In this document: one piece after another, positions 1-64,000 of the stretch | Position numbering within the stretch: position 1 is the stretch's first letter | How the letters are laid out: every line of letters begins with the position of its first letter | Made by a program: the position numbers and the translations under genes | Notes under the pieces: generated by a model | The model's database searches: none | What the model saw: the letters and a program-made list of their open reading frames with translations, nothing else | Told to the model about the DNA's origin: nothing | Source of the DNA: an uncultured Victivallaceae bacterium | GTDB lineage: Bacteria; Verrucomicrobiota; Lentisphaeria; Victivallales; GWF2-50-93 | Direction of reading: 5' to 3' | NCBI GenBank assembly: GCA_964636325.1 | Contig: CAZWRV010000010.1 | Location: 29,072 to 93,071 of the forward strand | DNA length: 64,000 bases

Positions 1-534
1 TTGTATGTCGCAGAAGGAGGACTGTCTCCCGAACAGACGGCCTTCACGTCGTCGGCCCTGGAGCAGGCGATCATAGCCGCCGATCCAAATGCCGCCGTCC
101 CACTAGGGATGGCCAAGACCATCAACGGACAGGCCGCTGCCGCGATGCTGGCGGTTGTCGGACACGCGCCGGCGCAAGGACAAGTGAAGGACGGCATGCA
201 GGAGTTTACGATAAACCTTCCCGGCGAAGGCGGAAAACTGGTGTTCCAGATAGAGCAGGCTTCAGGGAAATGCCATGAAGTCCGTTTCAACAGCAAAGCC
301 CTTGATGCTGTGGGCCGGCCTGTGCTGGGCGTGCCGGCTTCACTACCTCCTGTCCCTTCCGGTGCCGCTAACATCGTCAAAGTCCCGCGGAACGAACTTG
401 AAGCCGCATTGACACAGGTGGTATTGCGTCAGCTTAAACTCCCCGGTGCAACTCCCTCCGATCCAACTTCAGCTTCCAATGGTACGGAAAAGCTTGCATC
501 CGACCTCGAGGCGCTCTTCAGAGGATTGAAGTGA
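1..534 (+). CDS. C-terminal part of a hypothetical protein (CDS enters from upstream of the window)
   Basis: Frame is open from position 1 to TGA at 532-534 (177 codons). Ala/Gly/Pro-rich. No motif recognised. Confidence 0.45.
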   Translation: MYVAEGGLSPEQTAFTSSALEQAIIAADPNAAVPLGMAKTINGQAAAAMLAVVGHAPAQGQVKDGMQEFTINLPGEGGKLVFQIEQASGKCHEVRFNSKALDAVGRPVLGVPASLPPVPSGAANIVKVPRNELEAALTQVVLRQLKLPGATPSDPTSASNGTEKLASDLEALFRGLK

Positions 535-565
535 AAGAGTATTTGCGGGTGTAAGCTTGAACAAC

Positions 566-788
566 CTTCCGCCTTAGTCCCTTACGGCGGTGATATGACA
601 AATGAATTTGTCAAAAAGTAGTTTGCGATCTCCGAGCGCAAAAAACAAACTTAGCGTTCCTCGTATGCGGAGTTCGCTCTTTGCGCGCGGCGCGCGCAAG
701 CTACTCTGACGCGCCGTAAGGGCGCATTATTCCCGCAGGGAAAAACTTAGTCCCTTACGGCGCGTTATGACAAATGAATTTGACCATT
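566..788. repeat. Rep-E dispersed palindromic element, copy 1 (core flanked by ~40-bp direct repeats)
   Basis: Direct repeats CTTAGTCCCTTACGGCG..ATGACAAATGAATTTG at 573-612 and 746-784 flank a core with AAAAGTAGTTTGCG..CGCAAAAAAC and CCTCGTATGCGGAGTTC..CGCAAGCTACT. Related copies at 19607-19700 and, inverted, at 31058-31325. Confidence 0.8.
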
Positions 789-842
789 CTAATTATCTCA
801 CTGATTTCGATATAGATATGAAACAATTATTGCGTCTGTTGC

Positions 843-2142
843 TCAAACCACACATGAGCTGCGCCCGAGGGTTCCGGCGTAGTAGAGCGGGATGAAATGC
901 AGGCGCTGCTCCGGTCGCCGCCCGTAAGGGCCGCTGTAAAGCACCAGGCCGTCCCCGCACGAGGGATAGGCTGACAGGGCCATGTGCAGGCTGCGTAGCT
1001 GTCCGCCGGTGCCCGACTTGACTTCGACCGGATGGACTTTGCCGTCCTGTTCCACGAGGAAATCGACTTCAGCCTGGCTGCTACGTTCTTCCCTGGACCA
1101 GTAAAAGAGCTTCCGGCGCTGTGTGACCAGAAGTTCCTGCGCCACAAACTGTTCGGCGAGCTGCCCTCGGTAGATGTCAAGAAGATCATTGTGCCGCATC
1201 TCACAATCGACCGGCAGGCCGCAGAGCCTCTGCATCAGTCCGACATCTAAAAACGCCGCTTTGAAGCGCTTGTCGCTGGCTGAAGCGCCCAGCGGCAGGC
1301 CGGGCCTGGCCGAAGGAATCTTGTGCAGTATCCGCGCCAGGCAAAGCATGTCAAACGCCTTGCGGTTGGTCTGCCCCGAATATGCATCCCCCCAGCTGGG
1401 TATATTTTATCTGCTGCCCGACGTGGCGGGCGGCGTGGAACATGACGCTGTCCAGGCAGGTCCTGTCAGCCCGGCCTGCATACTTGGCGAAATCGTCGCG
1501 GTAGGTCTTGAGAAGGTCGTCCTGGACTGCAAAGACATCGAACAAAGATCCTCCGGCCGCGGCGGCCGACACACATTCAGGAAGCCCTCCGACAAAGAGG
1601 AACCGCTTCAAGGCGTCAAGCAGCAGGCGGTGCGTCGGCTCGGGCAGCGCGGCAGGCTTCCTGCCGACGGTCTCGGCTGCAGGCTCATTGCCTGTTGCCC
1701 GCAAGTATTCCCGGAATGTCATCGGGAACATCTCCAGATAGGAAACCCGGCCTACTGGAACCGAAATCTCCGCCAGGGAGAATTCCAGCAGCGACCCTGC
1801 GGCGATGACATGCAGTTCGGGCATCTCCTCATAGAAATAGCGGAGCGCCATGACGGCCTTGGGGCAGGCCTGGATTTCGTCGAAAAAAAGCAGGGTCTCA
1901 CCGGGCCGAATCTCCTGCCTGGCAAACAACCCCAGCTGCTCCAGCAGGCCGGCCGGGGACAGATCACCGTCAAAGAGCGGCTTCAGATGAGGATGCCGTT
2001 CAAAGTCGATCTTGACAACATGAGGAAACTGTGACCTGCCGAAGCGCTCAATCGACCAGGTCTTGCCAACCTGACGGGCCCCCCGTACAATCAAAGGCTT
2101 CCTGCGGCGAAACCTTCCATTTTTCAAGCTGGGCATCAACAA
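843..2142 (-). pseudogene. AAA+ ATPase with C-terminal DUF4143 domain, split by a frameshift
   Basis: N-terminal ORF 1351-2142 has Walker A GARQVGKTW and Walker B LLFFDEIQ. C-terminal ORF 843-1349 has the DUF4143-like FLDVGL..EVDFLVE..VEVK. The two frames join sensibly (..IKYTQLGG / DAYSGQTNRKAFDMLCLARIL..) at a C6 run on the + strand at 1388-1393. Confidence 0.75.
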
Positions 2143-2394
2143 TGCGCTTCATGATAACGCTCCCCGGGTTGTGGAAAGTCAAGGTTAAAATTACGCTTAT
2201 CCTGAAGATAATCAAGCATCTGGCCGGGGAAATCAAGAGATATGCTACTCTAAGCATCTCATTTGATTCCCTTGATTCCGCAAGCATGAAGAATTATCTT
2301 CGACGGGCATGGAGAACCAAATGCCAGTAAGCAATGTCGAAGTTGAGGTCGCAGATTTCGGACCAGAGATCCCATTTGCCTAGGAGGAACTCAT

Positions 2395-3900
2395 ATGACT
2401 ACTGTTCTTGCAGCACCCGAGACGACTTCAGGAATCGCCGGCTATGCCAGCCGAGAGCTGCACCGGATTCTGCGCGAGCATCTCCGCCTGGAACTGCCGC
2501 CGGCTGTTCCAGCTTCCGGTCCCTTGCCTCGCGGACAGGATCTGGTCGTGCTCGGTACGGTTGCTCAGAATCCTGCGGCGGCAGCCTTGGTGACCGAGGG
2601 ATTTCTGCCTGAGCCCACCAAGGCGCAGGGCTACTCCATGCGCTGCGCGCCGCATCCTGCGGATCCGCAGCATTGGCTCCTCGCCATTACGGGCAGCGAT
2701 CCTGCTGGCGCCCTGTATGCGCTGCGCGATCTCGAACACTACGAGCTGGCGCACCTCCGCAGCGGCAACGGACGCCTTGCGGCGGAGCCGTTTTCACGCT
2801 GCGACCATCCCCGCCTCGAATACCGCGGCCACTGGACCTGGGGCTGCAACATGCCTGACAAGCCTGCCTGGATCGAGAACATGAGCCGATGGAAATTGAA
2901 CGAGCTCATCCACTGGGACAACTTCCCGCCGGCGGACGCGAAACGTTACGTCGTATTCGCCCACGATCGCGGTGTCCGCATCGTCTGGGGCTTCGGCTGG
3001 GGCTGGTGCCCGTCCTGGAACTTTACCCTACCGCCAGCATTCGATCATGGCCGGGGGCAGGTCGTGGAGATGTGCGCCAGCAGCGATTTCAACCGCGCTT
3101 TCTTCCGCCGCGAGATTTTGCGCAAGATCCGCGAAGACTACGCGCCCACCGGCTGCGACGGCGTCTATTTCCAGGCGTTCACCGAATGCCCAAAGTGCCA
3201 GTGCCCGATCTGCGCGGAGCGGACCATGGGGGAGCTGATGCTGGACTTCGTCAACCCGATCGTCGATGACATCAAGCGCGAGTTCCCACAGCTCTGGATT
3301 TCCTGCGGCATCCACCACGATTTCGGCGATTTTTCCTACCTGAAGGAGCTTGATCCGCGCTGCAATATCTACTGGGAGAACTGCGTATCCGGCACGAGCG
3401 TGCGCGGCGACGGCGAAGACTTCGGCTACATCTACAAGAGCATACCCTACGGCCACGGCTACAGCGCCACATGTCCGGCGGAGCCGTCCTACACCGAAAA
3501 GTCGCTTGCGGAATGGATGCAGGGCAATGCGTCAGCCTATGAAATCGCAGGCGGCCTGCCCAGCCATTACCAATACATGCGCTTCATGCAGAACTGGGGG
3601 CGCCGGTTCTTCGGCAAGCCCTCCGCGAACCGGCACGCCAGCGTGGTGGCTGATCACTCGGTCTTCTGCAGGCGCACGCCCTTTCCGCACGTGGCGCTGG
3701 CCGAAGCCCAGTGGAATCCGGATCTCGACACGCAGGCGACCGTTGACGGCATCCTGCGCTTCCTCCGTTCGTATGACGCGGTGGCGCGCGCGCCCGAGAC
3801 CGGAAAGCCCATGCGCGATCCATGCGGCAAGCCGCCATGGCTCTGCGGCCCCGGCGACGACTCGGGCGAAACCGCCGTCCGCGAAGGGCACGTGGAGTAG
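2395..3900 (+). CDS. Hypothetical glycoside-hydrolase-like protein, short paralogue of the DUF4838 protein at 14408-16849
   Basis: AGGAGG RBS lies 8 nt upstream of ATG 2395. The N-terminal GALYALRDLEHY and the central TECPKCQCPIC..FVNPIVDDIKREFP parallel GVLYGAYDLLETLG and CECPKCKAV..FVNAVATETVKEFP in the 815-aa protein. Confidence 0.7.
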   Translation: MTTVLAAPETTSGIAGYASRELHRILREHLRLELPPAVPASGPLPRGQDLVVLGTVAQNPAAAALVTEGFLPEPTKAQGYSMRCAPHPADPQHWLLAITGSDPAGALYALRDLEHYELAHLRSGNGRLAAEPFSRCDHPRLEYRGHWTWGCNMPDKPAWIENMSRWKLNELIHWDNFPPADAKRYVVFAHDRGVRIVWGFGWGWCPSWNFTLPPAFDHGRGQVVEMCASSDFNRAFFRREILRKIREDYAPTGCDGVYFQAFTECPKCQCPICAERTMGELMLDFVNPIVDDIKREFPQLWISCGIHHDFGDFSYLKELDPRCNIYWENCVSGTSVRGDGEDFGYIYKSIPYGHGYSATCPAEPSYTEKSLAEWMQGNASAYEIAGGLPSHYQYMRFMQNWGRRFFGKPSANRHASVVADHSVFCRRTPFPHVALAEAQWNPDLDTQATVDGILRFLRSYDAVARAPETGKPMRDPCGKPPWLCGPGDDSGETAVREGHVE

Positions 3901-3920
3901 CTTAATATCAATCAGTAAAT

Positions 3921-3950
3921 AAGCCGCGCTCATAGGACGCGGCTTTTTTA
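3921..3950 (+). terminator. Rho-independent terminator
   Basis: Stem AAGCCGCG (3921-3928) pairs with CGCGGCTT (3938-3945), followed by TTTT, 21 nt after the stop codon at 3900. Confidence 0.6.
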
Positions 3951-4086
3951 CTGGTTACCGGCCAGGTATTATTTCAAATATCGGCAATACTTCGCAGCGC
4001 AGTTCGATGAACTTCTCAAACCATTCCGTCTGCCGGTGCGCTTCCTTATAGGCAAGTCCCCATAATATTTCCTCAAAGGATTTTCA

Positions 4087-4135
4087 TTTCAGATTTCCTT
4101 GCGGTAAACTATTGTATGGCGCAGGAAATCTGAAA
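4087..4135. repeat. Short form of Rep-A: perfect 11-bp hairpin TCAGATTTCCT / AGGAAATCTGA
   Basis: Arms at 4089-4099 and 4123-4133 with a 23-nt loop. The hairpin ends 15 nt upstream of the TTG start of the GT4 gene. Confidence 0.7.
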
Positions 4136-4148
4136 AAGGTTTATTTTC

Positions 4149-5291
4149 TTGAAGATCTGCCATGTGATAACGCGGATGATAGTTGGCGGGGCGCAGGAGA
4201 ACACGCTTCTGACGCTGATCGGCCACATCAGGAACGGGCACGACGCGGTGCTTGTTACCGGGCCGTCGCCCGGCCCTGAGGGCGAGCTTCTGAAGAAGCG
4301 CGACGTTCCGGATCTTAAGACGGTTGTGAATCCGCATCTCGTCAGGGAGCTTAATCCAGTCGAAGATCTGAGGGCGTATTTCTCGCTGAAGAAATATTTC
4401 GCCGCGGAAAAGTTCGACGTCGTGCATACTCATAGTTCGAAGGCGGGGATCGTGGGAAGGTTCGCTGCGCGCGCCTCCGGTGTCCCGGTCGTCGTCCACA
4501 CGGTCCACGGCCAGGCGTTCCATCCCTATGAGGAGCCCTGGAAGAATTTCATGTACAAGACTGCGGAAAGGCTTGCCGCAAGGAAGTCCGACAGGATTTT
4601 CGCGGTCGCGCAGGCGATGATCGACCAGTGCGTAGCTGCGAATGTCGCAGGGCGCGAAAAGTACAAGCTAGTCTATAGCGGGATGGAGCTTGAAAACCTC
4701 CTCGAGGCGAAGCCGGACTGCGAACTTCGCAGGAAGCTCGGAATACCGGAAGGCGCGCCGGTTGTTGGTTCAATCGCAAGGCTTTTCCCGTTAAAAGGTT
4801 ACGAATATTTCGTCCCAGCGGCCGCGGAAATCGCGAAGTCGCATCCCGAGACATATTTCCTGATCCTCGGCGACGGGATCTGGATGGACAAGATCGCGAA
4901 GGAGGCAAAGGACTTGAAATTGAACTTCGTCTTCGCCGGCCTGGTGCCGCCTGGAGAAGTCTGCAGATATACGGCGTTGATGGACTTGCTCATGCACTTG
5001 TCGCTGCGCGAGGGGCTTCCGAGGGCGGTGGTGCAGGCGCTGGCGTCGGCGAAGCCGGCGATCGGCTTCGATCTCGACGGCACGCCCGAAGTGATACTCC
5101 ATGGTAAGACCGGGTTCATCGCAAGACCTGAGGACGCCAAAGAAGTTGCGAAATTCGCAGTCCGTCTGCTCGAGGATAAGAAGCTTGCAGCGGAGATGGG
5201 CGCGGCCGGCCGCAGGCTGGTCAAGGACAGGTTCGACTGGCGGACGATGGTGGGCGCCCTGGAGGAGGAATACCGACGCTTGCTCAGATGA
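4149..5291 (+). CDS. Glycosyltransferase family 4 (GT-B fold)
   Basis: The N-terminus MKICHVITRMIVGGAQEN is typical of GT4, and the C-terminal EGLPRAVVQALASAKPAI..G..E is the GT1/GT4 nucleotide-sugar motif. The TTG start is needed to include the conserved N-terminus. Confidence 0.85.
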   Translation: MKICHVITRMIVGGAQENTLLTLIGHIRNGHDAVLVTGPSPGPEGELLKKRDVPDLKTVVNPHLVRELNPVEDLRAYFSLKKYFAAEKFDVVHTHSSKAGIVGRFAARASGVPVVVHTVHGQAFHPYEEPWKNFMYKTAERLAARKSDRIFAVAQAMIDQCVAANVAGREKYKLVYSGMELENLLEAKPDCELRRKLGIPEGAPVVGSIARLFPLKGYEYFVPAAAEIAKSHPETYFLILGDGIWMDKIAKEAKDLKLNFVFAGLVPPGEVCRYTALMDLLMHLSLREGLPRAVVQALASAKPAIGFDLDGTPEVILHGKTGFIARPEDAKEVAKFAVRLLEDKKLAAEMGAAGRRLVKDRFDWRTMVGALEEEYRRLLR

Positions 5292-5384
5292 GGGGATGAA
5301 TATCCAATCAGCAGCACGGAATCTTCAATGACCGAGTATTTGCATTCTTCTCCGGCTCAACGGCTGTGAGGTGAATGTGGCATG

Positions 5385-5642
5385 CTCGATGGAGGGCGGA
5401 ATTCTATTCCGCTGCGCGGCGGGAGTTCCCGCCATCGTGACGACGGTTGAATAGAATTCAACCATCCATCCGCCGATCGGCGGATATGAAAAGGACAATC
5501 AAGTTTCAGGAGTATTCATCTGTCCGCCTCAGCGGACAGTTTTGTCGACGTGAAACTCGATGGAGGGCGAAGCTGTGCTGAGCCGCAGTTGAGCTCCCGC
5601 CTTCGTGAAGAAACTACGGCGCGGCACGTGGCTCAACCCTCC
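5385..5642. repeat. Rep-F hairpin cluster (CTCGATGGAGGGCG units, GGAGGGCGAAGC..GCTGAGCCGC / GCTCAACCCTCC arms)
   Basis: CTCGATGGAGGGCG occurs at 5385 and 5556. Inverted pairs are 5391-5412 / 5449-5470 and 5562-5586 / 5619-5642. There are extra small palindromes (CCGCCGATCGGCGG, TGTCCGCCTCAGCGGACA). A related copy lies at 50786-50859. Confidence 0.7.
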
Positions 5643-5704
5643 AGAAGACGACAAAGTTAGGGGCAAAGCAACCGACAAAGATGCCCAAGCTTCGGGAGAC
5701 GCAC

Positions 5705-6148
5705 ATGAAATATAGCGAGGCTAAGATCGGGCGGACATTTGTGATCCGCCTGGAGGACGGCGAGATAATCCACGAGTGCCTGGAGAAGTTCGCGGCTGAA
5801 AAGAAGATCGGTGCAGCGGCGCTGATAATACTTGGCGGGGCGGACAAGGGCAGCAGGCTTGTGGTCGGGCCGGAAAAGGGGAGGGCCAGGCCGGTCGTGC
5901 CCATGGAACTGGCGGTGAAGGATGTCCACGAGATTGCGGGGACCGGAACGATTTTCCCTGATGCGAACGGCAGGCCGGTCCTGCACATGCACATCGCCTG
6001 CGGAAGGAAGGGCAGGGCGGTGGCGGGCTGCGTCCGGCGGGGCGTGAAGGCATGGCATGTCGCGGAGATAGTGCTCTGCGAGCTCAAGGGCTGCAGCGCC
6101 CGCCGCACGCCGGACCCTGCGACAGGCTTCGAATTGCTGGAGCCGTAG
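5705..6148 (+). CDS. PPC (DUF296) domain protein
   Basis: MKYSEAKIGRTFVIRLEDGEII..L..F..E..I.AA.I.LGG and the later GTGTIF....P.LHMH match the PPC/DUF296 pattern. GGGAG lies 8 nt upstream of ATG 5705. The track ORF starts earlier, at 5681. Confidence 0.8.
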   Translation: MKYSEAKIGRTFVIRLEDGEIIHECLEKFAAEKKIGAAALIILGGADKGSRLVVGPEKGRARPVVPMELAVKDVHEIAGTGTIFPDANGRPVLHMHIACGRKGRAVAGCVRRGVKAWHVAEIVLCELKGCSARRTPDPATGFELLEP

Positions 6149-6151
6149 GAG

Positions 6152-6276
6152 TTTCAGATTTCCTGGCCCAAGCCCTATGGAAAGCTTAAAAACGACTGGG
6201 AAATGCCCATGTGGCTTTTCAGAGCGGGGCGCCGGAAATCTGACCTGAAATTCCTTCCGGGGATTGGTATTTCACC
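6152..6276 (+). repeat. Rep-A element (~125 bp), copy A
   Basis: TTTCAGATTTCCTGG ... GCCGGAAATCTGA ... GAAATTCCTTCCGG..GGTATTTCACC. Starts 4 nt after the stop at 6148. Aligns along its full length with 10222-10350, 11101-11226 and, inverted, 45206-45336. Confidence 0.85.
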
Positions 6277-6532
6277 ACATTTTATACTCCTTTAGCCCAA
6301 GTTCCGCGGGCAAAAAAGTCGCAAAATAGTTTTCTTCTCGGGAATCGCCGCCAGCCATGCCGACATGATATATGCAAGTCCTTGATTATCTAAATGTCTA
6401 TTTTTTATGCGCGGAAGTTGGGCTAGCTATTGATTATACCATATTAAGTTGGATACTGAGCTTTTATTGAATCACCTTTCGCTATGATAAACAAGATTTA
6501 ATATGCGCAATATTGACCATAATATGGTATAG

Positions 6533-8887
6533 TTACGGGCGAAAATTCATCCGCACCGTCAGAATAAGCAGTCCTGCCGCCAAGAGGATCAAACCGACTC
6601 TGAGGCCCGGCGGGCGATATTCGAAGATCAGCGTCATGTTCGGCGAGTCGGCGAATACGGCCATAAGACCGCCGTCGGCCTCGACTATCTCCAGTTCACC
6701 GCCCTCCTCGGCCATGCAGCGCCATCCTGGTATTTTCCAGTCGCGCACAACCACCCAGGCCGGACCTGTCGTCGAAAGCACGATCTTTCCCGGCAGTTCC
6801 TCGACGAGATGGGCCTTTGGCGAATCTGCGATTTTCACAGTTTCTTTGTAGTTCGAAGGCTTGACTGGAATGAACGGTTTGCCGCCGGCGACATGCTCCT
6901 TGGTGAAGACATCCGCGCCTGTTCCAGATGCAATTCCCCCATACGCGCCGATTCGCGGAAGCGCGTCCGTGTTTTCAAGGATTGTGAAAGCCTCGTCTCG
7001 CAGAGATATCCTGCTTCCTTCCGGAACCATGGAGTCCGGAATCGGGGGGACGGCAATATATCGGATCGAAAGGAGGTCCAGCACATATTCCGCCGGATGC
7101 CTTTCGAAGTTCATGTAGCCGATGTATTTGCGGTCCATCGCCGGCGAGAAGCCCGCGGGCGTCATCAATCCCTTTAGGGCCGGCGAATTATATTTCAGGC
7201 TCGAACATTCCGACAACTTCTGCTCGAGATATCTGTCATTCAGCTCTTCAGCCGACTTAACCGGGAATCTGAAATTCTCAGACGAGAAGATCCTCCACTG
7301 GTGCCGGTCGAAATCCGGCAGCCGGCTGTCCCATGTGGGAGTTTTTTGCACGGAACTCCATGGAATTTTCCAGTGCGACAGGCCGGAAAGGACGAGCATC
7401 TGCATAAAGGTGACCAGTGCCAGAAGCCATACTGCAGTTTTCCCGGAAAGTCTTGAGCTCCTGGAAACAAGGAAGGTTCCCGCGGCCGCGGCCAGCGAGA
7501 GGCCTAACATGAGCTCTAGCCACAGGAAAATCCGCTCGCCGTCCCAGAGCGTCCCACTAGACTGAAAGAAGAGCGTGAACTTCTTCGGAGAAACGAGGAA
7601 AACTGCGAAGATCGCAGCCGATGCCGCCGCAAGGAAGATGCAGAGACACAGCGCAGCTTTCGAGAGCTTCCTCCTGGACGGACCGGAACTGTCTGAACTG
7701 CAGAAAGATCCAAGAAAAACCGAGCCGGAAATGATAAGCCAGAAGTTCACCCAGAAGAGGATTTTTTCCGGATGGCGGAACATGCTGAAGCCCGGCAGCA
7801 GATGGTGAAGGACTCCGTAGAGCGGAGTGAGCTTGCCTAGCGCGAGCAGAAACGAAATGAGGACGGCGGCGGCAAGAAATTTCTTAGTTCCGAGCTTGGC
7901 GGTGAAAAAGAGGGCTGCCGAAAGGATCAGCGGAATGCCGATGAAGACGGAATCGGCCCAGGGATCGAGCCCGGTCTTTGAAAACGTCTCCTCCGGCCTG
8001 TAGATCCCCTGGCACCAGAGGCCGAAATCATTCCTGAGCCCGAAAAAGTTGGGGACCAGATATTCGACAAGCCGCGCCGCCGGGAATGACCACTGCTGGG
8101 CCTCGGTCAGCGGAATTCCGCCTTGACGGTAGGAGTCCATTGAGAGCATGATCGACGGCAGCAGCTGGGGCGCGGCCAGCAGCAGCGCAAGAACAACGGT
8201 CTCGGATGGCAGGAGAAGCTTTCCGAATTGGAACCGGCTGGTTCCACACATGGCCGTAAACGCATATATGCCGCCGAACGCCACTGCCATGTATGTCTCT
8301 AAGAAGTTGCCGCAGTAGAAGAGCATGGCCAGGGAGAAGACGGCAAGCAGCGACGCCCTGCGTCTCTCCTTAGCATCAGCATTGTCTTCAAGCAAAAGTA
8401 TGAGCCCCAGGAAAAAAAGCGGGATCAGCCAGCCGCACCTGTAGAAACCGTTTCCAGACATGCTCCACAAATATCCGCCGCATGAATAGGCGACTGCGCC
8501 CGCCGCGGAGGCTTGCATGCCGGCTCCGAAACCTTTCGACAGAAGCAGATACATAGCAAAAGCCGCAAGGACATAATGGATGAAGATGAACAGGCCGTAG
8601 CCCCAGGACAGAGTTCCCGCCGAAAGCAGGATATTCAAAGGATACAAGCTTCCTGCATCCATGTTGCCAAGCAGTGGCGCGCCGCAAAGGATGAATGGAT
8701 TGATGAATGGAAATATACCCTTCGAAAGCGAGGCCGGAATTAGGCTTTTCTCCGGAAACTGATAGGAAAGAGAATCGGAACAAATTACTATGTCCCCGGC
8801 CAGCAGCCCGCCATATACCGCCAAAACAGCCCCAAAAAGCAGCAGATAAGGACCGGCCGCACCTGATTTTGAAAGGAAATTCTTCAT
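6533..8887 (-). CDS. YfhO-like polytopic membrane protein (putative glycosyl/lipid-carrier transferase)
   Basis: 784 aa with more than 10 hydrophobic segments. The N-terminal region (DSLSYQFPEK..FPFINPFILCGAPLLGN) resembles the YfhO family. Has a large C-terminal non-membrane domain. Confidence 0.7.
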   Translation of the reverse strand: MKNFLSKSGAAGPYLLLFGAVLAVYGGLLAGDIVICSDSLSYQFPEKSLIPASLSKGIFPFINPFILCGAPLLGNMDAGSLYPLNILLSAGTLSWGYGLFIFIHYVLAAFAMYLLLSKGFGAGMQASAAGAVAYSCGGYLWSMSGNGFYRCGWLIPLFFLGLILLLEDNADAKERRRASLLAVFSLAMLFYCGNFLETYMAVAFGGIYAFTAMCGTSRFQFGKLLLPSETVVLALLLAAPQLLPSIMLSMDSYRQGGIPLTEAQQWSFPAARLVEYLVPNFFGLRNDFGLWCQGIYRPEETFSKTGLDPWADSVFIGIPLILSAALFFTAKLGTKKFLAAAVLISFLLALGKLTPLYGVLHHLLPGFSMFRHPEKILFWVNFWLIISGSVFLGSFCSSDSSGPSRRKLSKAALCLCIFLAAASAAIFAVFLVSPKKFTLFFQSSGTLWDGERIFLWLELMLGLSLAAAAGTFLVSRSSRLSGKTAVWLLALVTFMQMLVLSGLSHWKIPWSSVQKTPTWDSRLPDFDRHQWRIFSSENFRFPVKSAEELNDRYLEQKLSECSSLKYNSPALKGLMTPAGFSPAMDRKYIGYMNFERHPAEYVLDLLSIRYIAVPPIPDSMVPEGSRISLRDEAFTILENTDALPRIGAYGGIASGTGADVFTKEHVAGGKPFIPVKPSNYKETVKIADSPKAHLVEELPGKIVLSTTGPAWVVVRDWKIPGWRCMAEEGGELEIVEADGGLMAVFADSPNMTLIFEYRPPGLRVGLILLAAGLLILTVRMNFRP

Positions 8888-9029
8888 TTAGCTCTTTATT
8901 ATAGACGCTCTCGTTTGACCTTTTAACTCTATAAACTAGTGTTAGAGGCTTGAATTTGAAAGACCGGAGAGTAAATATCCGGCCAACCATGATTTCCTTC
9001 GCTGGATTTTTACCCCGGAGATCGCCAAT

Positions 9030-9425
9030 ATGCCTAAAACCCATGAATTGAACGGCACGGCCACGGCCGAAGTCGACTTCGAGTGCCTGAAGCAGGGCTG
9101 CACAGGGGTGGTCAAATTCAATCTGATTGACGCGGTGGGCGACGATTTCCAGGCCCTCTGCCCTGAATGCCACAGCCCATACCAGTTCGACAAGGCACTG
9201 AAGGAAAAACTGATAAAGCTCTGCGACATGATCGTCGCCATCAGGAAGGCGGAGGACATCCTTGGGGACTGTAATGTCGCGGTGACAGTTCCGGGAAGCA
9301 CCATTAAAATCCCCTACGCCCTGCTGCTCACCAGGCTGAACACAATGGTGACCCTGCAGCTCGGCGAAAGGAAAATAGATTTCCACTTCAGAGTCGAACC
9401 GTCCTCTCCGGAAACATTCAGATAA
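9030..9425 (+). CDS. Hypothetical zinc-ribbon protein
   Basis: 131 aa with Cys pairs C19..C24 and C44xxC47. The stop is 2 nt before the next gene's start. Confidence 0.55.
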   Translation: MPKTHELNGTATAEVDFECLKQGCTGVVKFNLIDAVGDDFQALCPECHSPYQFDKALKEKLIKLCDMIVAIRKAEDILGDCNVAVTVPGSTIKIPYALLLTRLNTMVTLQLGERKIDFHFRVEPSSPETFR

Positions 9426-9427
9426 GT

Positions 9428-10222
9428 ATGTCACGCATACTAAAAGCCGCCGTTGTCCAGCTAAGATCCTCGGCGGATCCAGAGGACAACTTCGGCAGGA
9501 TACTCGAATTTCTGAAAAAAACTTCCAAGGCCGGAGCAAGACTTGTCGTCCTCCCTGAAAACTGCCTCTGCCATGGCCCTCTTGAAAAGATAAGACGACA
9601 GGCCAGGACTTTGAAGCGCTGGCACTCTGAATTCATTTCAAGGCTGGAGCCATATAAATTTGCAAATTGCGCCATTGTCTGGGGTGGATTGCCGGAAAGG
9701 GCCGGCTCAAGGATTTATGATACGGCTGTTGTAAGCGATGAAAATGGGGAAATCCTAGGCTTTTACAGGAAAAAGCACCTTTTTTCATATTTTAACGGGT
9801 GCGACAATATGTCGCTATGTGAATCCGACGTATACAGCCCCGGCTCGAAAGGGTTATGCCTGAAATATTCAGGCTGGCGGATTGGAATTTCAATCTGTTT
9901 CGACCTGCGTTTCCCGAGCCTCTACCTGAACTATGGGCGCCCGGAGATTGCCGTCTGCTGTGCGGCGTTCACAGAAAAGACAGGCAAAGCCCATTGGGAA
10001 ACATTGATACGGGCCCGCGCTATTGAGAATCAATGCTATTTCCTGGCTGCAAACCAGCATGTTCCCGCCATGCTTGACTGTCCTCCCACCTATGGCCACA
10101 GCATAGTTGTCGATCCTTGGGGCGCTGTTCTGGAATGTAAAGAGGCAGGCGAAGGAATCCTCATCCATGCTCTGGGGATGGATCAGCTTGAAAATGTCCG
10201 TAACACCGTAAGAATGGTCTGA
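9428..10222 (+). CDS. Carbon-nitrogen hydrolase family protein (nitrilase/amidase superfamily)
   Basis: AAVVQL...N......L......GA.LVVLPE (catalytic Glu), YRKKHLF (Lys) and GISICFDLRFP (Cys) form the E-K-C triad pattern. Confidence 0.85.
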   Translation: MSRILKAAVVQLRSSADPEDNFGRILEFLKKTSKAGARLVVLPENCLCHGPLEKIRRQARTLKRWHSEFISRLEPYKFANCAIVWGGLPERAGSRIYDTAVVSDENGEILGFYRKKHLFSYFNGCDNMSLCESDVYSPGSKGLCLKYSGWRIGISICFDLRFPSLYLNYGRPEIAVCCAAFTEKTGKAHWETLIRARAIENQCYFLAANQHVPAMLDCPPTYGHSIVVDPWGAVLECKEAGEGILIHALGMDQLENVRNTVRMV

Positions 10223-10350
10223 AATTCAGATTTTCTGACCCGCCCACAGTGAATAGCTTAAAAAAGGCTGTAAAATGTCCATGTGGCTTTTCAGGGCGGG
10301 GAGCCGGAAATCTGAACTGAAATACCTTCCGGGAGAGGGCGGTATTTCAT
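10222..10350 (+). repeat. Rep-A element, copy B
   Basis: AAATTCAGATTTTCTG ... AGCCGGAAATCTGA ... GAAATACCTTCCGGG..GGTATTTCAT. Its first base is the last base of the TGA stop at 10220-10222. Confidence 0.85.
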
Positions 10351-10437
10351 ATAGTATTCATTTCCCACGGAACTTGACGTCTGAATTCCGGCCAGAAAAA
10401 TAATTGAAAATTTTTTCAATTTTCTGCCAGAACCCCC

Positions 10438-10466
10438 TTGAAAGGGGGGGGCGATTTTGGTAGAAT
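10438..10466 (+). promoter_or_regulatory. Sigma70-like promoter for the prepilin-type gene
   Basis: TTGAAA (10438-10443), 17-nt spacer, TAGAAT (10461-10466). AAGGAG RBS at 10509-10514, 6 nt before ATG 10521. The palindrome ATTGAAAATTTTTTCAAT just upstream (about 10403-10420) could be an operator. Confidence 0.5.
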
Positions 10467-10520
10467 GCTCTCCAGAACGCACGGATCACCGTGGAAACAA
10501 TCTAAAATAAGGAGTCAAAG

Positions 10521-11036
10521 ATGAAGAAGACTAATGGTCGCGGGTTCACACTCATTGAGCTCCTGGTCGTGATTGCGATTATCGCAATCCTGGCCGGAAT
10601 GCTTCTCCCTGCTCTGAGTGCCGCTCGTGAAAAGGCGCGCAGAATCAATTGTACGAACAACCTGAAGCAGATCGGCCTCGCCATCCGCATGTATTCGCAG
10701 GAATACGGCGAAAGGTTCCCGAATGCACCCGGCCGTTCCGGCATGGAAATGCTCCGCGCCGGCGGGTATCTTGAGAACGCCAAGATGTATACCTGCCCGT
10801 CCACAGTCGACACCATCACAGACGGCACGAACCTCCAGGTTTCTTCCGTGTCCTACATGTATGCTGCCGGCATGAACGAGTCGACATCGGTTGACAGCGC
10901 CGTCTCCAGGGACAACAACACGAACCATACCAAGTATGGCAACGTGCTCTTCGTCGACGGCCACGCCTCCGGCTACGCCGGCGCCAACTGGACCAACTCG
11001 GCCACATACCTCGGCTCATCTCTCTTCACATGGTAA
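10521..11036 (+). CDS. Prepilin-type N-terminal cleavage/methylation domain protein with H-X9-DG motif (DUF1559-like)
   Basis: [25 protein letters not shown] is the class III signal/methylation motif. The C-terminal [12 protein letters not shown] fits H-X9-DG exactly. This family is expanded in PVC bacteria. Confidence 0.9.
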
Positions 11037-11062
11037 TCTGAAGAGCGTTTGAACCCGCAGAA

Positions 11063-11091
11063 AGAGGGAAGAAATTCCCTCTTTTTTTTTG
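11063..11091 (+). terminator. Rho-independent terminator
   Basis: AGAGGGAA (11063-11070), GAAA loop, TTCCCTCT (11075-11082), then a T9 run. Confidence 0.7.
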
Positions 11092-11100
11092 TCTTTCCAG

Positions 11101-11226
11101 GATTCAGATTTCCTGGAGCGCCACCATGAAATGGTTTAAAGCGATGGGAAATGCACTTGTGGCTTTTCAGCGTTGGGCGCCGGAAATCTGAAACTGAAAT
11201 ACCTCCCCGGAGTCGGTATTTCACCG
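11101..11226 (+). repeat. Rep-A element, copy C
   Basis: GATTCAGATTTCCTGG ... GCCGGAAATCTGA ... GAAATACCTCCCCGG..GGTATTTCACC. Confidence 0.85.
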
Positions 11227-11322
11227 CATCCTTATTTTCACGGATCGGTGTATCTGTTATTGGAAAAAAACACTTTGCGCACAATCTTATAGAAAAATTC
11301 TGTGTTAGTTCTGCGGGGTGTC

Positions 11323-12522
11323 ATGAAAAATAAGTTCGACTTCATGGTGGCCGGGCATCTTTGCCTTGATCTTATTCCTGAATTCTTCGATTCGGGCTCG
11401 CGGCAGCTCGGTGAAATCCTTCATCCTGGAAAGCTTGTCAACGTCGGCAAGTGTTCCATGGGCACCGGCGGAGCCGTCTCAAACACCGGGATCGCGCTGA
11501 AGAAGCTGGGCGGAAACGTCTGCTACTGCGCCCGCGTCGGCGACGACGAATTCGGCCAGATAATAATGCAGATTCTCAGGGAATACGGCAGTTCCGCCGG
11601 CATTTCCATCTCAAAAGGTTCGGCAAGTTCCTATTCGATCGTCATAGCCGCTCCGGGCATAGACAGGGTCTTCCTCCACAATCCCGGCGCTAACGACGAG
11701 TTCAGCTCGTCCGACATAGATTTCTCGCTGGTCTCCAAATGCAAGTTCTTCCATTTTGGTTACCCAACCCTTATGAGGAGAACCATGCAGAACGAGGGGC
11801 GGGAACTGGTGAGAATCTTCAAGTCTGCGAAATCCGCGGGCGCAATCACCTCGTGCGACATGACCTTGCCCGATCCGGACTCCCCTTCGGGAAAGCAGCC
11901 CTGGCGGAAAATTCTTGGAAAACTGCTGCCGCATGTCGATATCTTCTTCCCGTCCGTGGAAGAGGTGTTTTTCATGCTTGAACCCAAGAAATTCATCGAT
12001 ATGAAAAGGAAGCACAAGGGCGCGGAACTGATACACCTGCTCAAGCCTGAGGAATATTCCGAACTTTCCAGCTCGCTGCTTTCCATGGGTGCAGCCATGA
12101 CCTCTTTGAAATGCGGTTCAAGAGGCTGGTATTTCAGGACAGGGGCAGGAGCGAGGATTTCCGCATTGGAAAAGCACTCGGGTCTGGATCTCCCTAGCTG
12201 GTCCGGCCGGGAGCTTTGGTGTCCGGCGCTCCTGCCGAAGAAAATCGCCAGCGCGACCGGGGCCGGCGACTGTTCCATCGCCGGATTCCTGAAGGCGATG
12301 AGCTGCGGACTTCCGCTGGAGAAATGCCTGAGGGTAGCAACATGCCTCGGCTGGCAGAACCTTCAGTCCTTCGACGCGGTAAGCGGCGTCCGCACCTGGG
12401 CCGAGACCCTATCCCTAGTCAAGAAAAGAATTCCAGCCATAGACGTGAAGATAGAGGCGAAATCATGGTCGCAGGACAAGGAAACAGGACTCTTCTTCGG
12501 CCCGAATGACAGCAACCGCTGA
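11323..12522 (+). CDS. PfkB-family carbohydrate kinase
   Basis: The GG..N....L..LG N-terminal motif (GTGGAVSNTGIALKKLGG) and the C-terminal TGAGD anion-hole motif (ATGAGDCSIAGF) are present. ATG 11323 is preferred over the GTG at 11302. Confidence 0.85.
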   Translation: MKNKFDFMVAGHLCLDLIPEFFDSGSRQLGEILHPGKLVNVGKCSMGTGGAVSNTGIALKKLGGNVCYCARVGDDEFGQIIMQILREYGSSAGISISKGSASSYSIVIAAPGIDRVFLHNPGANDEFSSSDIDFSLVSKCKFFHFGYPTLMRRTMQNEGRELVRIFKSAKSAGAITSCDMTLPDPDSPSGKQPWRKILGKLLPHVDIFFPSVEEVFFMLEPKKFIDMKRKHKGAELIHLLKPEEYSELSSSLLSMGAAMTSLKCGSRGWYFRTGAGARISALEKHSGLDLPSWSGRELWCPALLPKKIASATGAGDCSIAGFLKAMSCGLPLEKCLRVATCLGWQNLQSFDAVSGVRTWAETLSLVKKRIPAIDVKIEAKSWSQDKETGLFFGPNDSNR

Positions 12523-12577
12523 TCCGGTGTCTTTCACCGTTCGAGCGGCATTATTGCCGCAGCATGAGATTTAAAAT

Positions 12578-12706
12578 GGTGTCGGGTGTCAGTGTTCAGG
12601 TGTCAGCAAGAAGAAAACACATGTATAGTCTGAATTCGTGATTTTGAAATTGCTTCGAGTAAATATCCTATTTTTTTCTGACACCTGACACCCGAAACCT
12701 GATACC
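12578..12706. repeat. Rep-D element, copy 1 (GGTGTCAG-type long inverted repeat with AT-rich loop)
   Basis: Left arm GGTGTCGGGTGTCAGTGTTCAGGTGTCAG, right arm CTGACACCTGACACCCGAAACCTGATACC. Ends 50 nt upstream of ATG 12756. Second copy at 47558-47653. Confidence 0.8.
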
Positions 12707-12755
12707 GATGCTTTGAAATAAGACCATTAATTCACCTCAGATATTAAGGAGATCA

Positions 12756-13886
12756 ATGAGCTCAAAGGAAATTATTCCCTGCAGGCCAAAGTGGAAAGGC
12801 ACGATGACCGACCGCGAACGCTACAACCGCCAGATGCACTACAAGGCGGTCGACCGCTGCTTCAACCGCGAATTCGGCTACTGGCAGGAGAACTACTCCG
12901 AGTGGAAGGCCTTTGTCGAAAACGGCATTACCAGTGAATGGGAGGCCAATATATTCTTCAACTTTGACAAGGACTGCTCCGTTGGATTCCCATGGCTTCT
13001 CCCAGCCTTCGAACGGAAAGTGATCTCCGAGACCGAGAACTCGCAGACCATCGTGGACTACAACGGCCTCATCTGCGAAATCCCCAAGGACGGACACAGC
13101 ACAATCCCGCACTACATCGGCTCGTCCATACAGACGCCGGACGATTGGAAGAAGGTCAAGAAGGAACACCTTAATCCCGCCAATCCCAAAAGGAATACGG
13201 ACGTCGCCGCGCTCAAGAAACAGCATCCCGACGACCGCGACTACCCGTTGGGCGTCTGGTGCGGCTCCATGATCGGCCAGGTAAGGGATCTTCTCACCGT
13301 CGAAGGTCTCGCCTACGCCATCTACGACTATCCGGACATGGTCGAGGACATGATCGAAAACCAGTGCGTCCTGGCCGAGAACTACCTCGACGAAGTCCTT
13401 CCTCACTTCAAGTTCGACTACGCCGCCGGCTGGGAGGACATCTGCTTCAAGAACGGCCCCCTCGTGTCCGTCGAGTTCTTCAAGGAGAAGGTCGCGCCCC
13501 GCTACAAGCGCATAAACAGCAAGCTCAAGAAATACGGCATCGACATCTGGTGGATAGACTGCGACGGGGATGTGCGGCCGATCATGCCGACCTTCCTCGA
13601 ATGCGGCATCAACTGCCTATTTCCGTTCGAGGTTCTATGCTGCTGCCACCCCGGCGAACTCATGAAGGAATACGGCAAGGATCTGAGGATCATGGGGGGA
13701 GTCGACAAGACTCAGCTCGCGAAAGGCCCCAAGGCCATCACAGAATACCTCAAATCCCTCGAGCCCTGGGTCGAGCGCGGCGGCTTCATCCCCTTCTGCG
13801 ACCACAGGTGCCCGCCCGACGTCAGCTGGGAGAACTACATCTTCTACCTCGACCTCAAGGAGAAGATGTTCGGCATGAAGGCATGA
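12756..13886 (+). CDS. Uroporphyrinogen decarboxylase (URO-D) family protein, non-haem context
   Basis: 376 aa. The C-terminal half (IWWIDCDGDVRPIMPTFLECGINCLFPFE ... GGFIPFCDH) matches the URO-D / MtaA-like TIM-barrel pattern. Confidence 0.75.
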   Translation: MSSKEIIPCRPKWKGTMTDRERYNRQMHYKAVDRCFNREFGYWQENYSEWKAFVENGITSEWEANIFFNFDKDCSVGFPWLLPAFERKVISETENSQTIVDYNGLICEIPKDGHSTIPHYIGSSIQTPDDWKKVKKEHLNPANPKRNTDVAALKKQHPDDRDYPLGVWCGSMIGQVRDLLTVEGLAYAIYDYPDMVEDMIENQCVLAENYLDEVLPHFKFDYAAGWEDICFKNGPLVSVEFFKEKVAPRYKRINSKLKKYGIDIWWIDCDGDVRPIMPTFLECGINCLFPFEVLCCCHPGELMKEYGKDLRIMGGVDKTQLAKGPKAITEYLKSLEPWVERGGFIPFCDHRCPPDVSWENYIFYLDLKEKMFGMKA

Positions 13887-14380
13887 CGGCCGCCGACGGA
13901 AATGGCATGGACTCTCCCAGCTCCGGAGCGCTGGAATACAAGTCCGTCAGGAAATCCGGCTGCATGATCGCCTTTCTGATCTGCATGTCCGCCGCATCCC
14001 TGATACTGGGAGCGACCTTCTTCACCATCGGGCTTGTTTTCCCAGGAGTTTCCGGCTCCTTATCGTTAGGATTTTGCGTAAAACTGTTTCTTGCGTCATT
14101 GCTGATCGTTTCGGCGTTCGGCCTACTTACCATGCGCCGCTGGGGACGCAGGCTTGCCATTGCTGCGGCAGCCGGACAACTCGTCATGTGCATCGTCCAT
14201 ATCCTCTATTCGATCCATCAAATCGCTGCGGTTAGGGATTCCTTTTTCGAGATTCTCGGGAAAACCGGATTCTATGCCGTGTCCGCCTTAAGCATTTTCA
14301 TTGTCGCGCTGGGGCTTGTCTATCCGGCCATCCTGTTGATCCTGCTGGGAAAGAGTGAAGCAAAAACGTTTTTTAAGTGA
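13883..14380 (+). CDS. Small polytopic membrane protein, hypothetical
   Basis: ATG 13883 overlaps the preceding TGA (ATGA). About 4 hydrophobic helices. The upstream part of the track ORF 13259-14380 is an out-of-frame overlap with the URO-D gene. Confidence 0.6.
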   Translation: MTAADGNGMDSPSSGALEYKSVRKSGCMIAFLICMSAASLILGATFFTIGLVFPGVSGSLSLGFCVKLFLASLLIVSAFGLLTMRRWGRRLAIAAAAGQLVMCIVHILYSIHQIAAVRDSFFEILGKTGFYAVSALSIFIVALGLVYPAILLILLGKSEAKTFFK

Positions 14381-14407
14381 TATGATCAATAATGGAAGGG
14401 CTTGAAA

Positions 14408-16849
14408 ATGAAAACGTTCCATATTTTGCTCGCCGAGAACAGGAATCCTTTTTTCCGCGTAGCAATCCGCCCGAACGCCGCACCGGCCGAGGAGTTCGCA
14501 GCCGAAGAACTGAGACGCCATCTTCTGGACATGGCCGGCGTCGGACCGCAGCTGCGGAACCGCGAGAAGAGTCGCAGCACCTCAGACGTCAGCAGAATAT
14601 TCGTCAATGACGCTACCGCGGCCGAGGCGACGGGCATCGACGTCGCCGGCTTGAAGCTGGCTCCGGAAGCATACCATCTGCGCACATGCGGGAAGGACGT
14701 CCACATCCTCGGCGGAGGGCCGCGGGGAGTTCTGTATGGCGCCTATGATCTCCTTGAAACGCTCGGCTGCCGCTGGTTCACGCCTGAGATATCGAGGATC
14801 CCCCGTCCCGGCCGAATCGAACTGCCGCCGCTCCGCCGCACGGAGAAACCGTGCTTCGAGTTCCGCGACATGTTCGCATGGGAATGCTCCGATCCTCTTT
14901 GGTGGGCCCGCAATCGCATGAACGGCTGGTATACCCCGGTTCCGGAATACATGGGCGGACACGTCAACTATGGCCTTTTCGTCCACACGTTCGACAGGCT
15001 CGTTCCGCCGGAAGAGTTCTTCGATTCGCATCCGGAATATTTCAGCGAGGTCGAAGGTGTGCGCCGCCGGAATGGAAGCCAGCTCTGCCTGAGCAATCCG
15101 GAAGTGCTGCGAATTCTCACCGACCGCCTCCTCAAGCGCATGCGCGAGAATCCCCGCGACCGGATCTGGTCGGTCTCCCAGAACGACTGGACCGGTTACT
15201 GTGAATGCCCGAAGTGCAAGGCCGTCGCTGACGAAGAGGGTTCCCAGGCAGGTCCGATTCTGCGCTTCGTCAACGCCGTGGCAACGGAAACCGTCAAGGA
15301 ATTTCCCGAAAACCTCATAGACACCCTCGCCTACTGGTACAGCCTGGACGCTCCCCGCAAGGCCGTCCCGCACCCGAATGTCCGAGTCCGGCTCTGCTCG
15401 ATCAGATGCTGTCAGGTGCACGGCTACGGAACTTGCGACCATAAGGAGAGCGCTCGCTTCATGAAGGCGCTCAAAGGCTGGTCCCGCATCACGAAGCAGA
15501 TGTATATCTGGCACTATGCCACCAACTTCGCCAATTATCCTCTGCCGATGCCGGACTACGACGAACTCCACGCGAACATCAACCTCTACAGGAAGAAAGG
15601 CGTCTACGGAGTATTCATACAGGGAATGGGCGAGGAGGGCGGCGGCGCCGAAACCATGGCCCTTCGCGGCTATGTCGTCAGCCGTCTCCTCTGGAACCCC
15701 GACCGTCCCGTCTGGCCGATCATAGACGAATTTCTACCCGCATACTACGGCAGAGCCGCCAATTCAGTGCGCGGCTACCTTGACGCTTTTCATACCCGCC
15801 TACGGAAGGACAATTCGTTGCATTACACCCTTTACGACCCGCCGACGCATCCGCTATTCGACGAATCAACCCTTCGCAAGGCCGAGAGCTCCCTTATGAA
15901 AGGCGAGAAGCTCGTGAAGGACAAGGAACGCCTCCGCGTCCGGCTCCTGCTCCACGGCATAAGCTACGCCAGATTGGGCCGCGTCAGCGGAAGATTCTCG
16001 ATCCGGAACGGCAAGTACCACGGAGGCGCGACGCAAAAGGACCGCGCCCTCCTTGAATCCATGATCGAAGACTGGCGCACAGCCGGAATCCAGCGGATCC
16101 GCGAAGGAGCGGCTTTCGACACTACGGCAGGGATTCTACGCAACCGCATCGGAATTCATAAGGTGGAATGGCTCTCCGGCGGCGATAATTCAATCGCAGT
16201 CGTCCCGGCATTGGGCGGACGGATCATAGAATGGAACGCCCACGGCCGTCAATGGATATCACCCGCCGATCCCGATAACGCATGGAACCCATACCCCATG
16301 AACGAAGGATTCCTGGACTACGTCATACAAGGCCAGTATGGCTTCCACGGATGGTCCGAAGAGTTCAAATGCGAAAGACGCGGAAATACCATTATCCTTC
16401 GCGCTGAAATTCTAGGCTCCCTCGAGCTTCTCCGGAAGCTCTCCTTCCAAAACTGCGAACTTCGCGTAAATACGCAGCTTACAAACCGTGGAACTGCGCC
16501 GGCCTCCTGCTCGCTTGGACCGAGCCTCCACCTTTTCGTCCCTGGAGATTTCATTCTCAGCTTCAAGACGGAGGAAAGTTCGCAGTCTCTTGACGGGAAA
16601 AAGATGCCCGACGGATTTGCCAACCCAATCATCCTCGAAGGAGACAAGCTTCCTCTCGGATCCTGGCAGGTCGAGACCGATGGATTCATCGTCAGACACG
16701 GTTTCACAGGCCGGATCGAACGCGCGATCCCCGGCCGCATCAAGGACAAGGGAATTGTCGCACTGGATCTCCGCACTCCTTCTACCGATATCGGACCGAA
16801 TGCTTCACTCAATTTTGAGCAAAATATTACAATCGAGTCCAAAAGGTGA
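14408..16849 (+). CDS. DUF4838 domain protein (glycoside-hydrolase-like)
   Basis: The N-terminal GVLYGAYDLLETLGCRWF, the CECPKC Cys cluster and the overall length fit DUF4838. ATG 14408 is preferred; TTG 14402 is the alternative. Confidence 0.8.
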   Translation: MKTFHILLAENRNPFFRVAIRPNAAPAEEFAAEELRRHLLDMAGVGPQLRNREKSRSTSDVSRIFVNDATAAEATGIDVAGLKLAPEAYHLRTCGKDVHILGGGPRGVLYGAYDLLETLGCRWFTPEISRIPRPGRIELPPLRRTEKPCFEFRDMFAWECSDPLWWARNRMNGWYTPVPEYMGGHVNYGLFVHTFDRLVPPEEFFDSHPEYFSEVEGVRRRNGSQLCLSNPEVLRILTDRLLKRMRENPRDRIWSVSQNDWTGYCECPKCKAVADEEGSQAGPILRFVNAVATETVKEFPENLIDTLAYWYSLDAPRKAVPHPNVRVRLCSIRCCQVHGYGTCDHKESARFMKALKGWSRITKQMYIWHYATNFANYPLPMPDYDELHANINLYRKKGVYGVFIQGMGEEGGGAETMALRGYVVSRLLWNPDRPVWPIIDEFLPAYYGRAANSVRGYLDAFHTRLRKDNSLHYTLYDPPTHPLFDESTLRKAESSLMKGEKLVKDKERLRVRLLLHGISYARLGRVSGRFSIRNGKYHGGATQKDRALLESMIEDWRTAGIQRIREGAAFDTTAGILRNRIGIHKVEWLSGGDNSIAVVPALGGRIIEWNAHGRQWISPADPDNAWNPYPMNEGFLDYVIQGQYGFHGWSEEFKCERRGNTIILRAEILGSLELLRKLSFQNCELRVNTQLTNRGTAPASCSLGPSLHLFVPGDFILSFKTEESSQSLDGKKMPDGFANPIILEGDKLPLGSWQVETDGFIVRHGFTGRIERAIPGRIKDKGIVALDLRTPSTDIGPNASLNFEQNITIESKR

Positions 16850-16853
16850 CGCA

Positions 16854-17651
16854 ATGACCTACGAAGAACATCTGAACTTCCTCAGCCAGTTCACCGCACT
16901 TCAATTCCATTTCCTATGGAGATGGATGCGCCTCCATCCGGACGAGGATTTCCGCATGGCGCTCAGAAATAGGATCGACCTTTGCCGGAAGACCGATCCC
17001 GCCCCGAAGCACTATGACATCGCCTCCCTGGACTTCACTCGCAAGGAATGGATCGACCTAGAAAATGAAATTGCTGCTTTATACGCTGACAGAAAGAGCC
17101 GCGAATCGGCGTCAGAATTCGAGGATAAGGCCATGTCCAAGGCGGCTCCAGCAATTGCGAAATTCGCAAAGCTTACCTATGGCAGCACCGCGAAATTCGC
17201 AGAATACCAGTGCGGAAGCCTGAAATACGATCTCCCGAACAAGAATACTCCGCCGCGGGCGGCCACATTCCACATCGGCAACGCGATCGCCCCGAAAAGC
17301 ATCTTCGAGGACCGTTCCTACCTCGTGGCCTGCTTCAACGACCTGATGGACAAGACGGAAAAGGAGTTCGGGGCGGACACACTGCAGACGGACACCTGGC
17401 TCAACTCGCTCCCCAAATGGCTCGAATATTTTCCCCAGGAATGGCGCGACAACCTGACCCCGGAGAACAAGGACGTGCAGTGGCACTTCGGCTTCTGGGG
17501 CCAGTTCATCTCCGCCAAGGGCGATCTCAACATGAAATATGCCAGCATCCTGCGCGAGACCGGCCAGTTCCCGTTCTGGCCGAGAGGCTCCCGCTGCTCC
17601 TTCAAGGCCATGCGCAGACACCTTGCGAAATTCGCAGCCGGTACCCAATAG
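16854..17651 (+). CDS. Hypothetical protein
   Basis: ATG 16854 lies 5 nt after the stop at 16849. 265 aa, no motif recognised. The upstream part of the track ORF (from 16488) overlaps the DUF4838 gene out of frame. Confidence 0.6.
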   Translation: MTYEEHLNFLSQFTALQFHFLWRWMRLHPDEDFRMALRNRIDLCRKTDPAPKHYDIASLDFTRKEWIDLENEIAALYADRKSRESASEFEDKAMSKAAPAIAKFAKLTYGSTAKFAEYQCGSLKYDLPNKNTPPRAATFHIGNAIAPKSIFEDRSYLVACFNDLMDKTEKEFGADTLQTDTWLNSLPKWLEYFPQEWRDNLTPENKDVQWHFGFWGQFISAKGDLNMKYASILRETGQFPFWPRGSRCSFKAMRRHLAKFAAGTQ

Positions 17652-17891
17652 CCAATTATCAGCAAAACTTTTCTCTCACAAAGGCACGAAGTCACAAAGT
17701 GGTGAATGAATAGTTAGTCATACATATAACCGCTATAAAGCAGAATCAATGATCCATGTGTCCTTCATGTCCAAAGGCGCAAAAAAGGAATATCTGCGGC
17801 GATACCAGGACAGGCTTATGACGTTAAGATAATGGCAAATAAGGCCTTGGTCTATGTCGTTAGCACAATAACAACTTGGGAGAAGTAAGGT

Positions 17892-18212
17892 ATGGGGATC
17901 GTTCCTAGCACAAGAGACATTGCCGAAATGCCTGTTTCGAAGGAGAACTTGAGAGCGCTCTTCGAATATCTCGACCGAACCGCAATGACAGGACATGAGT
18001 GTGACCACTCCTTCTCGTTAACAAAATCATTCTTAAGGGAGAAACAACTGCCCGAAGACACAATTATGCCTTGGCTGAGCAAACATGGTGCGGGATGTGA
18101 TTGCGAAGTCATGTTCAATGTTGCAGGAGACTGGGCTGATGTTGTCGGTTATGCTGCTCCGGACGAAGAGGAGAATGGCCGCTCCCTCTCCCAAGATAAG
18201 AAGCCTTGGTGA
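17892..18212 (+). CDS. DUF2695-like small protein
   Basis: GHECDHSFSLTKSFL ... WLSKHGAGCDCEV matches the C-D-H ... G-x-C-D-C-E signature I associate with DUF2695. Sits in a clearly lower-GC stretch. Confidence 0.55.
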   Translation: MGIVPSTRDIAEMPVSKENLRALFEYLDRTAMTGHECDHSFSLTKSFLREKQLPEDTIMPWLSKHGAGCDCEVMFNVAGDWADVVGYAAPDEEENGRSLSQDKKPW

Positions 18213-18377
18213 AAATTCTGGTAGGAGCTCACAATAAAGCTAGTGTTGCTTCGCATAACATCGGGTTCGCCGGTATTGTTAAAATCCTATGGATGAGAAG
18301 ATTAGAAAACGCAAGGCTGCTTTCATGGCAGTCCCTTTCATAGCGGGCGGATCGGGAAATCTGAATACAGGCTAAGC

Positions 18378-19502
18378 TCACTCCCGCATTGCCTCGTCGG
18401 TGAAGGCGAGGCAGTTTTGGAGCGGGGTGTCGGCGAGGACGTCGTCGCTGAGGCCGAAGATGTGGCGCCAGCCGCGGGTCTCTTCGCGGATGCGGCAGAC
18501 GTCGGCGCGTACGTCGTCCGGTGTTCCCTGCAGGAGGATGTTGAGGGGCATGTTGCCCTTGGTGATGATCTTCGGGTCGAGCCGTTCACGGGCCCATTTG
18601 AGCGAGGGCAGGTTGCCGACGGGCGGTTCGGAGAGGGTTTCGAAGACGTCGGGCTTCAGATCGTTGTAAATTCCGGCCTCTAGGAGAATCTTGACTTTTC
18701 CGCACGAGTGCCATAGGATGAATCCATCCATTCCGCGCCAGATCTTGAAGATCTCCCTGGTGTCCTCGACCACATAGTTCTTGATGAAGTCGGGCGAGAC
18801 CCATTCTGTTCCGTCGACGCAGTAGAAGAGGTAGTCGAAGCCGGCCTTGCGGAGCGTGACGATCTGTTTGAGTGTGAATTCCATTGTTGCCTTGCGGAGC
18901 TCCTCGCATGCGTCCGGCCAGTCGGCCATGTGGTAGAACATGTTGTCGCGGTCGACCGAGCATATCGGGGCGCCGATCCACGTGCCCAGGACCCCCCGGC
19001 CGCCTATGGCGCGCCTGAGCTCCTGCCCCTGCGCCACAGCAGCATCCTCGTCGTAGTCGGCGCGCCGCCTTACGACCCAGGCCATCCGCCTGTAGTCCTC
19101 TTCGGTCTCTAGCATCGGTTTTATGACGTGGTTTGTGAGCTGCTGCTCGTTGACGCTTGTCAGGTCGCCGAACGGCGTGGAGATGCGTGTTTCAGTCCGT
19201 GTGACACCGTTTTCTATCGTGCTGGCGCTTTTCGGCGCGATATCCTTGTCACGGGCCGCTAAGTCTATGCCGGCGAGGAAGGACGGCGTCCAGCCGCAGG
19301 TTCCGGCCATCGCCATCTGTTCAGAGACATAATGCCAGCGGTACCCCTGCGGAAAGGGATCGGGCTCCTGGAAGGGCCAGCGGTAAGGGATGCTGAGCCG
19401 CCACGAGTCGCAGAGCGGGCTTACGAAAGGGCCGACATCTTCTCCTTTGAGCAGCGCCTGCCAGCGCTCGCGTCCGGACGACTTTACGGATGAAGCTTGC
19501 AT
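18378..19502 (-). CDS. Uroporphyrinogen decarboxylase (URO-D) family protein, second copy
   Basis: 374 aa. DGTEWVSPDF...WHSCGKV..LLE and the C-terminal GLSDDVLADTP resemble the URO-D family barrel. Divergent from the 12756 paralogue. Confidence 0.7.
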   Translation of the reverse strand: MQASSVKSSGRERWQALLKGEDVGPFVSPLCDSWRLSIPYRWPFQEPDPFPQGYRWHYVSEQMAMAGTCGWTPSFLAGIDLAARDKDIAPKSASTIENGVTRTETRISTPFGDLTSVNEQQLTNHVIKPMLETEEDYRRMAWVVRRRADYDEDAAVAQGQELRRAIGGRGVLGTWIGAPICSVDRDNMFYHMADWPDACEELRKATMEFTLKQIVTLRKAGFDYLFYCVDGTEWVSPDFIKNYVVEDTREIFKIWRGMDGFILWHSCGKVKILLEAGIYNDLKPDVFETLSEPPVGNLPSLKWARERLDPKIITKGNMPLNILLQGTPDDVRADVCRIREETRGWRHIFGLSDDVLADTPLQNCLAFTDEAMRE

Positions 19503-19606
19503 GATTTTATGTGTCTCCTGAATCTTATTTTCAGAACTTTGTCCTGAACTAAACTCGCAATCCTCCGTAGTTCAGGACAAAGTTCAGGATAAAGTTCCTT
19601 TGCCCC

Positions 19607-19700
19607 AAAAGTAGTTTGCGACATCCCTGGCGCAAAAAACAGATCATGGCCACCCTCGTATGCGGAGTTCCGATCTTTGCGCTCGGAGATCGCAAGCTAC
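19607..19700 (+). repeat. Rep-E element, copy 2 (core only)
   Basis: AAAAGTAGTTTGCGACATCCCTGGCGCAAAAAAC...CCTCGTATGCGGAGTTCCGATCTTTGCGC..CGCAAGCTACT aligns with 612-705. Confidence 0.75.
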
Positions 19701-19783
19701 TTGCGCGTCTTGCTGCGAAACTACGAACGAGCGTGCTTAGGCGTTTTGTAATTTGCTCCACTCCCTATTGGAGTTCAAGGAGC

Positions 19784-21082
19784 TCATCTGAATATCATTC
19801 TGATGATGCAGTATGCCGCGAGGTTGAACGCGACTAGGATTATGGAAGGCTTGAACAGTGTTTTTATGCTGTGTGCCAGGTCGGTCTTGAAGTGCTCGTT
19901 GGTGACTATGAGGCAGATGTGGACGGGGGAGAGAATCATTCCGACGTAACCGAATCCGTATGCCATGAAGACGGTTGAGAGGAGCATTCCCATGGTAGGA
20001 TTTTCGCCGAGCAGGCCCATGACGACGGGGAAACTTGCGCCTACGAATCCGAACGCGACGCCGGTGGTCATCCCGCATATGAAGGGGACAAGCATCATCA
20101 GGACGACCCTTGGGATGCCGAACTCGGTGATTTCGCCGCTTATCCTGCCGACGACGGGGGTGCCGTCCGGCATCCTGCCCTCTATGAAGGCGCCGTATGC
20201 GACGACGAGCAGAACCAGGCCGACCATGACGAACACTGACTTGTCGAACACTATTTTCTTCCAGACGCCGAGTCCGGCCGGCCTCTGGATCTGCAGCGTT
20301 GCCAGCGCGGCGACCAGGGCGACCGCCATCGGGGCGAACTTGCTCGCTTCCGACAGCTTCGGGAGGAAAATCCTTGCAAGGGCGTAGACCACGAGTATGG
20401 CGATTATCGGAGAGAGGAGCTTCGCCAGAGCCAAGGCCGATGCCTTGTCGAAGGGATGCTTTTCGGCATGGTCTTCAGAAGGGACCTTGCTAAGGAAGAA
20501 GAAATAGCCTATTGCGACCGATGCGAAGCTCATCGGTATCTGCAGGAGCATGAACTGCCAGGTTTCAAGCGTGGAAAGCTGGTTGGCCAGGATCACTCCG
20601 GGGTAGAGCGGCCACCAGTATTCCCAGATGTGCCGGAACCAGTAGTTCATCTGCGTCTTGAGCATAGGATCTATGCTCCTTCCCTCGTCGCAGTCGTCGA
20701 CCAGCGGCGCGGAGAAGATTGCGCCCCCGGGCATGGGAAGAAAGCCGACGATGGCGGGCAGGACGGCCATCGCCTTGCCCCTCGACAGGCGCGCCTTTAT
20801 CAGATCCACGACCGTCCTCATGCTTCCAGTGTGCGACATCAGGGCGCTCAGATACAGTATCTGGATTATCACCAGCATCAGGAGGATGGTGCCCGGCGAG
20901 ACAAACTTGTCGGCGACTAGTCGGGCGGCCGCCAAGGGGGAATATCCGATCCATAGCGCAAGCACGGCCGTCCCGGCGAAAAGCGGAAAGAACAAGGTCT
21001 TGAAGAACCTGCTCAGGACGATTATCGCCAGAAGCGAGGCCAAAACTCTGGCGAGCACGGGAATTTCAAGGAATGAAGGCAT
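19784..21082 (-). CDS. DUF401-family polytopic membrane protein (putative transporter)
   Basis: More than 10 TM segments. Start moved to ATG 21082 (MPSFLEIPVL...), because the 39 upstream codons of the track ORF cover the tandem-repeat promoter region. Confidence 0.7.
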   Translation of the reverse strand: MPSFLEIPVLARVLASLLAIIVLSRFFKTLFFPLFAGTAVLALWIGYSPLAAARLVADKFVSPGTILLMLVIIQILYLSALMSHTGSMRTVVDLIKARLSRGKAMAVLPAIVGFLPMPGGAIFSAPLVDDCDEGRSIDPMLKTQMNYWFRHIWEYWWPLYPGVILANQLSTLETWQFMLLQIPMSFASVAIGYFFFLSKVPSEDHAEKHPFDKASALALAKLLSPIIAILVVYALARIFLPKLSEASKFAPMAVALVAALATLQIQRPAGLGVWKKIVFDKSVFVMVGLVLLVVAYGAFIEGRMPDGTPVVGRISGEITEFGIPRVVLMMLVPFICGMTTGVAFGFVGASFPVVMGLLGENPTMGMLLSTVFMAYGFGYVGMILSPVHICLIVTNEHFKTDLAHSIKTLFKPSIILVAFNLAAYCIIRMIFR

Positions 21083-21210
21083 ATATTCCCAAACGGATAC
21101 CAGGTGACGGATGCCAGATTTCAGATGGCGGATTTCAGATGGCGGATACCTGAAAACGGGTGAAAAAACATAAGATTGTCGATTTTGAGGCAGTTTCAAC
21201 CGGGCAGATT

Positions 21211-21918
21211 ATGAAAATAGGAGAGGAAGATAAGGGTGGGCGGCTGAAGTGCGACTTCCACCTCCACACTTCGGACGATCCCGTGGACCATATCTGCCAC
21301 AGCTTCGAGACATTGGTTGCGAACGCTGCGGAGCTCGGATATGACGTCCTCTGCGTGACGAACCACAACGTTGTTTCGCACACCCCTGAGCATGCGAAGT
21401 TCGCGGAATCGAAGGGCATCCTCCTGATCCCCGGCGTCGAAATATACGTCAAGGGGAAACACGTGGTCATAATCAACGCCCCCAAGGAGGCCGAGAAGGT
21501 CTCGGATTTCGAGGGCTTGGGGAGCCTGAGGGCCGGGCATCCCGAAATCTTCGTCATGGCGCCGCATCCGTATTATCCGAAGGGTCACTGCCTGGGCAAG
21601 CTCCTTGACGAGCACATCGGGCTCTTCGACGGGATCGAATACTGCCATTACTACGTGAGCATCTTCAACATTTTCAATGCAAGGGCGGCGAGGACTGCGA
21701 GGAAATCCGGCAGGACGCTTGTCGGCAACTCGGACACTCACGACATGCGGCAGTTCGCTAGCACCTACTCGCTGGTTGACTCGGAAAAGGACATCTCGTC
21801 CGTCGTTTCGGCGCTCAAGCAGGGGCGGGTCGAAGTGGTCAGCTCGCCTCTCTCGATCAGAACCTGTCTGGAGCTGATCGGCCCTGTCGGGAAACAGAGG
21901 AGATATATACTCCTTTAG
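21211..21918 (+). CDS. PHP-domain metal-dependent phosphoesterase
   Basis: CDFHLHTSDD (the H-x-H motif) and VTNHN are present, with later His/Asp residues (NSDTHD). The alternative GTG start is at 21160. Confidence 0.8.
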   Translation: MKIGEEDKGGRLKCDFHLHTSDDPVDHICHSFETLVANAAELGYDVLCVTNHNVVSHTPEHAKFAESKGILLIPGVEIYVKGKHVVIINAPKEAEKVSDFEGLGSLRAGHPEIFVMAPHPYYPKGHCLGKLLDEHIGLFDGIEYCHYYVSIFNIFNARAARTARKSGRTLVGNSDTHDMRQFASTYSLVDSEKDISSVVSALKQGRVEVVSSPLSIRTCLELIGPVGKQRRYILL

Positions 21919-21985
21919 GTTGAATATGCGGCCGTCAGGAGCTATTTTTGCACAGGATTTGAAAACATAAGCTAAGGGAGTCGTT

Positions 21986-22462
21986 ATGAAGAGGATTATT
22001 TGTGCTGTGGCGGCTCTGGCGCTTTTTTCCGCGGGCCTCTGCGCCGGGGAAATCTGGCAGACCGACTTCAAGAAGGCATCCGAGGAGGCGAAGGCCGCAA
22101 AAAAGTTCATGGTTCTGGACTTTTCCGGATCCGACTGGTGCGGCTGGTGCAAAAAGCTTGACGCGGAAGTCTTCAGCACCAAGGAGTTCAAGGAATACGC
22201 AGAGAAGAACCTTGTCTGCGTTCTCCTGGATTTCCCCCGTTCAAAGGAGCAGAGCGACGAGCTGAAGAAGCAGAACAAGGAGCTCGCCGGGAAATACAAG
22301 ATCAGGGGATACCCCACGGTGCTTGTCCTCAGCCCGGACGGCGAACTTGTCGAAACCACCGGCTATCAGGACGGCGGCGGCGCCAAGTATGTGGAGTATC
22401 TGAAGGGAGTCATCGAAAAATTCCAGAAGAAGGCCGGCGAGGCTGAAAGCAAGGGTAAATAG
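21986..22462 (+). CDS. Secreted thioredoxin-fold protein
   Basis: Signal peptide MKRIICAVAALALFSAGLCAG, CGWC active site (WCGWCKKLD), and cis-Pro GYPT. Confidence 0.85.
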   Translation: MKRIICAVAALALFSAGLCAGEIWQTDFKKASEEAKAAKKFMVLDFSGSDWCGWCKKLDAEVFSTKEFKEYAEKNLVCVLLDFPRSKEQSDELKKQNKELAGKYKIRGYPTVLVLSPDGELVETTGYQDGGGAKYVEYLKGVIEKFQKKAGEAESKGK

Positions 22463-22470
22463 GCCACGGC

Positions 22471-23127
22471 ATGGCCTGGTTCAAGAAGAGATTCCGGCAG
22501 ATCAAGAAGCTTCCCGACTGGGTCTTCATGCCCCTGGTGCTGCTGGTCAAGATCATGAAGTCCTGCATGCGGACTGAGGTTCGCGATCCGTTCAATGCTG
22601 CCGATCCGGCGAAGTTCCCGTATGTCACCGTGACCTGGCACAACAGGCTGCTTTTCTTCCCGGCAATGTTTCCGTATGAAATCAGGCGGCGGACATCGGC
22701 GGTCATCAGCGCCTCCCGCGACGGCCAGTATGTGGCGGACGTCGCGAGGCTTTTCGGCCTGGAAGTCATCAGGGGCTCGTCATACAGGCGCGGGGCTGGC
22801 GCCCTCTCGGAGGCGTTCGACTATCTCGCCAGAGGCTACAACGTCAGCATCACCCCCGACGGGCCCCGCGGCCCCAAATACACCATGAGCAACGGCCCGG
22901 TCATTCTCGCAAGCAAGACCGGTTTCCCAGTCCTGCCAATCGCCGTGAACTCATCCAGTTACTGGGAGATCAAAAGCTGGGACCGGTTCAGGATACCCAA
23001 GCCCTGGGCCAAGGTCACGCTTGTCCTCGGCGAACCGATAAAAGTCCCCCCTAACCTCTCCGACGAGGACATGGAGAAGTGGCGCAAGATACTCGAGGAC
23101 AAGCTCAAGGAAGTGAGCATGGATTGA
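22471..23127 (+). CDS. DUF374 / lysophospholipid acyltransferase-like protein
   Basis: SASRDGQYVADVARLFGLEVIRGSS and ITPDGPRGP are the DUF374 signature blocks. Confidence 0.8.
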   Translation: MAWFKKRFRQIKKLPDWVFMPLVLLVKIMKSCMRTEVRDPFNAADPAKFPYVTVTWHNRLLFFPAMFPYEIRRRTSAVISASRDGQYVADVARLFGLEVIRGSSYRRGAGALSEAFDYLARGYNVSITPDGPRGPKYTMSNGPVILASKTGFPVLPIAVNSSSYWEIKSWDRFRIPKPWAKVTLVLGEPIKVPPNLSDEDMEKWRKILEDKLKEVSMD

Positions 23128-23165
23128 ACCTAATTGCCGCAGTTGAAAATATGCTTTATAAATCT

Positions 23166-26159
23166 TCATTTTCCGCAGCACTTCTTGTATTTCTTGCCGC
23201 TGCCGCATGGGCATGGCTCGTTGCGGCCGACCCTGGGGGCGTTCCTGACGAAGGTGATGTTGACATCGGCCTGCTGGCCGTCGGCCTCGGATGAAGAGGC
23301 GGTGGCCGTCTCCGCCGGCTGGGCCTGGGGGGCTTGTCCGAACTGCTCGATCTGCTCGTGCCTCTGCTGCTGGGGCATGGACGCCAGCAGCCTCTCAAAT
23401 GCGGCGAGTGTGGTGGCGGATCTGAACATGTTCATGAGGATTTCCTGATTGATCTCCTGCATGAGCTCGCTGAACATCCTGAAAGCTTCGTGCTTGTACT
23501 CGACAAGCGGATCCTTCTGAGCATAGGCCCGGAGGTTGATGGTGGAGCGCAGATGGTCCATAGCGTAGAGATGCTCCTGCCAGAGACGGTCGACGGCCTC
23601 GAGGACGATGTGCCTTTCAAGCCAGAGGAGGGACTCCGGCGCCTCAAGCTCCGCCTTTAACTTGTAGGCCGCCTCGATTTTCTTCAGGATGTTCTCGTAG
23701 AGCCTGTCCTTGTCCGGGATTCCGTTCTCGACGGCGAGCGGGAGATCCCTGTCGCTGAACCCTATCGGGAAGGTGGAGTTGAGCCAGCCGAAAAGGGCGG
23801 CCTTGTCGAAGGGGTTTTCGGAGCTGGTCTGGGCGCATGCGTCCTCGATGTGGTTGTCGATCTCCTCCTTGAGGACGTTGAAGAGATGCTCGCGGGGGGT
23901 GTCGGTCACGAGGACCTCCTTGCGGAATCCGTAGATGACCTCCCTCTGCTTGTTCATGACGTCGTCGTATTCGAGCGTCCGCTTCCTTATTGAGAAGTGG
24001 TGCTGTTCGACGCGCTTCTGCGCCGTCTCGATGGAGCGGTTGAGGAGGGGATGCTGCAGTTCCTCGCCCTCCTCGAAGCCGAACTTGCTCATGATGTTGG
24101 CTATCCTGTCGGATCCGAAGAGCCGCATCAGGTTGTCCTCCAGGGAGATGTAGAACTTTGAGGAGCCCGGGTCGCCCTGGCGCGCGCAGCGGCCGCGGAG
24201 CTGGCGGTCGATGCGGCGTGAGTCGTGCCGTTCGCTTCCGATGACGTGCAGACCGCCGAGCTCGGCCACGCCTTCGCCCAGCTTGATGTCCGTGCCGCGG
24301 CCCGCCATGTTGGTGGCGACCGTGACCGAGCCTCTCTGTCCGGCGCGCGCGACGATGTCCGCCTCATACTCGTGGTTTTTCGCGTTGAGGACGTTGTGCG
24401 GGATGTGCTCGCGCTTGAGCAGCTTGCTCAGCAGCTCGGACACTTCGACGGAGACCGTTCCGAGCAAAACCGGCTGGCCCCTCTTGTGGCATTCCTTGAC
24501 CTCGTCTATTATGGCCCTGTATTTCTCGCGCTTGGTCTTGTAGACGCTGTCGTTGGCGTCCTTGCGGACGCATGGCTTGTTGGTGGGGATGACGACGACA
24601 TCGAGCTTGTAGATCTGGTGGAATTCGCTGGCCTCCGTCTCCGCGGTGCCGGTCATGCCCGCCAGCTTCTTATACATCCTGAAGTAGTTCTGTATCGTTA
24701 TAGTGGCCAGTGTCTGTGTCTCGCGCTCGATGACGACGCCCTCCTTGGCCTCGAGGGCCTGGTGAAGGCCCTCGCTGAAGCGGCGGCCGGGCTGGAGGCG
24801 GCCCGTGTGCTCGTCGACGATGATAACCTTGTTGTCCTGGACGACGTAGTGGACGTCCTTTTCGAAGAGGCAGTATGCGCGGAGGAGCTGGGAGAGGTTG
24901 TGGAGCATCTCGCTCTTTTTGCTGAACTCCTCCTGGAACGCCTGCTTTTTCCTCACCTTCTCCTCGGGAGAGGTGGAGCGGTCTGCGTCGATCTCGTGGA
25001 GCGAAGTCAGCAGGTCGGGCAGCACGAACATTTCGGGGTTGTCGGGGCTGATGGCGTTCCTGCCCTTTTCCGTGAGGTCGGCCTCGTGATGGCGTTCGTC
25101 TATCACGAAGAAGAGCTCGGACTGCACCTGGTAGAGGAGCTGCTTCGTCTGGTCGCTTCGGACGTTGGCCTCGGTGCGTTCGAGGTTCTTGAGGACTGCG
25201 CCGTCCTCGAGCATGTGGAGGAGCTGCTTGTGGGTGGGCATGCCGAACTTCACCTGGAGCATCTTGACGTATGCGTCGTTTATCTGGTCCTCCGTGGCGT
25301 TGCTCTCCCTGCTTCCGTCGCCGATGACCTCCTTCGCCTCCGACATGAGCCTGGAACAGAGCAAGCTCTGCTTCTTGAAAAGTTCGGCGATCGGCTGCTT
25401 CAGCTTGTCGAACTGGTGTGTGGAGACGGCCACCGGGCCGGAAATGATGAGCGGGGTCCTCGCCTCGTCGATGAGGATGCTGTCCACTTCGTCCACGATG
25501 GCGTAGTAGTAGTCGCGCTGGACAAGCTGGTTCTTGCTGGTGGCCATGCCCATGTCGCGCAGGTAGTCGAAGCCGAACTCGCTGTTGGTGCCGTAGGTTA
25601 TGTCGCAGTTGTACTGCTCCCTGCGCTCGGAAGGCGACATGTCGCCCTGGATGCATCCGACGGTCAGGCCCAGGAACTTGTAGATGTTCCCCATCCACTC
25701 GGAGTCGCGCTTCGCGAGATAGTCGTTGACGGTCACAAGCTGGCAGTTCCTGCCTGAAAGCGCGTTGAGGTATAGCGGCATCGTCGCCACGAGGGTTTTG
25801 CCCTCGCCGGTGGCCATCTCGGCGATTCCGCCGCGGTGAAGGACCATGCCGCCTATGAGCTGGACGTCGAAGGGGATCATTTCCCACACCAGCTCGTGAT
25901 CGCATACCACCACTGTCCTGCCGCAGAGCCTCCGGCAGACGTTCTTCACCGCGGCGAACGCCTCCGGCAGGATTTGGTCAAGCGTCTCGCCCTTGGCGAT
26001 GCGCTCCTTGAATTCGCCGGTCTTGGCCCGGATCTGCTCGTCGGTGAGAGACTGGTATGCTTGCTCGATGCGGTTGATCTCCGCGACAATCGGGCGCATT
26101 TTCTTGACGTCGCGGTCGGACTTGGAGCCGAATATCTTTTTGAGGACTGAGGTTATCAT
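23166..26159 (-). CDS. secA: Preprotein translocase ATPase SecA
   Basis: 997 aa. MATGEGKTL Walker [30 protein letters not shown], and the C-terminal zinc motif [14 protein letters not shown]. Confidence 0.97.
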
Positions 26160-26248
26160 TTGGGTTCTTGATTAAGCATGGAGCCGGCAGAGGAACGGCT
26201 TGCTGCACGCATAAGTTCCGCGCGGGCGGAGTTCTCCGGACCGGAAGG

Positions 26249-26815
26249 TCATTTGGATCCCGGCTTCACCAGCGGGATTCCTCTGGCGCAGAGCGGGCAT
26301 GAGGCCGGTTCGTATGTGGCCAGATCAAGCCGGATCAGGCTGAAGAAAGGCACGTCGAACTTCGCGAGCCCCCCGCTGCGGTCCACGATCGTTCCGATAC
26401 CGGTCACGTCCGCGCCCATGCTTCGGGCGAGCTCCACCGACTGGCCGACGCGGCCGCCCCTGGTCACCACGTCCTCGGCCACTATTACCTTTTCACCCTT
26501 CGAAATGGTGAATCCCCTTCTCAGCACCAGGCTGTCGTTCTCCTTCTCCGCGAAAATCGCCCGTACTCCAAGCGCGCGGGCCAGCTCCTGCCCCACTATT
26601 ATCCCTCCGATCGCCGGCGACAGCACAGTGTCCGCCTTCGTCTGGGCGAACTTCGCCGACAGCGTCCTGCACAGCTTCTCCGCGAGCGCCGGATACTGCA
26701 GCACCAGCGCCGCCTGGAAATACCTGTCGCTGTGCAGGCCGCTCCTGAGCAGGAAATGCCCCTCCAAAAGGGCCTTGCTCCTAAGCAGAATGTCAATCAC
26801 CTCGTTGTCAGTCAT
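26249..26815 (-). CDS. pyrE: Orotate phosphoribosyltransferase
   Basis: GHFLLRSGLHSDRYFQ and the PRPP-binding loop VIVAEDVVTRGG. Confidence 0.9.
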   Translation of the reverse strand: MTDNEVIDILLRSKALLEGHFLLRSGLHSDRYFQAALVLQYPALAEKLCRTLSAKFAQTKADTVLSPAIGGIIVGQELARALGVRAIFAEKENDSLVLRRGFTISKGEKVIVAEDVVTRGGRVGQSVELARSMGADVTGIGTIVDRSGGLAKFDVPFFSLIRLDLATYEPASCPLCARGIPLVKPGSK

Positions 26816-26838
26816 ATCCTGTCCACTTTCAATTTTGC

Positions 26839-27026
26839 GTATGAATTCAGCAAACTACGCCCTTTTGCTGAATTCATACAGGAAGGAAAATGCAAAATCG
26901 TTCGTTTTTATGCCCAAAGCCGAGATTTTTCACGGTCCTCCACCCGTATTTGGCAGAAGCCATTTGAATTTTGCATTTTTCCCAGGTAAATATCCAGTGA
27001 AAGGGCGTAGCTCACTGAATATTTAC
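26839..27026. repeat. Composite of nested hairpin repeats (Rep-B at 26839-26879, an AAAATGCAAAAT palindrome pair, Rep-C at 26986-27026)
   Basis: GTATGAATTCAGCAAACTACGCCCTTTTGCTGAATTCATAC; GGAAAATGCAAAAT (~26886) pairs with AATTTTGCATTTTTCC (~26975); GTAAATATCCAGTGAAAGGGCGTAGCTCACTGAATATTTAC. Confidence 0.8.
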
Positions 27027-27367
27027 AATTTTGCCGACACCGGCCCGACGCCGCAGCCGGCAATCCATCTGAAAAAACGCTTTGCGGACGCTCAATATAC
27101 TCCGCTTTATAGGATTGTCTAAATATATCGAGCTTATTTTGAAAAATATCGTGTCGGGGCTATTATATGGGGGGAAGTTCTGTCTTCCTCGCAGAGCGGA
27201 TTCAGCGGAAAAAATCCCGCCGCGGCGGATTTGCCGGGTTCAAGCTCTTAATTTTTCTAAGGCGGGCTTTGCCCGCAACCCAAAATTCAATGAATTCCAT
27301 AGACACATGCACGCTTTTGTGATAGAAGTTTTTAAGAAAGTATCCTAAGGAAAGCGACCGAACCGTC

Positions 27368-27895
27368 ATGGACATGGATATTATGCGCAAAATAATTTCC
27401 CTTCTGAAGCGCCTCTCCGTGGCCGTGATCCTGCTGGTGGGCATGGCCGCCGTAGTATTCGGCATATTCAACATCCGCGCGGCCTGGGTCTGCAGCCTGT
27501 GGCCCACGGTCAAAGGCAGGATCGTCGACTCAACGCCCGCGCAGACGCGCAAGCCGGACGGCAGCAGCATTTATGTGGCGAACGTCGTCTACGAATACAC
27601 GGTCAAGGACAGCACATACTACTCCTCCAACATCTCGAACTTCGGCTACGACCTCTTTTATCCGTCGCTGTCATACTTCACCGGACAGATCAGCGACATC
27701 AAGCCGGTACTGAACAAGTATCCGGTCGACAGCGAAGTCACCGTCTATTACAATCCTAAGGACAACGACGTCTCGGTCATAGACCCCAGCCTCAAGCTGC
27801 CCGTCTTCCTTCCGCTGATTTTCGGGATACTGCTCCTTCTGATCGATTTCCACCTCGTCTACATACTCGGCATATTATCCACGAGGAAGAACTGA
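27368..27895 (+). CDS. DUF3592 membrane protein
   Basis: N-terminal TM, WPTVKGRIV...YEYTV.....Y beta-rich core, and C-terminal TM. This is the typical DUF3592 layout. Confidence 0.7.
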   Translation: MDMDIMRKIISLLKRLSVAVILLVGMAAVVFGIFNIRAAWVCSLWPTVKGRIVDSTPAQTRKPDGSSIYVANVVYEYTVKDSTYYSSNISNFGYDLFYPSLSYFTGQISDIKPVLNKYPVDSEVTVYYNPKDNDVSVIDPSLKLPVFLPLIFGILLLLIDFHLVYILGILSTRKN

Positions 27896-27953
27896 CTGGA
27901 TCGCGGAAGACATACTCATTTGGCGTCAAAATGTTAATTTTTCAGCCTAAAGG

Positions 27954-27994
27954 GTAAATATTCAGTGGAAGGGCTTAGCTCGCTGAATATTTGC
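27954..27994. repeat. Rep-C hairpin, copy 2
   Basis: GTAAATATTCAGTGGAAGGGCTTAGCTCGCTGAATATTTGC. Ends 9 nt before ATG 28004. Confidence 0.8.
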
Positions 27995-28003
27995 AGGTAT
28001 GAC

Positions 28004-28399
28004 ATGCGCTGCCCGGCATGCAGAATTGAAATGGTCGTGATAGAGCACCAGGACGTCGAGATAGACGTCTGCCACAGGTGCGGGGGAGTCTGGCTCGACG
28101 AGGGCGAGCTTGAAATATTGCTTGGCGCCGGGCAAGATGCCTCACCCTTCCACGATGCGTTGGATTCAAGCTCGGCAGGTGAGCCCGGAACAAGAAGATG
28201 CCCCGTCTGCTCGAAGAAGATGGGCAGGATTGCGATCAGGCTGGATACGCCGGTCGAAATCGACAAATGCCCAAGGAAGCACGGGCTCTGGTTCGACGAG
28301 GGGGAACTGCAGCTTGTGGCCGCTGCAAGCTTTTCAGGGGGTGCCGTAGCCGAATTTCTGAACAATACGTTGGAATGCAGATTGAAGAAAAAGCAATAG
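28004..28399 (+). CDS. Tandem zf-TFIIB-type zinc-ribbon protein
   Basis: Two copies of C-P-x-C ... C-x-x-C-x-G-x-W-(L/F)-D-x-G-E-L (MRCPAC..CHRCGGVWLDEGELE and RRCPVC..CPRKHGLWFDEGELQ). Start moved from 27965, which lies inside the Rep-C hairpin. Confidence 0.75.
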   Translation: MRCPACRIEMVVIEHQDVEIDVCHRCGGVWLDEGELEILLGAGQDASPFHDALDSSSAGEPGTRRCPVCSKKMGRIAIRLDTPVEIDKCPRKHGLWFDEGELQLVAAASFSGGAVAEFLNNTLECRLKKKQ

Positions 28400-28415
28400 C
28401 TCAAGGAGGTACTTC

Positions 28416-29000
28416 ATGACGGCAGGAGCCGGAATCGCAGGGGTCGGTCTCGTCCTCATAATCATCACGGTCGTAGCAGTGCTGGTGGTCTTATGGGCCA
28501 TCCTCACATACAACACTCTGATAGGCATGAGGAACATGGTCAGGAACGCCTGGGCCCAGATAGACGTCCAGCTCAAGCGCCGCCACGACCTCATACCCAA
28601 CCTCGTCGAGACCGTCAAGGGCTACGCAAAGCACGAGAGCGGAACCTTCGAGGCAGTAGTCAAGGCCAGAACCGCCGCCATGCAGGCGAACGGCGTCAGC
28701 GCGACCGCAAAGGCGGAAGGCGAACTCTCCGGAGTCCTCAGCAGGCTGATGGCTATCGCCGAGGCATACCCCGAACTCAAGGCCAACCAGAATTTCCTCA
28801 GCCTCCAGGAGGAGCTGTCGTCCACAGAGAACAAGATCGCCTTCTCCCGCCAAGCATACAACGACCAGGTCATGATCTACAACACCAAGACACAGATGAT
28901 ACCCTCCAACATAATCGCGGGCATTGGCGGCTTCACCCCGGAGGATCTCTTCGAGCTGAAGGACGAAGCCCAGCGCGAGGCGCCCCAGGTCAAGTTTTGA
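28416..29000 (+). CDS. lemA: LemA family protein
   Basis: N-terminal TM, then YNTLIGMRN.V.NAW.QIDVQLKRRHDLIPNLVETVKGYA.HE and AYPELKAN.NF..LQ.EL..TENKIA..R..YN. Confidence 0.9.
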   Translation: MTAGAGIAGVGLVLIIITVVAVLVVLWAILTYNTLIGMRNMVRNAWAQIDVQLKRRHDLIPNLVETVKGYAKHESGTFEAVVKARTAAMQANGVSATAKAEGELSGVLSRLMAIAEAYPELKANQNFLSLQEELSSTENKIAFSRQAYNDQVMIYNTKTQMIPSNIIAGIGGFTPEDLFELKDEAQREAPQVKF

Positions 29001-29336
29001 GCTTGCAGACCTGACTGACTCAAGCGGGAATGACTGATACTGATAGGAATTTTGATTTTTACCATCCAAAGTCCGCAGTGTTTTAGTGTCTTCACTATTA
29101 TGGCGGACTGGTCTCTCTTCTCGATGAAGGATATTTCCTCATATGTATCATTGAACATCGAGCATCGATTTAAACATTGAAAACTATTCCAAATTCTTGA
29201 ACGTCGGATGTTCGACCTGTCTGTCCTCCGTCGCTTTCCTTTGGAAGACGAACGAGGGTGTTGAGTGTTCGATGCTGTTTTATATGCACTTAAGAATATA
29301 AGCCTAAGGCAAAGACAGTAAGTAAAAATCTTAACC

Positions 29337-31037
29337 ATGCCCAAGAAATGGTATTTCCTCAAGGACGGCGCCGAACTTGGCCCGTTCAACAGCCAGGAGC
29401 TCATCCAGCTGGCCGAGGAGGACAAGCTCGGCCGCGACACGCCTGTAAAGCTTGACCTCGACGGTAAATGGCACAGGGCGTCCGAGCTGGAGGGGCTCTT
29501 CCCTACGGCACCCGCCCCGGCGGCAAACTCCGGCCAATCCGGCGCAGGCACAACAGGAAAGATGGTCGTCCCTTCCACACCGATCGTCTGCCCGCACTGC
29601 TGGGAGCATTTTTCCTACGAATCAATCCTCTATGTAGCCCGCCACCAGGATCTCAGGGGCGATCCCGTCATCGGCCCGGACGCCCAGAAGCGTTTCCTGC
29701 CGACGAAGTTCAACACCAAGGGCCACGCCATAGACGCCCGAGGCATGGAGTGCGAGGACATCGCCTGTCCGCACTGCCACCTCGAAATCCCGTATTCTGT
29801 CATAACGCTCGAATCTCTATACTTTTCGATCATCGGGGCGCCTTCAAGCGGCAAGTCATTTTTCCTTACAGCATTGATCGCCAAGCTCAGGGACAAGCTG
29901 CCACGCCACTTTGATTACAGCTTCACTGACGCCGACCCGGTCTTCAACGTTGTCGTCAACGACTACGTGCAGCGCCTCTTCGACAACGAATTCCCCGACA
30001 GCTTCGTCACGCTGCCGAAGACAGACCTCCGCGGCGACCTCTTCTCCAACCAGATTACGCTCAACGGCATGATCACGGACCTGCCCAAGCCATTCGTATT
30101 CAAGATCGAACCCTCGGGCACGCACGCCCTCCACGGGAAGCAGGCCGCCGGTCTTATCAGGAACCTGGTCTTCTACGACAACGCCGGCGAGCACATCCTG
30201 CCCGGGCAGGACAGCCCCAACAATCCCGCCACCAGGCACCTGGCCGAGTCCCACGGCATCATCTTCCTCTTCGATCCCGTACTCGACGCCGGAATGAGAC
30301 GCCTCTGCAGCTCCGGAGACCCGCAGCTCAAGGACGACTCCAAGCTCGTCAACCAGGCGGTACTATTCGCAGAAATGATCGGCAGGATCAGGAAGATGAC
30401 CGGCATGAGGGCCGGAGGCGCCTACAACAGCCCACTCATCATCGCCGTGTCCAAGTTCGACATATGGGAGAACCTCCTTCCCGACGACAATATCAGGGCC
30501 CTGGACCCTTGGTGCTACAACCCGCAGACAAGACGCAATGAACTCGACTATTGCGTCGTCGCCAACGTCTCATACCACCTCAGGGAGCTAATGCTGCAGA
30601 TCAAGCCCGACATCGTCGCGGCCGCCGAGGCGTTCTCGCCCAACGTCTTCTTCATCCCAGTCAGCGCCCTCGGCAGCAACTCCATTGAGAAGCAGGATGC
30701 CGCCCCCCCGGCTCCGGTGGAGGCCCCTAGAAAGACCGTCAGGCCGGGCGACGGCTCACCCTCCCTTTCACGCGCTTTCGGAACCAAGCCCGCCAACGTC
30801 AAGCCCGTGTGGTGCGAAACACCCATGCTCCTCCTCCTCGCGCTGAAAGGCTACTTCCCCTTGAACAAGTCATCACGGCACAAGGGCGCCGATCCCGAAA
30901 GCCATGAGTTCAGAAGGCATTTCGTCACATTGCGCTTCCCAAACCTCACGGAGGAAATAAAGCTGCCTTCCACATACTTCGGAACCACCGTATACCACAG
31001 AGAACTCAAAGCTTGGATCAATATCCCGGAAAACTGA
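29337..31037 (+). CDS. GYF_2 domain / CxxC..CxxC zinc ribbon / P-loop GTPase fusion, uncharacterised family (gene A of the candidate system)
   Basis: Residues 4-55 (KWYFLKDGAELGPFNSQEL...GKWHRASELEGLF) look like GYF_2. CPHC at aa 85-88 and CPHC at aa 144-147. G1 GAPSSGKS at nt 29835-29858, G3 DNAG at 30177-30188, G4 SKFD at 30450-30461, G5-like VSALG. No signal peptide or TM. Confidence 0.85.
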   Translation: MPKKWYFLKDGAELGPFNSQELIQLAEEDKLGRDTPVKLDLDGKWHRASELEGLFPTAPAPAANSGQSGAGTTGKMVVPSTPIVCPHCWEHFSYESILYVARHQDLRGDPVIGPDAQKRFLPTKFNTKGHAIDARGMECEDIACPHCHLEIPYSVITLESLYFSIIGAPSSGKSFFLTALIAKLRDKLPRHFDYSFTDADPVFNVVVNDYVQRLFDNEFPDSFVTLPKTDLRGDLFSNQITLNGMITDLPKPFVFKIEPSGTHALHGKQAAGLIRNLVFYDNAGEHILPGQDSPNNPATRHLAESHGIIFLFDPVLDAGMRRLCSSGDPQLKDDSKLVNQAVLFAEMIGRIRKMTGMRAGGAYNSPLIIAVSKFDIWENLLPDDNIRALDPWCYNPQTRRNELDYCVVANVSYHLRELMLQIKPDIVAAAEAFSPNVFFIPVSALGSNSIEKQDAAPPAPVEAPRKTVRPGDGSPSLSRAFGTKPANVKPVWCETPMLLLLALKGYFPLNKSSRHKGADPESHEFRRHFVTLRFPNLTEEIKLPSTYFGTTVYHRELKAWINIPEN

Positions 31038-31057
31038 GAATGGAGCTCTCACGGAGC

Positions 31058-31325
31058 GCTGGTAGCTTGCGCACGCCGTGCGCAAATGGCAGACTCTGCA
31101 TATTAGGAATGCCTGCGTTTCGTCCGCCTAGGCGGGTTCTGTTTTTTGCGCGCAGCGCGCGCAAACTACTTTTTGGCAAATTCTTTTGTTATATTCCACC
31201 ATCAGGAACTAAGTTTTTCCCTGCGGGAAAAAGGCACCCTTACGGCGCGCAGGTAGTTTGCGCGCAACGCGCGCAAACTACTTTTGGTAAAAACGTTTTC
31301 CAAGTCGCACCGTAAGGGACTAATA
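31058..31325 (-). repeat. Rep-E element, copy 3 (about 1.5 units, inverted relative to copy 1), filling the gap between genes A and B
   Basis: GGTAGCTTGCGCACGCCGTGCGCAAA, GTTTTTTGCGCGCAGCGCGCGCAAACTACTTTTTGGCAAATTC, TTTTTCCCTGCGGGAAAAA, the perfect hairpin GTAGTTTGCGCGCAACGCGCGCAAACTAC (about 31252-31280), and CCGTAAGGGACTAA. Matches the reverse complement of 566-788. Confidence 0.8.
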
Positions 31326-31374
31326 AAGACTAACGACCCTATACATGAGAGCCACATATCTGGAAATCTGACGC

Positions 31375-33927
31375 ATGCCCCAGGAACTCATACACACCTC
31401 GGCCCGCAAGGGCATAAAGGCCGGAAGCTGCGGATTCTGCACCGTGGCCTACACCGAAGGCATGGCCGCGAACCTGGTGTCGATTCTGGAGGCCTACAGC
31501 GTCTATATGCCGCTTTTCGATGTCGCCGGCGACAAGGCGCTCCTCAACCCAACGTCGTTCATCCACTACAGATGCTCGGTGGGGGCCCAGAGCCTCAGCA
31601 TCATAAGCCGCATCTCCTTCGCAGGACTCGACTACACGAACAGGTCCAACCGGGTGGCCCACCATCTCGTCCTTGACCAGGAGGACCTCCCCGCGGCAGG
31701 TCCGGCCGCATTCATACGGATTTTCGACCAGAAGTCCTACTTCGAGCGGAGCTGGGACAGGGATCCCGAACTGCTTCCGCACGGCCTCCTGAACGGCAGG
31801 GTGGCGGAGGTGAAGGAGGAGGCAATTTCCCGCTCGGGCAGGGCCTCCGCCTGGGATGAGTTCGCGGGCGATGCGGGCTGGGCGGGCGCACTCGCCGAGT
31901 CCTTCCTTGCCGACCGCACCAGGCCCTCGTTCATCGTGTTCGATCCGGAGCTGCACCGGAGCTGCGACCTCCTCCTGCTCGTCGAGGAGGCCCTGTCCTT
32001 CCTGCCGCCCCAAGAGCGCTGGCAGGTCACCTTCAACACGCACTTCTCGGCGCTCCCCCAGGGAACAAGATGCGTGTGGCGCTGCTGCACAAGGAACTCC
32101 GACGCCCTCAAGGAGGCGCGCCGCACGCCTGGCGCACTCGTCGTGGACCTTTCCGACCGCACCAGGAAGGCTGACGGCGGCACCCTTGTCCAGGCCGCAA
32201 GAACAGGGGAAATGCCGCGGCAGGAAGCGGCCGCAACCCACGTCACGCACAAGGATCTCACTCAGCTCGCGAAGGAAATCCAGAAGCTTTCCGAAAAAGA
32301 ACCGAAGGCGCGTCATGATTCCATAACGCCGGATTCCAGCATCGAAATGGATTCCGGAAGCAAAGCTGGAAGTTCTGCAAAAAGCACCGTAGGCGCCCAC
32401 TCCGGCGGAAAATCCCGGCACCGGTCCGCCGGACAGCCAGCAGGCGACCAGCGCAAATCCCATGCGGCCGCAATCTCGGCATGCGTCCTGATCCTCGCGG
32501 CAATCGCATTCTGCCTCTGGATACTCAACGAGCACAGGAAGATGCAGACGGCCCTAGCCGGAACCGGAAAAGACACTCTAGGGGAAAAACACACTACCGA
32601 ATTGCGGGAAGCCATCGAAATGCCCAAGCCAAAACTTGCCGAGCCGCCCAAGGAAGCGCCATCTAATATTGTAAAGCCTCATGGGCAAGAAAAGCCCGAA
32701 CCCCCTCCGCAGCACCCCCCGAAAGAAATAATCGAACCAGTCGTCACCGCAAAGCCCGCCAAGACTGTTGAAACGCCCAGTCATCCAGCGTCGGAAAAAC
32801 CTGAAGCTGGCGAAACACCACCAACTCCTCCTTCAAAACAACCTCCCAAACCGGCCGCAAGGCCCGGTGAAGGAATCAAAGACTTCTGGTTCCGCTGGCA
32901 GGAAGGAATCCGCGACATCGGCGACAAGGCTGAAATGCAAATCCCCGGCGTCCCGGCCGACGCCAAGATCTCAATCAAGCTGAAGGACAAATGCACAAAC
33001 GGCGCGGAAATAAAAGACAACGGCAGCCCCAGGCCCGTATTGTCCAACATCCTCGGCATGGACAAGGAGACCAGGATTCCTTTCAGAAAGGACAGCGCAT
33101 CATTCAGAATATCAAGAGACGGAATACTCACAGTCGAACTGACCGACGACGCCAGGAAGTTCAACGAACCGCAGACTCTCCTGTCGGAAAACATCAAGGA
33201 AATCGTCGCCGGCAGCATAAGCTGCTGCACCGAATACAAACCTCCGCTTCCGGACGGAACCGGCACATTCGTCAACCTGGCCACTTCAGACAGGCTCTCG
33301 AAACAGCCTGAGGAAAACTTCGACGACATCGATCTGCTCAAGTTCGAATTCAAGCCCGGCAAGATCGACAAGGCGGTCCTCGACAGAACGGACGGCTTCG
33401 CCTTCAGGCTCAGACTCGGTAGCACCGTCTTCCCCAGGACAACACTGTCCCTTCAGGATATTCACGCCCTGCTGCCCCCACCGGACACAGCCCCTCCGGG
33501 AAAGGAAATCCCCGAATTCAAGGATATTTCAAGCTCCAGGAAGTCATTGATCTCGAAGGCCGCGGAAATCTACACGGAACTTAACATCCCCGAGGCCGCA
33601 CGAAAATCTTTCCTGATCCCGGAGGAGACTGTAGGGCAGCTTGTCGAAAAAAAGCTGGAGGACACCGATAAAATGCCCGATAAGACAAACGGTGAAAAGG
33701 ACATAAAGAACCAGAAGATCACGTCGCTTAACAAAATCAGAAATGAGAAATGGCCGAAATACGCCGAAGCCAGGGACGAATACCTCTCCGGCAGGGCACA
33801 TTTCCTCAAGGCTCTCCCAGACCGTGTAAAAGACTTCCTCTCGGAGAGGCTCCCCGACTTCAGGCTCGAAATCATCGAGCGGAAAGACAAGGAGGAAATA
33901 CTCCACAAGACCGTGGTGTTCGAATGA
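31375..33927 (+). CDS. Bitopic membrane protein: GAP1-N-like N-terminal domain, one TM, Pro-rich linker, C-terminal ectodomain (gene B)
   Basis: The N-terminus MPQELIHTSARKGIKAGSCGFCTVAYTEGM follows the (Q/E)L-x-(H/Y)TS...G...G..GF......T.G pattern I recall for GTPase-associated protein 1 N-domains. TM at nt ~32464-32529. Pro-rich tract at nt 32622-32868. Confidence 0.8.
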   Translation: MPQELIHTSARKGIKAGSCGFCTVAYTEGMAANLVSILEAYSVYMPLFDVAGDKALLNPTSFIHYRCSVGAQSLSIISRISFAGLDYTNRSNRVAHHLVLDQEDLPAAGPAAFIRIFDQKSYFERSWDRDPELLPHGLLNGRVAEVKEEAISRSGRASAWDEFAGDAGWAGALAESFLADRTRPSFIVFDPELHRSCDLLLLVEEALSFLPPQERWQVTFNTHFSALPQGTRCVWRCCTRNSDALKEARRTPGALVVDLSDRTRKADGGTLVQAARTGEMPRQEAAATHVTHKDLTQLAKEIQKLSEKEPKARHDSITPDSSIEMDSGSKAGSSAKSTVGAHSGGKSRHRSAGQPAGDQRKSHAAAISACVLILAAIAFCLWILNEHRKMQTALAGTGKDTLGEKHTTELREAIEMPKPKLAEPPKEAPSNIVKPHGQEKPEPPPQHPPKEIIEPVVTAKPAKTVETPSHPASEKPEAGETPPTPPSKQPPKPAARPGEGIKDFWFRWQEGIRDIGDKAEMQIPGVPADAKISIKLKDKCTNGAEIKDNGSPRPVLSNILGMDKETRIPFRKDSASFRISRDGILTVELTDDARKFNEPQTLLSENIKEIVAGSISCCTEYKPPLPDGTGTFVNLATSDRLSKQPEENFDDIDLLKFEFKPGKIDKAVLDRTDGFAFRLRLGSTVFPRTTLSLQDIHALLPPPDTAPPGKEIPEFKDISSSRKSLISKAAEIYTELNIPEAARKSFLIPEETVGQLVEKKLEDTDKMPDKTNGEKDIKNQKITSLNKIRNEKWPKYAEARDEYLSGRAHFLKALPDRVKDFLSERLPDFRLEIIERKDKEEILHKTVVFE

Positions 33928-35051
33928 GATTTATGATCAAGCAGGCTTTTTTTTGGGGAACCGCCGCCGTCCTTCTAACGGCGGCGCCGCCGGTGCGCTG
34001 CGCGGAGGACGCCCCCGCCCCTGCCGCTCCCATGGAGGCGGCCCAGGAAACACCCGCCCCGGAAGCAGCCACATCATTCTGGGTTCTCTACAGAAGCGCG
34101 ATTTCAAAGGACAAGAAGTCTTACCGGATCCCCTTGGGCAAGGCCCGGCCCGGCGCAGCGATCGACGTCGTCATGGATATCCCGGACAGCAGCAAGGGGT
34201 TGGTCGGCCGCCCCGACAAGGAGTCCGTTGTCATATACAGCCTTTCAGGATATGACGAGTTAAGGGCCCCGCAGAAAAAGCCAAGGTTCACCATCAGATG
34301 CGGCGAACGGCAGATAATTATCGAGCGCACCGGAGAGCCCAAGTCGTTGGCGCCCTCTCCCGAACTTGCGGACATCACGCATTTCATCGTCGACGGCGTC
34401 ACATACCCCGCCAGCTTCGACGGCAAGCCTTTCAGCGAGGCGGAAGCCGCATGCGCCAGTTCCTTGTCCTCGAAGAAGCTCAACCTTGTCATCCGATACG
34501 AGTTTACGCCCGCCGACAGGATCGCCGGAGTTAACAACCCCGAAAAGTTCGACTTTCATCTGACGAACAGGTTCGACAGGGTTCTCTGCAAGCAGACGCA
34601 TGCCGGGGCGGACTCCGTCTCCTTCACCTGCGATTCCAAGCAGTTCCGCTACATCGAAGAGGCAAAACCGATCATCCAGGAGCTCGACAAGGAATTGGAC
34701 GAGCTCAGGGCAAAGATCACCTATGAGGCTGGAGACTCCAAGGAGATATCCAGGCTGCTCGATTCCCCAGCCGAACTCAAGGCGTATGCGGCGAGGCTCA
34801 AGGGAAAAAAGAACCCCGACTCAAACCAGTATCTCAAAGACCTGATCGACGAATACTGCGCAAAACTCGCCGCCTCCCAGGACAAGGTTGCGGACAGGCT
34901 CGGCGAAAACAACCAGATCGGCAGTCTCGCCCAGGCTTTGAAAAAAGATGTTGAAGATATAAGATTGCAGATCATCAGGAAGTCGGACGGAAAAATCATG
35001 AAGACCGTGGGCGTCCGCGTCGACGCCGCCAATGAACGGCCAGGGAAATGA
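33924..35051 (+). CDS. Secreted protein, paralogous to the gene B ectodomain (gene C)
   Basis: ATG 33924 overlaps the gene B stop (ATGA). Signal-peptide-like MRFMIKQAFFWGTAAVLLTAAPPVRCAED. Shares KF(D/E)F...D(R/K)(V/A)L and the tail D(I/F)RL(Q/E)II..K...KTV with gene B. Confidence 0.75.
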   Translation: MRFMIKQAFFWGTAAVLLTAAPPVRCAEDAPAPAAPMEAAQETPAPEAATSFWVLYRSAISKDKKSYRIPLGKARPGAAIDVVMDIPDSSKGLVGRPDKESVVIYSLSGYDELRAPQKKPRFTIRCGERQIIIERTGEPKSLAPSPELADITHFIVDGVTYPASFDGKPFSEAEAACASSLSSKKLNLVIRYEFTPADRIAGVNNPEKFDFHLTNRFDRVLCKQTHAGADSVSFTCDSKQFRYIEEAKPIIQELDKELDELRAKITYEAGDSKEISRLLDSPAELKAYAARLKGKKNPDSNQYLKDLIDEYCAKLAASQDKVADRLGENNQIGSLAQALKKDVEDIRLQIIRKSDGKIMKTVGVRVDAANERPGK

Positions 35052-38000
35052 GCCAGATGAAAGAAATCGTCGCCGAAATCCTCAAGTTCATAGGCGCTTC
35101 CGTCCAGACGGACACCAAGGAGATGCGCTCTGCCGCAGCCGGCTTCGCGAAGGCCTGCGAGGATGTCAATTCCCGCCTGGCGAAATCCGCGGAACTTCTG
35201 CGGAAGGACGAAAGACAGGAGGCCGTGGACCTCGCCGAGGCCGATCCGCCCCTCGCCGCAACCTTCGAACTTCTGGACTCAGTCCCTAGGGCGACATGGC
35301 TCGACCTCTGCAGGCTCTACGGCTGGCCCCTGCCTCCGGAACTTCACCGTGAATTGATGGAGACCGTGAAGGCTGCGGTCGCCAGGCACAGGCTGCTCAA
35401 ACCGCTCGAGGACGAATACCGCAGGGCGATCCACACCGGAACACTGCAGGACAAGGTCGCCGTACTCAGGAAGCTGCGCAAGATCGACCCCGCCGACAAA
35501 GGCTGGGAACAGTCCCAGAAGGACTTCGAAAAACTATGGATCGCCGAGCTTGTCGCGGCCGCGAAGTCCGCTATCGCATCTAACGACGAGGACTCCCTCA
35601 AAAGGATTGATTCAATACTGTCATCCCCGGAGTGGCTGCTTAGGCCCGACCCCGGGGATTCCCAGGACATCGACTCCAAGCTGAAGGAGTTCAGGATCGG
35701 CCACCTCAAGGAAAAGGCCGGAGTAATCATCAAGGACATCGCCTCCGCATACGGCCTGTTCGACCTGGACCGCCTCAACAACGCCCTCTCCAGGTGGGAC
35801 CTCATTGCCGAAGACAGAGAATTCGCTCCCTCCGAAACAGACCTCCAGCAGGTCAGGGAGGCCAGGGAATGGGCGGCCATAAAGAACAAGGAGGAGTCAT
35901 CCAAGAGGGAATTCCAAAATCTTCTGGAATCTATCCAGCAGATGTTCGACACCGACGAACAAGAGTTCCACAGGATCGACAACGCATACAGCAAGCTGCG
36001 CCAGTTCGAACGCGAAATTCCTGACATCATCGAAACCAGATACCGCAACGCGAAGGCGGAACACGAAGTCTCCATGGCCCGCGCCTTCAAGATCAGGCTT
36101 GCGGTCTTCGCAGCCTTGACAATCGCCGCCGTAGCCGCCGCGGTGTTCCTTGTCAACCAGAGGATTCGGCACAACAGGCACGCTGAATGGTCCAGGCAGA
36201 TCGGCAGCGCGGTAGAAGCCGGAAAACTCGACGAGGCGCTCAAGCTCTTCGACTCCATGAACTCCTCTTTCCCGAACATGGCGTCCGACCCGAAATTTGT
36301 CTCCCTCAGGAAAAGCTTAGACGGTCTCCTCGTCAAGCGGGATGCCGACCGGGCCCGCCTCAAGATCCTGCGGGGCGAACTTGAAAAGGCCGCCGCGGAC
36401 GGATTCCAATCAGACATCCCCGTGGAGGAGAAGATCCGCGAGGCAGAGCCGCTCGCCGACGCACCCGATGATACGCTAGCGTTGAAGAGGATCAAGGACG
36501 CTTGGCAGGAAAACCTCGCCGCCAGGCAGAGGCAGCGCGAAACCGAATTCCTTAAAAAGGTGGAGGCGCTCGAAGCGGTCTACGAACAGGCCGCCGCCAC
36601 CGACGCCAAGGCCGACCCCGCGGCATTCTCCTCCCTCATGAAAAAATACGAGAAGGAGGCCGACGCCATGGCGGAGTATTCCACAATCGCCAAGGACGTC
36701 TACGAGCCGAAGGCGGCGATGATGAAAAAGCGGCTCCAAACCCTTGTCAAAATATTCCAGGATGCCATGAAGGAACGCAAGGACTACGAAGCCGATCTCA
36801 AGCAGATCCACTCCGACATCAGGACCATCGCCGACTTCAAGGCATCCCTCGAAAGGTTCTCCGAAAGATACCCCGAATACCCCAACAGCGCCGACATCAG
36901 CCAGGTCCTCGGCTATATGAAGCACTACCTTGCCGCGGCGGCGCTCAAGGAGTTCATGCCGGCCACCGAAATGAAGCAGGACAAGATGGGCGCATTCAGC
37001 GACCTCGCCAAAATGATCGACTCGGCGTCCCCGTGGAGCCCCGACTTCCCCGACTTCCTGAAATATTACTGCCGCCTCCAGGACAGCGCCCCAGGATTCA
37101 AGGCCGCCTTCGAGGAACTTGCAAGAGCCCCGCTCATCAACTACTATTCCATCATGGCCAGGAGCCAGGACGGCGGCGCAGTCGAGATGATTTCCGAGGA
37201 GGAGCCGAAAATCAAGCCCAGCGGCACCGCCGACGGCAAGCCCATGCGCGAAATCTCAGTCCTCAGAATCATGAGCAGTAGCGACATCTCAGGCGTCTAC
37301 TGGTATCTCCAGGAAAACCCCTCCGGCAGATGGGACGCCAGATGCGGCGGCAAGATACTTCTGAAAAACCTCGAGATCGAAGACCTGCCGCACATCACCG
37401 CGAAAATACAGTCCTACACAAAACTCTCCGCCCTCTTCAAGGAGGCCGCGGCCGCAGGCCCGCTCCGCTTCGAAACTCAGGTCCTCGACATCATCGACGA
37501 AATCAAGGTCTCCACGGGCAACCCTTACAGGAGGCTCATCCTCCTGAAACACGTCATGGGCCAGGCAGAAAAAATATCGTGGTCTCTCTCCCCGGCCTTC
37601 GGAAGGCGCCTAGCCGAAATCCAGGACTTCATGGCCTCGTTCGGCGCCGGCTACGACTATTTCAACATGCCTCAGAAGGACGTTGCAAAAGTTACGCAGT
37701 TCTTGAAGGATCTTCCGGACATGAGGCCCGAAGCGGAGGCTTCCCTTGTCGGACGCGACGCAATCCTCGCCGCCCTGGACAGGTCCGTCGACTTCATGGG
37801 GATAGTCAAGGCCGACGGCGACGAGAAAAGCGCCGCCGCCAGGAAGATGAAATTCTCCGGGGAGCTCTGGGCCCTCAGGAAGGACAGCTCCGGCAAGTTC
37901 CGCTTCCACATCGTCGGAAACGTCAAGGACGGCGCCTCCATGCTCGACCCCGCCGAAACAAAATCGCTGTCCGACTGCGAACCCCTCTTCGCCCCGACCG

Positions 38001-38122
38001 ACGGCAAAAGGACCCTCGGCCTCGCCGCCGAGCTCCAGAGGCAGGCGGCCAAGACCGGCGCCGCAATCGCATGGCCGCAATGCTGGCCGGTCAACGGCAT
38101 CCCCGCAGAACCAAAGCGTTAG
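35048..38122 (+). CDS. 1024-aa bitopic, largely alpha-helical protein (gene D), no recognisable domain
   Basis: ATG 35048 overlaps the gene C stop (ATGA). Single TM at nt ~36097-36156 (LAVFAALTIAAVAAAVFLV) separates a ~350-aa N-terminal part from a ~650-aa C-terminal part. Confidence 0.8.
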   Translation: MSQMKEIVAEILKFIGASVQTDTKEMRSAAAGFAKACEDVNSRLAKSAELLRKDERQEAVDLAEADPPLAATFELLDSVPRATWLDLCRLYGWPLPPELHRELMETVKAAVARHRLLKPLEDEYRRAIHTGTLQDKVAVLRKLRKIDPADKGWEQSQKDFEKLWIAELVAAAKSAIASNDEDSLKRIDSILSSPEWLLRPDPGDSQDIDSKLKEFRIGHLKEKAGVIIKDIASAYGLFDLDRLNNALSRWDLIAEDREFAPSETDLQQVREAREWAAIKNKEESSKREFQNLLESIQQMFDTDEQEFHRIDNAYSKLRQFEREIPDIIETRYRNAKAEHEVSMARAFKIRLAVFAALTIAAVAAAVFLVNQRIRHNRHAEWSRQIGSAVEAGKLDEALKLFDSMNSSFPNMASDPKFVSLRKSLDGLLVKRDADRARLKILRGELEKAAADGFQSDIPVEEKIREAEPLADAPDDTLALKRIKDAWQENLAARQRQRETEFLKKVEALEAVYEQAAATDAKADPAAFSSLMKKYEKEADAMAEYSTIAKDVYEPKAAMMKKRLQTLVKIFQDAMKERKDYEADLKQIHSDIRTIADFKASLERFSERYPEYPNSADISQVLGYMKHYLAAAALKEFMPATEMKQDKMGAFSDLAKMIDSASPWSPDFPDFLKYYCRLQDSAPGFKAAFEELARAPLINYYSIMARSQDGGAVEMISEEEPKIKPSGTADGKPMREISVLRIMSSSDISGVYWYLQENPSGRWDARCGGKILLKNLEIEDLPHITAKIQSYTKLSALFKEAAAAGPLRFETQVLDIIDEIKVSTGNPYRRLILLKHVMGQAEKISWSLSPAFGRRLAEIQDFMASFGAGYDYFNMPQKDVAKVTQFLKDLPDMRPEAEASLVGRDAILAALDRSVDFMGIVKADGDEKSAAARKMKFSGELWALRKDSSGKFRFHIVGNVKDGASMLDPAETKSLSDCEPLFAPTDGKRTLGLAAELQRQAAKTGAAIAWPQCWPVNGIPAEPKR

Positions 38123-38154
38123 GAGAAATCATTAGTACCGATAAACAGTCCTAA

Positions 38155-39069
38155 ATGTACTACCTCAGGGAAAACGGCAAGATACACGGGCCCTTCACCG
38201 CCGAAAGGATGAAGGAGCTGGCGGCGTCCGGAAGGATTTCGCGGCAGACAGAGGTCTCCGACGACAGGACAGTCTGGAAGCTGGCGGACTGCTACTCCGA
38301 ACTCTTTCCGGAAAAGAAGCACGCGGCCCCCCCCTCTCTTCCAAAAACTCCAAAGATTGCATCCAAGGAACCTAAGGTGGAGGAAAAAAACGCAGAACCG
38401 GAAGTCATACGCCTTGACCTGCCGGACTTCACACGCCCGGCAAGAGACGTGAAAGTCTCCCCGCCCGACCCGCCGGACATGGAACTCCCGCGAGAAAGCG
38501 CCTTCCGGAAATTGCTTTTCCTGGAAATCGCCTGGGATCCGATGGAGTCCATTCCGGAAATCTACTCCGCGCTCGGGGATAACGGCGCTTTGAAGACGGG
38601 CATTGCGTTGATTGTCCTATCGGCACTATCAGTATTCGCCGCCCTTGAACTTGCGGCCCGCAGCGGCAACCTCGGAATCAACGCAGGCCATTTCGGAATG
38701 GCCTTCTTCTCCTTCATCTCCCTCGGAGGACTTCTCGTATCCTGCTTCATCGTCCGGAAATTCCTGGGGGAAAAAGGCGAAGGCGGCTCCGGCGGGGACT
38801 GCCTAACTGCAGGCTCGGGCGCAATCCTGCTCTCGATCGCACTCCTGATCTCGGCGCTGACGGCCTGGGACGGCGCGTTCTTCCAGCGGTTCGGCGCGAT
38901 CATTTCCGCCGGCGCCGTCCTTTATGCGGCATGCTCAATGGTTTTCTGCATCTTCACCGGATGCACAAGAATCTCACGCATACCGCGCTCCGTCGGACCA
39001 GTCGCCGTCCCCCTCATAATCGCCGCCACCGCGATCACCGCAGGCCTCGCCGCAAAATTCCTCCTCTGA
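38155..39069 (+). CDS. GYF_2 domain protein with C-terminal multi-pass (about 5 TM) membrane domain (gene E)
   Basis: MYYLRENGKIHGPFTAERMKELAASGRISRQTEVSDDRTVWKLADCYSELF looks like GYF_2. It is followed by a Pro/Lys-rich linker, then hydrophobic segments from nt ~38590 to the end (Yip1-like by eye, unverified). Confidence 0.8.
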   Translation: MYYLRENGKIHGPFTAERMKELAASGRISRQTEVSDDRTVWKLADCYSELFPEKKHAAPPSLPKTPKIASKEPKVEEKNAEPEVIRLDLPDFTRPARDVKVSPPDPPDMELPRESAFRKLLFLEIAWDPMESIPEIYSALGDNGALKTGIALIVLSALSVFAALELAARSGNLGINAGHFGMAFFSFISLGGLLVSCFIVRKFLGEKGEGGSGGDCLTAGSGAILLSIALLISALTAWDGAFFQRFGAIISAGAVLYAACSMVFCIFTGCTRISRIPRSVGPVAVPLIIAATAITAGLAAKFLL

Positions 39070-39520
39070 AATTCGAACATATTAATCGCGATCTTTCTCG
39101 CTATCTTCGTCGCCTTCCGGAGGGTTGAATTCTATCCTGTGCCGCTTTCACTTTTAACTCGGCGTATTGGGCAAAACACGGCACAGGAGTGCCGTAAAAC
39201 AAAGCGCAACAGGAGTTGCGCACTCCAAGGTCAGGCGATACCTGACAAAAACTGAGGATATATTCAACAATGTCGTAACATGAATTCATATATAGATATG
39301 CGCGGATATACTTTGTCTAAACTCGAGTGCGCAAGCTTGCTTGCGTCTTATTTTCGACAAGCTTGCTTGTCAAGCATCGGAGAGAGCTCCGCTGTAAAAA
39401 GCTGAAGCACCCGCCTTCGCATGGCTACGGCACGGCACAGAGGTTCAGCACACTCCAAAGTTCATCGTCGGCAAAACTGACGTCGTCGGTGTTGTTCTCA
39501 GTGTGCAGCATCGAAAAACG

Positions 39521-39561
39521 GTATGAATCCAGCAAACTACGCCATTTTGCTGAATTCATAC
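39521..39561. repeat. Rep-B hairpin, copy 2
   Basis: GTATGAATCCAGCAAACTACGCCATTTTGCTGAATTCATAC. Confidence 0.8.
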
Positions 39562-39744
39562 TCCCGCGCGGTACGATGACCGTCATACGCGCCGGCGTCT
39601 GGCACCCATGCCCCGTTCACCCCGAACGGCAAGCCGCTCAACACCCTCGTCGTGCTGCCGGAACGCACATAGGCCAATGACTGTGTCGTCAAGGATCACG
39701 AAGTTTATCGTTCAAAAAAGCAGCCCAGCCAGATTAAGAACTTT

Positions 39745-41802
39745 CTATTTGGGCTCATGATCAATTATTGCCATTCCGAACGGAAACTGGACATCGGCAA
39801 GTTTCCTTACTTCTGCGTTGGAGGCGGAAATTCTTACAATCTCATTTTTATCGCAGTCTCCGGCCAGAATATCTCCAGTCCTTGGGTCTGCTATTAGCGC
39901 CCTCGCCGGATATGGAGCGGGCACGGGCGGCAGTACGATCTTCTTTTCCACGTCGATCGGGCACATTGTCCACTTCGCCGTGTCGACATTTGAAATCTGG
40001 CCTTTGCCGTCCTTGAAGAATGCCGAACCGTATTCGCTGGTCTTGATTTTTCCTGCGATCTCCCACTTCTGCAGGTCGATGCAGATGGTGATGTCGCGGG
40101 TCGCGGCGAGAAGAGTTTTTCCGTCCTGGGCGAGGATTACGGCCTCGCCGAGGTTTTTGATCGGAAGCGTCCGGCGGATCCTTCGGCCTGGAAGATCTAT
40201 TTCGCTCACGCTCGATCCGAAGAAGTTGGCGGTCCAGGCTGTTTCGCCGTCTCCGGACAGCGCGATTGAGCCGGGATAGACGTCGCCCAGCTCGATCGTT
40301 CCAGTCTTTTTAAATGTCGGAATGGAAATGACGTCGAGCCTTCCTGATCCTTCGCATGCCACATAAAGTTCCTTCAGCTTCGGGTTGTATGCCAGGCCCA
40401 TGGGATGGTGCCCGACTGCGGCGGAGGCGGCAAGCTTCCCGGTCTCCAGCGAGAATGCGTATACTGTGTTTTCCGTGAAAGATGATACCGCCACCCATGG
40501 CCCGGTGTCTTTTCCGTCGGCCGTAGAGGAGACGGGATTGTATTTCGGGTATGCAACCGGCGGCATTCCGGCAATGGCCTTGTAGAACTGCAGGTCGGCA
40601 GGCTCCTGGGTGCGCGCGGCGTCCTGCTCGGAGAATCCGAGCGCCCGCAGTAGAGCCAGCGCGTATAGGCGCCCGCCTTCCATATTGGGATGCCATTGGT
40701 TCGCCATCGTCGTTTTACGGTCGATGCCGGCGCGGGTGAAGGCGCCGAAGACGTCCGCGCACGGACAGTCCATCTCATTCGCAAGACCAATAATCGCGCC
40801 GGATTCCAACGCCATAGTTGCGTCGAACCCCCTAGCGCGGTCGGGGGTGTGGAAATATTTGCCGTCGGGATCCGGACCGGGCGTCATGCCGGACGGGGTA
40901 GCGCACAACACCTTGATGCCGGAGCCCTTGAGCCGAGTGATGATCTCCCGGTAGTTTTTGATGAATTCGTCGGGTGCGATGTGGACTGCGTCGTTGACGC
41001 CGAAGGCGATGACCGCCCACTGCGGCCTGAGGGCGATCACGTCCAGATCGAGGCGCTCAAGGCCTTCCATTGTCCGGTTGAGGGCGATTCCGGAATTGAC
41101 TACGGTGAACGATTCGCCGGGATATGCCTTCTGAAGAAGCCGGACGAAATGCCGCGCATAGAACCCTTCGTCCGTGATGGAGTCGCCCAGGAGGACTATC
41201 GTGTCGCCGCCTTTAAGCAGGAGTTTCCGGTCATCCTTGCGGGCTGGGGACTGCGGCCCGGAATCCGCCGGGACTTCCTCGACGCGGACGGCGTCTATCT
41301 TCACATTGTGGCCTACGAGCTTCTCGGTGACGCGGTTCATGTCGCGCATCCGCTGGTCGGGATGGAAGCGGAACTCGAGCGTGTGCTTGCCTGCGGCGAG
41401 TTTGAAAGGACCCTGCTCATGGCAGACGTGAGGATTTTCATCGGGAGCAACTACCCGCCTCGACAAGACCGGAACCGGCTCGCCGCCGTCAATCGCCATC
41501 GAATATCTCGAGTAGTTCCTGCTTCCGGATCCCGGACCTTGGATTACAACACGGTAGAGGCCGTCCTTTGCCACATTGAACTCATACGCCGCGTGGAAGA
41601 ACGGCTCCCCGGCCGGCGAAGGCTCGGCCGACTTGAACGTCAAAGCCTTTTTCGCGGCGCAGGCCGTCACGTTCGGTATATTCGACCTGGTCACATTCCC
41701 CAAATCCACTTCGACAGCTCCGCTGTCATCACATAAAATGCCTGATGAAGCGCACATGAACACTATGATCGACATATATGACGCCCTTTCAAAGATATTC
41801 AT
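39745..41802 (-). CDS. Secreted multidomain protein: N-terminal beta-sandwich (CBM-like), SGNH/GDSL hydrolase, C-terminal YVTN-type beta-propeller
   Basis: Start moved to ATG 41802 (MNIFERASYMSIIVFMCASSG signal peptide). SGNH block I LLGDSITDEG, block III FGVNDA, block V-like NQWHPN. The C-terminal repeats resemble lactonase/YVTN propeller blades. Confidence 0.75.
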   Translation of the reverse strand: MNIFERASYMSIIVFMCASSGILCDDSGAVEVDLGNVTRSNIPNVTACAAKKALTFKSAEPSPAGEPFFHAAYEFNVAKDGLYRVVIQGPGSGSRNYSRYSMAIDGGEPVPVLSRRVVAPDENPHVCHEQGPFKLAAGKHTLEFRFHPDQRMRDMNRVTEKLVGHNVKIDAVRVEEVPADSGPQSPARKDDRKLLLKGGDTIVLLGDSITDEGFYARHFVRLLQKAYPGESFTVVNSGIALNRTMEGLERLDLDVIALRPQWAVIAFGVNDAVHIAPDEFIKNYREIITRLKGSGIKVLCATPSGMTPGPDPDGKYFHTPDRARGFDATMALESGAIIGLANEMDCPCADVFGAFTRAGIDRKTTMANQWHPNMEGGRLYALALLRALGFSEQDAARTQEPADLQFYKAIAGMPPVAYPKYNPVSSTADGKDTGPWVAVSSFTENTVYAFSLETGKLAASAAVGHHPMGLAYNPKLKELYVACEGSGRLDVISIPTFKKTGTIELGDVYPGSIALSGDGETAWTANFFGSSVSEIDLPGRRIRRTLPIKNLGEAVILAQDGKTLLAATRDITICIDLQKWEIAGKIKTSEYGSAFFKDGKGQISNVDTAKWTMCPIDVEKKIVLPPVPAPYPARALIADPRTGDILAGDCDKNEIVRISASNAEVRKLADVQFPFGMAIIDHEPK

Positions 41803-41992
41803 GACGGAAGTCCATCCTTCGCTTAACCCACTTTTGGAGAGGCGATTGCCCGATAATCTAGGCAGCATTGACAGATATTTCCAAGATATTAGCGATAAAA
41901 ATCGGCGGGTATGGACTATTTTCATGCTGGCTGTATAGTGAAAACAGAACGCAAATTAGAGGGGAATAAGGGAAAAAAGTTTAGTCGCATTA

Positions 41993-43027
41993 GTGAGAAT
42001 AGAAGCTCAAAAGCTCCACATCCTCGACGCGGGCGAAGACGTCCTCGCAAAATGGGTTGCGGACAACCGCGAGCCTAAGTTCCGCGCGAAGCAGATACGC
42101 GAATGGATTTTCAATCGGCTCGAACTGCGTCCTGAAAAAATGAGCAGCCTGCCGGCTCCGCTCAGAACCAAGCTCGCGGAGGCGTTCGTCTTCATGTCCT
42201 CGTCGGTGCTGGAGGCTCAGGAATCGGACGGCACAAGCAAGCTCCTCGTCGGGCTTGCGGACTCCAGCAGGGTCGAATGCGTGATAATCCCCTCTCAGGA
42301 CCGCACCGCCTTCTGCCTCAGCACGCAGGTCGGGTGCCCGGTGCGGTGCCGCTTCTGCGCCAGCGGTGCGGAGGGCTTCGTCCGCAACCTGGAGTACTAC
42401 GAGATACTCGAGCAGTTCTACCACTGCTGCAATTCCTCCGACGGCAGGCCGGACAACATAGTGTTCATGGGCGTCGGCGAGCCGCTTGCGAACTTCGCAA
42501 ACTTCATGAGGGCGGTCAGGACGCTCTGCTCGCCGGACGGCATCGGAATGTCCCCGAGGAAGATCACTGTCTCCACCAGCGGATTCGTCCCTGCGATGAG
42601 GAAACTTGCTGCCGAGGATCTGAGCCTGAACCTCGCCGTCTCGCTCCACGCCCCCGACGACGAGACCAGGCGGAAACTTATTCCCGACAAGTTCCGTTGG
42701 CCCGTCGAGGAAATCGCCAGGGAATGCATCCACTACTTGAAGACGACTGGGAGGATCGTGACGCTTGAATATGTCCTTATCGCCGGAATAAACGACTCAT
42801 TGAGCCACGCACGCAGGCTTGCGGAATTCGCAAGACGATGCAGGGCCAAGGTCAACCTCATCGCCTACAACGAATCCGGTTCCGCCGGATTCAAGGCACC
42901 CACGTCCGCCTCGTTGAACAAGTTCAAGCAGGCCGTCGCCGACGGCGGCGCCGCATGCACATGCCGCGCAAGCAGGGGCGGCGGCATCAACGCCGCCTGC
43001 GGCCAGCTGCGCTCAGGCCGCGCCTGA
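41993..43027 (+). CDS. rlmN: 23S rRNA/tRNA adenine-C2 methyltransferase RlmN (radical SAM)
   Basis: FRAKQIREW N-terminal motif, radical-SAM CPVRCRFCASG, and the C-terminal conserved Cys (AACGQL). GTG start. Confidence 0.9.
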   Translation: MRIEAQKLHILDAGEDVLAKWVADNREPKFRAKQIREWIFNRLELRPEKMSSLPAPLRTKLAEAFVFMSSSVLEAQESDGTSKLLVGLADSSRVECVIIPSQDRTAFCLSTQVGCPVRCRFCASGAEGFVRNLEYYEILEQFYHCCNSSDGRPDNIVFMGVGEPLANFANFMRAVRTLCSPDGIGMSPRKITVSTSGFVPAMRKLAAEDLSLNLAVSLHAPDDETRRKLIPDKFRWPVEEIARECIHYLKTTGRIVTLEYVLIAGINDSLSHARRLAEFARRCRAKVNLIAYNESGSAGFKAPTSASLNKFKQAVADGGAACTCRASRGGGINAACGQLRSGRA

Positions 43028-43028
43028 A

Positions 43029-43122
43029 CTTTCAGATTTTATAATCGGTATGAATGCTTGCTATGTAGGATATGGAACGGGGCGTCCCACACAGGCATGC
43101 CGTCAACCCATAAAATCTGAAT
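43029..43122 (+). repeat. Rep-A variant (TCAGATTTTAT ... ATAAAATCTGA inverted termini)
   Basis: Starts 2 nt after the rlmN stop. The termini are related to the Rep-A TCAGATTTCC/GGAAATCTGA, but the interior differs. Confidence 0.6.
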
Positions 43123-43278
43123 TGAAAATCCGCCTTGCGTCAGGAATTTTCCTCCGGTATTATGCCCACAACTTTTATTTTTGACGGGAGGCAGATATAA
43201 TACTATTCAAGCGCAAGGATTGTTTTTTAAATGCAACTGCGGAGTGAAATCAGTTTTTTGTAAAATGGATGGTAAGTC

Positions 43279-43824
43279 ATGAAGGATATGATCAAAAAGC
43301 TTCTGGTCGAACTTGGGGAGGATCCGAAGCGCGAAGGATTGCGGGACACGCCGCGGCGCGTCGAGGAGAGCCTGCGTTTCCTCACGCAGGGCTACCGTCA
43401 GGACGTCAAGAAGATCATCAATAACGCCGTCTTCGAGGACGACCAGTGCGACGACATGATCATTTTGAAGGACATCGAGTTCTACAGCCTCTGCGAGCAC
43501 CACATGCTCCCTTTCTACGGCAAATGCCACATCGGCTACATCCCGGACGGCAGAATATTCGGTGTCAGCAAGCTCGCACGGCTCGTCGACTGCTTCGCGC
43601 GCCGCCTCCAAATCCAGGAACGGCTGACGCATCAGATCGCGAAGACCATCCTCGACGCGGTCAGGCCTGAGGGTGTCGGCGTCGTCATGGAGGCCGAGCA
43701 CATGTGCATGACCATGCGAGGCGTCGAGAAGCAGGAGTCGCTCATGGTCACTTCCGCCATGCTCGGCAGCTTCCGCAAGGAGGCCGCCACCCGGAACGAA
43801 TTCCTCCGCCTCATCGGGAAATGA
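43279..43824 (+). CDS. folE: GTP cyclohydrolase I
   Basis: EDP.REGL.DTP.R, SLCEHHMLPF.G..HIGYIP, and RLQIQERLT. Confidence 0.93.
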   Translation: MKDMIKKLLVELGEDPKREGLRDTPRRVEESLRFLTQGYRQDVKKIINNAVFEDDQCDDMIILKDIEFYSLCEHHMLPFYGKCHIGYIPDGRIFGVSKLARLVDCFARRLQIQERLTHQIAKTILDAVRPEGVGVVMEAEHMCMTMRGVEKQESLMVTSAMLGSFRKEAATRNEFLRLIGK

Positions 43825-43831
43825 TTTTTAG

Positions 43832-43863
43832 CCAAAAAAGCACAGATTTTATTATTTGTGCTT
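43832..43863 (-). terminator. Hairpin terminator between convergent genes (better T-run on the minus strand)
   Basis: AAGCACA (43838-43844) pairs with TGTGCTT (43857-43863). The A6 run at 43834-43839 becomes the U-tract on the minus strand. Confidence 0.4.
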
Positions 43864-43906
43864 CTTGTAATAATATCCGTCATCTTCTTGTTTTTCTGCA
43901 CTTTCT

Positions 43907-44092
43907 TCATGCTGCCGCCTCGATAAGTTCCTCTATGTCGGCAGCTGAAGCATACTTAAAGACGGAATTCCCGTTCATCCGGCGCTTGTTGCGGACTGCT
44001 TCGTAGCGGATCCGGCCGCCGCTCAGTATTTCGCCGGGGAAGCGTCCGGCGCCGCACTTCCGGATCTGGCGCCTGCCAAGAAGGCGCATCAC
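43907..44092 (-). CDS. Small basic hypothetical protein (weakly supported)
   Basis: 61-codon ORF, 49 nt downstream of and co-oriented with the TraB/GumN gene. No motif recognised. Confidence 0.3.
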   Translation of the reverse strand: MMRLLGRRQIRKCGAGRFPGEILSGGRIRYEAVRNKRRMNGNSVFKYASAADIEELIEAAA

Positions 44093-44141
44093 CGCGGAAC
44101 CGTATCCTGTCGAGACATCTGATTGCGCCGAACACCTTTTT

Positions 44142-45056
44142 CTAGACTCCGGCCGGTTCGATGCAGCAGCCCTTTGCTTCGAGGAGGTACTGGACTCCGT
44201 TTTCGCCGGCGAGGTGGCCGGCGCCGACCGCGGCGAATACGCTTTCCCGGTGCATGCGTTCGAAAAGCCTGTCGCAGAAGATTTGGTTCCTGGCCGAGAG
44301 GAGTCTTTCCAGATATTTCTCCCTCAGATCCTCGGAGATGGAGCTTTGCCTGCCGAGGAAGCGCCGCATCATGGAGGGGATGTCATTCCGCATATAGTCT
44401 TCCAGGATAAGCCAGGTAGTCTTGTAGCCGTCCTCGGCCTCTGCGATGGCTTCCTTAAGAAGCGCGATCTGCTCGGGGATTGTGAACGACTCTAGCGTTC
44501 CGATCTGTTCCCGCGGGGTTTCGAGTCCGCGGACAGGCTTGCGGAGAAGCTTGGCCTTCCGGTAGAGGATCGTGTCGAGAGTGATGTCGTAATCCCTTTT
44601 CGGATATGAGATGAGCAGGAGGGCGGCCCAGGGTCTGCATCTGTCGAGGAAGTTTTCAGGAATCGGAACATCGAAGGATGCGGCGGCGGCGGCCAGCCTC
44701 GAGAAGAGTTCTGCTCCGATGACATCGCTCAGCGTCTCCCCATCCGGCAGACTCATGCCTCCCGAGAGTTCTGCCCTGTTTTGCGCGTCCGGCTCCATCT
44801 CGCAGCAGAATGCGTCGCATGAGTCAATGGCGTCCAAGACGGCCCGGGGTATCTCCTCGAACCTTCTGTCGGGGATGTGTATCGTCCCGAAAAGCCAGGA
44901 GGCTTTTCCTCCGAAGCCGACCTTCCAGAACAGCGGGTCGGAGTCGGCCCTTCCCTGTTCATCATATTCCATAATTTTCACCTGAGGCATCAATCCGGAT
45001 TTTCCCGACTCGCTTGCCATGAGCATGCAAAGAGCGATTGGAATTGTTCCTGTCAC
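44142..45056 (-). CDS. TraB/GumN family protein
   Basis: WLFGTIHI (GTIH motif), E-rich central block and the C-terminal AAVGAGHLAGENGV are hallmarks of TraB/GumN. Confidence 0.85.
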   Translation of the reverse strand: MTGTIPIALCMLMASESGKSGLMPQVKIMEYDEQGRADSDPLFWKVGFGGKASWLFGTIHIPDRRFEEIPRAVLDAIDSCDAFCCEMEPDAQNRAELSGGMSLPDGETLSDVIGAELFSRLAAAAASFDVPIPENFLDRCRPWAALLLISYPKRDYDITLDTILYRKAKLLRKPVRGLETPREQIGTLESFTIPEQIALLKEAIAEAEDGYKTTWLILEDYMRNDIPSMMRRFLGRQSSISEDLREKYLERLLSARNQIFCDRLFERMHRESVFAAVGAGHLAGENGVQYLLEAKGCCIEPAGV

Positions 45057-45084
45057 CTGTCAGTGGCGCGCGCCGGAAATCCGA

Positions 45085-45118
45085 ATATGAATTCAGCGAA
45101 AGTTTGCTGAATTCATAC
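45085..45118. repeat. Rep-B hairpin, copy 3
   Basis: ATATGAATTCAGCGAAAGTTTGCTGAATTCATAC, preceded by a partial Rep-A terminus GCCGGAAATCCGA (45072-45084). Confidence 0.75.
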
Positions 45119-45205
45119 GGTATTGGAGCTTGTTTTTGCCATAGTTAAAGCTAGATTTTAAGTTTTCCAAATCCAGACATCCTGATCCGTGGAAAATTAA
45201 AATGC

Positions 45206-45336
45206 GGTGAAATACCCGACCCCCCCCCGGAAGGTATTTCAGTTCAGATTTCCGGTGTCACGGCCTGGAAAGCCGCATGGGCATTTCCCAGCCGTTTTTG
45301 GGTTTTTCATAGTGGGCGGACCAGGAAATCTGAAAT
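45206..45336 (-). repeat. Rep-A element, copy D (inverted)
   Basis: GGTGAAATACCC..CCGGAAGGTATTTCAGTTCAGATTTCCGG ... CCAGGAAATCTGAAAT. Its reverse complement aligns with copies A-C. Ends 21 nt before ATG 45357. Confidence 0.85.
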
Positions 45337-45356
45337 TAATTCACGGTGCAGACGCC

Positions 45357-46562
45357 ATGGGCCGGACTATGAAGGATTTCAAGAAGCTCGAGGAGATGAA
45401 CAGCAGGTTCGTCCTGCAGACCTACGCCTATTCGCCGAAGATCATGTTTGTGAAGGGGCGCGGGGTGCACCTTACCGATTCGGCGGGGAGGAAGTATCTG
45501 GACTTCGCCTCGGGCATAAGCGTATGCAACCTCGGGCACTGCCATCCCGCCGTGACGAAGGCGATAAAGAAACAATGCTCGCGGCTGGTTCACGTCTCCA
45601 ACCTATATTTGAACGACAGGCAGCCGGAGCTGGCGGCGAAGCTGGTGGCGCGCGGATTCGACGGCGCGGCCTTCTTCTGCAACAGCGGCGCCGAGGCCAA
45701 CGAGGGGCTGATAAAGCTCGCCAGGAAATGGGGTTCGGCGTCCGGCAGATATGAGATAATCGCCATGGAGGACTCATTCCACGGCAGGACGCTCGCGACT
45801 CTCGCCGCGACGGGACGTTCGAAATACAGGGATGGATTCCAGCCGGACGTGCCGGGCTTCGTGCACGTGCCGTTCAACGACTTTGACGCGCTGGCTTCAA
45901 AGATAGGGCCGAAGACATGCGCGGTCATCCTCGAACCTGTCCAGGGCGAAGGGGGCGTGATACCGGCGAACCAGGAATATCTCGCGAAGGTCCGGCGGCT
46001 CTGCGACGAGAAGGACATCCTACTCCTATTCGACGAGGTGCAGTGCGGAATGGGACGGACAGGGACTTTCTACGCTTGGCAGGGCTACGGCGTCGAACCG
46101 GACGCGTTCTCGCTTGCCAAGGCACTGGGGAACGGCTTCCCTATCGGCGCTTTCGTGGTCCGGCGCAAGCTTGAGAAGGTGCTCACGGCAGGCACGCACG
46201 CGAGCACCTTCGGCGGGACGGCGCTGGCATGCGCCGCGGCATCAGCGGTGCTGGACGTATTCGACGAGGAGGGGATACTGGACAACTGTGCAAAACAGGG
46301 CAGGTACCTGAAGGAAAAGATGCTCGATCTGGCCTCCCGCTTCAAATGCATCAGGGAGGTCAGGGGCAAGGGCCTGATGATCGGGCTGGTTCTCGACGTG
46401 CCTGCAGGGGATGTCAGAAAGGCGGCCGGCTGCGAAGGGCTCCTCGTGCTCACAGCCGGGGAGAACGTCCTGAGGCTGCTTCCGCCCCTCATTGTAAAGG
46501 CAAAGCACATCGACAGGGCGGCCGCGATACTGGAGAAATGTCTTAAGGGCAACGGAGGCTGA
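45357..46562 (+). CDS. argD: Acetylornithine aminotransferase (class III PLP aminotransferase)
   Basis: DF.SGI.V.NLGH.HP, SGAEANE, the DEVQ.GMGRTG Lys region, and SLAKALGNG. Immediately precedes argF. Start moved from 45207, because the upstream part of the ORF is the Rep-A copy. Confidence 0.88.
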   Translation: MGRTMKDFKKLEEMNSRFVLQTYAYSPKIMFVKGRGVHLTDSAGRKYLDFASGISVCNLGHCHPAVTKAIKKQCSRLVHVSNLYLNDRQPELAAKLVARGFDGAAFFCNSGAEANEGLIKLARKWGSASGRYEIIAMEDSFHGRTLATLAATGRSKYRDGFQPDVPGFVHVPFNDFDALASKIGPKTCAVILEPVQGEGGVIPANQEYLAKVRRLCDEKDILLLFDEVQCGMGRTGTFYAWQGYGVEPDAFSLAKALGNGFPIGAFVVRRKLEKVLTAGTHASTFGGTALACAAASAVLDVFDEEGILDNCAKQGRYLKEKMLDLASRFKCIREVRGKGLMIGLVLDVPAGDVRKAAGCEGLLVLTAGENVLRLLPPLIVKAKHIDRAAAILEKCLKGNGG

Positions 46563-46565
46563 AGC

Positions 46566-47477
46566 ATGCAGAAGGATCTATTGACTGTAGAGGAGATTTC
46601 GCGGCAGGACCTCTCGCGCATTTTCAGGCTCGCCTCGAAGATGAAGGAGCAGCGGTCCTCGTTCCGCAAGAAGCCTCTCGCCGGCAAGAGCGTCGGCATG
46701 ATCTTCTCCAAGTCCTCGACAAGGACGCGCGTGTCCTTCGAGGTCGGCATCAGGGAGCTCGGCGGCTTCAGCATCTTCCTGGACCAGAACGACCTGCAGC
46801 TCGGCCGCGGCGAGACTATCCATGACACGGCGATGGTCCTGAGCAGGTATCTCCACGCGGTGGTCATCCGGACCTTCAAACACGAGGACGTGATGGACTT
46901 CGCGAAGTTCGCGAACATACCCGTGATCAACGCGCTCACCGACAGGTTCCATCCGTGCCAAATCCTCACAGACCTCTTCACGATATACGAATACAGCGAG
47001 AGGCTCGAAGGCATAAAGGTGGCCTACCTGGGCGACTGCGCCAACAACACGTCCAACTCGCTCATCCTGGCCGCCAAGCTGGCCGGCATCGAGCTGAGGC
47101 TGTCGTCGCCCGAGCTCTACAAGCCCGAGAAGTCCATCATGGATAACGACAGCATCGGAAGCGGCAGCGTAACCTGGACTCCCGACCCCGTCAAGGCCGT
47201 CGAGGACGCCGACTATATATACACCGACGTGTGGGTCAGCATGGGCTTCGAAAAGGAGACCAAGCACAGGCTGGTCTCGCTGCGGCCATACCAGGTCAAC
47301 TCCAAGATCGTCGCCGCCGCAGGCCCGGGCGTGCGGATTATGCACTGCCTCCCGGCGCGCAGGGGCGAAGAAATCACGGACGAAGTCCTGGACAGCCACA
47401 ACTCCATCGTCTTCGACCAGGCCGAGAACCGCCTTCATGTCCAGAAGGCTATCCTAACCCTCCTCCTCCAGGAATGA
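46566..47477 (+). CDS. argF: Ornithine carbamoyltransferase
   Basis: STRTRVSFE, HPCQILTD, DVWVSMG, HCLPA. Confidence 0.9.
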   Translation: MQKDLLTVEEISRQDLSRIFRLASKMKEQRSSFRKKPLAGKSVGMIFSKSSTRTRVSFEVGIRELGGFSIFLDQNDLQLGRGETIHDTAMVLSRYLHAVVIRTFKHEDVMDFAKFANIPVINALTDRFHPCQILTDLFTIYEYSERLEGIKVAYLGDCANNTSNSLILAAKLAGIELRLSSPELYKPEKSIMDNDSIGSGSVTWTPDPVKAVEDADYIYTDVWVSMGFEKETKHRLVSLRPYQVNSKIVAAAGPGVRIMHCLPARRGEEITDEVLDSHNSIVFDQAENRLHVQKAILTLLLQE

Positions 47478-47557
47478 CTTAGGGAAGGCGGAGCGCGATT
47501 CAGGAACCGGTGGACAGCAGCATGCGGCCGAGTATGACCATTAAATGAGCAAATTTT

Positions 47558-47653
47558 GGTGGAGTCCAGGTGTCAGTGTTCAGGTGTCAGGAGTATGAAA
47601 AAACTGTCATCTCTCGTTTTTTCTAATTTTGCTGAAACCTGACACCCGACACC
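47558..47653. repeat. Rep-D element, copy 2
   Basis: GGTGGAGTCCAGGTGTCAGTGTTCAGGTGTCAGG ... CTGAAACCTGACACCCGACACC with an AT-rich loop. Ends 94 nt upstream of ATG 47747. Confidence 0.8.
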
Positions 47654-47746
47654 TTGGATGCAAAACTTAGTTTTGCAATTACTTCAGCCAATAACTAATA
47701 ACCAACAACCTCAATTAATATTGCAAAACTTGAGACAGGGGATTGA

Positions 47747-50218
47747 ATGAGCGAAAACAAAGTGATCAGCAAGAAGGATTTGAAGGATTTGTTCATACGC
47801 CATCTGGTCAGGTCTCTCGCGAAGAGGCCGGACCGTGCCACGAACCTGGACCGCTACCAGGCGCTGGCGCTGGCGGTGCGCGACCTGATGGTCGAAAGAT
47901 GGATACAGACCCAGGTCGTCTACGAGGACGTGGTGCCGCGGTGCATATGCTACATATCTCTCGAATACATGATGGGGCGCGCGCTTGGCAACACGATGAT
48001 CAACCTCGGCATCTACAAGACCGCCGAGGAGATGGTAAAGGATCTCGGGTTCGACATCGGGGAGTTCGAGGACATGGAGATTGACGCGGGGCTGGGCAAC
48101 GGCGGCCTAGGGAGGCTCGCCGCCTGCTACCTGGACTCGATGGCGACGATGGATCTGCCGGCGCTCGGCTACGGCATCCGCTACGACTACGGGATTTTCC
48201 GCCAGAGGATCGAGGAGGGCTACCAGATCGAGGAGCCCGACAGCTGGCTGCGCCAGGGCAACCCATGGGAGGTTCGCCGTCCCGACAGGGCCCGCATCGT
48301 GCAGTTCTACGGACGGACCGTCAAGGGCCGCAGCGGCAGGAAGTTCCAGAAGGACTGGGTCGACACGCAGAAGGTGCAGGCCATGCCCTTCGACACGCCC
48401 ATCCCCGGCTACGGGACCAACAACGTGAACACCCTCAGGCTGTGGACTGCAAGGTCTCTCTACGAGATCAACCTGAGCAGCTTCAACAGCGGCGACTACG
48501 TGAACGCCAACCTCGACGCCACGCTGACAGAGAACATAACCAAGATCCTATATCCGAACGACAACAACTACGAGGGAAAGGAGCTGCGCCTCAAGCAGCA
48601 GTATTTCCTCGTGTCCGCCACCCTCCAGGACATCATACACAGGTTCAAGATGGGCGGCGGAAAGATAAGCAAGTTCGACGAGAAGATCGCCATACAGCTC
48701 AACGACACGCATCCGGCCCTCGCAATACCCGAGCTCATGAGGCTGCTCGTGGACGAGGAGGGGCTGGAGTGGGACGAGGCCTGGCAGATCTGCGTCAAGA
48801 CCTTCGCCTACACCAACCATACCCTCATGAGCGAGGCACTGGAAAAATGGCCGATCCCCATGATGCAGAAGCTGCTGCCCCGCCATGTCGAGATCATCTA
48901 CGACATCAACGAGCAGTTCCTCCGCAGGATAGCCAACAAGTATCCCGGCGACCTGGAACGACTCGGCCGCATGTCAATCATCGAGGAGGGCGACGGCAAG
49001 CAGGCCAGGATGGCGTATCTGGCCGTCGTCGGCAGCGGCAGGATCAACGGTGTCGCCGAACTGCACACCGAACTTCTCAAGAAGGGCCTATTCAAGGACT
49101 TCTACGACTACTACCCATACAAGTTCGTCAATGTCACCAACGGGATCACCCCGAGGCGCTGGCTGCTCCAGGCCAACCCGGAACTCGCCGCCCTCGTAAC
49201 CTCGCAGATCGGCGGTGGATGGATCAAGAACCTGGACGAGCTCAAGAAGATACAGGCCCTATGTGACGACGAGGCATTCCAGAGGAAGGCCGACAAGATA
49301 AAGCTGGAAAACAAGGCCCGCCTCGCCGCATACGTCAAGGAAAGCCTCGGCGTGAAGCTGGATCCCGCCTCCATATTCGACGTGCAGGTCAAGAGGCTCC
49401 ACGAATACAAGCGGCAGCTCCTCAACATCCTGCATATCATAGCATTGTACATGGATCTCAAGCAGGGCCAGTCGTCCTCGAAGGTTCCCCCTAGGACATT
49501 CATATTCGGCGCGAAGGCCGCACCCGGATACTACATGGCGAAGATGATCATCAAGCTCATCAATTCCGTAGCGGACGTCATCAACAGCGACGAGGACATA
49601 GACAACAGGCTTAAGGTCGTCTTCATCCCCAACTACGGGGTCTCGCTCGCCGAAAAGATAATTCCGGCCGCGGACGTGTCAGAGCAGATCTCACTTGCGG
49701 GGACGGAGGCGTCCGGAACGGGCAACATGAAGTTCGCGCTCAACGGCGCGCTGACCATCGGTACCATGGACGGCGCCAACATCGAGATTTGCGACGCCGT
49801 GGGAGAGGACAACATATTCATCTTCGGAATGCGCGTCGACGAGGTCAACGCCCTCCGGGCGCGCGGTTACAGGCCGGACGACTTCCTCGACAAGATACCG
49901 GCCCTCAAACGAGCCATCGAACTCATCAAGTGCGGATTCTTCGCCCCGGACACCCCGGCACTCTTCAATCCGATAATAGAAAGCATGAAGACCGACTACT
50001 ACATGTGCTGCGCCGATTTCGAGTCGTATTGTCTCCGGCAGAAGGACGTGGAGAAGACTTTCGTGGACCGCAAGGCATGGATGAGGAAGTCCATCATCAA
50101 CATCGCAAACATGGGCAGGTTTTCCAGCGACAGGGCGATCGGCGAATACGCATCTAAAATTTGGAAGCTCAAGCCGCTCCCGGTCAACGGCCACGGCAAC
50201 GGAGTCACATGGAACTGA
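47747..50218 (+). CDS. glgP: Glycogen/alpha-glucan phosphorylase
   Basis: 823 aa. GLGNGGLGRLAAC and the PLP-Lys region EASGTGNMKFALNGALTIGTMDGANIEI. Confidence 0.95.
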   Translation: MSENKVISKKDLKDLFIRHLVRSLAKRPDRATNLDRYQALALAVRDLMVERWIQTQVVYEDVVPRCICYISLEYMMGRALGNTMINLGIYKTAEEMVKDLGFDIGEFEDMEIDAGLGNGGLGRLAACYLDSMATMDLPALGYGIRYDYGIFRQRIEEGYQIEEPDSWLRQGNPWEVRRPDRARIVQFYGRTVKGRSGRKFQKDWVDTQKVQAMPFDTPIPGYGTNNVNTLRLWTARSLYEINLSSFNSGDYVNANLDATLTENITKILYPNDNNYEGKELRLKQQYFLVSATLQDIIHRFKMGGGKISKFDEKIAIQLNDTHPALAIPELMRLLVDEEGLEWDEAWQICVKTFAYTNHTLMSEALEKWPIPMMQKLLPRHVEIIYDINEQFLRRIANKYPGDLERLGRMSIIEEGDGKQARMAYLAVVGSGRINGVAELHTELLKKGLFKDFYDYYPYKFVNVTNGITPRRWLLQANPELAALVTSQIGGGWIKNLDELKKIQALCDDEAFQRKADKIKLENKARLAAYVKESLGVKLDPASIFDVQVKRLHEYKRQLLNILHIIALYMDLKQGQSSSKVPPRTFIFGAKAAPGYYMAKMIIKLINSVADVINSDEDIDNRLKVVFIPNYGVSLAEKIIPAADVSEQISLAGTEASGTGNMKFALNGALTIGTMDGANIEICDAVGEDNIFIFGMRVDEVNALRARGYRPDDFLDKIPALKRAIELIKCGFFAPDTPALFNPIIESMKTDYYMCCADFESYCLRQKDVEKTFVDRKAWMRKSIINIANMGRFSSDRAIGEYASKIWKLKPLPVNGHGNGVTWN

Positions 50219-50664
50219 ACAAGATGAACAACTCCGACACACCACCAAGGAAGAAGATAATATACCTGAGCGGGCCGATCATGGACGAGCACGAGGGCGC
50301 GGCCAGGGCCTGGCGAGAAGAGGCCGCAAGGCTTCTCAGGCCCGGCTTCAGGCTCCTCGACCCGATGCGCCGCAAGTTCAAGGACAGGGAGGTAGACAGC
50401 GCCAACGAGATCGTGGAGTTCGACCTCCAGGACGTCCGCGACGCCGACATCATCCTCGTCAACTATTCCAAGGCCAGCATCGGCACCAGCATGGAGATAT
50501 TCTACGCCTCATACGACCTGGGGAAGTTCGTCGTCGCATTCTCCCCCTTCACGTTCAAGGACTGCAGCCCGTGGATGGTCCGCTTCTGCACCAAGATCCT
50601 CCCCTCCCTCGAGGACGCTTGCGAATACATCAAGACCCATTTCGGCGGCCCGGACGAGAGATAG
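50209..50664 (+). CDS. Nucleoside 2-deoxyribosyltransferase-like protein
   Basis: IYLSGPI, DADIILVN and GTSMEIFYA (catalytic Glu context). ATG 50209 overlaps the glgP 3' end by 10 nt. Alternative ATG at 50224. Confidence 0.65.
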   Translation: MELNKMNNSDTPPRKKIIYLSGPIMDEHEGAARAWREEAARLLRPGFRLLDPMRRKFKDREVDSANEIVEFDLQDVRDADIILVNYSKASIGTSMEIFYASYDLGKFVVAFSPFTFKDCSPWMVRFCTKILPSLEDACEYIKTHFGGPDER

Positions 50665-50785
50665 ACGGCAATTATCAATGATCAATTAACAATCTTCAAT
50701 GGGATGAGGTTCGAGTATCGGCAGTTCGAAATTTCCTGTTGCACATCGGATATGCGATTTTTCCCAATAGGGCCAATTTCAAGAT

Positions 50786-50859
50786 GCGGTTGAGCACGGC
50801 TCAACCCTCCGCAGTTTGTTCATCTTCAGTGCGCGGAGGGCGAAGCCGGGCTGAGCCGC
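50786..50859. repeat. Rep-F hairpin, second locus
   Basis: GCGGTTGAGCACGGCTCAACCCTCCGC ... GCGGAGGGCGAAGCCGGGCTGAGCCGC (27-nt imperfect inverted arms). Related to 5562-5642 in the opposite arm order. Confidence 0.7.
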
Positions 50860-50893
50860 ATTCTGAGTTTAAATTATCTCAAAGGACTGACTT

Positions 50894-51337
50894 ATGGATA
50901 AGGCTGTCGTCAAAGTAAAGATGCTCGAAGGGACGGACGATCTCAGGCCGGCGAAGGCGCACCACGACGACGCGGCCTTCGACCTCCGCGCCCGCGTAGA
51001 CATGGATCTCAGCCCCGGCGAGCCGCACCTGGTTCCGACCGGCGTCTTCATGGAGCTCCCTATCGGCTACGAGGCGCAGGTGCGCCCGCGCAGCGGCCTC
51101 GCACTCAAGCACGCGCTCACCGTCCTCAACTCCCCGGGCACCATCGACGCAGGTTACCGCGGCGAAGTGTCCGTCATCCTCCTCAACGCCGGCAAAAGCC
51201 CGTATTCCGTCAAGAGGGGCGACCGTATCGCGCAGATGGTCATCAGCAAACTGCCCGACGTCGACATGGTCTTCACCGACTCCCTCGCCGAATCCAAGCG
51301 CGGAACCGGGGGGTTCGGAAGCACAGGGAAGAAGTGA
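50894..51337 (+). CDS. dut: dUTP diphosphatase
   Basis: AAFDL.A, PRSG, GTIDAGYRGE and RGTGGFGSTG motifs. Confidence 0.92.
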   Translation: MDKAVVKVKMLEGTDDLRPAKAHHDDAAFDLRARVDMDLSPGEPHLVPTGVFMELPIGYEAQVRPRSGLALKHALTVLNSPGTIDAGYRGEVSVILLNAGKSPYSVKRGDRIAQMVISKLPDVDMVFTDSLAESKRGTGGFGSTGKK

Positions 51338-51386
51338 GTAACGAAAGCGCCACCCCTGGGAGCGCCGAGCACCAGCTCGGCTATAT

Positions 51387-51641
51387 ATGCTCCTTTATGC
51401 TGAAAATTTTCAGCCTAAAGGAGTATACCTTCCCGATAAGCGCGGCGAGTCCATGCAGATAATCGAGGAGGCAGTACGCCTTCACGATGTCGAGTTTGAA
51501 CTCCGTATCGGGAACAGGAAGCCTCGCGAAGCATATCTTGCGCCCTACAGGAAAAGGCTTGAATGCGCCGTCTCCGGGAACTATCTGCGTATTCGCATTC
51601 CGGAACTTGACGGCTATGCCGTGGCCGTGGTGGAGTTCTGA
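51387..51641 (+). CDS. Possible small ORF or gene remnant (weak)
   Basis: 84-codon ORF whose end (GNYLRIRIPELDGYAVAVVEF) looks like the last beta-strands of a glycoside-hydrolase C-terminal sandwich. Its first codons lie inside a hairpin (51388-51421), and an antisense ORF of similar length exists. Confidence 0.25.
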   Translation: MLLYAENFQPKGVYLPDKRGESMQIIEEAVRLHDVEFELRIGNRKPREAYLAPYRKRLECAVSGNYLRIRIPELDGYAVAVVEF

Positions 51642-51733
51642 GCGTCCCATCATTGAATTTTCGACGAACTCTGATACTTTGACGCGCTGACACTCTGACA
51701 CTTTACTTACGGCTCCGCCGGACAGGAGATACC

Positions 51734-52885
51734 ATGAAGAACAGCTACAGATGGAAGGAGATGAGGGAGAAGAAGGCCTTTCTGGCGCTCGAGGACGGGA
51801 CTGTGCTGCGCGGATATTCCGTGGGCGCGCCCGTCGACAGGGAGGGCGAGGTCGTATTCAACACGGGAATGGCCGGCTACCAGGAAATCCTGAGCGATCC
51901 GTCATACGCCGGACAGTTCGTGACCATGACATATCCTGAGATCGGGAGCTACGGCGTGAACGTGGAGGACATGGAGTCGCGCCAGCTTTTCCTAAACGGA
52001 TTCATAATCCACGAACCCAACGAGGAAAGCTGCTGGCGTTCGACCGAGCCTCTTCTGTCGATGCTCAAGAAGGCGCACATCCCGTGCATCGCCGGGATAG
52101 ACACGCGCGCACTGACCAGCAAGCTGAGGAACACCGGCACCTTGAAAGGGTTCATGTGCTGCACCGGCAGGCTCGAACCCGCCAAGGCGGTTGCAAGGGC
52201 GAAGTCGTGGGAAGGCCTGGACAACCAGGACTACGCCGCCAAGGTCTCCTGCAGGAAGCCATACAAGTGGGATCCGGACGGCAAGCTGTCCTCCTCATGG
52301 GGCATAGCCGACAAGCTGCCGCCGCTCAAGTTCAAGGTCGCCGCATACGACTTCGGCATCAAATGGAACATTCTGAGGTCCATGCGCCTGCACGGGATGG
52401 ACGTGAAGGTCTATCCCGCCAAGACCAAACCTCAGGATATCCTGAAGACTAAGCCGGACGGCGTCTTCTTCTCCAACGGGCCCGCGGATCCGGCGGCTGT
52501 CTCATACGCCATCGACGCCGCCAAAAAATTGATCGGCAAGGTTCCGGTGATGGGCATCTGCCTCGGACACCAGCTGCTCGGGATAGCATGCGGCGGCAGG
52601 ACATACAGGCTGAAGTTCGGCCACCACGGCTGCAACCACCCCGTCAAGAATCTGGAGACGGGCAAAATCGAAATCACCTCCCAGAACCACAACTTCGCCG
52701 TGGCTGAAAAAGACATGCCCTCCTGCCTTGAGGTAACTCACGTCAACCTCAACGACATGACCGTCGAAGGCTTCAGGCACAGATCCGAGCCGATGTTCGC
52801 GGTGCAGTACCACCCCGAGGCGGCCCCCGGCCCGCACGACCCCTTCTACCTCTTCGGCAGTTTCAAGGAGCTGATGTCGCGCTGA
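51734..52885 (+). CDS. carA: Carbamoyl-phosphate synthase small (glutaminase) subunit
   Basis: LALEDGTVLRG, TYPEIGSYG, the GATase triad GICLGHQLL, and HHG.NHPV. Alternative start at ATG 51761. Confidence 0.93.
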   Translation: MKNSYRWKEMREKKAFLALEDGTVLRGYSVGAPVDREGEVVFNTGMAGYQEILSDPSYAGQFVTMTYPEIGSYGVNVEDMESRQLFLNGFIIHEPNEESCWRSTEPLLSMLKKAHIPCIAGIDTRALTSKLRNTGTLKGFMCCTGRLEPAKAVARAKSWEGLDNQDYAAKVSCRKPYKWDPDGKLSSSWGIADKLPPLKFKVAAYDFGIKWNILRSMRLHGMDVKVYPAKTKPQDILKTKPDGVFFSNGPADPAAVSYAIDAAKKLIGKVPVMGICLGHQLLGIACGGRTYRLKFGHHGCNHPVKNLETGKIEITSQNHNFAVAEKDMPSCLEVTHVNLNDMTVEGFRHRSEPMFAVQYHPEAAPGPHDPFYLFGSFKELMSR

Positions 52886-52909
52886 TGGAAACATGAAACT
52901 GTCTTTCAA

Positions 52910-55108
52910 ATGCACTCCCTGCGCGCACTTCTGAATTCCTGCCCGTCTCTTCCGATAGCCTGCGGGGTGCTGTCGGGGATATTGCCGTATGCGACCGCCC
53001 CCGGCGGTTTCAGATGGCAGCCTCTCATGTTCACCGCCGCCGGGCTGAGCTTCCTGGCATTCTTTTCCCGAAAGGATGCGCTGAAATTCGCCGCAGGAGC
53101 CATTCTCTCCTGGCTGCTTACGCTTCACTGCCTTAACCCCTCCGCTGCGAATTTCGCGGCGATGATTCCGGGCTCCGCCTGCGGCGCTGAGATCGAGGCG
53201 GTCGTACGGGACGCAGGCTGCGCCGACGAGAAGCTCCTCTGGCTGGCGCCTCCCGCGGGGGTCATGGCGGAAGTCTCAAGGATGCGGTATGCGGACTCGA
53301 GCACTTGGATGGACGTCTCCGGCAGGACCATCTTATTCCTGCCCAGGGGCGCGCCGCATCCGTCATACGGGCGCAAGTTCAGTATGGAAGGCGCCTTCAT
53401 GGAACCCGACACGGCTCTTTTCCCCGGCGACTTCAACTACAGAAACTATCTGCTCGCCAACGGTATACGCATGATATTCAGGGCGGAGAAATGCGAGGCC
53501 GCCGGAACCTCTCCCGGCCCTGTAGGCCATGCACTCCGCATCAGGGATTTCCTTCTCGGGAAGATGACGGAATATGTATCGGACGACGGCAACAAGGCGC
53601 TCCTTGCCGGCATATTCTTCGGATGCAGGCAGGGTTCGGGAGGTGAAAACCGCCGGATATTCCTGCTCAGCGGGACGATACACATAATGGCGGTCAGCGG
53701 CTTCAACATAGGGATGCTCGCGGTGCTCTTCTTCTGGCTCCTGCGATGGATGCCGTTCACCTCCAGGCACCTGGCGGTTCCGTTCCTGCTCATGGCGTAT
53801 GTGGTGATGACAGGAATGCAGCCGTCGGCGGTCAGGGCGCTGATGATGATCGGAATATGGTCGTTCCAAAGGGCCTTCTTCTACCATACGTCGCCTCTCA
53901 ACGCGGTCTTCCTGGCGGCCTCGCTGATCATGCTATGGAACCCCATGGCGGTTCTCGACTCGGGCTTCCAGTTCTCGTTCATCGTCACCGGCTTCCTCAT
54001 AGTCTCATGGAGGAACGCGCTTGAGTGGCTTGGCTTCTTCGCGGAGAGGACACGATGGGTTCCATGGAAATGCCTCTCCACTCAGGAGATACTGAAGCTC
54101 AAGCTGTCGCGGCTCTTCCTTTCAGCACTCTTCACGACCGTATGCGCTTGGCTGGCCAGCGCCGGCCTGAGCCTTTACAACCAGGGGATATTCATCCCGG
54201 AGGCGCTGCTGAGCAACTTCGCCATCGTTCCGTCGGTGTGGATGATATTCACGCTTGCGATGGCGGACGCGCTGCTGTTCTGGCTGCCGTGGATATCTCC
54301 GCTGCTCGGATCTATGATGGAGCTTCTGCTGTCGTTCACAAAGGAGGCCTGCGTCCTGACAGCCGGACTTGACACACGCAAGTTCCTCCCCCAGCCGGGT
54401 GTTATCAGCGTACTGCTGTTCTACGCTTCCCTGGCGGCCGCGGCCGGCGCCAGAAGCATGCGTGTTTTAACGGCCTCCGTCATCCTGCTCGGAGCGGTGA
54501 TCTGCTCATGGTATTTGCAGACGGCGTTCCGAAAACCTTCCGTGGCCGTGGTCTACGGCGGCGACGCCGGAATCCCATGCATCGCCATATATCCCCCCAG
54601 CGGTGGTGCGGCCGCCGTCGCAAACATCCCGTCCAAGGCCGCCGCCCGCGCCGTCGTCAACAGCGCCCTGAGAAGAGGCATAGCCGAGGTAGGGACACTT
54701 GCGATCGCCGGAGCATCGAAGGAATACTGCGCCGGCGCGCCAGCCCTCTTTTCAGGGCTCGAAACGAGGATGCTGCTGTTGCCCGAATCATATAGGAGAA
54801 GCGCGTCATGCCGCCGGACGGCGGATCTTGCCTTCGAGGAGTCCTGTGAGACTCGGCTGATTCCGCAGAAGTCCGACGGCACATATGCCACGCCTGAATA
54901 CGCCTGCGGAGCTTCCGTGGCGTCCAAGCCCGGCTGCTTTTCAATCTCATACAAGAAACACAGCTTTGCGGCGTCGGTAAAATGTAACACGGAAAGTTCC
55001 GGGATATGCAATATCGAAATTGAAAGTCCGGGAAGCGCGAATATCAGTATTGAACTTAAGCCCTCGAACAGAATGCTCTTCAAGGAAGTCGGCCTGGGGG
55101 GGCGCTGA
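52910..55108 (+). CDS. comEC: ComEC/Rec2-family competence membrane protein (no obvious C-terminal metallo-beta-lactamase motif seen)
   Basis: Polytopic, with the DUF4131-like N-terminus and the core block LLSGTIHIMAVSGFNIGML typical of ComEC. Confidence 0.8.
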   Translation: MHSLRALLNSCPSLPIACGVLSGILPYATAPGGFRWQPLMFTAAGLSFLAFFSRKDALKFAAGAILSWLLTLHCLNPSAANFAAMIPGSACGAEIEAVVRDAGCADEKLLWLAPPAGVMAEVSRMRYADSSTWMDVSGRTILFLPRGAPHPSYGRKFSMEGAFMEPDTALFPGDFNYRNYLLANGIRMIFRAEKCEAAGTSPGPVGHALRIRDFLLGKMTEYVSDDGNKALLAGIFFGCRQGSGGENRRIFLLSGTIHIMAVSGFNIGMLAVLFFWLLRWMPFTSRHLAVPFLLMAYVVMTGMQPSAVRALMMIGIWSFQRAFFYHTSPLNAVFLAASLIMLWNPMAVLDSGFQFSFIVTGFLIVSWRNALEWLGFFAERTRWVPWKCLSTQEILKLKLSRLFLSALFTTVCAWLASAGLSLYNQGIFIPEALLSNFAIVPSVWMIFTLAMADALLFWLPWISPLLGSMMELLLSFTKEACVLTAGLDTRKFLPQPGVISVLLFYASLAAAAGARSMRVLTASVILLGAVICSWYLQTAFRKPSVAVVYGGDAGIPCIAIYPPSGGAAAVANIPSKAAARAVVNSALRRGIAEVGTLAIAGASKEYCAGAPALFSGLETRMLLLPESYRRSASCRRTADLAFEESCETRLIPQKSDGTYATPEYACGASVASKPGCFSISYKKHSFAASVKCNTESSGICNIEIESPGSANISIELKPSNRMLFKEVGLGGR

Positions 55109-55111
55109 AGA

Positions 55112-55152
55112 GTAAACATTCAGTGAAAGGGCGCAGTTCACTGAATATTTAC
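55112..55152. repeat. Rep-C hairpin, copy 3
   Basis: GTAAACATTCAGTGAAAGGGCGCAGTTCACTGAATATTTAC, starting 4 nt after the comEC stop. Confidence 0.8.
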
Positions 55153-55605
55153 CTGGGCTCCACCTATGAGGCCGTGAACGTCTGGATATTCTGCGTCGTA
55201 TGGCCGCTGTTCACAGTAATGCCCGTCGGAATAATCGCATGGCAGTTTTTCGTAATTCGGAAGCTGAGGAGCAAGGGCTAAAAAAAGACCGGATACTTCC
55301 TGATCCAGCCCTTGCAGTCACTGTCTGAACAAGCTGCGGAGCAATCAGCCCGACAGTATCCTTGCGAGCAGCACTATGACCAGCCCGCAAAACAGCAGGC
55401 TGATCACCTTCGATAAACCAGACTTCCGCCTGGCCATGTCGTCCGTCTTCAACCCCGTCACGAACTCGCCGAAGAACGGCCAGGCCGAGGCCAGCAGCAG
55501 TATGAACACGGGCAGCGAAGCCCACGAGTCGCAGGCGATCAGCGCCCAGACAAGCAGTCCGAGCGCAACAACGGCATACGCGGCTCAGGATGTCTGAAAT
55601 TTCCG

Positions 55606-58600
55606 TTACGAATCCAGGACTTCCCGGACTTTGGCGTGGAGGGATTCGGCGGTGAAAGGTTTCTGGAGGAAGTGGGTTCCTGCCTCCATTATTCCGCGCT
55701 GGGCGATGAGATCCCTTTCGTAGCCTGACATGAAGAGTATCTTGATGCGGGGTCTTTTTGCGCGGATCCGCTCATAAAGTTCTCTGCCGCTGATCAAAGG
55801 CATGATGACGTCCGTGATGAGCATGTCGACATGCTCCGACGACTTTTCGAAGAACTGAAGACATTCCTCCGGCCTTGCGAAGCAGATGACCTTGAACTTG
55901 AGGTTTTCAAGGATGAGCTTTGCGATGTTCATCACCATCTCGTTGTCCTCGACTATGGCGATGGTTTCTCCGCCGGAGTCCGGCCTTGGTGCGGGAGCGG
56001 GCTGCGCGGCCGGAACCTTCTCTACCTGCTGAGTCGCCGGGAAATATATCTTGAAGGAGCTTCCCTTGCCTAGCTCGGAGAAGACCTTGATCTGTCCGGC
56101 ATGCTGTTTGACGATGCCGTAGACTGTCGAAAGGCCGAGGCCGGTGCCCTTGCCGATCGCCTTCGTCGTGAAGAATGGTTCGAAGATGTGGTCCATGACC
56201 GCCTTGTCCATGCCGTGGCCTGTGTCTGAGACCGTCATGCAAGTATAGTCGCCCGGCACCAGGTCCTGGAAGTCTGCGGAGTCCTTGTCCTCCAGCCTTG
56301 TGTTTTCCAGCGTGAATTTCAGCGTGCCGCCATTCGGCATTGCGTCCTGTGCATTTATTGCGAGGTTGATGACGATCTGCTCGATCTGGCCGATGTCGGC
56401 CTTGACGGGCCTGATGCCGTCGGGCAGGTCGAACTCGATCCTGATGTCCTCCCTGATGGTGCGCTTTATTATCTTGGAGATTTTCTTGATGACGTCCTTG
56501 AGATTTACGGTCTTGAGATCGAGCATCTGCTTTCTTCCGAACGCGAGGAGCTGGCGCGTGAGATCCTTGGCGCTTTCGGCGGCGCTCTTCATCTGCTCTA
56601 TCTGTGCGCGGCGCGGATCGTCCTGGGGCAGGTCCATGCGGAGTATGTCGGCGTAGCCGAGGATGGGGGTGAGGAGGTTGTTGAAGTCGTGTGCGATTCC
56701 GCCTGCGAGCCTTCCGACCGACTCCATCTTCTGAGCCTGATGGAGCTGCTCTTCGAGCCTGAGGCGTTCCTCCTCGGAGAGCTTGCGTTCGGTTATGTCG
56801 CTGACGATGTGGACCGCGCCCCTGATACTGGTGTTTTCTCCGAGTATGGGATCCGCCTTTACTTGGAACCATCTTTCGCCTATCTTCAGTTCCTGCGATT
56901 CCTTCTGCCTTGTCGAGATCATCCTGAGGACGGGGCATTGCGGGACGGGCTCCTTCGTCCCGTGGACGATTTCCCAGCAGTGTTTCCCGGCGAGCTGCGA
57001 GGATTCCATGCCGGCGAAGGCGGCCATGGCCTTGTTGCATCGGACGATCCTGAATTCGCTGTCGAGGAGGCAGACGGCGTCGCTTACGGCGTCGAACGTG
57101 GAGGTCCATTCCTTTGCCGCCGCCTCGAGCGCCATTTCGGTCTTCCTTCTGCCGGTGATGTCGTTGAAGATGGTGGCGAACCTGCCCTTCTCGGGGGAGA
57201 AGGCCCTGATCTCGAAAAACTTGTTCAGCGGCGCGGAATATTGCTCGAAGAATACCGGTTCTTCCGAGAGGGCCACTTTGCCATACCGTTCAATCCATGA
57301 TTCCTCCAGATCCGGAATAAGTTCCTTGGCGGTCCTTCCGATTACGTTTTTTGATTTCATCCCGGTGAGCTGTTCAAACGCTTCGTTGACCGCCAGGAAA
57401 CGGTAGTCGACGGGCGTCCCCTTCTCGTCGCAGATGATCTCGTGAAGTGCGAAGCCGCTCATCATCTCATGAAAGAGCTGGCGATACTGGCTCTGCCCTT
57501 CGGCGAGGGTCTTGTGGATGTGGGAAGACGCTAGGAGCGCAACGACGATTGCGGCGAGCAGGCCTATGAAGAGGGCGTGATACGGAGCCATGGAGGCGTT
57601 CATTGACAGGAAATGGCGTGTGGGGCATACCGTAAGCATCCATTCGCGTCCGCCGAACGGAATCTTATGTGTCAACGCCATGCCTCTTGAGATCGTGCTG
57701 TTGTTGATCGAGGAGTAAAGGACTTTCATCTCTTCGCCTCGTTTGCCGAGGTCGGCGAGTTCAACCGCCATCTCGTTCCAGTCTGCCGTGCTGACCAGGC
57801 GCGAGAATATGTCCTTGAATATGAATGTTCCGGCCGCATATCCCTGAAGGGCCGAGACGCGGTCCGCAGCCGTCTCCATCGGGCGATCCTTAGTATATAC
57901 CGGCTGGAGAAACATGAACCCGCCTGAAGAAGGCTTTTCCTGGGGGATGCGGGCTCCGATTACGGCCGTCTGCCGCCCGTTTGTGGCCGCCTCGGCCAGG
58001 GCGGCCTTGATCTTGTCGTCGGAGGCGAGGTCGTATCCAGCCATGATCCCGTTGCCGGCGGCGGGTTCGAAATAGAAGACGGGATAATACTCGTCCTGCC
58101 GAGGGGAAGGCGCGAGGGTTCCGCCGTCGGCCAGGCAGGTGAAACGGCAGGGGGTGCCCAAGTCTTCCGAAAGCTCCTTCTCATATTTCTCCCTGGCGTC
58201 GTCGGCCACGCGCGGAATCCATATGATGTTCTGGATGCTGTTGTTGTCCGTCAGTATGCTGGACGTGAAGGTTCGGAACTCGCTTCTGGAGACGAACTGG
58301 CTTGAGTCGAAGAAGCTGACGAGCGATCTGACGTCGTTTTCCATGTTGCTGAGTTCCTTTTCGAGAGCGAGCTTGAGCGGTATTGCCTCCATCCTTTCGA
58401 AGCTTTGCATCTGCTGGATATGCCCGATTTTCCTGGCTATGTGGAAAAGTATAAGCGACATGGCAATCCCTACGACGGTGATAAGGGCGACGACGGCGGT
58501 ATGTCTTCTTGTCCATCCGATGCCTCCGATTCCGCCGCGCGGCTTCAGCCTTTGCTGCATTAGATGGAAGAACGCCGTAAGCATGACGGCGACGATGAAA

Positions 58601-59448
58601 AAGAAGATCATCGCCATGGATATTTCCCGTGCGGCCTGGGTTGTAATGTCGCGCCTGCAGGTTGTCGAGAGCGTGAACAGCGGACTCCCGTCCAGATCCA
58701 GGGCGGTCCAACTGACCTTGAAAAGCGAGCCGCCGATGTCTTCGACGAGGTATTTCTGATCTATGAAGATGCGGTTACCCCGGGCGCTTTCGGTTCCGTC
58801 GTCCGGACTGGTGGTGGAAAAGGCCAGGTCGGCCGTTCCAGTCTTATAGGATATTTCGTCTATGAGCTGTTTGTCCACGAGCCTGCCCATGAGGACTGCG
58901 CCGAGGATAGGCCCTTCGCCATTGGTGGTGAGGATGGGGTTCGATGAAACGATCAAAGGTCCGTGCTCCGTGGCGATTATCCCCGACACCTGGGACTGCG
59001 GCGCGGGCAGCCAGAGCATTTTTGTGAAGCCGCCTTGGACTTTTCCGGAGAGATCCTTGAAGTTGAGGCTCTTGGGAATGGCCGGGTCATAGCCATGAAA
59101 ATGCAGAATGTCTCCTTGGATTTCGGCGATGCAAACGAAGCTGATGCGGTTGTTCTCGAGCATCGTGTCGCTGAAGTTGGACTTGATGAAGGCGGAGTTC
59201 CTGTCCTTCACGAATCCATATGCGTCGTCCCAGAGCCCCCAGTCGTGGCATATCGATGAAATCCTGGCCTTCTCGCTTTCGATTGCGGCGGCGCAGCGCG
59301 CCATAGGTTCGGTCGCTCGCCGCCGTTCGATCTCCTCGAAGGATCTGTAGACGGTGAGCCTCATTACGGCGAACGCCGCGGCGGAGACCGTCCCCAGCCA
59401 GGCAAACAAGAGGAGCATCCGGTAGATCAGACTGGCTCTGCCATGCAT
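55606..59448 (-). CDS. Hybrid sensor histidine kinase/response regulator with CHASE4-like and CHASE-like sensor domains and two PAS domains
   Basis: ATG 59448 has GGAGG 8 nt upstream; the track start TTG 59523 is less likely. Two TM-bounded extracytoplasmic regions (WGLWDDAY.. CHASE4-like; YYPVFYFEP.. CHASE-like). H-box GGIAHDFNNLLT, HATPase DTGHGMD/GTGLGLS, and receiver MLITDVIMP. Confidence 0.88.
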   Translation of the reverse strand: MHGRASLIYRMLLLFAWLGTVSAAAFAVMRLTVYRSFEEIERRRATEPMARCAAAIESEKARISSICHDWGLWDDAYGFVKDRNSAFIKSNFSDTMLENNRISFVCIAEIQGDILHFHGYDPAIPKSLNFKDLSGKVQGGFTKMLWLPAPQSQVSGIIATEHGPLIVSSNPILTTNGEGPILGAVLMGRLVDKQLIDEISYKTGTADLAFSTTSPDDGTESARGNRIFIDQKYLVEDIGGSLFKVSWTALDLDGSPLFTLSTTCRRDITTQAAREISMAMIFFFIVAVMLTAFFHLMQQRLKPRGGIGGIGWTRRHTAVVALITVVGIAMSLILFHIARKIGHIQQMQSFERMEAIPLKLALEKELSNMENDVRSLVSFFDSSQFVSRSEFRTFTSSILTDNNSIQNIIWIPRVADDAREKYEKELSEDLGTPCRFTCLADGGTLAPSPRQDEYYPVFYFEPAAGNGIMAGYDLASDDKIKAALAEAATNGRQTAVIGARIPQEKPSSGGFMFLQPVYTKDRPMETAADRVSALQGYAAGTFIFKDIFSRLVSTADWNEMAVELADLGKRGEEMKVLYSSINNSTISRGMALTHKIPFGGREWMLTVCPTRHFLSMNASMAPYHALFIGLLAAIVVALLASSHIHKTLAEGQSQYRQLFHEMMSGFALHEIICDEKGTPVDYRFLAVNEAFEQLTGMKSKNVIGRTAKELIPDLEESWIERYGKVALSEEPVFFEQYSAPLNKFFEIRAFSPEKGRFATIFNDITGRRKTEMALEAAAKEWTSTFDAVSDAVCLLDSEFRIVRCNKAMAAFAGMESSQLAGKHCWEIVHGTKEPVPQCPVLRMISTRQKESQELKIGERWFQVKADPILGENTSIRGAVHIVSDITERKLSEEERLRLEEQLHQAQKMESVGRLAGGIAHDFNNLLTPILGYADILRMDLPQDDPRRAQIEQMKSAAESAKDLTRQLLAFGRKQMLDLKTVNLKDVIKKISKIIKRTIREDIRIEFDLPDGIRPVKADIGQIEQIVINLAINAQDAMPNGGTLKFTLENTRLEDKDSADFQDLVPGDYTCMTVSDTGHGMDKAVMDHIFEPFFTTKAIGKGTGLGLSTVYGIVKQHAGQIKVFSELGKGSSFKIYFPATQQVEKVPAAQPAPAPRPDSGGETIAIVEDNEMVMNIAKLILENLKFKVICFARPEECLQFFEKSSEHVDMLITDVIMPLISGRELYERIRAKRPRIKILFMSGYERDLIAQRGIMEAGTHFLQKPFTAESLHAKVREVLDS

Positions 59449-59519
59449 GACAGCCTCCGGGAGATAAGGATAGGATATGAGCTTCAGCCTTTGGAAATAT
59501 ATAGCCGCGCCGAGTTTTG

Positions 59520-60569
59520 TCAAACGGATTTATCGGGCGCCGGCGCCGTGGATTTTTTCGCGCCCTTGAGGAGTATGGAAGGTTTCTTCTCGATCTCAGC
59601 CTCTAGGAGCTTCAGGTCGGTCTTCAGGCTGGCGAAGTCCCTGTATCTGTTGTCCGGCTTGCGGGCTATCATCTTGTCGATGAGCGAGACGATCCTGTGG
59701 TGGCAGCCCTTGATCAGGCTCTTGACGCTGAGTATCCTGAACGAGCTGACATGCTTCGTGATGAGGTCGTTTATCTCGGACTCGGTGTAGTACGGCCTTC
59801 CCTTCAGCATGTGGAAGAGGATCATGCCCAGGCTGTATATTTCGCTGTATTCGCCCTCCGACGCGCCGACTATCCTTTCCGGCGGGACGTAGAACGGCGA
59901 TCCTTCGAACTCGTCCGGGACGACCGTGCGGCTCAGCGCCTCCTCCTTAGGGATGCAGAGGCCGTAGTCGAACATCTTCACCATGCCCTTCTTCTCCAGC
60001 ATGATGTTCTCCGGCTTGAGATCCCTGTAGAGGTATCCCTTCGAGCATATGTGCATCTCCGCCTCGACGATCTGCATGATGATCGATATCGCCCTCTTCT
60101 CGGAGATGTGCCCCTTCCTTCCGATGTAGTCGTCCAGCCTCTCCCCGTCGATGAACGGAGTGACGATGTAGTATTCGTTGCCTTCGCAGCCGTATTCGAT
60201 GATGCTGAGGAGGTTGGGATGGTCCCCCACGACCGTCCCCACCCTGCCTTCCCTGAGGAGGCTTTCGGCATAGACGGAGTCCTTCTTCTTAGCCTTCTGC
60301 ACGAGCTTGACGGCGAACTTCTCCTGCCTGCTGTCGATGTTGCGCGCCTTGAACACGTGGCCCACCCCGCCGCCGCCGATGGGTTTGTAGAGGACATAGT
60401 CCTTGATCCTGGCGGGGAAGAAGATTCTGGTGCCGCAGCGCGGGCATGGGCTCACTTCGAGGACGTGCGCGGGGTTGCTGAACTCCAGGAAGCAGAACGG
60501 ACAGCGGACTACCCCGCGGGAATAGAATTTCAGGTCGGCTACTTTTATTTCGTCCATCTGCCGGGGCAC
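59520..60569 (-). CDS. Hanks-type Ser/Thr protein kinase with N-terminal double CxxC zinc ribbon
   Basis: CPFC..CPRC, Gly-loop IGGGGVGHV, FAVKLV Lys, catalytic loop YRDLKPEN, DYG (DFG variant) and PPE (APE variant). GTG 60569 or ATG 60557. Confidence 0.88.
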   Translation of the reverse strand: MPRQMDEIKVADLKFYSRGVVRCPFCFLEFSNPAHVLEVSPCPRCGTRIFFPARIKDYVLYKPIGGGGVGHVFKARNIDSRQEKFAVKLVQKAKKKDSVYAESLLREGRVGTVVGDHPNLLSIIEYGCEGNEYYIVTPFIDGERLDDYIGRKGHISEKRAISIIMQIVEAEMHICSKGYLYRDLKPENIMLEKKGMVKMFDYGLCIPKEEALSRTVVPDEFEGSPFYVPPERIVGASEGEYSEIYSLGMILFHMLKGRPYYTESEINDLITKHVSSFRILSVKSLIKGCHHRIVSLIDKMIARKPDNRYRDFASLKTDLKLLEAEIEKKPSILLKGAKKSTAPAPDKSV

Positions 60570-60670
60570 ACCTTTCCTTGTGTTAAAACGGCTTGAAAAA
60601 TGACGATATTTCTTTTAAGAACATATACTCGCGGCGAAACCATTTCAATAGAGGCTGTTTCAAAATTGCC

Positions 60671-62047
60671 CTAGTCCAGCTTGGGCTTAACGGGATACTT
60701 GCCGGTGAAGCATGCGTGGCAGTAGTTCTTGGGATCCGAATTCCTGACGCATGACAGCATCCCGTCGAGCGAGAGGTATTCGAGGCTGTCCGCCCCGATC
60801 TTCCGGGCGATCTCCTTGACGGATGAGCTGTTTGCGATGAGCTCCTCGGCGCGGGGGAAGTCTATTCCGTAGAAGCAGGGCTGGATGTGCGGGGGGCAGC
60901 TTATGCGCATATGGACCTCCTTCGCGCCGTTCTCGCGGAGCGTCCTTACCCGCTCGGTGCTGGTGTTGCCCCTCACGATGCTGTCCTCGACGAGGCATAT
61001 CCTTCTTCCCTCGATTGCCTCGCGGATCGGGTTGAGCTTGAGGTTCACCGCGGCCTTCCTGTCGGCCTGGCTGGGCCTTATGAAGGTCCTGCCCACGTAG
61101 TGGTTCCTCATTATGCCGAGCTCGAACGGGATGCCAGACGCCTCGGAATAGCCAAGGGCGGCATACATCCCGCTGTCGGGGACGGGGACGATGAGGTCAG
61201 CCTCCACGGGGTGCTCCTGGGCTAGCCTTTTGCCGAAGCTCTTCCTTGTCCCGAACACGCTTTCCCCGAAGACCCTGCTGTCGGGCCGCGCGAAGTAGAT
61301 CAGCTCGAAGATGCAGTGCGCCTTCTTCGGCGAATATGATATGATGCGGCTCTGCGGCTCGCCGCCGGACGCGATCTGGACGATTTCGCCAGGCTCCACC
61401 TCGCGCTCGTATTTCGCGCCGACCATGTCGATGGCGCATGTCTCGGAGGCGAAGACGTAGGAGTCTCCCAGCCTGGCCATCGAAAGGGGCCTGAATCCGA
61501 ACGGGTCGCGCGCCACTGCGAGGCCGGCCTCGCAGAGGGCCACGATGGAATAGGCTCCCTCGGCGTTCTTCAACGCGTATTCCAGAGCCTCCCACGGCTC
61601 GGTGCCCGGCTGGTGGTGCCTGGCGGCAATGTGCAGGAGTATCTCGGTGTCCATGTCCCCCTGGAAAATCGAACCCTTGTTCTTGAGGTGCCTGCGCCAG
61701 TGCTCGGCGTTCGACAGGGTTCCGTTGTGGGCGAGCGCAAGATACCATTTGTCGAAGTCGACGGCGAACGGCTGGGCGTTCGAGATGTCGGACTTACCGG
61801 CGGTGCTGTATCTGACATGGCCTATTGCGGTTGTACCCCGGGCCTCCCTGAGCTCCCTGGGAAGCTTCGGGAATACTTCCGCAACAAGCCCCATCCCCTT
61901 GTGCAGCGTGCACTTGCCGCCGCCCAGCACGAAGATACCGGCGCTCTCCTGGCCGCGGTGCTGCAGGGAGAAAAGGCCCAGCCTCGTTATCTCAGCTGCC
62001 TCCGGATGGTTCGCGACCGCAAATATGCCGCATGATTCCTTCAGCAT
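60671..62047 (-). CDS. purF: Amidophosphoribosyltransferase
   Basis: N-terminal ..CGIFAV (Ntn Cys), the PRPP loop LVEDSIVRGNT, and the C-terminal Cys cluster CHACFTGKYP. Confidence 0.93.
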   Translation of the reverse strand: MLKESCGIFAVANHPEAAEITRLGLFSLQHRGQESAGIFVLGGGKCTLHKGMGLVAEVFPKLPRELREARGTTAIGHVRYSTAGKSDISNAQPFAVDFDKWYLALAHNGTLSNAEHWRRHLKNKGSIFQGDMDTEILLHIAARHHQPGTEPWEALEYALKNAEGAYSIVALCEAGLAVARDPFGFRPLSMARLGDSYVFASETCAIDMVGAKYEREVEPGEIVQIASGGEPQSRIISYSPKKAHCIFELIYFARPDSRVFGESVFGTRKSFGKRLAQEHPVEADLIVPVPDSGMYAALGYSEASGIPFELGIMRNHYVGRTFIRPSQADRKAAVNLKLNPIREAIEGRRICLVEDSIVRGNTSTERVRTLRENGAKEVHMRISCPPHIQPCFYGIDFPRAEELIANSSSVKEIARKIGADSLEYLSLDGMLSCVRNSDPKNYCHACFTGKYPVKPKLD

Positions 62048-62199
62048 GATAAACCTCGTATGGTTGTGGAAAGAGAAAGCTTTACGATAAGATGAAGCGG
62101 ATGATTTTCAAGCCTCCCGCAAATTATTGCGCTCCGAGCTTGCAAGTGGCATCTGCAAATGTTAGAATTCGATGTTTTTCGAATCGGGTTTATTGCGGC

Positions 62200-64000
62200 A
62201 TGACGGCGGCAGGCATACAGGCCAGGAACAGGATGATGCAAGGGAAAAAGGAAATTAAAGGAACAGCGGGCAAGGCAGGGCAGACCGACTTCTGCTCGAA
62301 TTCCTTGCTGGACAACATGCCCTTCCCCTGCATTCTCGTGGGGGCGGGAGGGCTGATCAGGGCTTTCAACAGATCCGCTGCGGAGCTCTACAGGAGGATA
62401 TCAAGGTGCGCTCTGAAATGTGATGCGCCAGCCGAGAACTTAATCCCCGCGGACAGCCGCGCGCAATTTAAAAAGCTTCTGGCCAAGGCTTTCGCCGGCG
62501 AACGGACAGAGGAGGAAATACAGGTAGGCAACAAAGGTAAGGCCCAGTATTACAAGAGGCAGTTCATGCCCGTCATAGCCGACGACGGCAGAGTCACCGG
62601 CGTATATGTCTGCCATTCGGAGATAACCGGGCAGAAGAGCTTCCAGAACAGGCTCATGACCGAAAGGAACCAGCTCCTTGCCATATTCGACAGCATAGAC
62701 GAGCCCATCTACGTGGCCGATCCCAAAACCTACATGGTCCTATACGCCAACAACGCCGCTATCTCCGCCTTCGGAGAGATCATAAGCAAGAAGTGCTACA
62801 GGGCGTTGCAGAACCTGTCCAAGCCCTGCAGCTTCTGCACCAACAAGCTCATCTTCGGCAAATACAAGGGAGGCACCTACACCTGGGAATTCCAGAACAG
62901 GAAGAACAAACGGTGGTACCGCTGCATCGACAAGGCCATCACCTGGACCGACGGAAGCCTCGTCCGCTACGAGATGGCGGTGGACATAAGCGAGCTCAAG
63001 AAGGCGGAGGAGGGGCTGCGCCTCAGCAGGGAAAGATACCAGAAGCTGTTCGACAACATGAGCTTGTGCGTGGCCGTCTACGAGGCGGCGGACAACGGCA
63101 GGGATTTTATCATCAGGGAATTCAACAAGGCGGCCGCCAGGACCGAGAACGTCAGGGCCGCGGACATCGTCGGCAAAAACGTCCTCGAAGTCTTCCCCGG
63201 CATAAAGGAGATCGGTCTCCTGGACGTCTTCAGGAAGGTATGGCGGACCGGGGAGCCGGCCCACCACCCCTTGTCCTTGTACCGGGACGGGAGGATCGAA
63301 GGCTGGCGCGAGAACTTCGTATACAGGCTCTCGGACAGGGAGATTGTCTCGGTCTACAGCGACCAGACCGAGCGGAAGAAGCTGGAGGAGGAGCTAGTCA
63401 GAACCCAGCGCCTCGAGTCGCTCGGCCAGCTCGCAGGAGGCATAGCCCACGACTTCAACAACATCCTCACGGTGATACTCGGAACCGTCTCCCTCGCGGA
63501 AATGTATTCCCCCCCCGACAAGGCTATGGCCGAGGCGCTCACTACGATAAGCTCCGCCTGCGAGAAGGCCAAGAAGATCACCAATTCCCTCCTGACCTTT
63601 TCCAAGGGCGGTACACCGGTCAGAAGGCCCGTCGAACTCAGGGGGATTGTGGAAAACGCCGCAAAGTCGGTCCTCCACGGCACCGACATCCGTCTCAAGC
63701 TGGACTTCCCGGAATCCCTCCCCCTCATCCTTGCCGACGAGATGCAGATGACGCAGGTCTTCAGCAACCTCCTCACGAATTCCAGATCCGCCATGCCCGG
63801 CGGAGGCGAGATCGAAATCTCCGCCCGCGAGACGGCCTCCGGCGGACGGAAGAAGGGCAAGCTTCCGCTTGCGAAGGGCCGATACGTCTGCGTATCAGTC
63901 GCCGACACCGGCATAGGAATACGGAAGGAGGATCTGCCGAGGATTTACGACCCCTATTTCACCACCAAGGGCAAGGGCTGCGGCCTCGGGCTTTCCGTAT
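62200..64000 (+). CDS. Multi-PAS sensor histidine kinase, 3'-truncated by the window edge
   Basis: Absent from the supplied ORF track because no stop occurs before 64000. My translation is open from ATG 62200 (alternatives ATG 62233/62236). PAS-like segments (one has a Cys cluster CYRAL..CSFC). H-box GGIAHDFNNILT, N-box FSNLLTNSRSAMP, G-boxes DTGIGI and GCGLGLS. Confidence 0.8.
   Translation, partial: MTAAGIQARNRMMQGKKEIKGTAGKAGQTDFCSNSLLDNMPFPCILVGAGGLIRAFNRSAAELYRRISRCALKCDAPAENLIPADSRAQFKKLLAKAFAGERTEEEIQVGNKGKAQYYKRQFMPVIADDGRVTGVYVCHSEITGQKSFQNRLMTERNQLLAIFDSIDEPIYVADPKTYMVLYANNAAISAFGEIISKKCYRALQNLSKPCSFCTNKLIFGKYKGGTYTWEFQNRKNKRWYRCIDKAITWTDGSLVRYEMAVDISELKKAEEGLRLSRERYQKLFDNMSLCVAVYEAADNGRDFIIREFNKAAARTENVRAADIVGKNVLEVFPGIKEIGLLDVFRKVWRTGEPAHHPLSLYRDGRIEGWRENFVYRLSDREIVSVYSDQTERKKLEEELVRTQRLESLGQLAGGIAHDFNNILTVILGTVSLAEMYSPPDKAMAEALTTISSACEKAKKITNSLLTFSKGGTPVRRPVELRGIVENAAKSVLHGTDIRLKLDFPESLPLILADEMQMTQVFSNLLTNSRSAMPGGGEIEISARETASGGRKKGKLPLAKGRYVCVSVADTGIGIRKEDLPRIYDPYFTTKGKGCGLGLSV

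Follow-up and report, generated by a model that had tools for sequence, protein, structure and literature searches.

Rep-A, a modular hairpin-forming intergenic repeat often placed just behind stop codons in a deep Lentisphaerota-like lineage

The 64,000-nt stretch of DNA analysed here (the window) contains a repeated two-hairpin element, Rep-A, which in several places begins only a few bases past a stop codon. This raises the question of what kind of element Rep-A is, how it came to lie in these positions and what it might do there. Copies in the window were delimited by a profile search together with the steps in contig depth seen in the source metagenome (window copies are labelled w, contigs or loci from other metagenomes L). 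Full-length copies were found at all four places where the first-pass annotation had put them, with a mean column identity of 80%. Counts of the component motifs in the window were compared with chance: the 13-nt arm motif TTCAGATTTCCKG gave 19 matches at ≤2 mismatches against 3.8 expected, a 25-nt internal box 4 against 0, and the hairpin-2 start CTGAAATACCTTCCGG 4 against 0.6. The length previously given for the unit, ~125 bp, proved too short; both the profile search and the depth steps yield ~165 nt, with ~35-40 nt more on the 3' side. Contigs of the source metagenome display sharp common boundaries, the 5' end lying at TTCAG (6152, 10225 and 45336/7) and the 3' end at ...GTCTG (45174). 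The flank consensus provides a lead that the ends may extend a few bases further, to TTAATTTCAGA ... TCTGAAATTAA, both being low-agreement consensuses.

The most complete copy, located at 45169-45337 on the minus strand between divergent genes, serves as the reference for the anatomy of the element. Its 5' arm (45334-45322, minus strand; TTCAGATTTCCTG, preceded by (TAAT)) leads into a variable core of ~65 nt containing a purine-rich box, TGGGAAATGCCCATGTGGCT (45321-45256, minus). The 3' arm, CCGGAAATCTGAA (45255-45243, minus), is an internal inverted copy of the 5' arm, and the two pair perfectly over 11-13 bp. Only 1-2 bases further on, hairpin 2 forms a stem of 8-9 bp, TGAAATACC ... GGTATTTCA (45241-45208, minus), and is followed by a conserved ~35-nt tail, CACCGCATTTTAATTTTCCACGGATCAGGATGTCTGAA (45207-45172, minus; end CAGGATGTCTGGA). 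With the tail end, CAGGAnnTCTGAA, the arm sequence occurs a third time, again inverted but imperfect. Read as its reverse complement, TTCAGACATCCTGATCCG, the tail end agrees with the 5' end at 14-15 of 18 positions, and the ends of the unit thus resemble terminal inverted repeats. The perfect partner of the 5' arm is the internal one, and several copies have no tail end; yet several have a minimum-energy fold in which 5' arm and tail are paired.

Two further full copies occupy 10225-10387 (+), 2 nt past the TGA of a CN-hydrolase gene, and 11103-11259 (+), 66 nt past the stop of a pilin-like gene and ~43 nt ahead of a PfkB-family gene. The latter was described as following a terminator, and a terminator-like hairpin does precede it at 11059-11086. 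The copy at 6153-6290 (+) lies in a convergent intergenic region, 4 nt past the TAG of a PCC-domain gene, and lacks the last part of the tail; it departs from the others at 6283 (a loose end), where other copies continue into the tail. A diverged variant with the architecture of the full copies is present at 43031-43171 (+), 3 nt past the TGA of rlmN, and has compensated arms (TTCAGATTTTAT / ATAAAATCTGAA; GAAAATCC / GGAATTTTC). The PCC-domain gene (formerly listed as 'PPC'), the CN hydrolase and rlmN were all identified by Pfam, and the gaps, given before as 0-4 nt, were measured as 4, 2 and 3 nt, respectively. In contrast, the reference copy, inverted at 45337, has no stop codon ahead of it and divergent genes on both sides.

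Partial forms are also present. A mini form at 4088-4134, which the profile search places at 4076-4120, consists of two arms around 21 nt (TTCAGATTTCCTT...CAGGAAATCTGAA), and only the 5' third is found at 18317-18365 (-), 12 nt past the TGA of a same-strand URO-D-like gene; these bear out the short forms suggested at 4087-4135 and ~18348-18372. The piece proposed at 45072-45084 exists, but its extent had been given too small, as a degenerate core covering profile positions 7-99 spans 45001-45094 (+). Where hairpin 2 would follow its 3' arm, another hairpin repeat stands instead (45098-45135), making a mosaic, BIME-like arrangement. The stretch 21114-21144, listed before as a partial member, does not belong to the family; the profile search returned no match there. 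A solo tail end, CGCGGCTCAGGATGTCTGAA, at 55579-55598 (+) has no counterpart in the first-pass annotation; it departs from the tail consensus at 2 positions, and 0 such matches are expected by chance.

Rep-A is not the only repeat in the window. Two tandem structured units of ~95 nt (5385-5480 and 5558-5650) lie upstream of the PCC-domain gene, with a related piece at 50835-50860; they have in common CTCGATGGAGGGCG...GAG(T/C)TCCCGCC(A/T)TCGTGA, while their inner helices differ and stay self-complementary. No Rfam match was obtained for these units, and their depth of 2787 against 16.8 in the source metagenome indicates a very high-copy repeat. A near-perfect hairpin repeat of 41 nt, GTAAATATTCAGTGAAAGGGCG.AG.TCACTGAATATTTAC, occurs at 26986-27026, 27954-27994 and 55112-55152, the last copy 3 nt past the stop of a ComEC-like gene; its stem contains TTCAG...CTGAA, like Rep-A. 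The hairpin repeat that forms the mosaic described above, GTATGAATTCAGCAAACTACGCC.TTTTGCTGAATTCATAC, is found at 26839-26879 and 39521-39561 in addition to 45098-45135. A family around TTTGCGCGCGGCGCGCGCAAACTACT (593-782, 19635-19702 and 31062-31323) has inverted arms of up to 73 nt (710-782 versus 31177-31249), and GGTGTCAGTGTTCAGGTGTCAG repeats are located at 12578-12706, as an inverted pair 59 nt apart, and at 47569-47604. Between 29337 and 39069, large proteins with GYF_2, DO-GTPase2, GAP1-N2 and GAP1-M domains, together with two large ORFs without Pfam match, form a cluster that looks like a GTPase-centred conflict/defence system.

The element is non-coding: indels between copies break the reading frames, and the longest translated frame, searched in the open antisense reading to catch spurious ORF calls on other copies, has no match among 5.8 billion proteins. 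An ATG-led frame of 23 codons, considered as a small peptide, is present in three copies; it was rejected because a frameshift breaks it in the fourth copy and the lake subfamily described below does not have it. At the gathering score, Rfam gives no match over the whole window; in E-value mode, the window and the lake copies give chance-level matches only, far below the cut-offs.

In the source hot-spring metagenome, the summed contig depth over the element is 300-680, compared with 16.5 for the genome and flanks, while other contigs with copies have a depth of 12-16. This suggests ~20-40 copies in the source genome, an estimate that assumes one genome. The 27-nt junction between 3' arm and hairpin 2 reaches a depth of ~1900, which points to further subfamilies that share the junction module. 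The nearest named homologues of the CN hydrolase and RlmN belong to Lentisphaerae, Lentisphaeria and Victivallales, at 42-54% identity, and N_methyl/DUF1559 pilin-like genes also occur in the window; judged by these gene affinities, the host is a deep Lentisphaerota-like lineage. The nearest RlmN homologues, 48-54% identical, are too distant for an intergenic comparison. The segment encoding the prepilin-type N-terminus of the pilin-like gene (10545-10590) matches contigs of many unrelated organisms in several metagenomes, in keeping with the large size of the DUF1559 / N_methyl families in PVC bacteria.

A search with the two-arm pattern revealed a homologous family in freshwater metagenomes, comprising 18 loci and ~14 distinct copies, with the same order of modules as in the window. 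Hairpin 2 of the lake family has a different sequence (GAAAATTCC ... GGAATTTT), and the lake tail, CATTATTATTTTCAGCGGATCAGGAACTCTGAATTT, matches the best window copy at 26 of 35 positions. The depth in a lake run, 1283-2805 against 17, suggests ~75-165 copies in the lake relative. A lake-type 5' half was found on a contig whose RlmN is only 52% identical to that of the window, which sets the two hosts far apart. Module by module, the hot-spring and lake families have an identity of 94% for the 5' arm and 84% for the 3' arm, 60% for the tail, 52% for hairpin 2 and 40% for the core. Variable positions in the hot-spring metagenome cluster in the core and the hairpin-2 loop, and within each genome the conserved modules are those conserved between the lineages. 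Such conserved modules around a drifting core are unlike free decay after insertion. The lake organism also has a different short repeat (L133, 379-444; depth 1467 versus 17-23).

Other searches did not extend the family. Viral contigs gave 0 matches, plasmids none for either subfamily, and a metagenome search with a 22-nt junction pattern 0. A 17-nt junction pattern retrieved 104 loci from a genome collection of 596 billion bases, all by chance, the pattern being too short. Literature searched by sequence returned unrelated primers only.

The most striking property of Rep-A is its notably strong stop-codon adjacency. We measured the gap from the same-strand upstream stop codon to TTCAG and compared it with a null model of uniform position and orientation in intergenic DNA (11% of the window, 48 genes). 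It was found that 7 of 21 copies start 1-6 nt past the stop of a same-strand, Pfam-verified gene (P about 1e-7): in addition to w6153, w10225 and w43031, with the gaps given above, these are L122 (1 nt, a DUF1559 pilin-like gene), L119 (1 nt, GATase_5), L113 (2 nt, a glycyl-radical enzyme) and L110 (6 nt, a glycosyltransferase). With w18365, at 12 nt behind the URO-D-like gene, 8 of 21 copies lie ≤12 nt past a same-strand stop codon. Gaps of 23-94 nt behind various upstream genes were measured for L129, L143, L140, w11103, L120 and L112. Among copies with readable context, ~12 of 15 are downstream of a same-strand gene (P = 0.018); three lie ahead of a divergent gene, towards its start, and convergent gaps hold several (w6152, L133 and L109). 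Downstream genes often follow the tail closely, at 0 nt in the case of a KdsB-like gene and at ~18-50 nt in others (RecX, response-regulator and others), so that many copies fill the intercistronic spacer. A lack of positional bias to gene ends had been named as the result that would speak for a decaying insertion; what we observe is a strong bias, in sense orientation, to gene 3' ends.

The same had been said of stems without compensatory substitutions. To assess covariation, the arm and hairpin-2 strands of 19 copies were joined by fixed linkers, giving 13 distinct rows; the strands were hand-picked from predicted helices and the copies are related. In this alignment, 92% of cells in stem positions are paired, and both-sided (compensatory) changes occur in 4 of 22 stem pairs, in 10 cells. 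In stem 1 these are position 10 (C-G, with U-A twice and U-G once) and position 11 (C-G, A-U), and in hairpin 2 the outer pair (A-U, G-C, G-U, U-A) and the third pair (U-A, A-U). The covariation score of 0.117 compares with 0.056 for shuffled alignments (0 of 500 reach 0.117) and ≤0.051 for slid controls. Covariation and conserved arms are, however, equally expected from a transposase or a single-stranded DNA intermediate alone. The mean fold energy is -46.7 kcal/mol for the sense and -40.7 kcal/mol for the antisense strand (Wilcoxon p about 0.001), an asymmetry driven by related lake copies with a G-U-rich inner hairpin and reversed in three singleton variants. Fold z-scores go down to -5.5. 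A conserved fold of the core was considered and rejected, as the two subfamilies pair the common GTGGCT box with different partners. No promoter was found to recur in the element.

Evidence of insertion comes from L105, a Logan contig of a closer relative with a CN hydrolase 65% identical to that of the window. The gene order is the same in both (a YfhO-like gene, a 131-aa ORF, the CN hydrolase and the pilin-like gene), as is a promoter-like TTGAAA-17-TA(G/C)AAT. The CN hydrolase and the pilin-like gene are separated by 100 nt in L105 and by 299 nt in the window, Rep-A being missing from L105. The junction reads TGA|TTTTCC in L105 and TGAAA[element]TTCC in the window, L105 being too diverged for a duplication to be read. 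Polymorphic empty sites, sought as joints skipping the element at three loci in four runs, were not detected. Further along L105, right past the terminator of its pilin-like gene, TGATTTCCGGCGAAGCCCATTCCCCACC (4636-4690) may be a reversed, diverged Rep-A core; this is also where the contig breaks off, as is usual at repeats. As had been noted before, no RAYT or transposase gene was seen in the window: Pfam identifies neither these nor an integrase among the ~40 window ORFs scanned, ~10 ORFs having no Pfam match.

These results fix Rep-A as a modular hairpin-forming intergenic repeat that, once inserted, is kept under constraint, an element of the same kind as REP/BIME, REPIN, Correia and SPRITE. 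The REP/BIME- or MITE-like class put forward in the first-pass annotation is upheld by the copy number, the sharp ends, the empty orthologous site, the distant homologous family, the covariation and the 3'-end bias. Our best reading, in which we place about even confidence, is that Rep-A is a non-coding, non-autonomous mosaic repeat of REP/BIME/MITE type that is transcribed along with its neighbours and forms a structured 3' UTR or a spacer between cistrons. The element would have been moved by an enzyme whose gene lies elsewhere in the genome: a cut-and-paste transposase for which the three arm copies are the recognition site, or an HUH enzyme that reads hairpins. That copies follow genes so closely on the 3' side and in sense orientation, often at 1-6 nt, suggests, from position only, that the element would be read through with the upstream gene. 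On the mRNA, the long stem and hairpin 2 would form a structured 3' UTR or intercistronic block, which might bar 3' exonucleases or supply a processing site. Where the stem starts less than ~15 nt past the stop, it may hinder the terminating ribosome, as E. coli REPs do. A role as 3' UTR is doubtful for two copies, a full one located between divergent genes and another that stands behind a strong terminator.

The closest parallel for such a role is offered by the REP/BIMEs of enterobacteria and pseudomonads, which are likewise high-copy extragenic hairpin repeats with mosaic modules, mostly located in transcribed 3' regions and in many cases ≤15-20 nt from the upstream stop, as Rep-A is. REPs also stabilise upstream mRNA. 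With an 11-13-bp stem placed 1-6 nt past the stop, inside the mRNA channel of the terminating ribosome, the REP mechanism would by analogy be the most economical guess. According to Liang, Rudd and Deutscher (2015), as related in PMC12306157, a sizeable share of E. coli REPs is found at a distance of 1-20 nt from the end of an ORF, and translation of the upstream gene is reduced only by REPs <16 nt from the stop. Rep-A nevertheless differs from REPs in several respects. The unit is ~165 nt long, compared with 20-40 nt for a REP; its arms (13-18 nt) are not self-complementary, stand ~65 nt apart and have no GTAG head; no RAYT gene was seen in the window; and the host phylum has no described family in the searchable literature. 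Correia elements (NEMIS) of Neisseria are similar in size (100-160 bp), inverted ends, dozens to hundreds of copies and TA flanks in some copies, and are co-transcribed with their neighbours; by analogy, the long stem of Rep-A is a plausible RNase III substrate. There is no sequence similarity between the two, and Correia ends are 26 bp long with a clear TA duplication. We know of no comparable stop-codon adjacency for Correia.

The main rival, possible but in our judgement rather unlikely, is a purely selfish MITE without a host role, whose inverted terminal motif is read by a cut-and-paste transposase from elsewhere. It would prefer an A/T-rich, stop-like target (TRR then T), and the stop pattern would arise because only insertions just outside genes survive. 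The ends that resemble terminal inverted repeats speak for this, as do the loose-end flank consensus, the empty site in L105 and the occurrence of truncated copies and fragments, and Rep-A shares with MITEs its size of less than ~500 bp, its non-coding nature and its multiple copies. The flank 5' of TTCAG is mostly AAT, AGT or GAT, and TGA(A/T) is found ≤12 nt upstream in 8 of 24 copies. TA stands on both sides of the element in L112 and L131, which also favours a transposase; the other copies differ, and no consistent target-site duplication emerged across the copies compared. Identical 160-nt elements in different samples (L131, 1791-1948, and L135, 4-161), whose right flanks differ after TCTGAATTT, would likewise be expected from a mobile element; they reflect a very recent copying event between two loci, or else an artefact of assembly. 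No IS sharing the ends of Rep-A was found in the window or the fetched loci, nor among plasmids and viral contigs. The pattern of change also speaks against pure selfishness: copies only ~80% alike have kept arms, hairpin-2 stems and tail intact while core and loops drift, unlike neutral decay. The TAG-adjacent cases, moreover, do not suit a TGA(W) target.

The flanks raise a further reading, doubtful in our view, in which Rep-A would be a mobile '3'-end module', either targeted to stop codons or supplying one itself. A 5' flank of GTGAT(T)AAT is shared by w45336 and L131, which are from different hosts, and by two loose-end consensuses. In four cases the TGA of the gene itself stands at the place of the flank motif, whereas three TAG cases do not fit. 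As a lead, the motif is either a stop-codon-like target or a sign of an element bringing a stop codon. Two frames of this 5' extension contain a stop codon (TGA, TAA), and it is exactly at this place that several upstream ORFs terminate; each insertion would then be a ready-made structured 3' UTR coupling translation termination to mRNA fate. The driver would be an undescribed mobilising enzyme, possibly common to the other TTCAG...CTGAA hairpin repeats of the genome.

Unlikely, too, is movement of a REPIN- or PATE-like element as single-stranded DNA by an HUH enzyme of IS200/IS605 or RAYT type. Such an enzyme would read the hairpins of a single strand, and the element would go in on the 3' side of a short target, for example (G)TGAT. 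ISDra2 inserts 3' of TTGAT, which makes the recurrent GTGAT(T)AAT flank a lead in this direction; the motif is weak, with an agreement of 0.42-0.5 in the loose-end consensus. An HUH enzyme would also agree with our finding no target-site duplication, with hairpins that covary and fold better on one strand, and with 3' truncations outnumbering 5' truncations. Like REPINs with their RAYT, Rep-A has two inverted motif copies that form a long hairpin as the replicating unit, with stems conserved and a variable loop, but it goes beyond REPINs in having the arm a third time, hairpin 2 and the conserved tail of 35 nt. Like IS200/IS605-derived PATEs, it is non-autonomous, with subterminal one-strand hairpins, no evident duplication and a possible fixed 5' flank. 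However, IS200/IS605-type elements and PATEs have no terminal inverted repeats, which Rep-A seems to have; REPs are 20-40-nt palindromes, often with a 5' GTAG, and the arms of Rep-A are not self-palindromic; and no Y1 (TnpA) or RAYT gene was found in the window.

We give as little weight to the proposal that hairpin 2, with an A-tract, a G+C-rich stem-loop and a U-tract, is a weak bidirectional intrinsic terminator, which would make Rep-A a mobile terminator cassette like the pneumococcal SPRITE. Hairpin 2 can be written as GAAAUACC and GGUAUUUC around a G+C-rich loop/stem, or as GAAAAUUCCCC..GGGGUGGAAUUUU, followed by a U-rich tail, and several copies occupy convergent gaps (w6152, L133, L109). 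SPRITE sets a precedent, as it has a terminator-like hairpin, and such elements cluster and insert beside one another (PMC10969869). The SPRITE, BOX and RUP repeats of Streptococcus pneumoniae are, like Rep-A, modular small repeats with stable RNA folds; there is no similarity in sequence, and hairpin 2 of Rep-A fails a simple terminator test. A terminator scan found no canonical terminator-like site inside any copy, and the terminator role suggested in the first-pass annotation is accordingly not borne out. The U-rich run begins 6-8 nt past the stem, one copy already stands behind a strong terminator, and many copies lie between tight same-strand genes, so that a terminator would shut off the gene behind it.

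That Rep-A is a family of small-RNA genes, also raised earlier, with transcription of their own and action in trans, is very improbable. The stable folds and the conserved single-stranded boxes (TGGRAAA..TGTGGCT and the tail) would suit such genes. With starts 1-6 nt past stop codons there is, however, no room for a promoter, and no promoter-like site recurs ahead of the element; the core, where a seed site would be expected, is the least conserved part, and Rfam has no match. We attach next to no probability to an integron attC or other cassette recombination site, which the same-orientation position directly behind ORFs and the two copies flanking the pilin-like gene 876 nt apart bring to mind, or to a short protein-coding gene: the attC reading was rejected because RYYYAAC / GTTRRRY core sites are absent from the alignment and the flanked genes are housekeeping genes with synteny conserved with and without the element (nor is there an integrase in the window), and the broken frames and unmatched translation speak against a coding gene.

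Rep-A, read as a co-transcribed mosaic repeat, is thus an ordinary kind of element in a poorly studied phylum and not a new type of system. Since it fails the strict definition of a REP and agrees only in part with that of a MITE, we file it as a new family of a known kind, outside the named families. Repeats of this sort break short-read assemblies, as seen from Logan contigs that end inside copies, and a family profile would aid annotation as well as binning. Should the arms turn out to be recognised by a transposase, its identification would be the next task. Rep-A adds a well-defined intergenic repeat family to the Lentisphaerota (PVC group), for which none is described in the searchable literature. 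A hairpin repeat a few bases past the stop codon, known from the REPs of E. coli, is thereby seen again in a distant lineage, in a repeat of unrelated sequence, which suggests that this placement is a general solution or a general insertion bias and not an enterobacterial oddity.

Follow-up and report, generated by a model that had tools for sequence, protein, structure and literature searches.

The question raised by this locus, five co-oriented genes (A–E, Table 1) in the 64-kb window, by which we mean the whole stretch of DNA analysed, is whether it belongs to any known kind of system, as the first-pass annotation had described it as fitting no characterised one. That description overstated its novelty. 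The locus is classifiable, and it belongs to a kind of membrane-bound GTPase switch catalogued computationally in 2020 as GAP1-N2-type DO-GTPase ('GTPase-centric') conflict systems (Kaur, Burroughs, Iyer & Aravind, eLife 2020, PMC7159879; the first-pass annotation dated the work to about 2021). That paper already reported, from planctomycetes and verrucomicrobiae, GAP1-N2 systems in which GAP1 has C-terminal transmembrane (TM) segments and GYF proteins are joined to TM-rich parts (PMC7159879). The death-like adaptors and enzymatic effectors that the first-pass annotation took as usual are mainly a trait of the GAP1-N1 subtype. The layout first drawn for the locus was recovered throughout, with all five plus-strand reading frames in place, ATGA overlaps at B/C and C/D, a 32-nt gap between D and E, and flanking gaps of 336 nt upstream of A and 675 nt downstream of E.

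Table 1. Features of the five-gene locus, in window coordinates
Feature	Position	Strand	Basis
AT-rich intergenic region upstream of A, presumed promoter	29001..29336	.	336 nt, GC 41%
Gene A, 566 aa: GYF_2 + zinc ribbon + DO-GTPase2-clade GTPase + C-terminal extension	29337..31037	+	ORF, Pfam
A, GYF_2 domain (aa 5-54)	29349..29498	+	Pfam PF14237, E = 3.8e-8
A, zinc ribbon, two CPxC knuckles (C85, C88, C144, C147)	29589..29777	+	conserved Cys
A, GTPase core	29814..30686	+	G1-G5 motifs, conservation
A-B spacer, unusually long, three REP-like GC palindromes	31038..31374	.	337 nt
Gene B, 850 aa: GAP1-N2 + GAP1-M (cytoplasmic) + TM + Pro-rich linker + hypervariable ectodomain	31375..33927	+	Pfam, AF2
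B, GAP1-N2 domain (aa 2-133)	31378..31773	+	PF20013, 71.8 bits vs cut-off 24
B, GAP1-M domain (aa 162-260)	31858..32154	+	PF20014, 42 bits vs cut-off 24
B, TM helix (aa 366-384)	32470..32526	+	hydropathy 2.76; model helix 363-395
B, extracytoplasmic domain (aa ~500-850), fast-evolving	32872..33924	+	identity comparison, paralogy to C
Gene C, 375 aa: secreted or periplasmic paralogue of B ectodomain	33924..35051	+	hhalign
Gene D, 1024 aa, bitopic	35048..38122	+	large family, AF2, locus conservation
D, conserved cytoplasmic all-alpha domain (aa 1-345)	35048-36082	+	AF2 model
D, TM (aa 351-369)	36098-36154	+	one TM
Gene E, 304 aa: GYF_2 + Pro-rich linker + 5 TM	38155..39069	+	Pfam, TM scan
E, N-terminal GYF_2 (aa 2-45)	38158-38289	+	Pfam
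E, 5 TM region (aa 150-298)	38602-39048	+	TM scan
Structured non-coding stretch, E to convergent GDSL-hydrolase gene	39070..39744	.	fold z = -6.0

Gene A was found to carry the GYF_2 domain (33.4 bits, above the Pfam cut-off of 25.8), zinc ribbon and G1–G5 GTPase originally proposed for it, and the defining motifs are invariant or nearly so among 55 relatives. The four cysteines of the zinc knuckles (CPHC...CPHC) are present in 55/55. The GTPase motifs are G1 GAPSSGKS (167-174, P-loop Lys K173), G3 YDNAGE (280-285), G4 SKFD (372-375) and G5 SAL (443-445), with T229 as the probable G2; the P-loop G, K and S, the YDNAGE motif, K373, D375 and G446 are 100% conserved in these A-type GTPases, while conservation of K228 and T229 is at least 90%. 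The best family for A is DO-GTPase2 (PF19993), at 24.4 bits and below the Pfam cut-off of 27, and the same family is best for all ten related GTPases searched, four of which exceed the cut-off. Judged by sequence, A is a DO-GTPase2-clade GTPase with the invariant Walker-B Glu of the family, and is predicted to be an active TRAFAC GTPase. Its orthologues in loci L002 and L003 are 55% identical, and a GTPase-fused GYF domain occurs in 16 of 50 related loci.

Directly downstream, the suspected resemblance of the B N-terminus to GAP1-N was borne out, as GAP1-N2 and GAP1-M both exceed their Pfam cut-offs, and 113 of the 117 B homologues contain both domains. The anticipated TM helix and proline-rich linker are also present, the proline-rich tract lying after the TM, and B bears the cognate GAP1-N2/GAP1-M module cytoplasmic to this single helix. 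In the AF2 model of B residues 1-285 (pLDDT ~97), GAP1-N2 has the predicted secondary structure beta-beta-alpha-beta-beta-beta-alpha, which is the longin strand order; the six best Foldseek matches are to DENND10, FLCN, TagF and FNIP2, with GATOR1, SEA-complex and sedlin chains lower down the list. The longin/DENN-like predicted fold is a lead beyond the 2020 paper. In the model, the longin-order domain of B is followed by an alpha/beta domain, an arrangement matched best by the eukaryotic regulators DENND10, FLCN-FNIP and GATOR1 Nprl2/3 and the bacterial T6SS protein TagF, and GAP1 shares with such regulators its genetic coupling to a P-loop GTPase. However, the likeness is at the level of fold only and marginal (E of at least 3.6e-3, TM score of at most 0.33), no longin/DENN relative of B was found by sequence profile, the GTPase beside B resembles neither Ras nor Rag, and GEF/GAP activity of B is only putative.

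The relationship of C to the B ectodomain, also claimed earlier, fails in pairwise BLASTP (E = 0.18) but holds at the profile level (hhalign A4 vs A5, probability 95.7%, E = 1.1e-8, 228 columns), where C shows itself to be an old duplicate. The N-terminus of C is hydrophobic, and in C homologues a signal peptide or lipobox is plainly evident; orthologues were found only in L002, L003, L030 and three database hits. Analogous duplicates are present in L007, L025 and L015, and by sequence these other loci duplicated their own ectodomains independently, as separate secreted or anchored genes. The B ectodomain has no Pfam match. Between relatives, identity falls from ~90% in the GTPase and GAP1 to 27-41% in the B ectodomain, with the cytoplasmic domain of D at 81-89% and its periplasmic part at ~60%, a gradient that marks the B ectodomain as the hypervariable part of the system.

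Gene D had been described as a bitopic helical protein of no nameable family. The single TM and the mostly helical character stand, while the protein is not all-helical, its periplasmic part including two small beta-domains at ~700-777 and 914-983 (AF2 pLDDT 85.9). Nor is D without a family, as it belongs to a very large one (1,588 cluster representatives at E <= 1e-3) that lacks a Pfam model; no Pfam domain was detected among 30 members and no specific PDB fold match for D. Gene E is, as first read, a GYF_2 protein with 5 TM by Pfam match and TM scan, and its orthologue in L003 is 38% identical. Since the number of TM helices in E-type proteins ranges from 1 to 8 among loci, E may be a membrane anchor instead of an effector.

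Whether A–E co-occur across PVC genomes had been raised at the outset, and a comparison of ~60 PVC loci showed them to be co-localised in conserved order. GAP1-N2 genes have the GTPase upstream in 50/52 loci and D downstream in 41/43, D is followed by a GYF protein in 24/36 loci with room, and all five genes recur in identical order in L002 and L003. This gene order, found in dozens of genomes, places the cluster far beyond chance; the block is a genuine conserved operon, with D and the GYF membrane protein E as conserved partners. L052 holds two systems in tandem, and L014 and L021 are two GAP1-N2 contigs from one MAG.

With B above the Pfam cut-offs, A in the DO-GTPase2 clade and the genes co-localised in PVC genomes, the locus is the membrane-embedded relative of the Aravind-group systems that had been suspected, and we consider it rather probable that it represents the PVC 'GYF + TM-rich' subtype of the GAP1-N2-type DO-GTPase systems and acts as a membrane-embedded GTP switch. 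It shares with the published systems (PMC7159879) a TRAFAC GTPase with Walker-B Glu and N-terminal zinc ribbon, a GAP1 gene (N2 + M) directly downstream with a C-terminal TM, a GYF domain fused to a TM-rich region, the PVC distribution, a membrane-proximal design, and a constant core with rapidly varying non-enzymatic parts. It differs in having one GTPase rather than two, a GYF domain fused to the GTPase too and a single one rather than a pair on E, a ~1,000-aa D family without Pfam model or match as constant third partner, and the extra ectodomain paralogue C. Counting against the assignment, the GAP1-C and FNIII-repeat components expected from PMC7159879 were not detected by Pfam.

In such a switch, B, C and D might jointly present a variable surface in the periplasm that senses a cue from the envelope or from outside, possibly an invader, and the signal would pass through the TM helices to the GAP1 module of B. 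This module may dock on the GTPase, as suggested by its longin/DENN-like fold, and set its nucleotide state, with the conserved cytoplasmic helical domain of D serving as a scaffold. The GYF domains of A and E could tether both proteins to a proline-rich partner; it counts against the GTP switch that the cytoplasmic linker of this B, with 5% proline, is no such proline-rich ligand. The change in GTP state would be read out at the membrane by the multi-pass E, and in relatives perhaps also by an adjacent MotA/ExbB-type motor. The identity gradient, the recurrent ectodomain duplication and the tandem systems speak for this sensor logic, and we take the likeliest biological role to be the one proposed for the family, conflict or surveillance. 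Against this reading, no toxic or enzymatic effector is recognisable in the locus, A scores below its Pfam family cut-off, the Foldseek scores for B are marginal, E may be an anchor, the housekeeping surroundings and the negative PADLOC, viral and plasmid searches given below do not point to defence, and the literature contains no experimental work on any family member.

The first-pass annotation had also offered an envelope-spanning signalling or motility-like machine, and this alternative gained unexpected support from the relatives. Next to the GYF-TM gene and downstream of it, 16 loci, among them those of all close Lentisphaerota relatives for which enough sequence is available, encode a 4-TM MotA_ExbB-family protein and then a paralogous pair of coiled-coil proteins, each with one TM and an Asp at its edge (ExbD/TolR/MotB-like). 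In L052, L055 and L057 this trio instead precedes the GTPase. The trio is a second lead beyond the 2020 paper, the main text of which contains none of the terms MotA, ExbB, TolQ, stator and proton. It resembles the 5:2 ion-driven motors MotAB, ExbBD, TolQR and ZorAB in its 4-TM protein and single-TM Asp partners, and departs from them in that its B-type subunits are a paralogous pair, have long coiled coils and show no detectable OmpA/MotB peptidoglycan-binding domain.

The locus would then be the regulatory and structural half of a PVC-specific, non-immune, energised trans-envelope apparatus with a logic like Tol-Pal, TonB or gliding motors, in which the GTPase/GAP1 pair controls assembly or activity of the motor and of the long periplasmic helical D. 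The core order kept across Lentisphaerota, Kiritimatiellota, Planctomycetota and Verrucomicrobiota would fit such a machine, as would the lack of an enzymatic effector, the size of D (1,000 aa, with its long helical periplasmic region) and the surroundings: the locus is chromosomal among the housekeeping genes secA, pyrE, LemA and rlmN, neither A–E nor 10 flanking proteins match PADLOC, no defence-island context or mobile-element association was found, and the clade is absent from the viral and plasmid collections searched. However, the window contains no MotA/ExbB or partner homologue, and ~40% of the TM-type loci with room lack the trio. The strongly structured stretch after E, which has no Rfam match, sits where close relatives have the trio and holds no remnant of it (tblastn best E = 0.4). 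Moreover, a hypervariable, repeatedly duplicated ectodomain and multiple systems, as in L052 or the MAG of L014 and L021, would be expected of diversifying receptors more than of one housekeeping machine, and we regard the envelope apparatus as possible but unlikely.

A motor-coupled anti-phage sensor with Zorya-like logic is more doubtful still. Variable ectodomains and a proton-driven stator would sense envelope perturbation by an invader, and the GTPase/GAP1 switch would use the GYF-TM protein to damage the membrane or halt growth, with the window copy as a motor-less or degenerate derivative. The duplicated, hypervariable ectodomains and the published conflict-system proposal (PMC7159879) are in keeping with this, and the MotA-like proteins of relatives match ZorA models weakly, but only through the shared MotA/ExbB domain (12.7-24.1 bits). 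Neither a ZorB-type peptidoglycan-binding domain nor a ZorC/D-like effector was found, no defence genes lie nearby, and the motor itself is missing from the window.

That the five genes are unrelated neighbours, by chance or annotation artefact, is hardly credible: the terminator-like hairpins of the A-B spacer would suit it, but it is refuted by the co-occurrence statistics, with the order recurring in dozens of genomes of four phyla and stop/start codons overlapping at B/C and C/D, and the spacer is accounted for by inserted REP-like palindromes.

The region upstream of A (GC 41%, against ~57% for the window) scored no sigma-70-like site, so its presumed promoter function is only inferred. 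The A-B spacer, absent from the first-pass annotation, has its palindromes at 31067-31086, 31145-31165 and 31257-31277; two of the three are followed by T-runs, and two score as terminator-like. Among the 50 related loci counted, the corresponding GTPase-GAP1 gap stays below 400 nt, and in most of them it measures tens of nt.

Genes A to E form a block on the forward strand whose coordinates and common orientation, as given in the first-pass annotation, were confirmed by ORF listing and inspection, together with the ATGA overlaps joining B to C and C to D and the 32-nt gap between D and E. By its domain content and gene order, this locus belongs to the GAP1-N2 DO-GTPase systems of the PVC GYF/TM subtype, a class described by computation alone. 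The earlier guess at a GAP1 system was right as to family (Pfam, gene order), whereas the statement that the block fits no characterised system was not, because the class was published in 2020 (Kaur, Burroughs, Iyer & Aravind, eLife; PMC7159879), in the work from which the Pfam families DO-GTPase2, GAP1-N2 and GAP1-M stem.

Coordinates of the five genes and of neighbouring features in the window
Feature	Position	Strand	Remark
Gene A (GYF_2/GTPase)	29337-31037	+	six-frame ORF listing, direct inspection
Gene B (GAP1, TM, ectodomain)	31375-33927	+	six-frame ORF listing, direct inspection
Gene C (ectodomain-like)	33924-35051	+	six-frame ORF listing, direct inspection
Gene D (bitopic)	35048-38122	+	six-frame ORF listing, direct inspection
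Gene E (GYF, TM)	38155-39069	+	six-frame ORF listing, direct inspection
REP-like palindrome	680-704		GC-rich
REP-like palindrome	31067-31086		GC-rich, A-B spacer
REP-like palindrome	31145-31169		GC-rich, A-B spacer
REP-like palindrome	31257-31281		GC-rich, A-B spacer
Structured gap 3' of E	39070-39744		675 nt
DUF3592 protein, TFIIB-type zinc-ribbon protein, LemA	27368-29000	+	directly 5' of A

The GAP1-N-like N-terminus previously read in B proved to be a GAP1-N2 domain at residues 2-133 (PF20013, 71.8 bits versus a cut-off of 24), followed by GAP1-M at residues 162-260 (PF20014, 42 bits versus 24). No GAP1-C was found in B with Pfam at E <= 1, and GAP1-M is followed by a linker, a single TM at 366-384 (hydropathy) and the ectodomain. 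Both GAP1-N2 and GAP1-M are present in 113 of the 117 B homologues detected. As in the published GAP1-N2 DO-GTPase systems, GAP1-N2 precedes GAP1-M in B, a TRAFAC GTPase with a Walker-B Glu (A) lies just upstream of the GAP1 gene and bears an N-terminal zinc ribbon, and E corresponds to the GYF plus TM-rich protein of the PVC variant. Generally, GAP1 proteins of N2 systems are often fused to C-terminal TM segments, and some planctomycete systems are coupled to a GYF protein fused to trypsin or a TM-rich region (PMC7159879). The locus differs in that A has one zinc ribbon while two are usual in that paper, E has one GYF domain rather than the "pair" of the paper, B is without GAP1-C, and A falls under the Pfam gathering score of DO-GTPase2. 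It also has one GTPase gene, not two; such "double" paralogous GTPases occur in 38% of systems and are not required (PMC7159879), and no second GTPase gene lies beside the first in this locus or in the annotated related loci. A protein with FNIII repeats, which evolves rapidly in the published systems, was not detected by profile; the part that varies fastest here is the B ectodomain. A literature search found no other papers mentioning the GAP1-N2, GAP1-M or DO-GTPase domains, and GYF and GAP1-N2 are not mentioned in one supplementary text file of PMC7159879.

Gene A carries two CPHC motifs (85-88 and 144-147), GAPSSGKS (167-174), YDNAGE (280-285), SKFD (372-375) and SAL (443-445), which places the Walker A Lys at K173 as first proposed. 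Across 55 aligned related GTPases, the four zinc-ribbon Cys, the P-loop G/K/S, YDNAGE including the family-defining Walker-B Glu (55/55), K373 and D375 are 100% conserved, and K228-T229, plausibly the switch-I pair, is at least 90% conserved. On the strength of this motif conservation, A is predicted to be an active enzyme. Its single four-Cys ribbon is thus invariant, and its GYF domain (GYF_2, matched by A and E in Pfam at 33.4 bits, cut-off 25.8) sits where some relatives carry a second ribbon or an FHA domain. The top GTPase family for A is DO-GTPase2, at 24.4 bits and below the Pfam cut-off of 27; the same family is the best GTPase match in 10/10 GTPases from related loci, of which four pass the cut-off, including a Paludisphaera orthologue 39% identical to A. 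The septin/GIMAP-like GTPase profiles suggested earlier found no match, since Pfam and NCBIfam returned only DO-GTPase2/1 plus noise-level MMR_HSR1 and Obg, with no septin-, GIMAP- or dynamin-like hit, and a PDB sequence search with A gave no relative.

A locus scan with one genome per species, using a trimmed five-sequence alignment as query, yielded 60 loci, mostly from Lentisphaerota/Victivallales and Planctomycetota with one or few labelled Kiritimatiellota, Opitutales and Verrucomicrobiales; the nearest relatives are Lentisphaerota/Victivallales MAGs with identity of at most 54%. The co-occurrence of A to E in other genomes, which had been put forward as a check, was borne out by gene-order counts from iterated profiles of each domain. 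The GTPase is immediately upstream of GAP1-N2 in 50 of 52 loci and the D family downstream of it in 41 of 43 (adjacent with a gap < 150 nt in 34 loci), while a GYF protein follows D in 24/36 and GYF is fused to the GTPase in 16/50. All five genes are kept in order in the related locus L003 (55, 54 (N-terminal), 29, 38 and 38% identity, respectively), A-B-C-D are kept up to the contig end in L002, and Paludisphaera borealis has GTPase-GAP1-D-like-GYF/TM, then a GYF protein plus trypsin on the opposite strand. Where D is not followed by a GYF protein (12 loci), GAP1 is mostly short (300-340 aa, no TM).

A word-indexed search returned only D itself, and its apparent orphan status was ruled out by a full HMMER scan, which recovered 1,588 cluster representatives at E <= 1e-3 (1,148 when the limit is E <= 1e-10), almost all of them ~1,000 aa long. 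As no Pfam domain was found in D or in 30 members, D is, judged by these profile searches, a member of a large family lacking a Pfam model. Hydropathy gives one TM (351-369), and the AF2 model (30 homologues, mean pLDDT 85.9) shows an all-alpha domain in the cytoplasm (1-345), the TM helix and a periplasmic region that is long and helical, plus two small beta-domains; Foldseek of the whole model against the PDB gave only generic alpha-solenoid noise (TM <= 0.14). E consists of GYF_2 and five TM (Pfam, hydropathy), in line with the approximately five first counted. No experimental work on bacterial GYF_2 was found in the literature.

The most variable part of these systems lies outside the cytoplasm. 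Among four Thermoguttaceae loci, identity is 90-93% for both the GTPase core and the GAP1 module, 81-89% for the D cytoplasmic domain, 70-80% for the E GYF, 58-61% for the D periplasmic part, 56-58% for the E TM region, 37-49% for the B cytoplasmic linker and 27-41% for the B ectodomain, and this steep gradient makes the GAP1 extracytoplasmic domain the hypervariable element. It agrees with the design set out in PMC7159879, a "constant core plus rapidly varying non-enzymatic sensor". No FNIII (fn3) was found in A-E, in 30 D-family members or in the 117 B homologues, and the fast-evolving role appears to be filled here by the B ectodomain; D has two small beta-domains, and the B and C ectodomains are beta-rich.

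C has no Pfam match. Among the related loci, its orthologues are confined to L002, L003 and L030, and a database search with the C-family alignment added only 3 proteins, too few for a good model. The proposal that C is a paralogue of the B ectodomain was upheld by profile-profile hhalign (95.7% probability, E = 1.1e-8, 228 columns), superseding a pairwise BLASTP that was not significant. In other loci too, the B ectodomain has clearly been copied into separate genes that stand between B and D of that locus, with 66% identity over 250 aa in L007 (E = 3e-96), 36% over 417 aa in L025 (E = 2e-65) and three copies in tandem at 28-58% in L015. The three L015 paralogues (12656-18468, between GAP1 and D) each have their own N-terminal TM anchor, and one has an internal duplication; the array resembles a cassette-like amplification of the variable domain.

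The AF2 model of B (83 homologues) is confident for residues 1-285 (pLDDT ~97), with the ectodomain poorly modelled at low confidence. In this model, GAP1-M is alpha/beta and GAP1-N2 has the order beta-beta-alpha-beta-beta-beta-alpha, which is the order of longin domains. The six best Foldseek matches were DENND10, folliculin (two entries), the T6SS protein TagF and FNIP2 (two chains), with GATOR1, SEA-complex and sedlin chains lower in the list; the matches listed are all longin or longin/DENN GTPase regulators, and those to DENND10, FLCN, TagF and FNIP2 are weak (E 3.6e-3 to 1.7e-2, target-normalised TM <= 0.33). The B-family sequence profile found no longin/DENN relative in the PDB, its matches there, such as the SigA N-terminus, being artefacts of the Pro-rich linker. 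A longin/DENN-like fold of the GAP1 module is a lead from modelling, not a result. Longin, DENN and roadblock are not mentioned in PMC7159879; a 2012 DENN paper placed all known DENN and d-DENN domains inside the DENN module and traced the longin domain to prokaryotic MglB-like roadblock domains, and a literature search linking TagF with DENN found no relevant paper. Should the DENN-like assignment be true, PVC bacteria would possess a complete longin-DENN-type GTPase regulator, a case outside eukaryotes.

In addition to the core genes, a conserved trio of a MotA/ExbB-type protein and two single-TM partners lies beside the operon in 16 loci (L003, 11793-14614; L007, L008, L010, L025, L027, L028, L030, L031, L035, L046, L049, L052, L055, L057 and L058), either after the GYF-TM gene or, in three planctomycete loci, before the GTPase; among the 16 are all close Lentisphaerota relatives for which enough sequence is available. 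The first member belongs to the MotA_ExbB family and has 4 TM (all four proteins tested reach the Pfam cut-off), and the other two are paralogues of each other, coiled-coil proteins with a single TM and an Asp at its cytoplasmic edge, which is the ExbD/TolR/MotB arrangement. The terms MotA, ExbB, TolQ, stator and proton are absent from the main text of PMC7159879. Unlike Zorya and MotAB-type motors, the locus under study has no MotA/ExbB stator protein, or any other trio homologue, in the 64-kb window, and no trio remnant was seen in the structured stretch 3' of E, the place that the trio occupies in close relatives; the system is thus either a motor-less version or one whose motor is encoded elsewhere.

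Two roles can be weighed for the system. Immunity or conflict is favoured by the hypervariability, the duplication and the multi-copy loci; several copies per genome are possible, since two contigs of one MAG (L014, L021) each have a GAP1-N2 gene and L052 holds a tandem pair. An envelope function is favoured by the motor link, the chromosomal housekeeping context and the lack of effectors. The 5' flank holds secA, pyrE and genes for a DUF3592 protein, a TFIIB-type zinc-ribbon protein and LemA, and the 3' flank a convergent GDSL hydrolase and rlmN. PADLOC-DB 2.0 gave 0 matches for ten flanking proteins, none for A and E, and only weak low-complexity matches (E >= 1e-3) for B, C and D; NCBIfam gave nothing meaningful for A-E, and the clade was not found in viral-contig and plasmid searches. 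There is no defence-island signature at the locus.

The analysis shows an intact GTPase whose gene is tightly linked to that of a GAP1-N2/M module, which a bitopic protein carries on its cytoplasmic side. D and the GYF-TM protein are two further constant membrane partners, and the ectodomains are hypervariable and repeatedly duplicated. B, C and D might together form a periplasmic sensing surface, while the GAP1 module would dock on A and set its nucleotide state, and the conserved cytoplasmic domain of D would serve as the scaffold. Through their GYF domains, A and E may be tethered to a putative proline-rich ligand, for which the obvious candidate, the B cytoplasmic linker, is Pro-rich on family average (13% versus 7% on average) but not in this B (5%); its enrichment in the family does not track with GYF presence. 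Output would occur at the membrane via E and, in relatives, also via the motor. A wider and, in our view, improbable reading is that PVC GAP1-N2 operons are GTPase-gated, ion-motor-coupled trans-envelope surveillance machines, in which duplicated hypervariable ectodomains would sense an external agent, a longin/DENN-like GAP1-N2 plus GAP1-M would set the state of a dedicated TRAFAC GTPase, and a membrane protein tethered by GYF would deliver the output together with a MotA/ExbB-ExbD-like 5:2 motor, the copy in the window being motor-less or using a motor elsewhere.

Of the predicted bacterial "conflict" systems that are experimentally uncharacterised, GAP1/DO-GTPase systems are among the largest. 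This locus is one of many, and the added value lies in comparative refinements, which are testable. Beyond the 2020 description of the PVC subtype, these are a fourth constant partner, the D family (> 1,000 cluster representatives), the pinning of the hypervariable element to the GAP1 ectodomain, the repeated duplication of that ectodomain into separate genes, the longin/DENN-like fold that modelling suggests for the GAP1 module, and the frequent MotA/ExbB-type motor link; together the five bear on the choice between immune sensors and envelope machines. The locus can be used as a test case, since it is compact and clean: it consists of five genes, lacks accessory enzymes and has kept its catalytic GTPase intact.

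The 336-nt gap 5' of A has a GC content of 41% versus ~57% for the window. The gap 3' of E folds far better than shuffles (z = -6.0), and an Rfam search of the non-coding regions, this gap included, matched no family. Three of the four REP-like palindromes, which follow the pattern TTTGCGCGCA[G/A]CGCGCGCAAACTAC plus a shorter variant and for which the chance expectation is none, lie in the 337-nt A-B spacer, where two score terminator-like. They probably account for the length of this spacer, which is mostly tens of nt in relatives, and may cause termination or attenuation of transcription between A and B. Directly 5' of A lie three co-oriented genes, whose products are a membrane protein with DUF3592, a protein bearing two TFIIB-type zinc ribbons, and LemA. 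They are not kept beside the GTPase system in relatives, and there is no evidence that they form part of it.

The four closest relatives (L002, 2196-3404; L003, 239-1510; L006, 6860-8083; L030, 2058-3320) have, directly 5' of the GYF-GTPase, a gene for a protein of 400-420 aa that gives a faint squalene-hopene-cyclase-C-like (alpha/alpha toroid) match; no homologue of this protein was found in the window. The C-terminal 60-70 residues of A (aa ~500-566, …FVTLRFPNLTEEIKLPSTYFGTTVYH…WINIPEN) are shared by those long GTPases of Lentisphaerota that were inspected, but the short planctomycete ones (415-450 aa) lack them, which suggests an additional small domain at the A C-terminus. On the L052 contig, two tandem GAP1-N2/D systems (2-5165 and 8622-16498) have the MotA-like trio between them. 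A sub-variant (L011, L012, L016, L019, L020, L024, L032, L033, L034 and L038) has a short TM-less GAP1, D and no GYF-TM gene, together with an enlarged GTPase of 525-810 aa; in the three such GTPases scanned (L012, L024 and L032), the N-terminus has an FHA domain, alone or with GYF.

Follow-up and report, generated by a model that had tools for sequence, protein, structure and literature searches.

What kind of protein joins a GYF_2 domain, two CPHC knuckles and a full set of small-GTPase motifs in a single 566-aa chain? The gene in question (29337..31037, + strand) lies in a 64,000-nucleotide stretch of DNA from an uncultured Victivallaceae bacterium (hereafter the window). Taken together, its open reading frame, homologs and AF2 model indicate that it quite probably encodes a single-copy DO-GTPase of the DO-GTPase2 type, the predicted switch subunit of a GTPase-centric, membrane-associated system of the GAP1-N2 type. 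Far from being a one-off, the fusion of domains recurs as a variant of a system already known from prediction.

The reading frame begins with an ATG, and the stop-to-stop frame that contains it opens only five codons upstream. A sequence search recovered 719 homologs at E<=1e-3, the nearest from a Victivallis vadensis MAG (54% identity), and AF2 modelled the protein with a pLDDT of 92 and a pTM of 0.84. A PDB sequence search with this single protein as query gave no match, an NCBIfam search returned noise-level Obg matches at G1 only, and no Rfam families were found within the window. The positions that the initial annotation had assigned to GYF_2, both CPHC motifs, G1, G3, G4 and a G5-like VSALG each proved accurate on re-examination. 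Its view that the C-terminal tail lacks a transmembrane (TM) segment is borne out as well, none being predicted anywhere in the protein.

The central part of the protein had been read as a guanine-nucleotide TRAFAC P-loop domain, and both the alignment and the structural model argue for that reading. The domain (aa 158-450; 29808..30686, + strand) carries G1 GAPSSGKS (aa 167-174; 29835-29858), G3/Walker B DNAGE (aa 281-285; 30177-30191), G4 SKFD (aa 372-375; 30450-30461) and G5 VSALG (aa 442-446, with SALG at 30663-30674). Residues G167, G172, K173, D281, N282, G284, E285, K373 and G446 are invariant in 81 homologs, D375 is retained in 80 of 81 and S443 in 78 of 81; E285, the glutamate of YDNAGE, is also invariant in broader homolog sets. 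Judged from the alignment, this conservation is well beyond chance. The segment between G1 and G3, earlier described as an insert of about 105 aa, measures 108 residues from K173 to D281 but is not a simple insert, as it contains an invariant K228-T229 pair. T229 (30021-30023) is likely the G2/switch-I threonine, a motif absent from the earlier list.

The family's peculiarities do leave room for another explanation, in which the P-loop domain is that of an ATPase or an inactive pseudo-GTPase and the likeness of G4 and G5 to GTPase motifs is fortuitous, a case that the initial annotation had itself set against its reading. Position 372 is S, T, G, P or A across the family and not the canonical Asn of NKxD, the Glu that follows DxxG recalls Walker-B Glu ATPases, and the query's own matches to Pfam GTPase families are sub-threshold. 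Yet chance look-alikes are unlikely because such motifs would not stay conserved across four phyla, as the G4 and G5 residues and the switch-I T229 do. The Foldseek placement that had been recommended for this domain tells the same way: the best 50 matches listed (E 4.5e-5 to 9e-4) are overwhelmingly GTPases, including EF-Tu/EF1A, Era, Ras/Rab/Rho and G-alpha, with no ATPase family among them. The family profile also matches EngA/Der over the G1 and G4 regions. On conservation and Foldseek results we therefore reject the ATPase explanation as highly improbable. Compared with solved TRAFAC GTPases (EF-Tu/aEF1A, Era, EngA/Der, Ras/Rab/Rho and G-alpha), the modelled GTPase has the same G-domain fold and follows the G1-G5 scheme, but identity is only 9-16% and no close relative has been solved. 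It further differs in having Glu after DxxG in place of Gln or His, approximately 55 residues from G1 to the switch-I Thr, and extra zinc and C-terminal modules.

The DO-GTPase family and the GAP1-N2 GTPase-centric systems were predicted computationally by Kaur et al. (2020, eLife; PMC7159879), who describe a conserved glutamate in Walker B, one or two N-terminal zinc ribbons in 60% of the family and a GAP1 partner encoded downstream. Our query scores 24.4 bits against the Pfam DO-GTPase2 family (PF19993), just under the 27-bit cut-off, and its membership thus rests on transitive homology and genomic context. Whole-core homology to PF19993-annotated proteins reaches E values of 1e-90 to 1e-143, and PF19993 itself matches 75 of 81 close homologs and 64 of 84 representatives at 50% identity. 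The architecture, which the initial annotation had taken to be unknown, therefore belongs to a family that is in Pfam and was described by Kaur et al., and Attia et al. (2024, Sci Adv; PMC11135422) had already remarked on how commonly a GYF domain precedes a zinc ribbon (ZnR) in the PVC clade. The accompanying statement that no protein of this architecture has been characterized agrees with our literature search for experimental work on the family, which yielded neither an assay of nucleotide binding nor a structure or phenotype.

The locus resembles the published DO-GTPase/GAP1-N2 systems in its TRAFAC GTPase with a Walker B Glu, its N-terminal zinc ribbon, its PVC-clade distribution, its downstream protein with GAP1-N2 and GAP1-M domains and its TM-bearing components. 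It differs in encoding one GTPase copy and not a pair. The two paralogous GTPase genes from which the "double" name derives occur in only 38% of systems and are not obligatory (PMC7159879), and no second GTPase paralog was found in the window or in 80 related loci. It also differs in carrying GYF_2 on the GTPase itself, a fusion that receives no mention in the main text of Kaur et al. (PMC7159879); in one supplementary file of that paper, GYF has zero occurrences.

The GYF_2 domain of the GTPase (aa 5-54; 29349..29498, + strand) matches PF14237 with E=3.8e-8 and a score of 33.4 bits (cut-off 25.8). It appears to be a variable N-terminal adaptor. Homologs have between 8 and 269 aa ahead of C85, and the position held here by GYF_2 is, in relatives, either empty or taken by FHA, a kinase domain or an additional zinc ribbon; GYF_2 is the most frequent of these interchangeable modules. 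A search for the combined architecture, as earlier proposed, found GYF_2 together with DO-GTPase2 in 43 of 81 close homologs and in 23 of 84 representatives after clustering at 50% identity. Since relatives swap the module in this way, the suggestion that GYF serves recruitment or sensing is plausible, and the exchange of GYF, FHA and kinase modules at the N-terminus suggests a set of switches that take peptide or phospho-peptide inputs. We found no conserved proline-rich ligand for the GYF domain. An intramolecular ligand, the Pro-rich loop of the GTPase (aa 456-476), was ruled out, since this loop contains a mean of 1.1 Pro in GYF-bearing homologs.

A flexible linker (aa 56-80; 29502..29576, + strand; pLDDT <50 at aa 62-75) separates GYF_2 from a four-Cys zinc module (aa 83-152; 29583..29792, + strand) that includes CPHC motifs at aa 85-88 (29589-29600) and aa 144-147 (29766-29777). 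C85, C88, C144 and C147 are invariant in 81 sequences and, because the two CxxC knuckles supply only these four invariant Cys, they point to one putative zinc site. The initial annotation was right about both knuckles and the 55-residue span between them; the span is, however, a conserved beta-rich module modelled at pLDDT 94-98, so that the whole is not a minimal ribbon. Pfam zinc-ribbon families match sub-threshold and at the knuckles only. The module is kept, invariant, even in family members without GYF and is packed rigidly against the G domain in the model, features that make it part of the family core and speak against its earlier interpretation as a sensor.

A comparison with the Myxococcus protein GltJ bears on how these N-terminal parts might work. 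In GltJ, the GYF domain binds a proline-rich sequence, and a ZnR-linker-GYF switch is read by the GTPase MglA and its GAP MglB (PMC11135422). Both proteins combine a bacterial GYF with a four-Cys ZnR on a flexible linker, the GltJ module likewise works with a P-loop GTPase and a regulator at the membrane, and the GYF-then-ZnR order seen here is the one noted for the PVC clade. By analogy, the GYF-linker-ZnR segment could form an intramolecular switch in cis, in which the linker would dock on the GTPase in one nucleotide state and its release would bare the ZnR for GAP1 while GYF binds a proline-rich partner. The disordered linker and the published precedents, both for the arrangement in the PVC clade and for a GTPase-responsive switch in GltJ, are in keeping with this idea, as is a weak profile match between our GYF region and the GltJ GYF structure 7z3c (E=0.31). 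Set against it are the presence of the zinc module, invariant, in family members wholly devoid of GYF, its modelling as a rigidly packed unit (pTM 0.84) and not as a releasable ribbon, its size beyond that of a classical ZnR, and a linker that is short and variable in length. We consider such a cis switch quite unlikely. The two systems differ in further respects: the GTPase is without a TM segment, whereas the GltJ-type module sits on a membrane receptor, the GltJ module reads a separate Ras-like GTPase in trans whereas the module here shares one chain, in cis, with a soluble GTPase from another family, the domain order is reversed relative to GltJ, the zinc module is a larger and invariant part of the GTPase family, and no MglA/MglB or AglZ homologs are involved.

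At the other end of the protein, the C-terminal region (aa 476-566; 30762..31034, + strand) consists of a conserved helix segment and a beta-rich extension, modelled at pLDDT 96-97, and matches no Pfam family. Residues ~480-508 are conserved family-wide (P485, P490, W492 and P496 at >=90%), and residues ~510-566 form an extension that is confined to long forms and is longer where proteins bear N-terminal modules. The tail after G5 is ~120 aa long, shorter than the 150 aa first reported.

We compared the gene neighborhood with those of 80 species-level related loci, the total number of loci being at least 584. A cassette with the order GTPase, GAP1, ~1000-aa single-TM protein and GYF plus multi-TM protein recurs in Lentisphaerota, Planctomycetota, Verrucomicrobiota and Kiritimatiellota. 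The GAP1 gene of the window (31375..33927, + strand; 850 aa) matches Pfam PF20013 (E=7e-20) and PF20014 (E=1e-10), with GAP1-N2 at 31378-31773, GAP1-M at 31858-32154 and one predicted TM at ~32455-32529. Past the TM come a Pro-rich linker and a C-terminal region of ~370 aa without a known family. A GAP1 homolog is encoded downstream on the same strand at 74 of 80 loci, adjacent to the GTPase gene in nearly all, and occurs in forms with and without the TM/ectodomain.

GAP1 is followed by a gene for a 375-aa protein (33924..35051, + strand) with, by eye, a signal-peptide-like N-terminus, which suggests a secreted or lipoprotein-like product. The gene overlaps each neighbor by 4 bp and, with homologs at 0 of 80 related loci, appears to be a variable cassette member. 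That this protein is a paralog of the GAP1 C-terminal region was unsupported (BLASTP E=0.18, last ~60 aa only). The next gene (35048..38122, + strand) encodes a conserved, largely helical 1024-aa protein with one predicted TM (~aa 346); a homolog lies downstream of GAP1 at 58 of 80 loci, and no Pfam family scores above cut-off. The last (38155..39069, + strand) encodes a 304-aa protein with GYF_2 (Pfam E=3.8e-8) and five TM segments, a putative membrane effector or output. A downstream GYF protein is present at 38 of 80 loci, and nearly every complete ORF for it has TM segments; a linked gene of matching design, which joins GYF to a TM-rich region, was described for planctomycete GAP1-N2 systems (PMC7159879). 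A protein with rapidly evolving FNIII repeats was also described as typical of GAP1-N2 systems (PMC7159879); here no cassette protein matches fn3 in Pfam, and the conserved ~1000-aa helical protein is found instead. The GAP1 C-terminal region and the secreted-like protein, either of which may have a divergent Ig/FNIII fold, match no Pfam family.

The genes upstream of the GTPase in the window, among them LemA, Zn_ribbon_TFIIB and DUF3592 genes, have counterparts at 0 of 80 related loci and were therefore rejected as system components. The cassette thus lies in a genomic context that is not conserved.

The distribution of GYF domains within the cassette hints at how its parts may be linked. A TM protein with two GYF domains occurs at 16 of 23 loci whose GTPase lacks GYF versus 3 of 15 whose GTPase bears it (Fisher p=0.007), a pattern that is confounded by phylogeny, as it largely splits Lentisphaerota from Planctomycetota. 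Two GYF domains per system seem to be the rule: the membrane protein carries both, or it has one and the GTPase the other. The window shows the split arrangement, with one GYF on the membrane protein and not a pair; BLASTP of its two GYF domains against each other detected no similarity. A pair divided in this way hints at what keeps the switch and its membrane output together.

The GAP1 model offers a clue to the regulation of the GTPase. The N-terminal 300 aa were modelled with a pLDDT of 94.4 and a pTM of 0.90, and the best PDB matches by Foldseek are FLCN (E 8.9e-4), TagF (3.9e-3), FNIP2, DENND1A-Rab35 (1.1e-2; TMq 0.41), DENND10 and GATOR1. The modelled GAP1-N2 domain has the element order beta-beta-alpha-beta-beta-beta-alpha, which is the longin order, and is followed by an alpha/beta domain. 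Candidate functional residues in this part of GAP1 are the invariant R90, a possible arginine finger, and E39. Like the eukaryotic longin and DENN regulators in this list, GAP1 is paired, here genomically, with a GTPase. TagF we take to be DENN-like, and a literature search for a TagF-DENN link returned author-name matches only. The longin/DENN matches are weak overall (E 9e-4 to 1e-2, TM 0.2-0.4) and without sequence-profile support, and PAS/LOV folds appear further down the list; the N-terminal half of GAP1 thus models, weakly but consistently, as a longin plus DENN-like fold. If this fold holds, it would provide a first concrete mechanistic hypothesis for GAP1 control of the GTPase and add to the bacterial examples of regulator folds that lie at the heart of membrane trafficking in eukaryotes. 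A bolder combination, in which GAP1 is a bacterial longin plus DENN-type GEF or GAP of the DO-GTPase and the two retained GYF domains couple the switch to the membrane output, strikes us as doubtful. Were it true, the PVC-clade cassette would be a prokaryotic counterpart of eukaryotic DENN/folliculin-Rab/Rag modules.

These features can be arranged in a working model of the GTPase-centric system. Input would come from the TM and extracytoplasmic region of GAP1, the cytoplasmic N2 and M domains of which (modelled as longin and DENN-like) would bind the GTPase and set its GTP/GDP state. In its GTP state, the GTPase would act on the membrane components. Its GYF domain may cooperate with that of the multi-TM protein, through a common proline-rich ligand or mutual pairing, and this cooperation would keep switch and output together.

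Such a system could serve in a conflict or abortive response, the role proposed by Kaur et al., or in the signalling of envelope/membrane stress. The conflict argument draws on variable components and on effectors common to other conflict systems, namely SLATT, FGS and trypsin (PMC7159879), and the present locus has variable parts of its own in the unique secreted-like protein, the swappable N-termini, the two forms of GAP1 and the shifting genomic context. On the other hand, the supposed effectors, the ~1000-aa TM and GYF-TM proteins, keep their order across phyla and are not hypervariable. The flanking genes (SecA, LemA and GDSL lipase) are housekeeping genes, and PADLOC gave no match to a known defense system for the GTPase and chance-level matches only for its neighbors. 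These observations would suit, in place of a conflict or defense device, a module with which PVC bacteria signal across the membrane or react to envelope stress. The outward-facing region of GAP1 would pick up a cue from the envelope, which the GTPase would pass on to the conserved membrane proteins for a response. We regard this signalling role as a serious possibility, if somewhat short of an even chance.

DO-GTPase/GAP1 systems are known from comparative genomics alone, and the locus, as a compact and intact single-GTPase example with confident models of both core partners, is a reasonable entry point for biochemistry. One feature of the locus runs counter to our reading. The spacer between the GTPase and GAP1 genes (31038..31374) is unusually long, at 337 bp, and contains two terminator-like copies of a GC-rich palindrome (31145-31169 and 31257-31281), whereas at most of the other loci the GTPase and GAP1 frames directly adjoin or overlap each other.

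The GTPase gene (window 29337–31037, forward strand) encodes a 566-aa protein from an unambiguous ATG start, the stop-to-stop frame opening just five codons 5′ of it. The initial annotation had described a GYF_2 domain, a CxxC..CxxC ribbon and a small GTPase whose C-terminal tail has no transmembrane (TM) segment, and most of this was borne out: Pfam places GYF_2 at residues 5–54 (E=3.8e-8, above the gathering score), TM prediction over the 566 residues returns no segment, and the positions given for the CPHC knuckles (residues 85–88 and 144–147), G1 (GAPSSGKS, 29835–29858), G3/Walker B (DNAGE, 30177–30191), G4 (SKFD, 30450–30461) and G5 (VSALG), all on the forward strand, are exact on re-check. 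An alignment of 81 homologs reveals C85, C88, C144, C147, G167, G172, K173, D281, N282, G284, E285, K373 and G446 to be invariant and D375 to be present in 80, with motif invariance also seen in broader sets (clusters at 50% identity). Invariance across the 81 homologs thus argues that the GTPase and zinc motifs are not chance. E285 aligns with Q61 of Ras and H84 of EF-Tu, and we take it to be the catalytic residue after DxxG. Across the family, G4 reads [S/T/G/P/A]-K-x-D, not NKxD, with the lysine and the guanine-specifying aspartate conserved.

Three elements of the earlier description required revision. The two knuckles are present but constitute one four-cysteine site, and the 55 residues they enclose form a conserved, beta-rich segment. 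The stretch considered an insert between G1 and G3 exists but holds the invariant K228-T229, of which T229 is probably the switch-I (G2) threonine. The tail, put at 150 aa, extends ~120 aa after G5, and its first part (residues ~480–508) belongs to the family core, with P485, P490, W492 and P496 each at least 90% conserved.

An AlphaFold2 model of the GTPase built on the 81-sequence alignment (pLDDT 92, pTM 0.84) contains disorder only at residues 62–75, the linker between GYF and the zinc ribbon (ZnR), and at about 455–475. The best 50 Foldseek matches in the PDB are overwhelmingly GTPases (aEF1A, EF-Tu, Rab1, Era, Hbs1, G-alpha, Rac/Rho/Ras and CysN among them; E 4.5e-5 to 9e-4, 9–16% identity), and the family profile weakly matches EngA/Der over G1 and G4 (E=3e-3). 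The alternative that the protein is an ATPase with look-alike G4/G5 motifs is therefore rejected, and the annotated GTPase call stands. A PDB search with the single GTPase sequence gave no match, and the DO-GTPase family is without a solved close relative.

Kaur, Burroughs, Iyer and Aravind (2020), the source of the GAP1-N2, GAP1-M and DO-GTPase Pfam families, described ‘GTPase-centric systems’ in which two components are conserved. One is a GTPase of a new TRAFAC family, whose Walker B motif has a conserved glutamate and 60% of whose members bear one or two N-terminal zinc ribbons; the other is GAP1, the gene for which usually lies directly downstream of the GTPase (PMC7159879). Reported hosts of the GAP1-N2 type are actinobacteria, firmicutes, planctomycetes, verrucomicrobia and chloroflexi, and in some planctomycete systems a linked gene joins GYF domains to a region rich in TM segments (PMC7159879). 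The window shares the Walker B glutamate (the invariant E285 of YDNAGE), the zinc site (invariant in its GTPase family), a GAP1-N2/M gene 3′ of the GTPase and, in common with the planctomycete systems, a GYF_2 + 5-TM protein (38155–39069) at the cassette end.

Scored against DO-GTPase2 (Pfam accession PF19993), the protein reaches a sub-threshold 24.4 bits (cut-off 27 bits), and its DO-GTPase1 score in Pfam is also sub-threshold. Among 8000 candidates scored with the query, 719 proteins match at E≤1e-3, and many PF19993-annotated proteins are among those matched over the full core at E 1e-90 to 1e-143; PF19993 is found in 75 of the 81 aligned homologs and in 64 of 84 cluster representatives (50% identity). 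These comparisons indicate strong homology to the DO-GTPase family despite the marginal Pfam score. When the zinc + GTPase core was searched exhaustively against 1.84 billion representatives, 1303 clusters matched at E≤1e-3 and 430 did so at E≤1e-30, which indicates a well-populated family of modest size. The initial annotation knew of no characterized protein of such architecture. Our literature search likewise found no experimental work on the DO-GTPase family, but the protein is a fresh member of a family known as prediction only, and the GYF-on-GTPase form, not spelled out in the main text of Kaur et al. (PMC7159879), is a common sub-variant in Lentisphaerota. The locus is of interest for its experimentally unexplored family, its clean single-GTPase cassette and two leads, namely a longin/DENN-like GAP1 fold and the GYF count.

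A scan of species-representative genomes identified at least 584 related loci. The best 80 of these belong to Lentisphaerota (Victivallales, Oligosphaera), Planctomycetota, Verrucomicrobiota and Kiritimatiellota; the nearest is a Victivallis vadensis MAG (54% identity), so the window probably derives from a lentisphaerote. Searching the window proteins against stop-to-stop ORFs of the 80 loci recovered homologs of GAP1 (31375–33927) in 74, downstream on the same strand and adjoining in nearly all, and of the 1024-aa single-TM protein (35048–38122) in 58. By a more sensitive GYF search, 38 loci encode a GYF protein downstream, and nearly all of the complete ORFs among these have TM segments; the cassette's own last gene encodes GYF_2 and 5 TM segments. 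Homologs of the secreted protein (33924–35051) and of the upstream LemA, Zn_ribbon_TFIIB and DUF3592 proteins were found in none of the 80. These counts thus define a core cassette of GTPase, GAP1, ~1000-aa TM protein and GYF-TM protein, with a variable slot between GAP1 and the ~1000-aa protein. The last four cassette genes in the window are tightly packed (two 4-bp overlaps, one 32-bp gap). Neither the window nor any of the 80 loci contains a second GTPase paralog, and the clade therefore represents a single-GTPase form; Pfam detected no FNIII-repeat protein in the cassette. The secreted/lipoprotein-like product of 33924–35051 (375 aa) has 4-bp overlaps with both neighbours and is translationally coupled; its last ~60 aa show a faint, non-significant resemblance to the C-terminus of GAP1 (E=0.18).

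The zinc module is invariant regardless of what precedes it; homologs have between 8 and 269 aa ahead of C85. GYF_2 is the N-terminal module in 43 of 81 close homologs and 23 of 84 representatives at 50% identity, followed by FHA-type (6 and 15) and Zn_ribbon_4 (5 and 2) modules; a protein kinase precedes the core in 2 representatives and is not among the families reported for the 81 homologs. Many forms from planctomycetes lack any such module. GYF is thus the most frequent among several swappable modules for peptide recognition or signalling. The FHA and kinase N-termini hint at phospho-signalling input to the same GTPase switch. A sensor or recruitment role, initially suggested for both GYF and the zinc ribbon, is thus supported for GYF but not for the invariant zinc module. 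Some DO-GTPase2 relatives begin with a Ser/Thr protein kinase or a very long (~985 aa) N-terminal extension, and others have FHA domains.

The sole experimental precedent for the GYF/ZnR module is Myxococcus GltJ. Its GYF domain binds the AglZ proline-rich sequence with micromolar affinity, and its ZnR-linker-GYF region is a switch in which the linker is the binding site of MglA-GTP and the ZnR, once freed, recruits the GAP MglB (Attia et al., 2024; PMC11135422). An adjacent ZnR occurs in 44% of bacterial GYF proteins; in the PVC clade it is C-terminal to GYF, a flexible linker always lying between them, and the main text of that study does not mention a fused GTPase (PMC11135422). We found no conserved proline-rich GYF ligand on the cytoplasmic side. 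The proline-rich stretch of GAP1 sits after its TM segment and so, by inferred topology, is probably extracellular, and the GTPase's own proline-rich loop was rejected as a conserved ligand because homologs do not conserve it. Loci whose GTPase lacks GYF encode a downstream membrane protein with two GYF domains in 16 of 23 cases; among those whose GTPase carries GYF, the membrane protein has two in 3 of 15 and one in the rest, as in the window (Fisher p=0.007, uncorrected for phylogeny). This pattern suggests that two GYF domains must cooperate for the system to work, which would tie the GTPase physically to the membrane protein.

GAP1 (850 aa) contains GAP1-N2 (Pfam accession PF20013, E=7e-20) and GAP1-M (Pfam accession PF20014, E=1e-10). 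A confident model of residues 1–300 (31375–32274; AF2, pLDDT 94.4, pTM 0.90), based on 55 homologs that all contain PF20013 and nearly all PF20014, has a beta-beta-alpha-beta-beta-beta-alpha N2 domain followed by an alpha/beta domain. The proteins that it matches best in the PDB by Foldseek are without exception GTPase regulators of longin and/or DENN type, or their bacterial look-alike: Folliculin (FLCN; E 8.9e-4), bacterial TagF (E 3.9e-3, prob 0.95), FNIP2 (two chains, E 9.4e-3 to 1.9e-2), DENND1A bound to Rab35 (E 1.1e-2, TMq 0.41), DENND10 (E 1.1e-2) and GATOR1 (E 5.2e-2). These scores are weak, PAS/LOV folds appear further down the list, and profile searches with GAP1 gave no sequence support for longin/DENN. 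On the model, GAP1 may be a GEF or GAP of the DO-GTPase, with the invariant R90 as a candidate catalytic arginine. Longin, DENN and Roadblock are not mentioned in Kaur et al. (PMC7159879).

The analysis shows how the domains are arranged, which family the protein belongs to and that the cassette is conserved; beyond this, we propose a mechanism in which the cytoplasmic N2+M region of GAP1 would bind the GTPase and set its nucleotide state, driven by input through the TM segment and outward-facing region of GAP1. The GTPase, once active, would work on the conserved membrane proteins, with GYF domains linking the switch to the multi-TM protein. Such a cassette could serve in conflict, with a GTP-gated threshold as proposed by Kaur et al. 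(PMC7159879), or in envelope signalling, and we consider the two about equally likely. The conflict role sits uneasily with output components that are conserved, not hypervariable, with zero PADLOC matches and with housekeeping flanking genes; a PSP survey describes DO-GTPases as predicted players in membrane stress.

The 337-bp GTPase-GAP1 spacer contains two copies (31145–31169 and 31257–31281) of a GC-rich terminator-like palindrome, TTTGCGCGCA[G/A]CGCGCGCAAACTAC followed by a T-run, of which zero copies are expected by chance. A third copy with 2 mismatches lies near the window start (680–704). The palindrome resembles dispersed elements of REP or terminator type, and the spacer copies may uncouple transcription of GTPase and GAP1 in the window. 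Just 5′ of the GTPase, a same-strand cluster (27368–29000) encodes a DUF3592 membrane protein, a double Zn_ribbon_TFIIB protein and LemA; this trio, found at none of the 80 loci, also lies 5′ of the GTPase on an independent Logan contig. The window's SecA (997 aa; 23166–26159, reverse strand) has an unusually long DEAD-like match (residues 6–514 over a 290-position profile), which suggests a large insertion in that domain.
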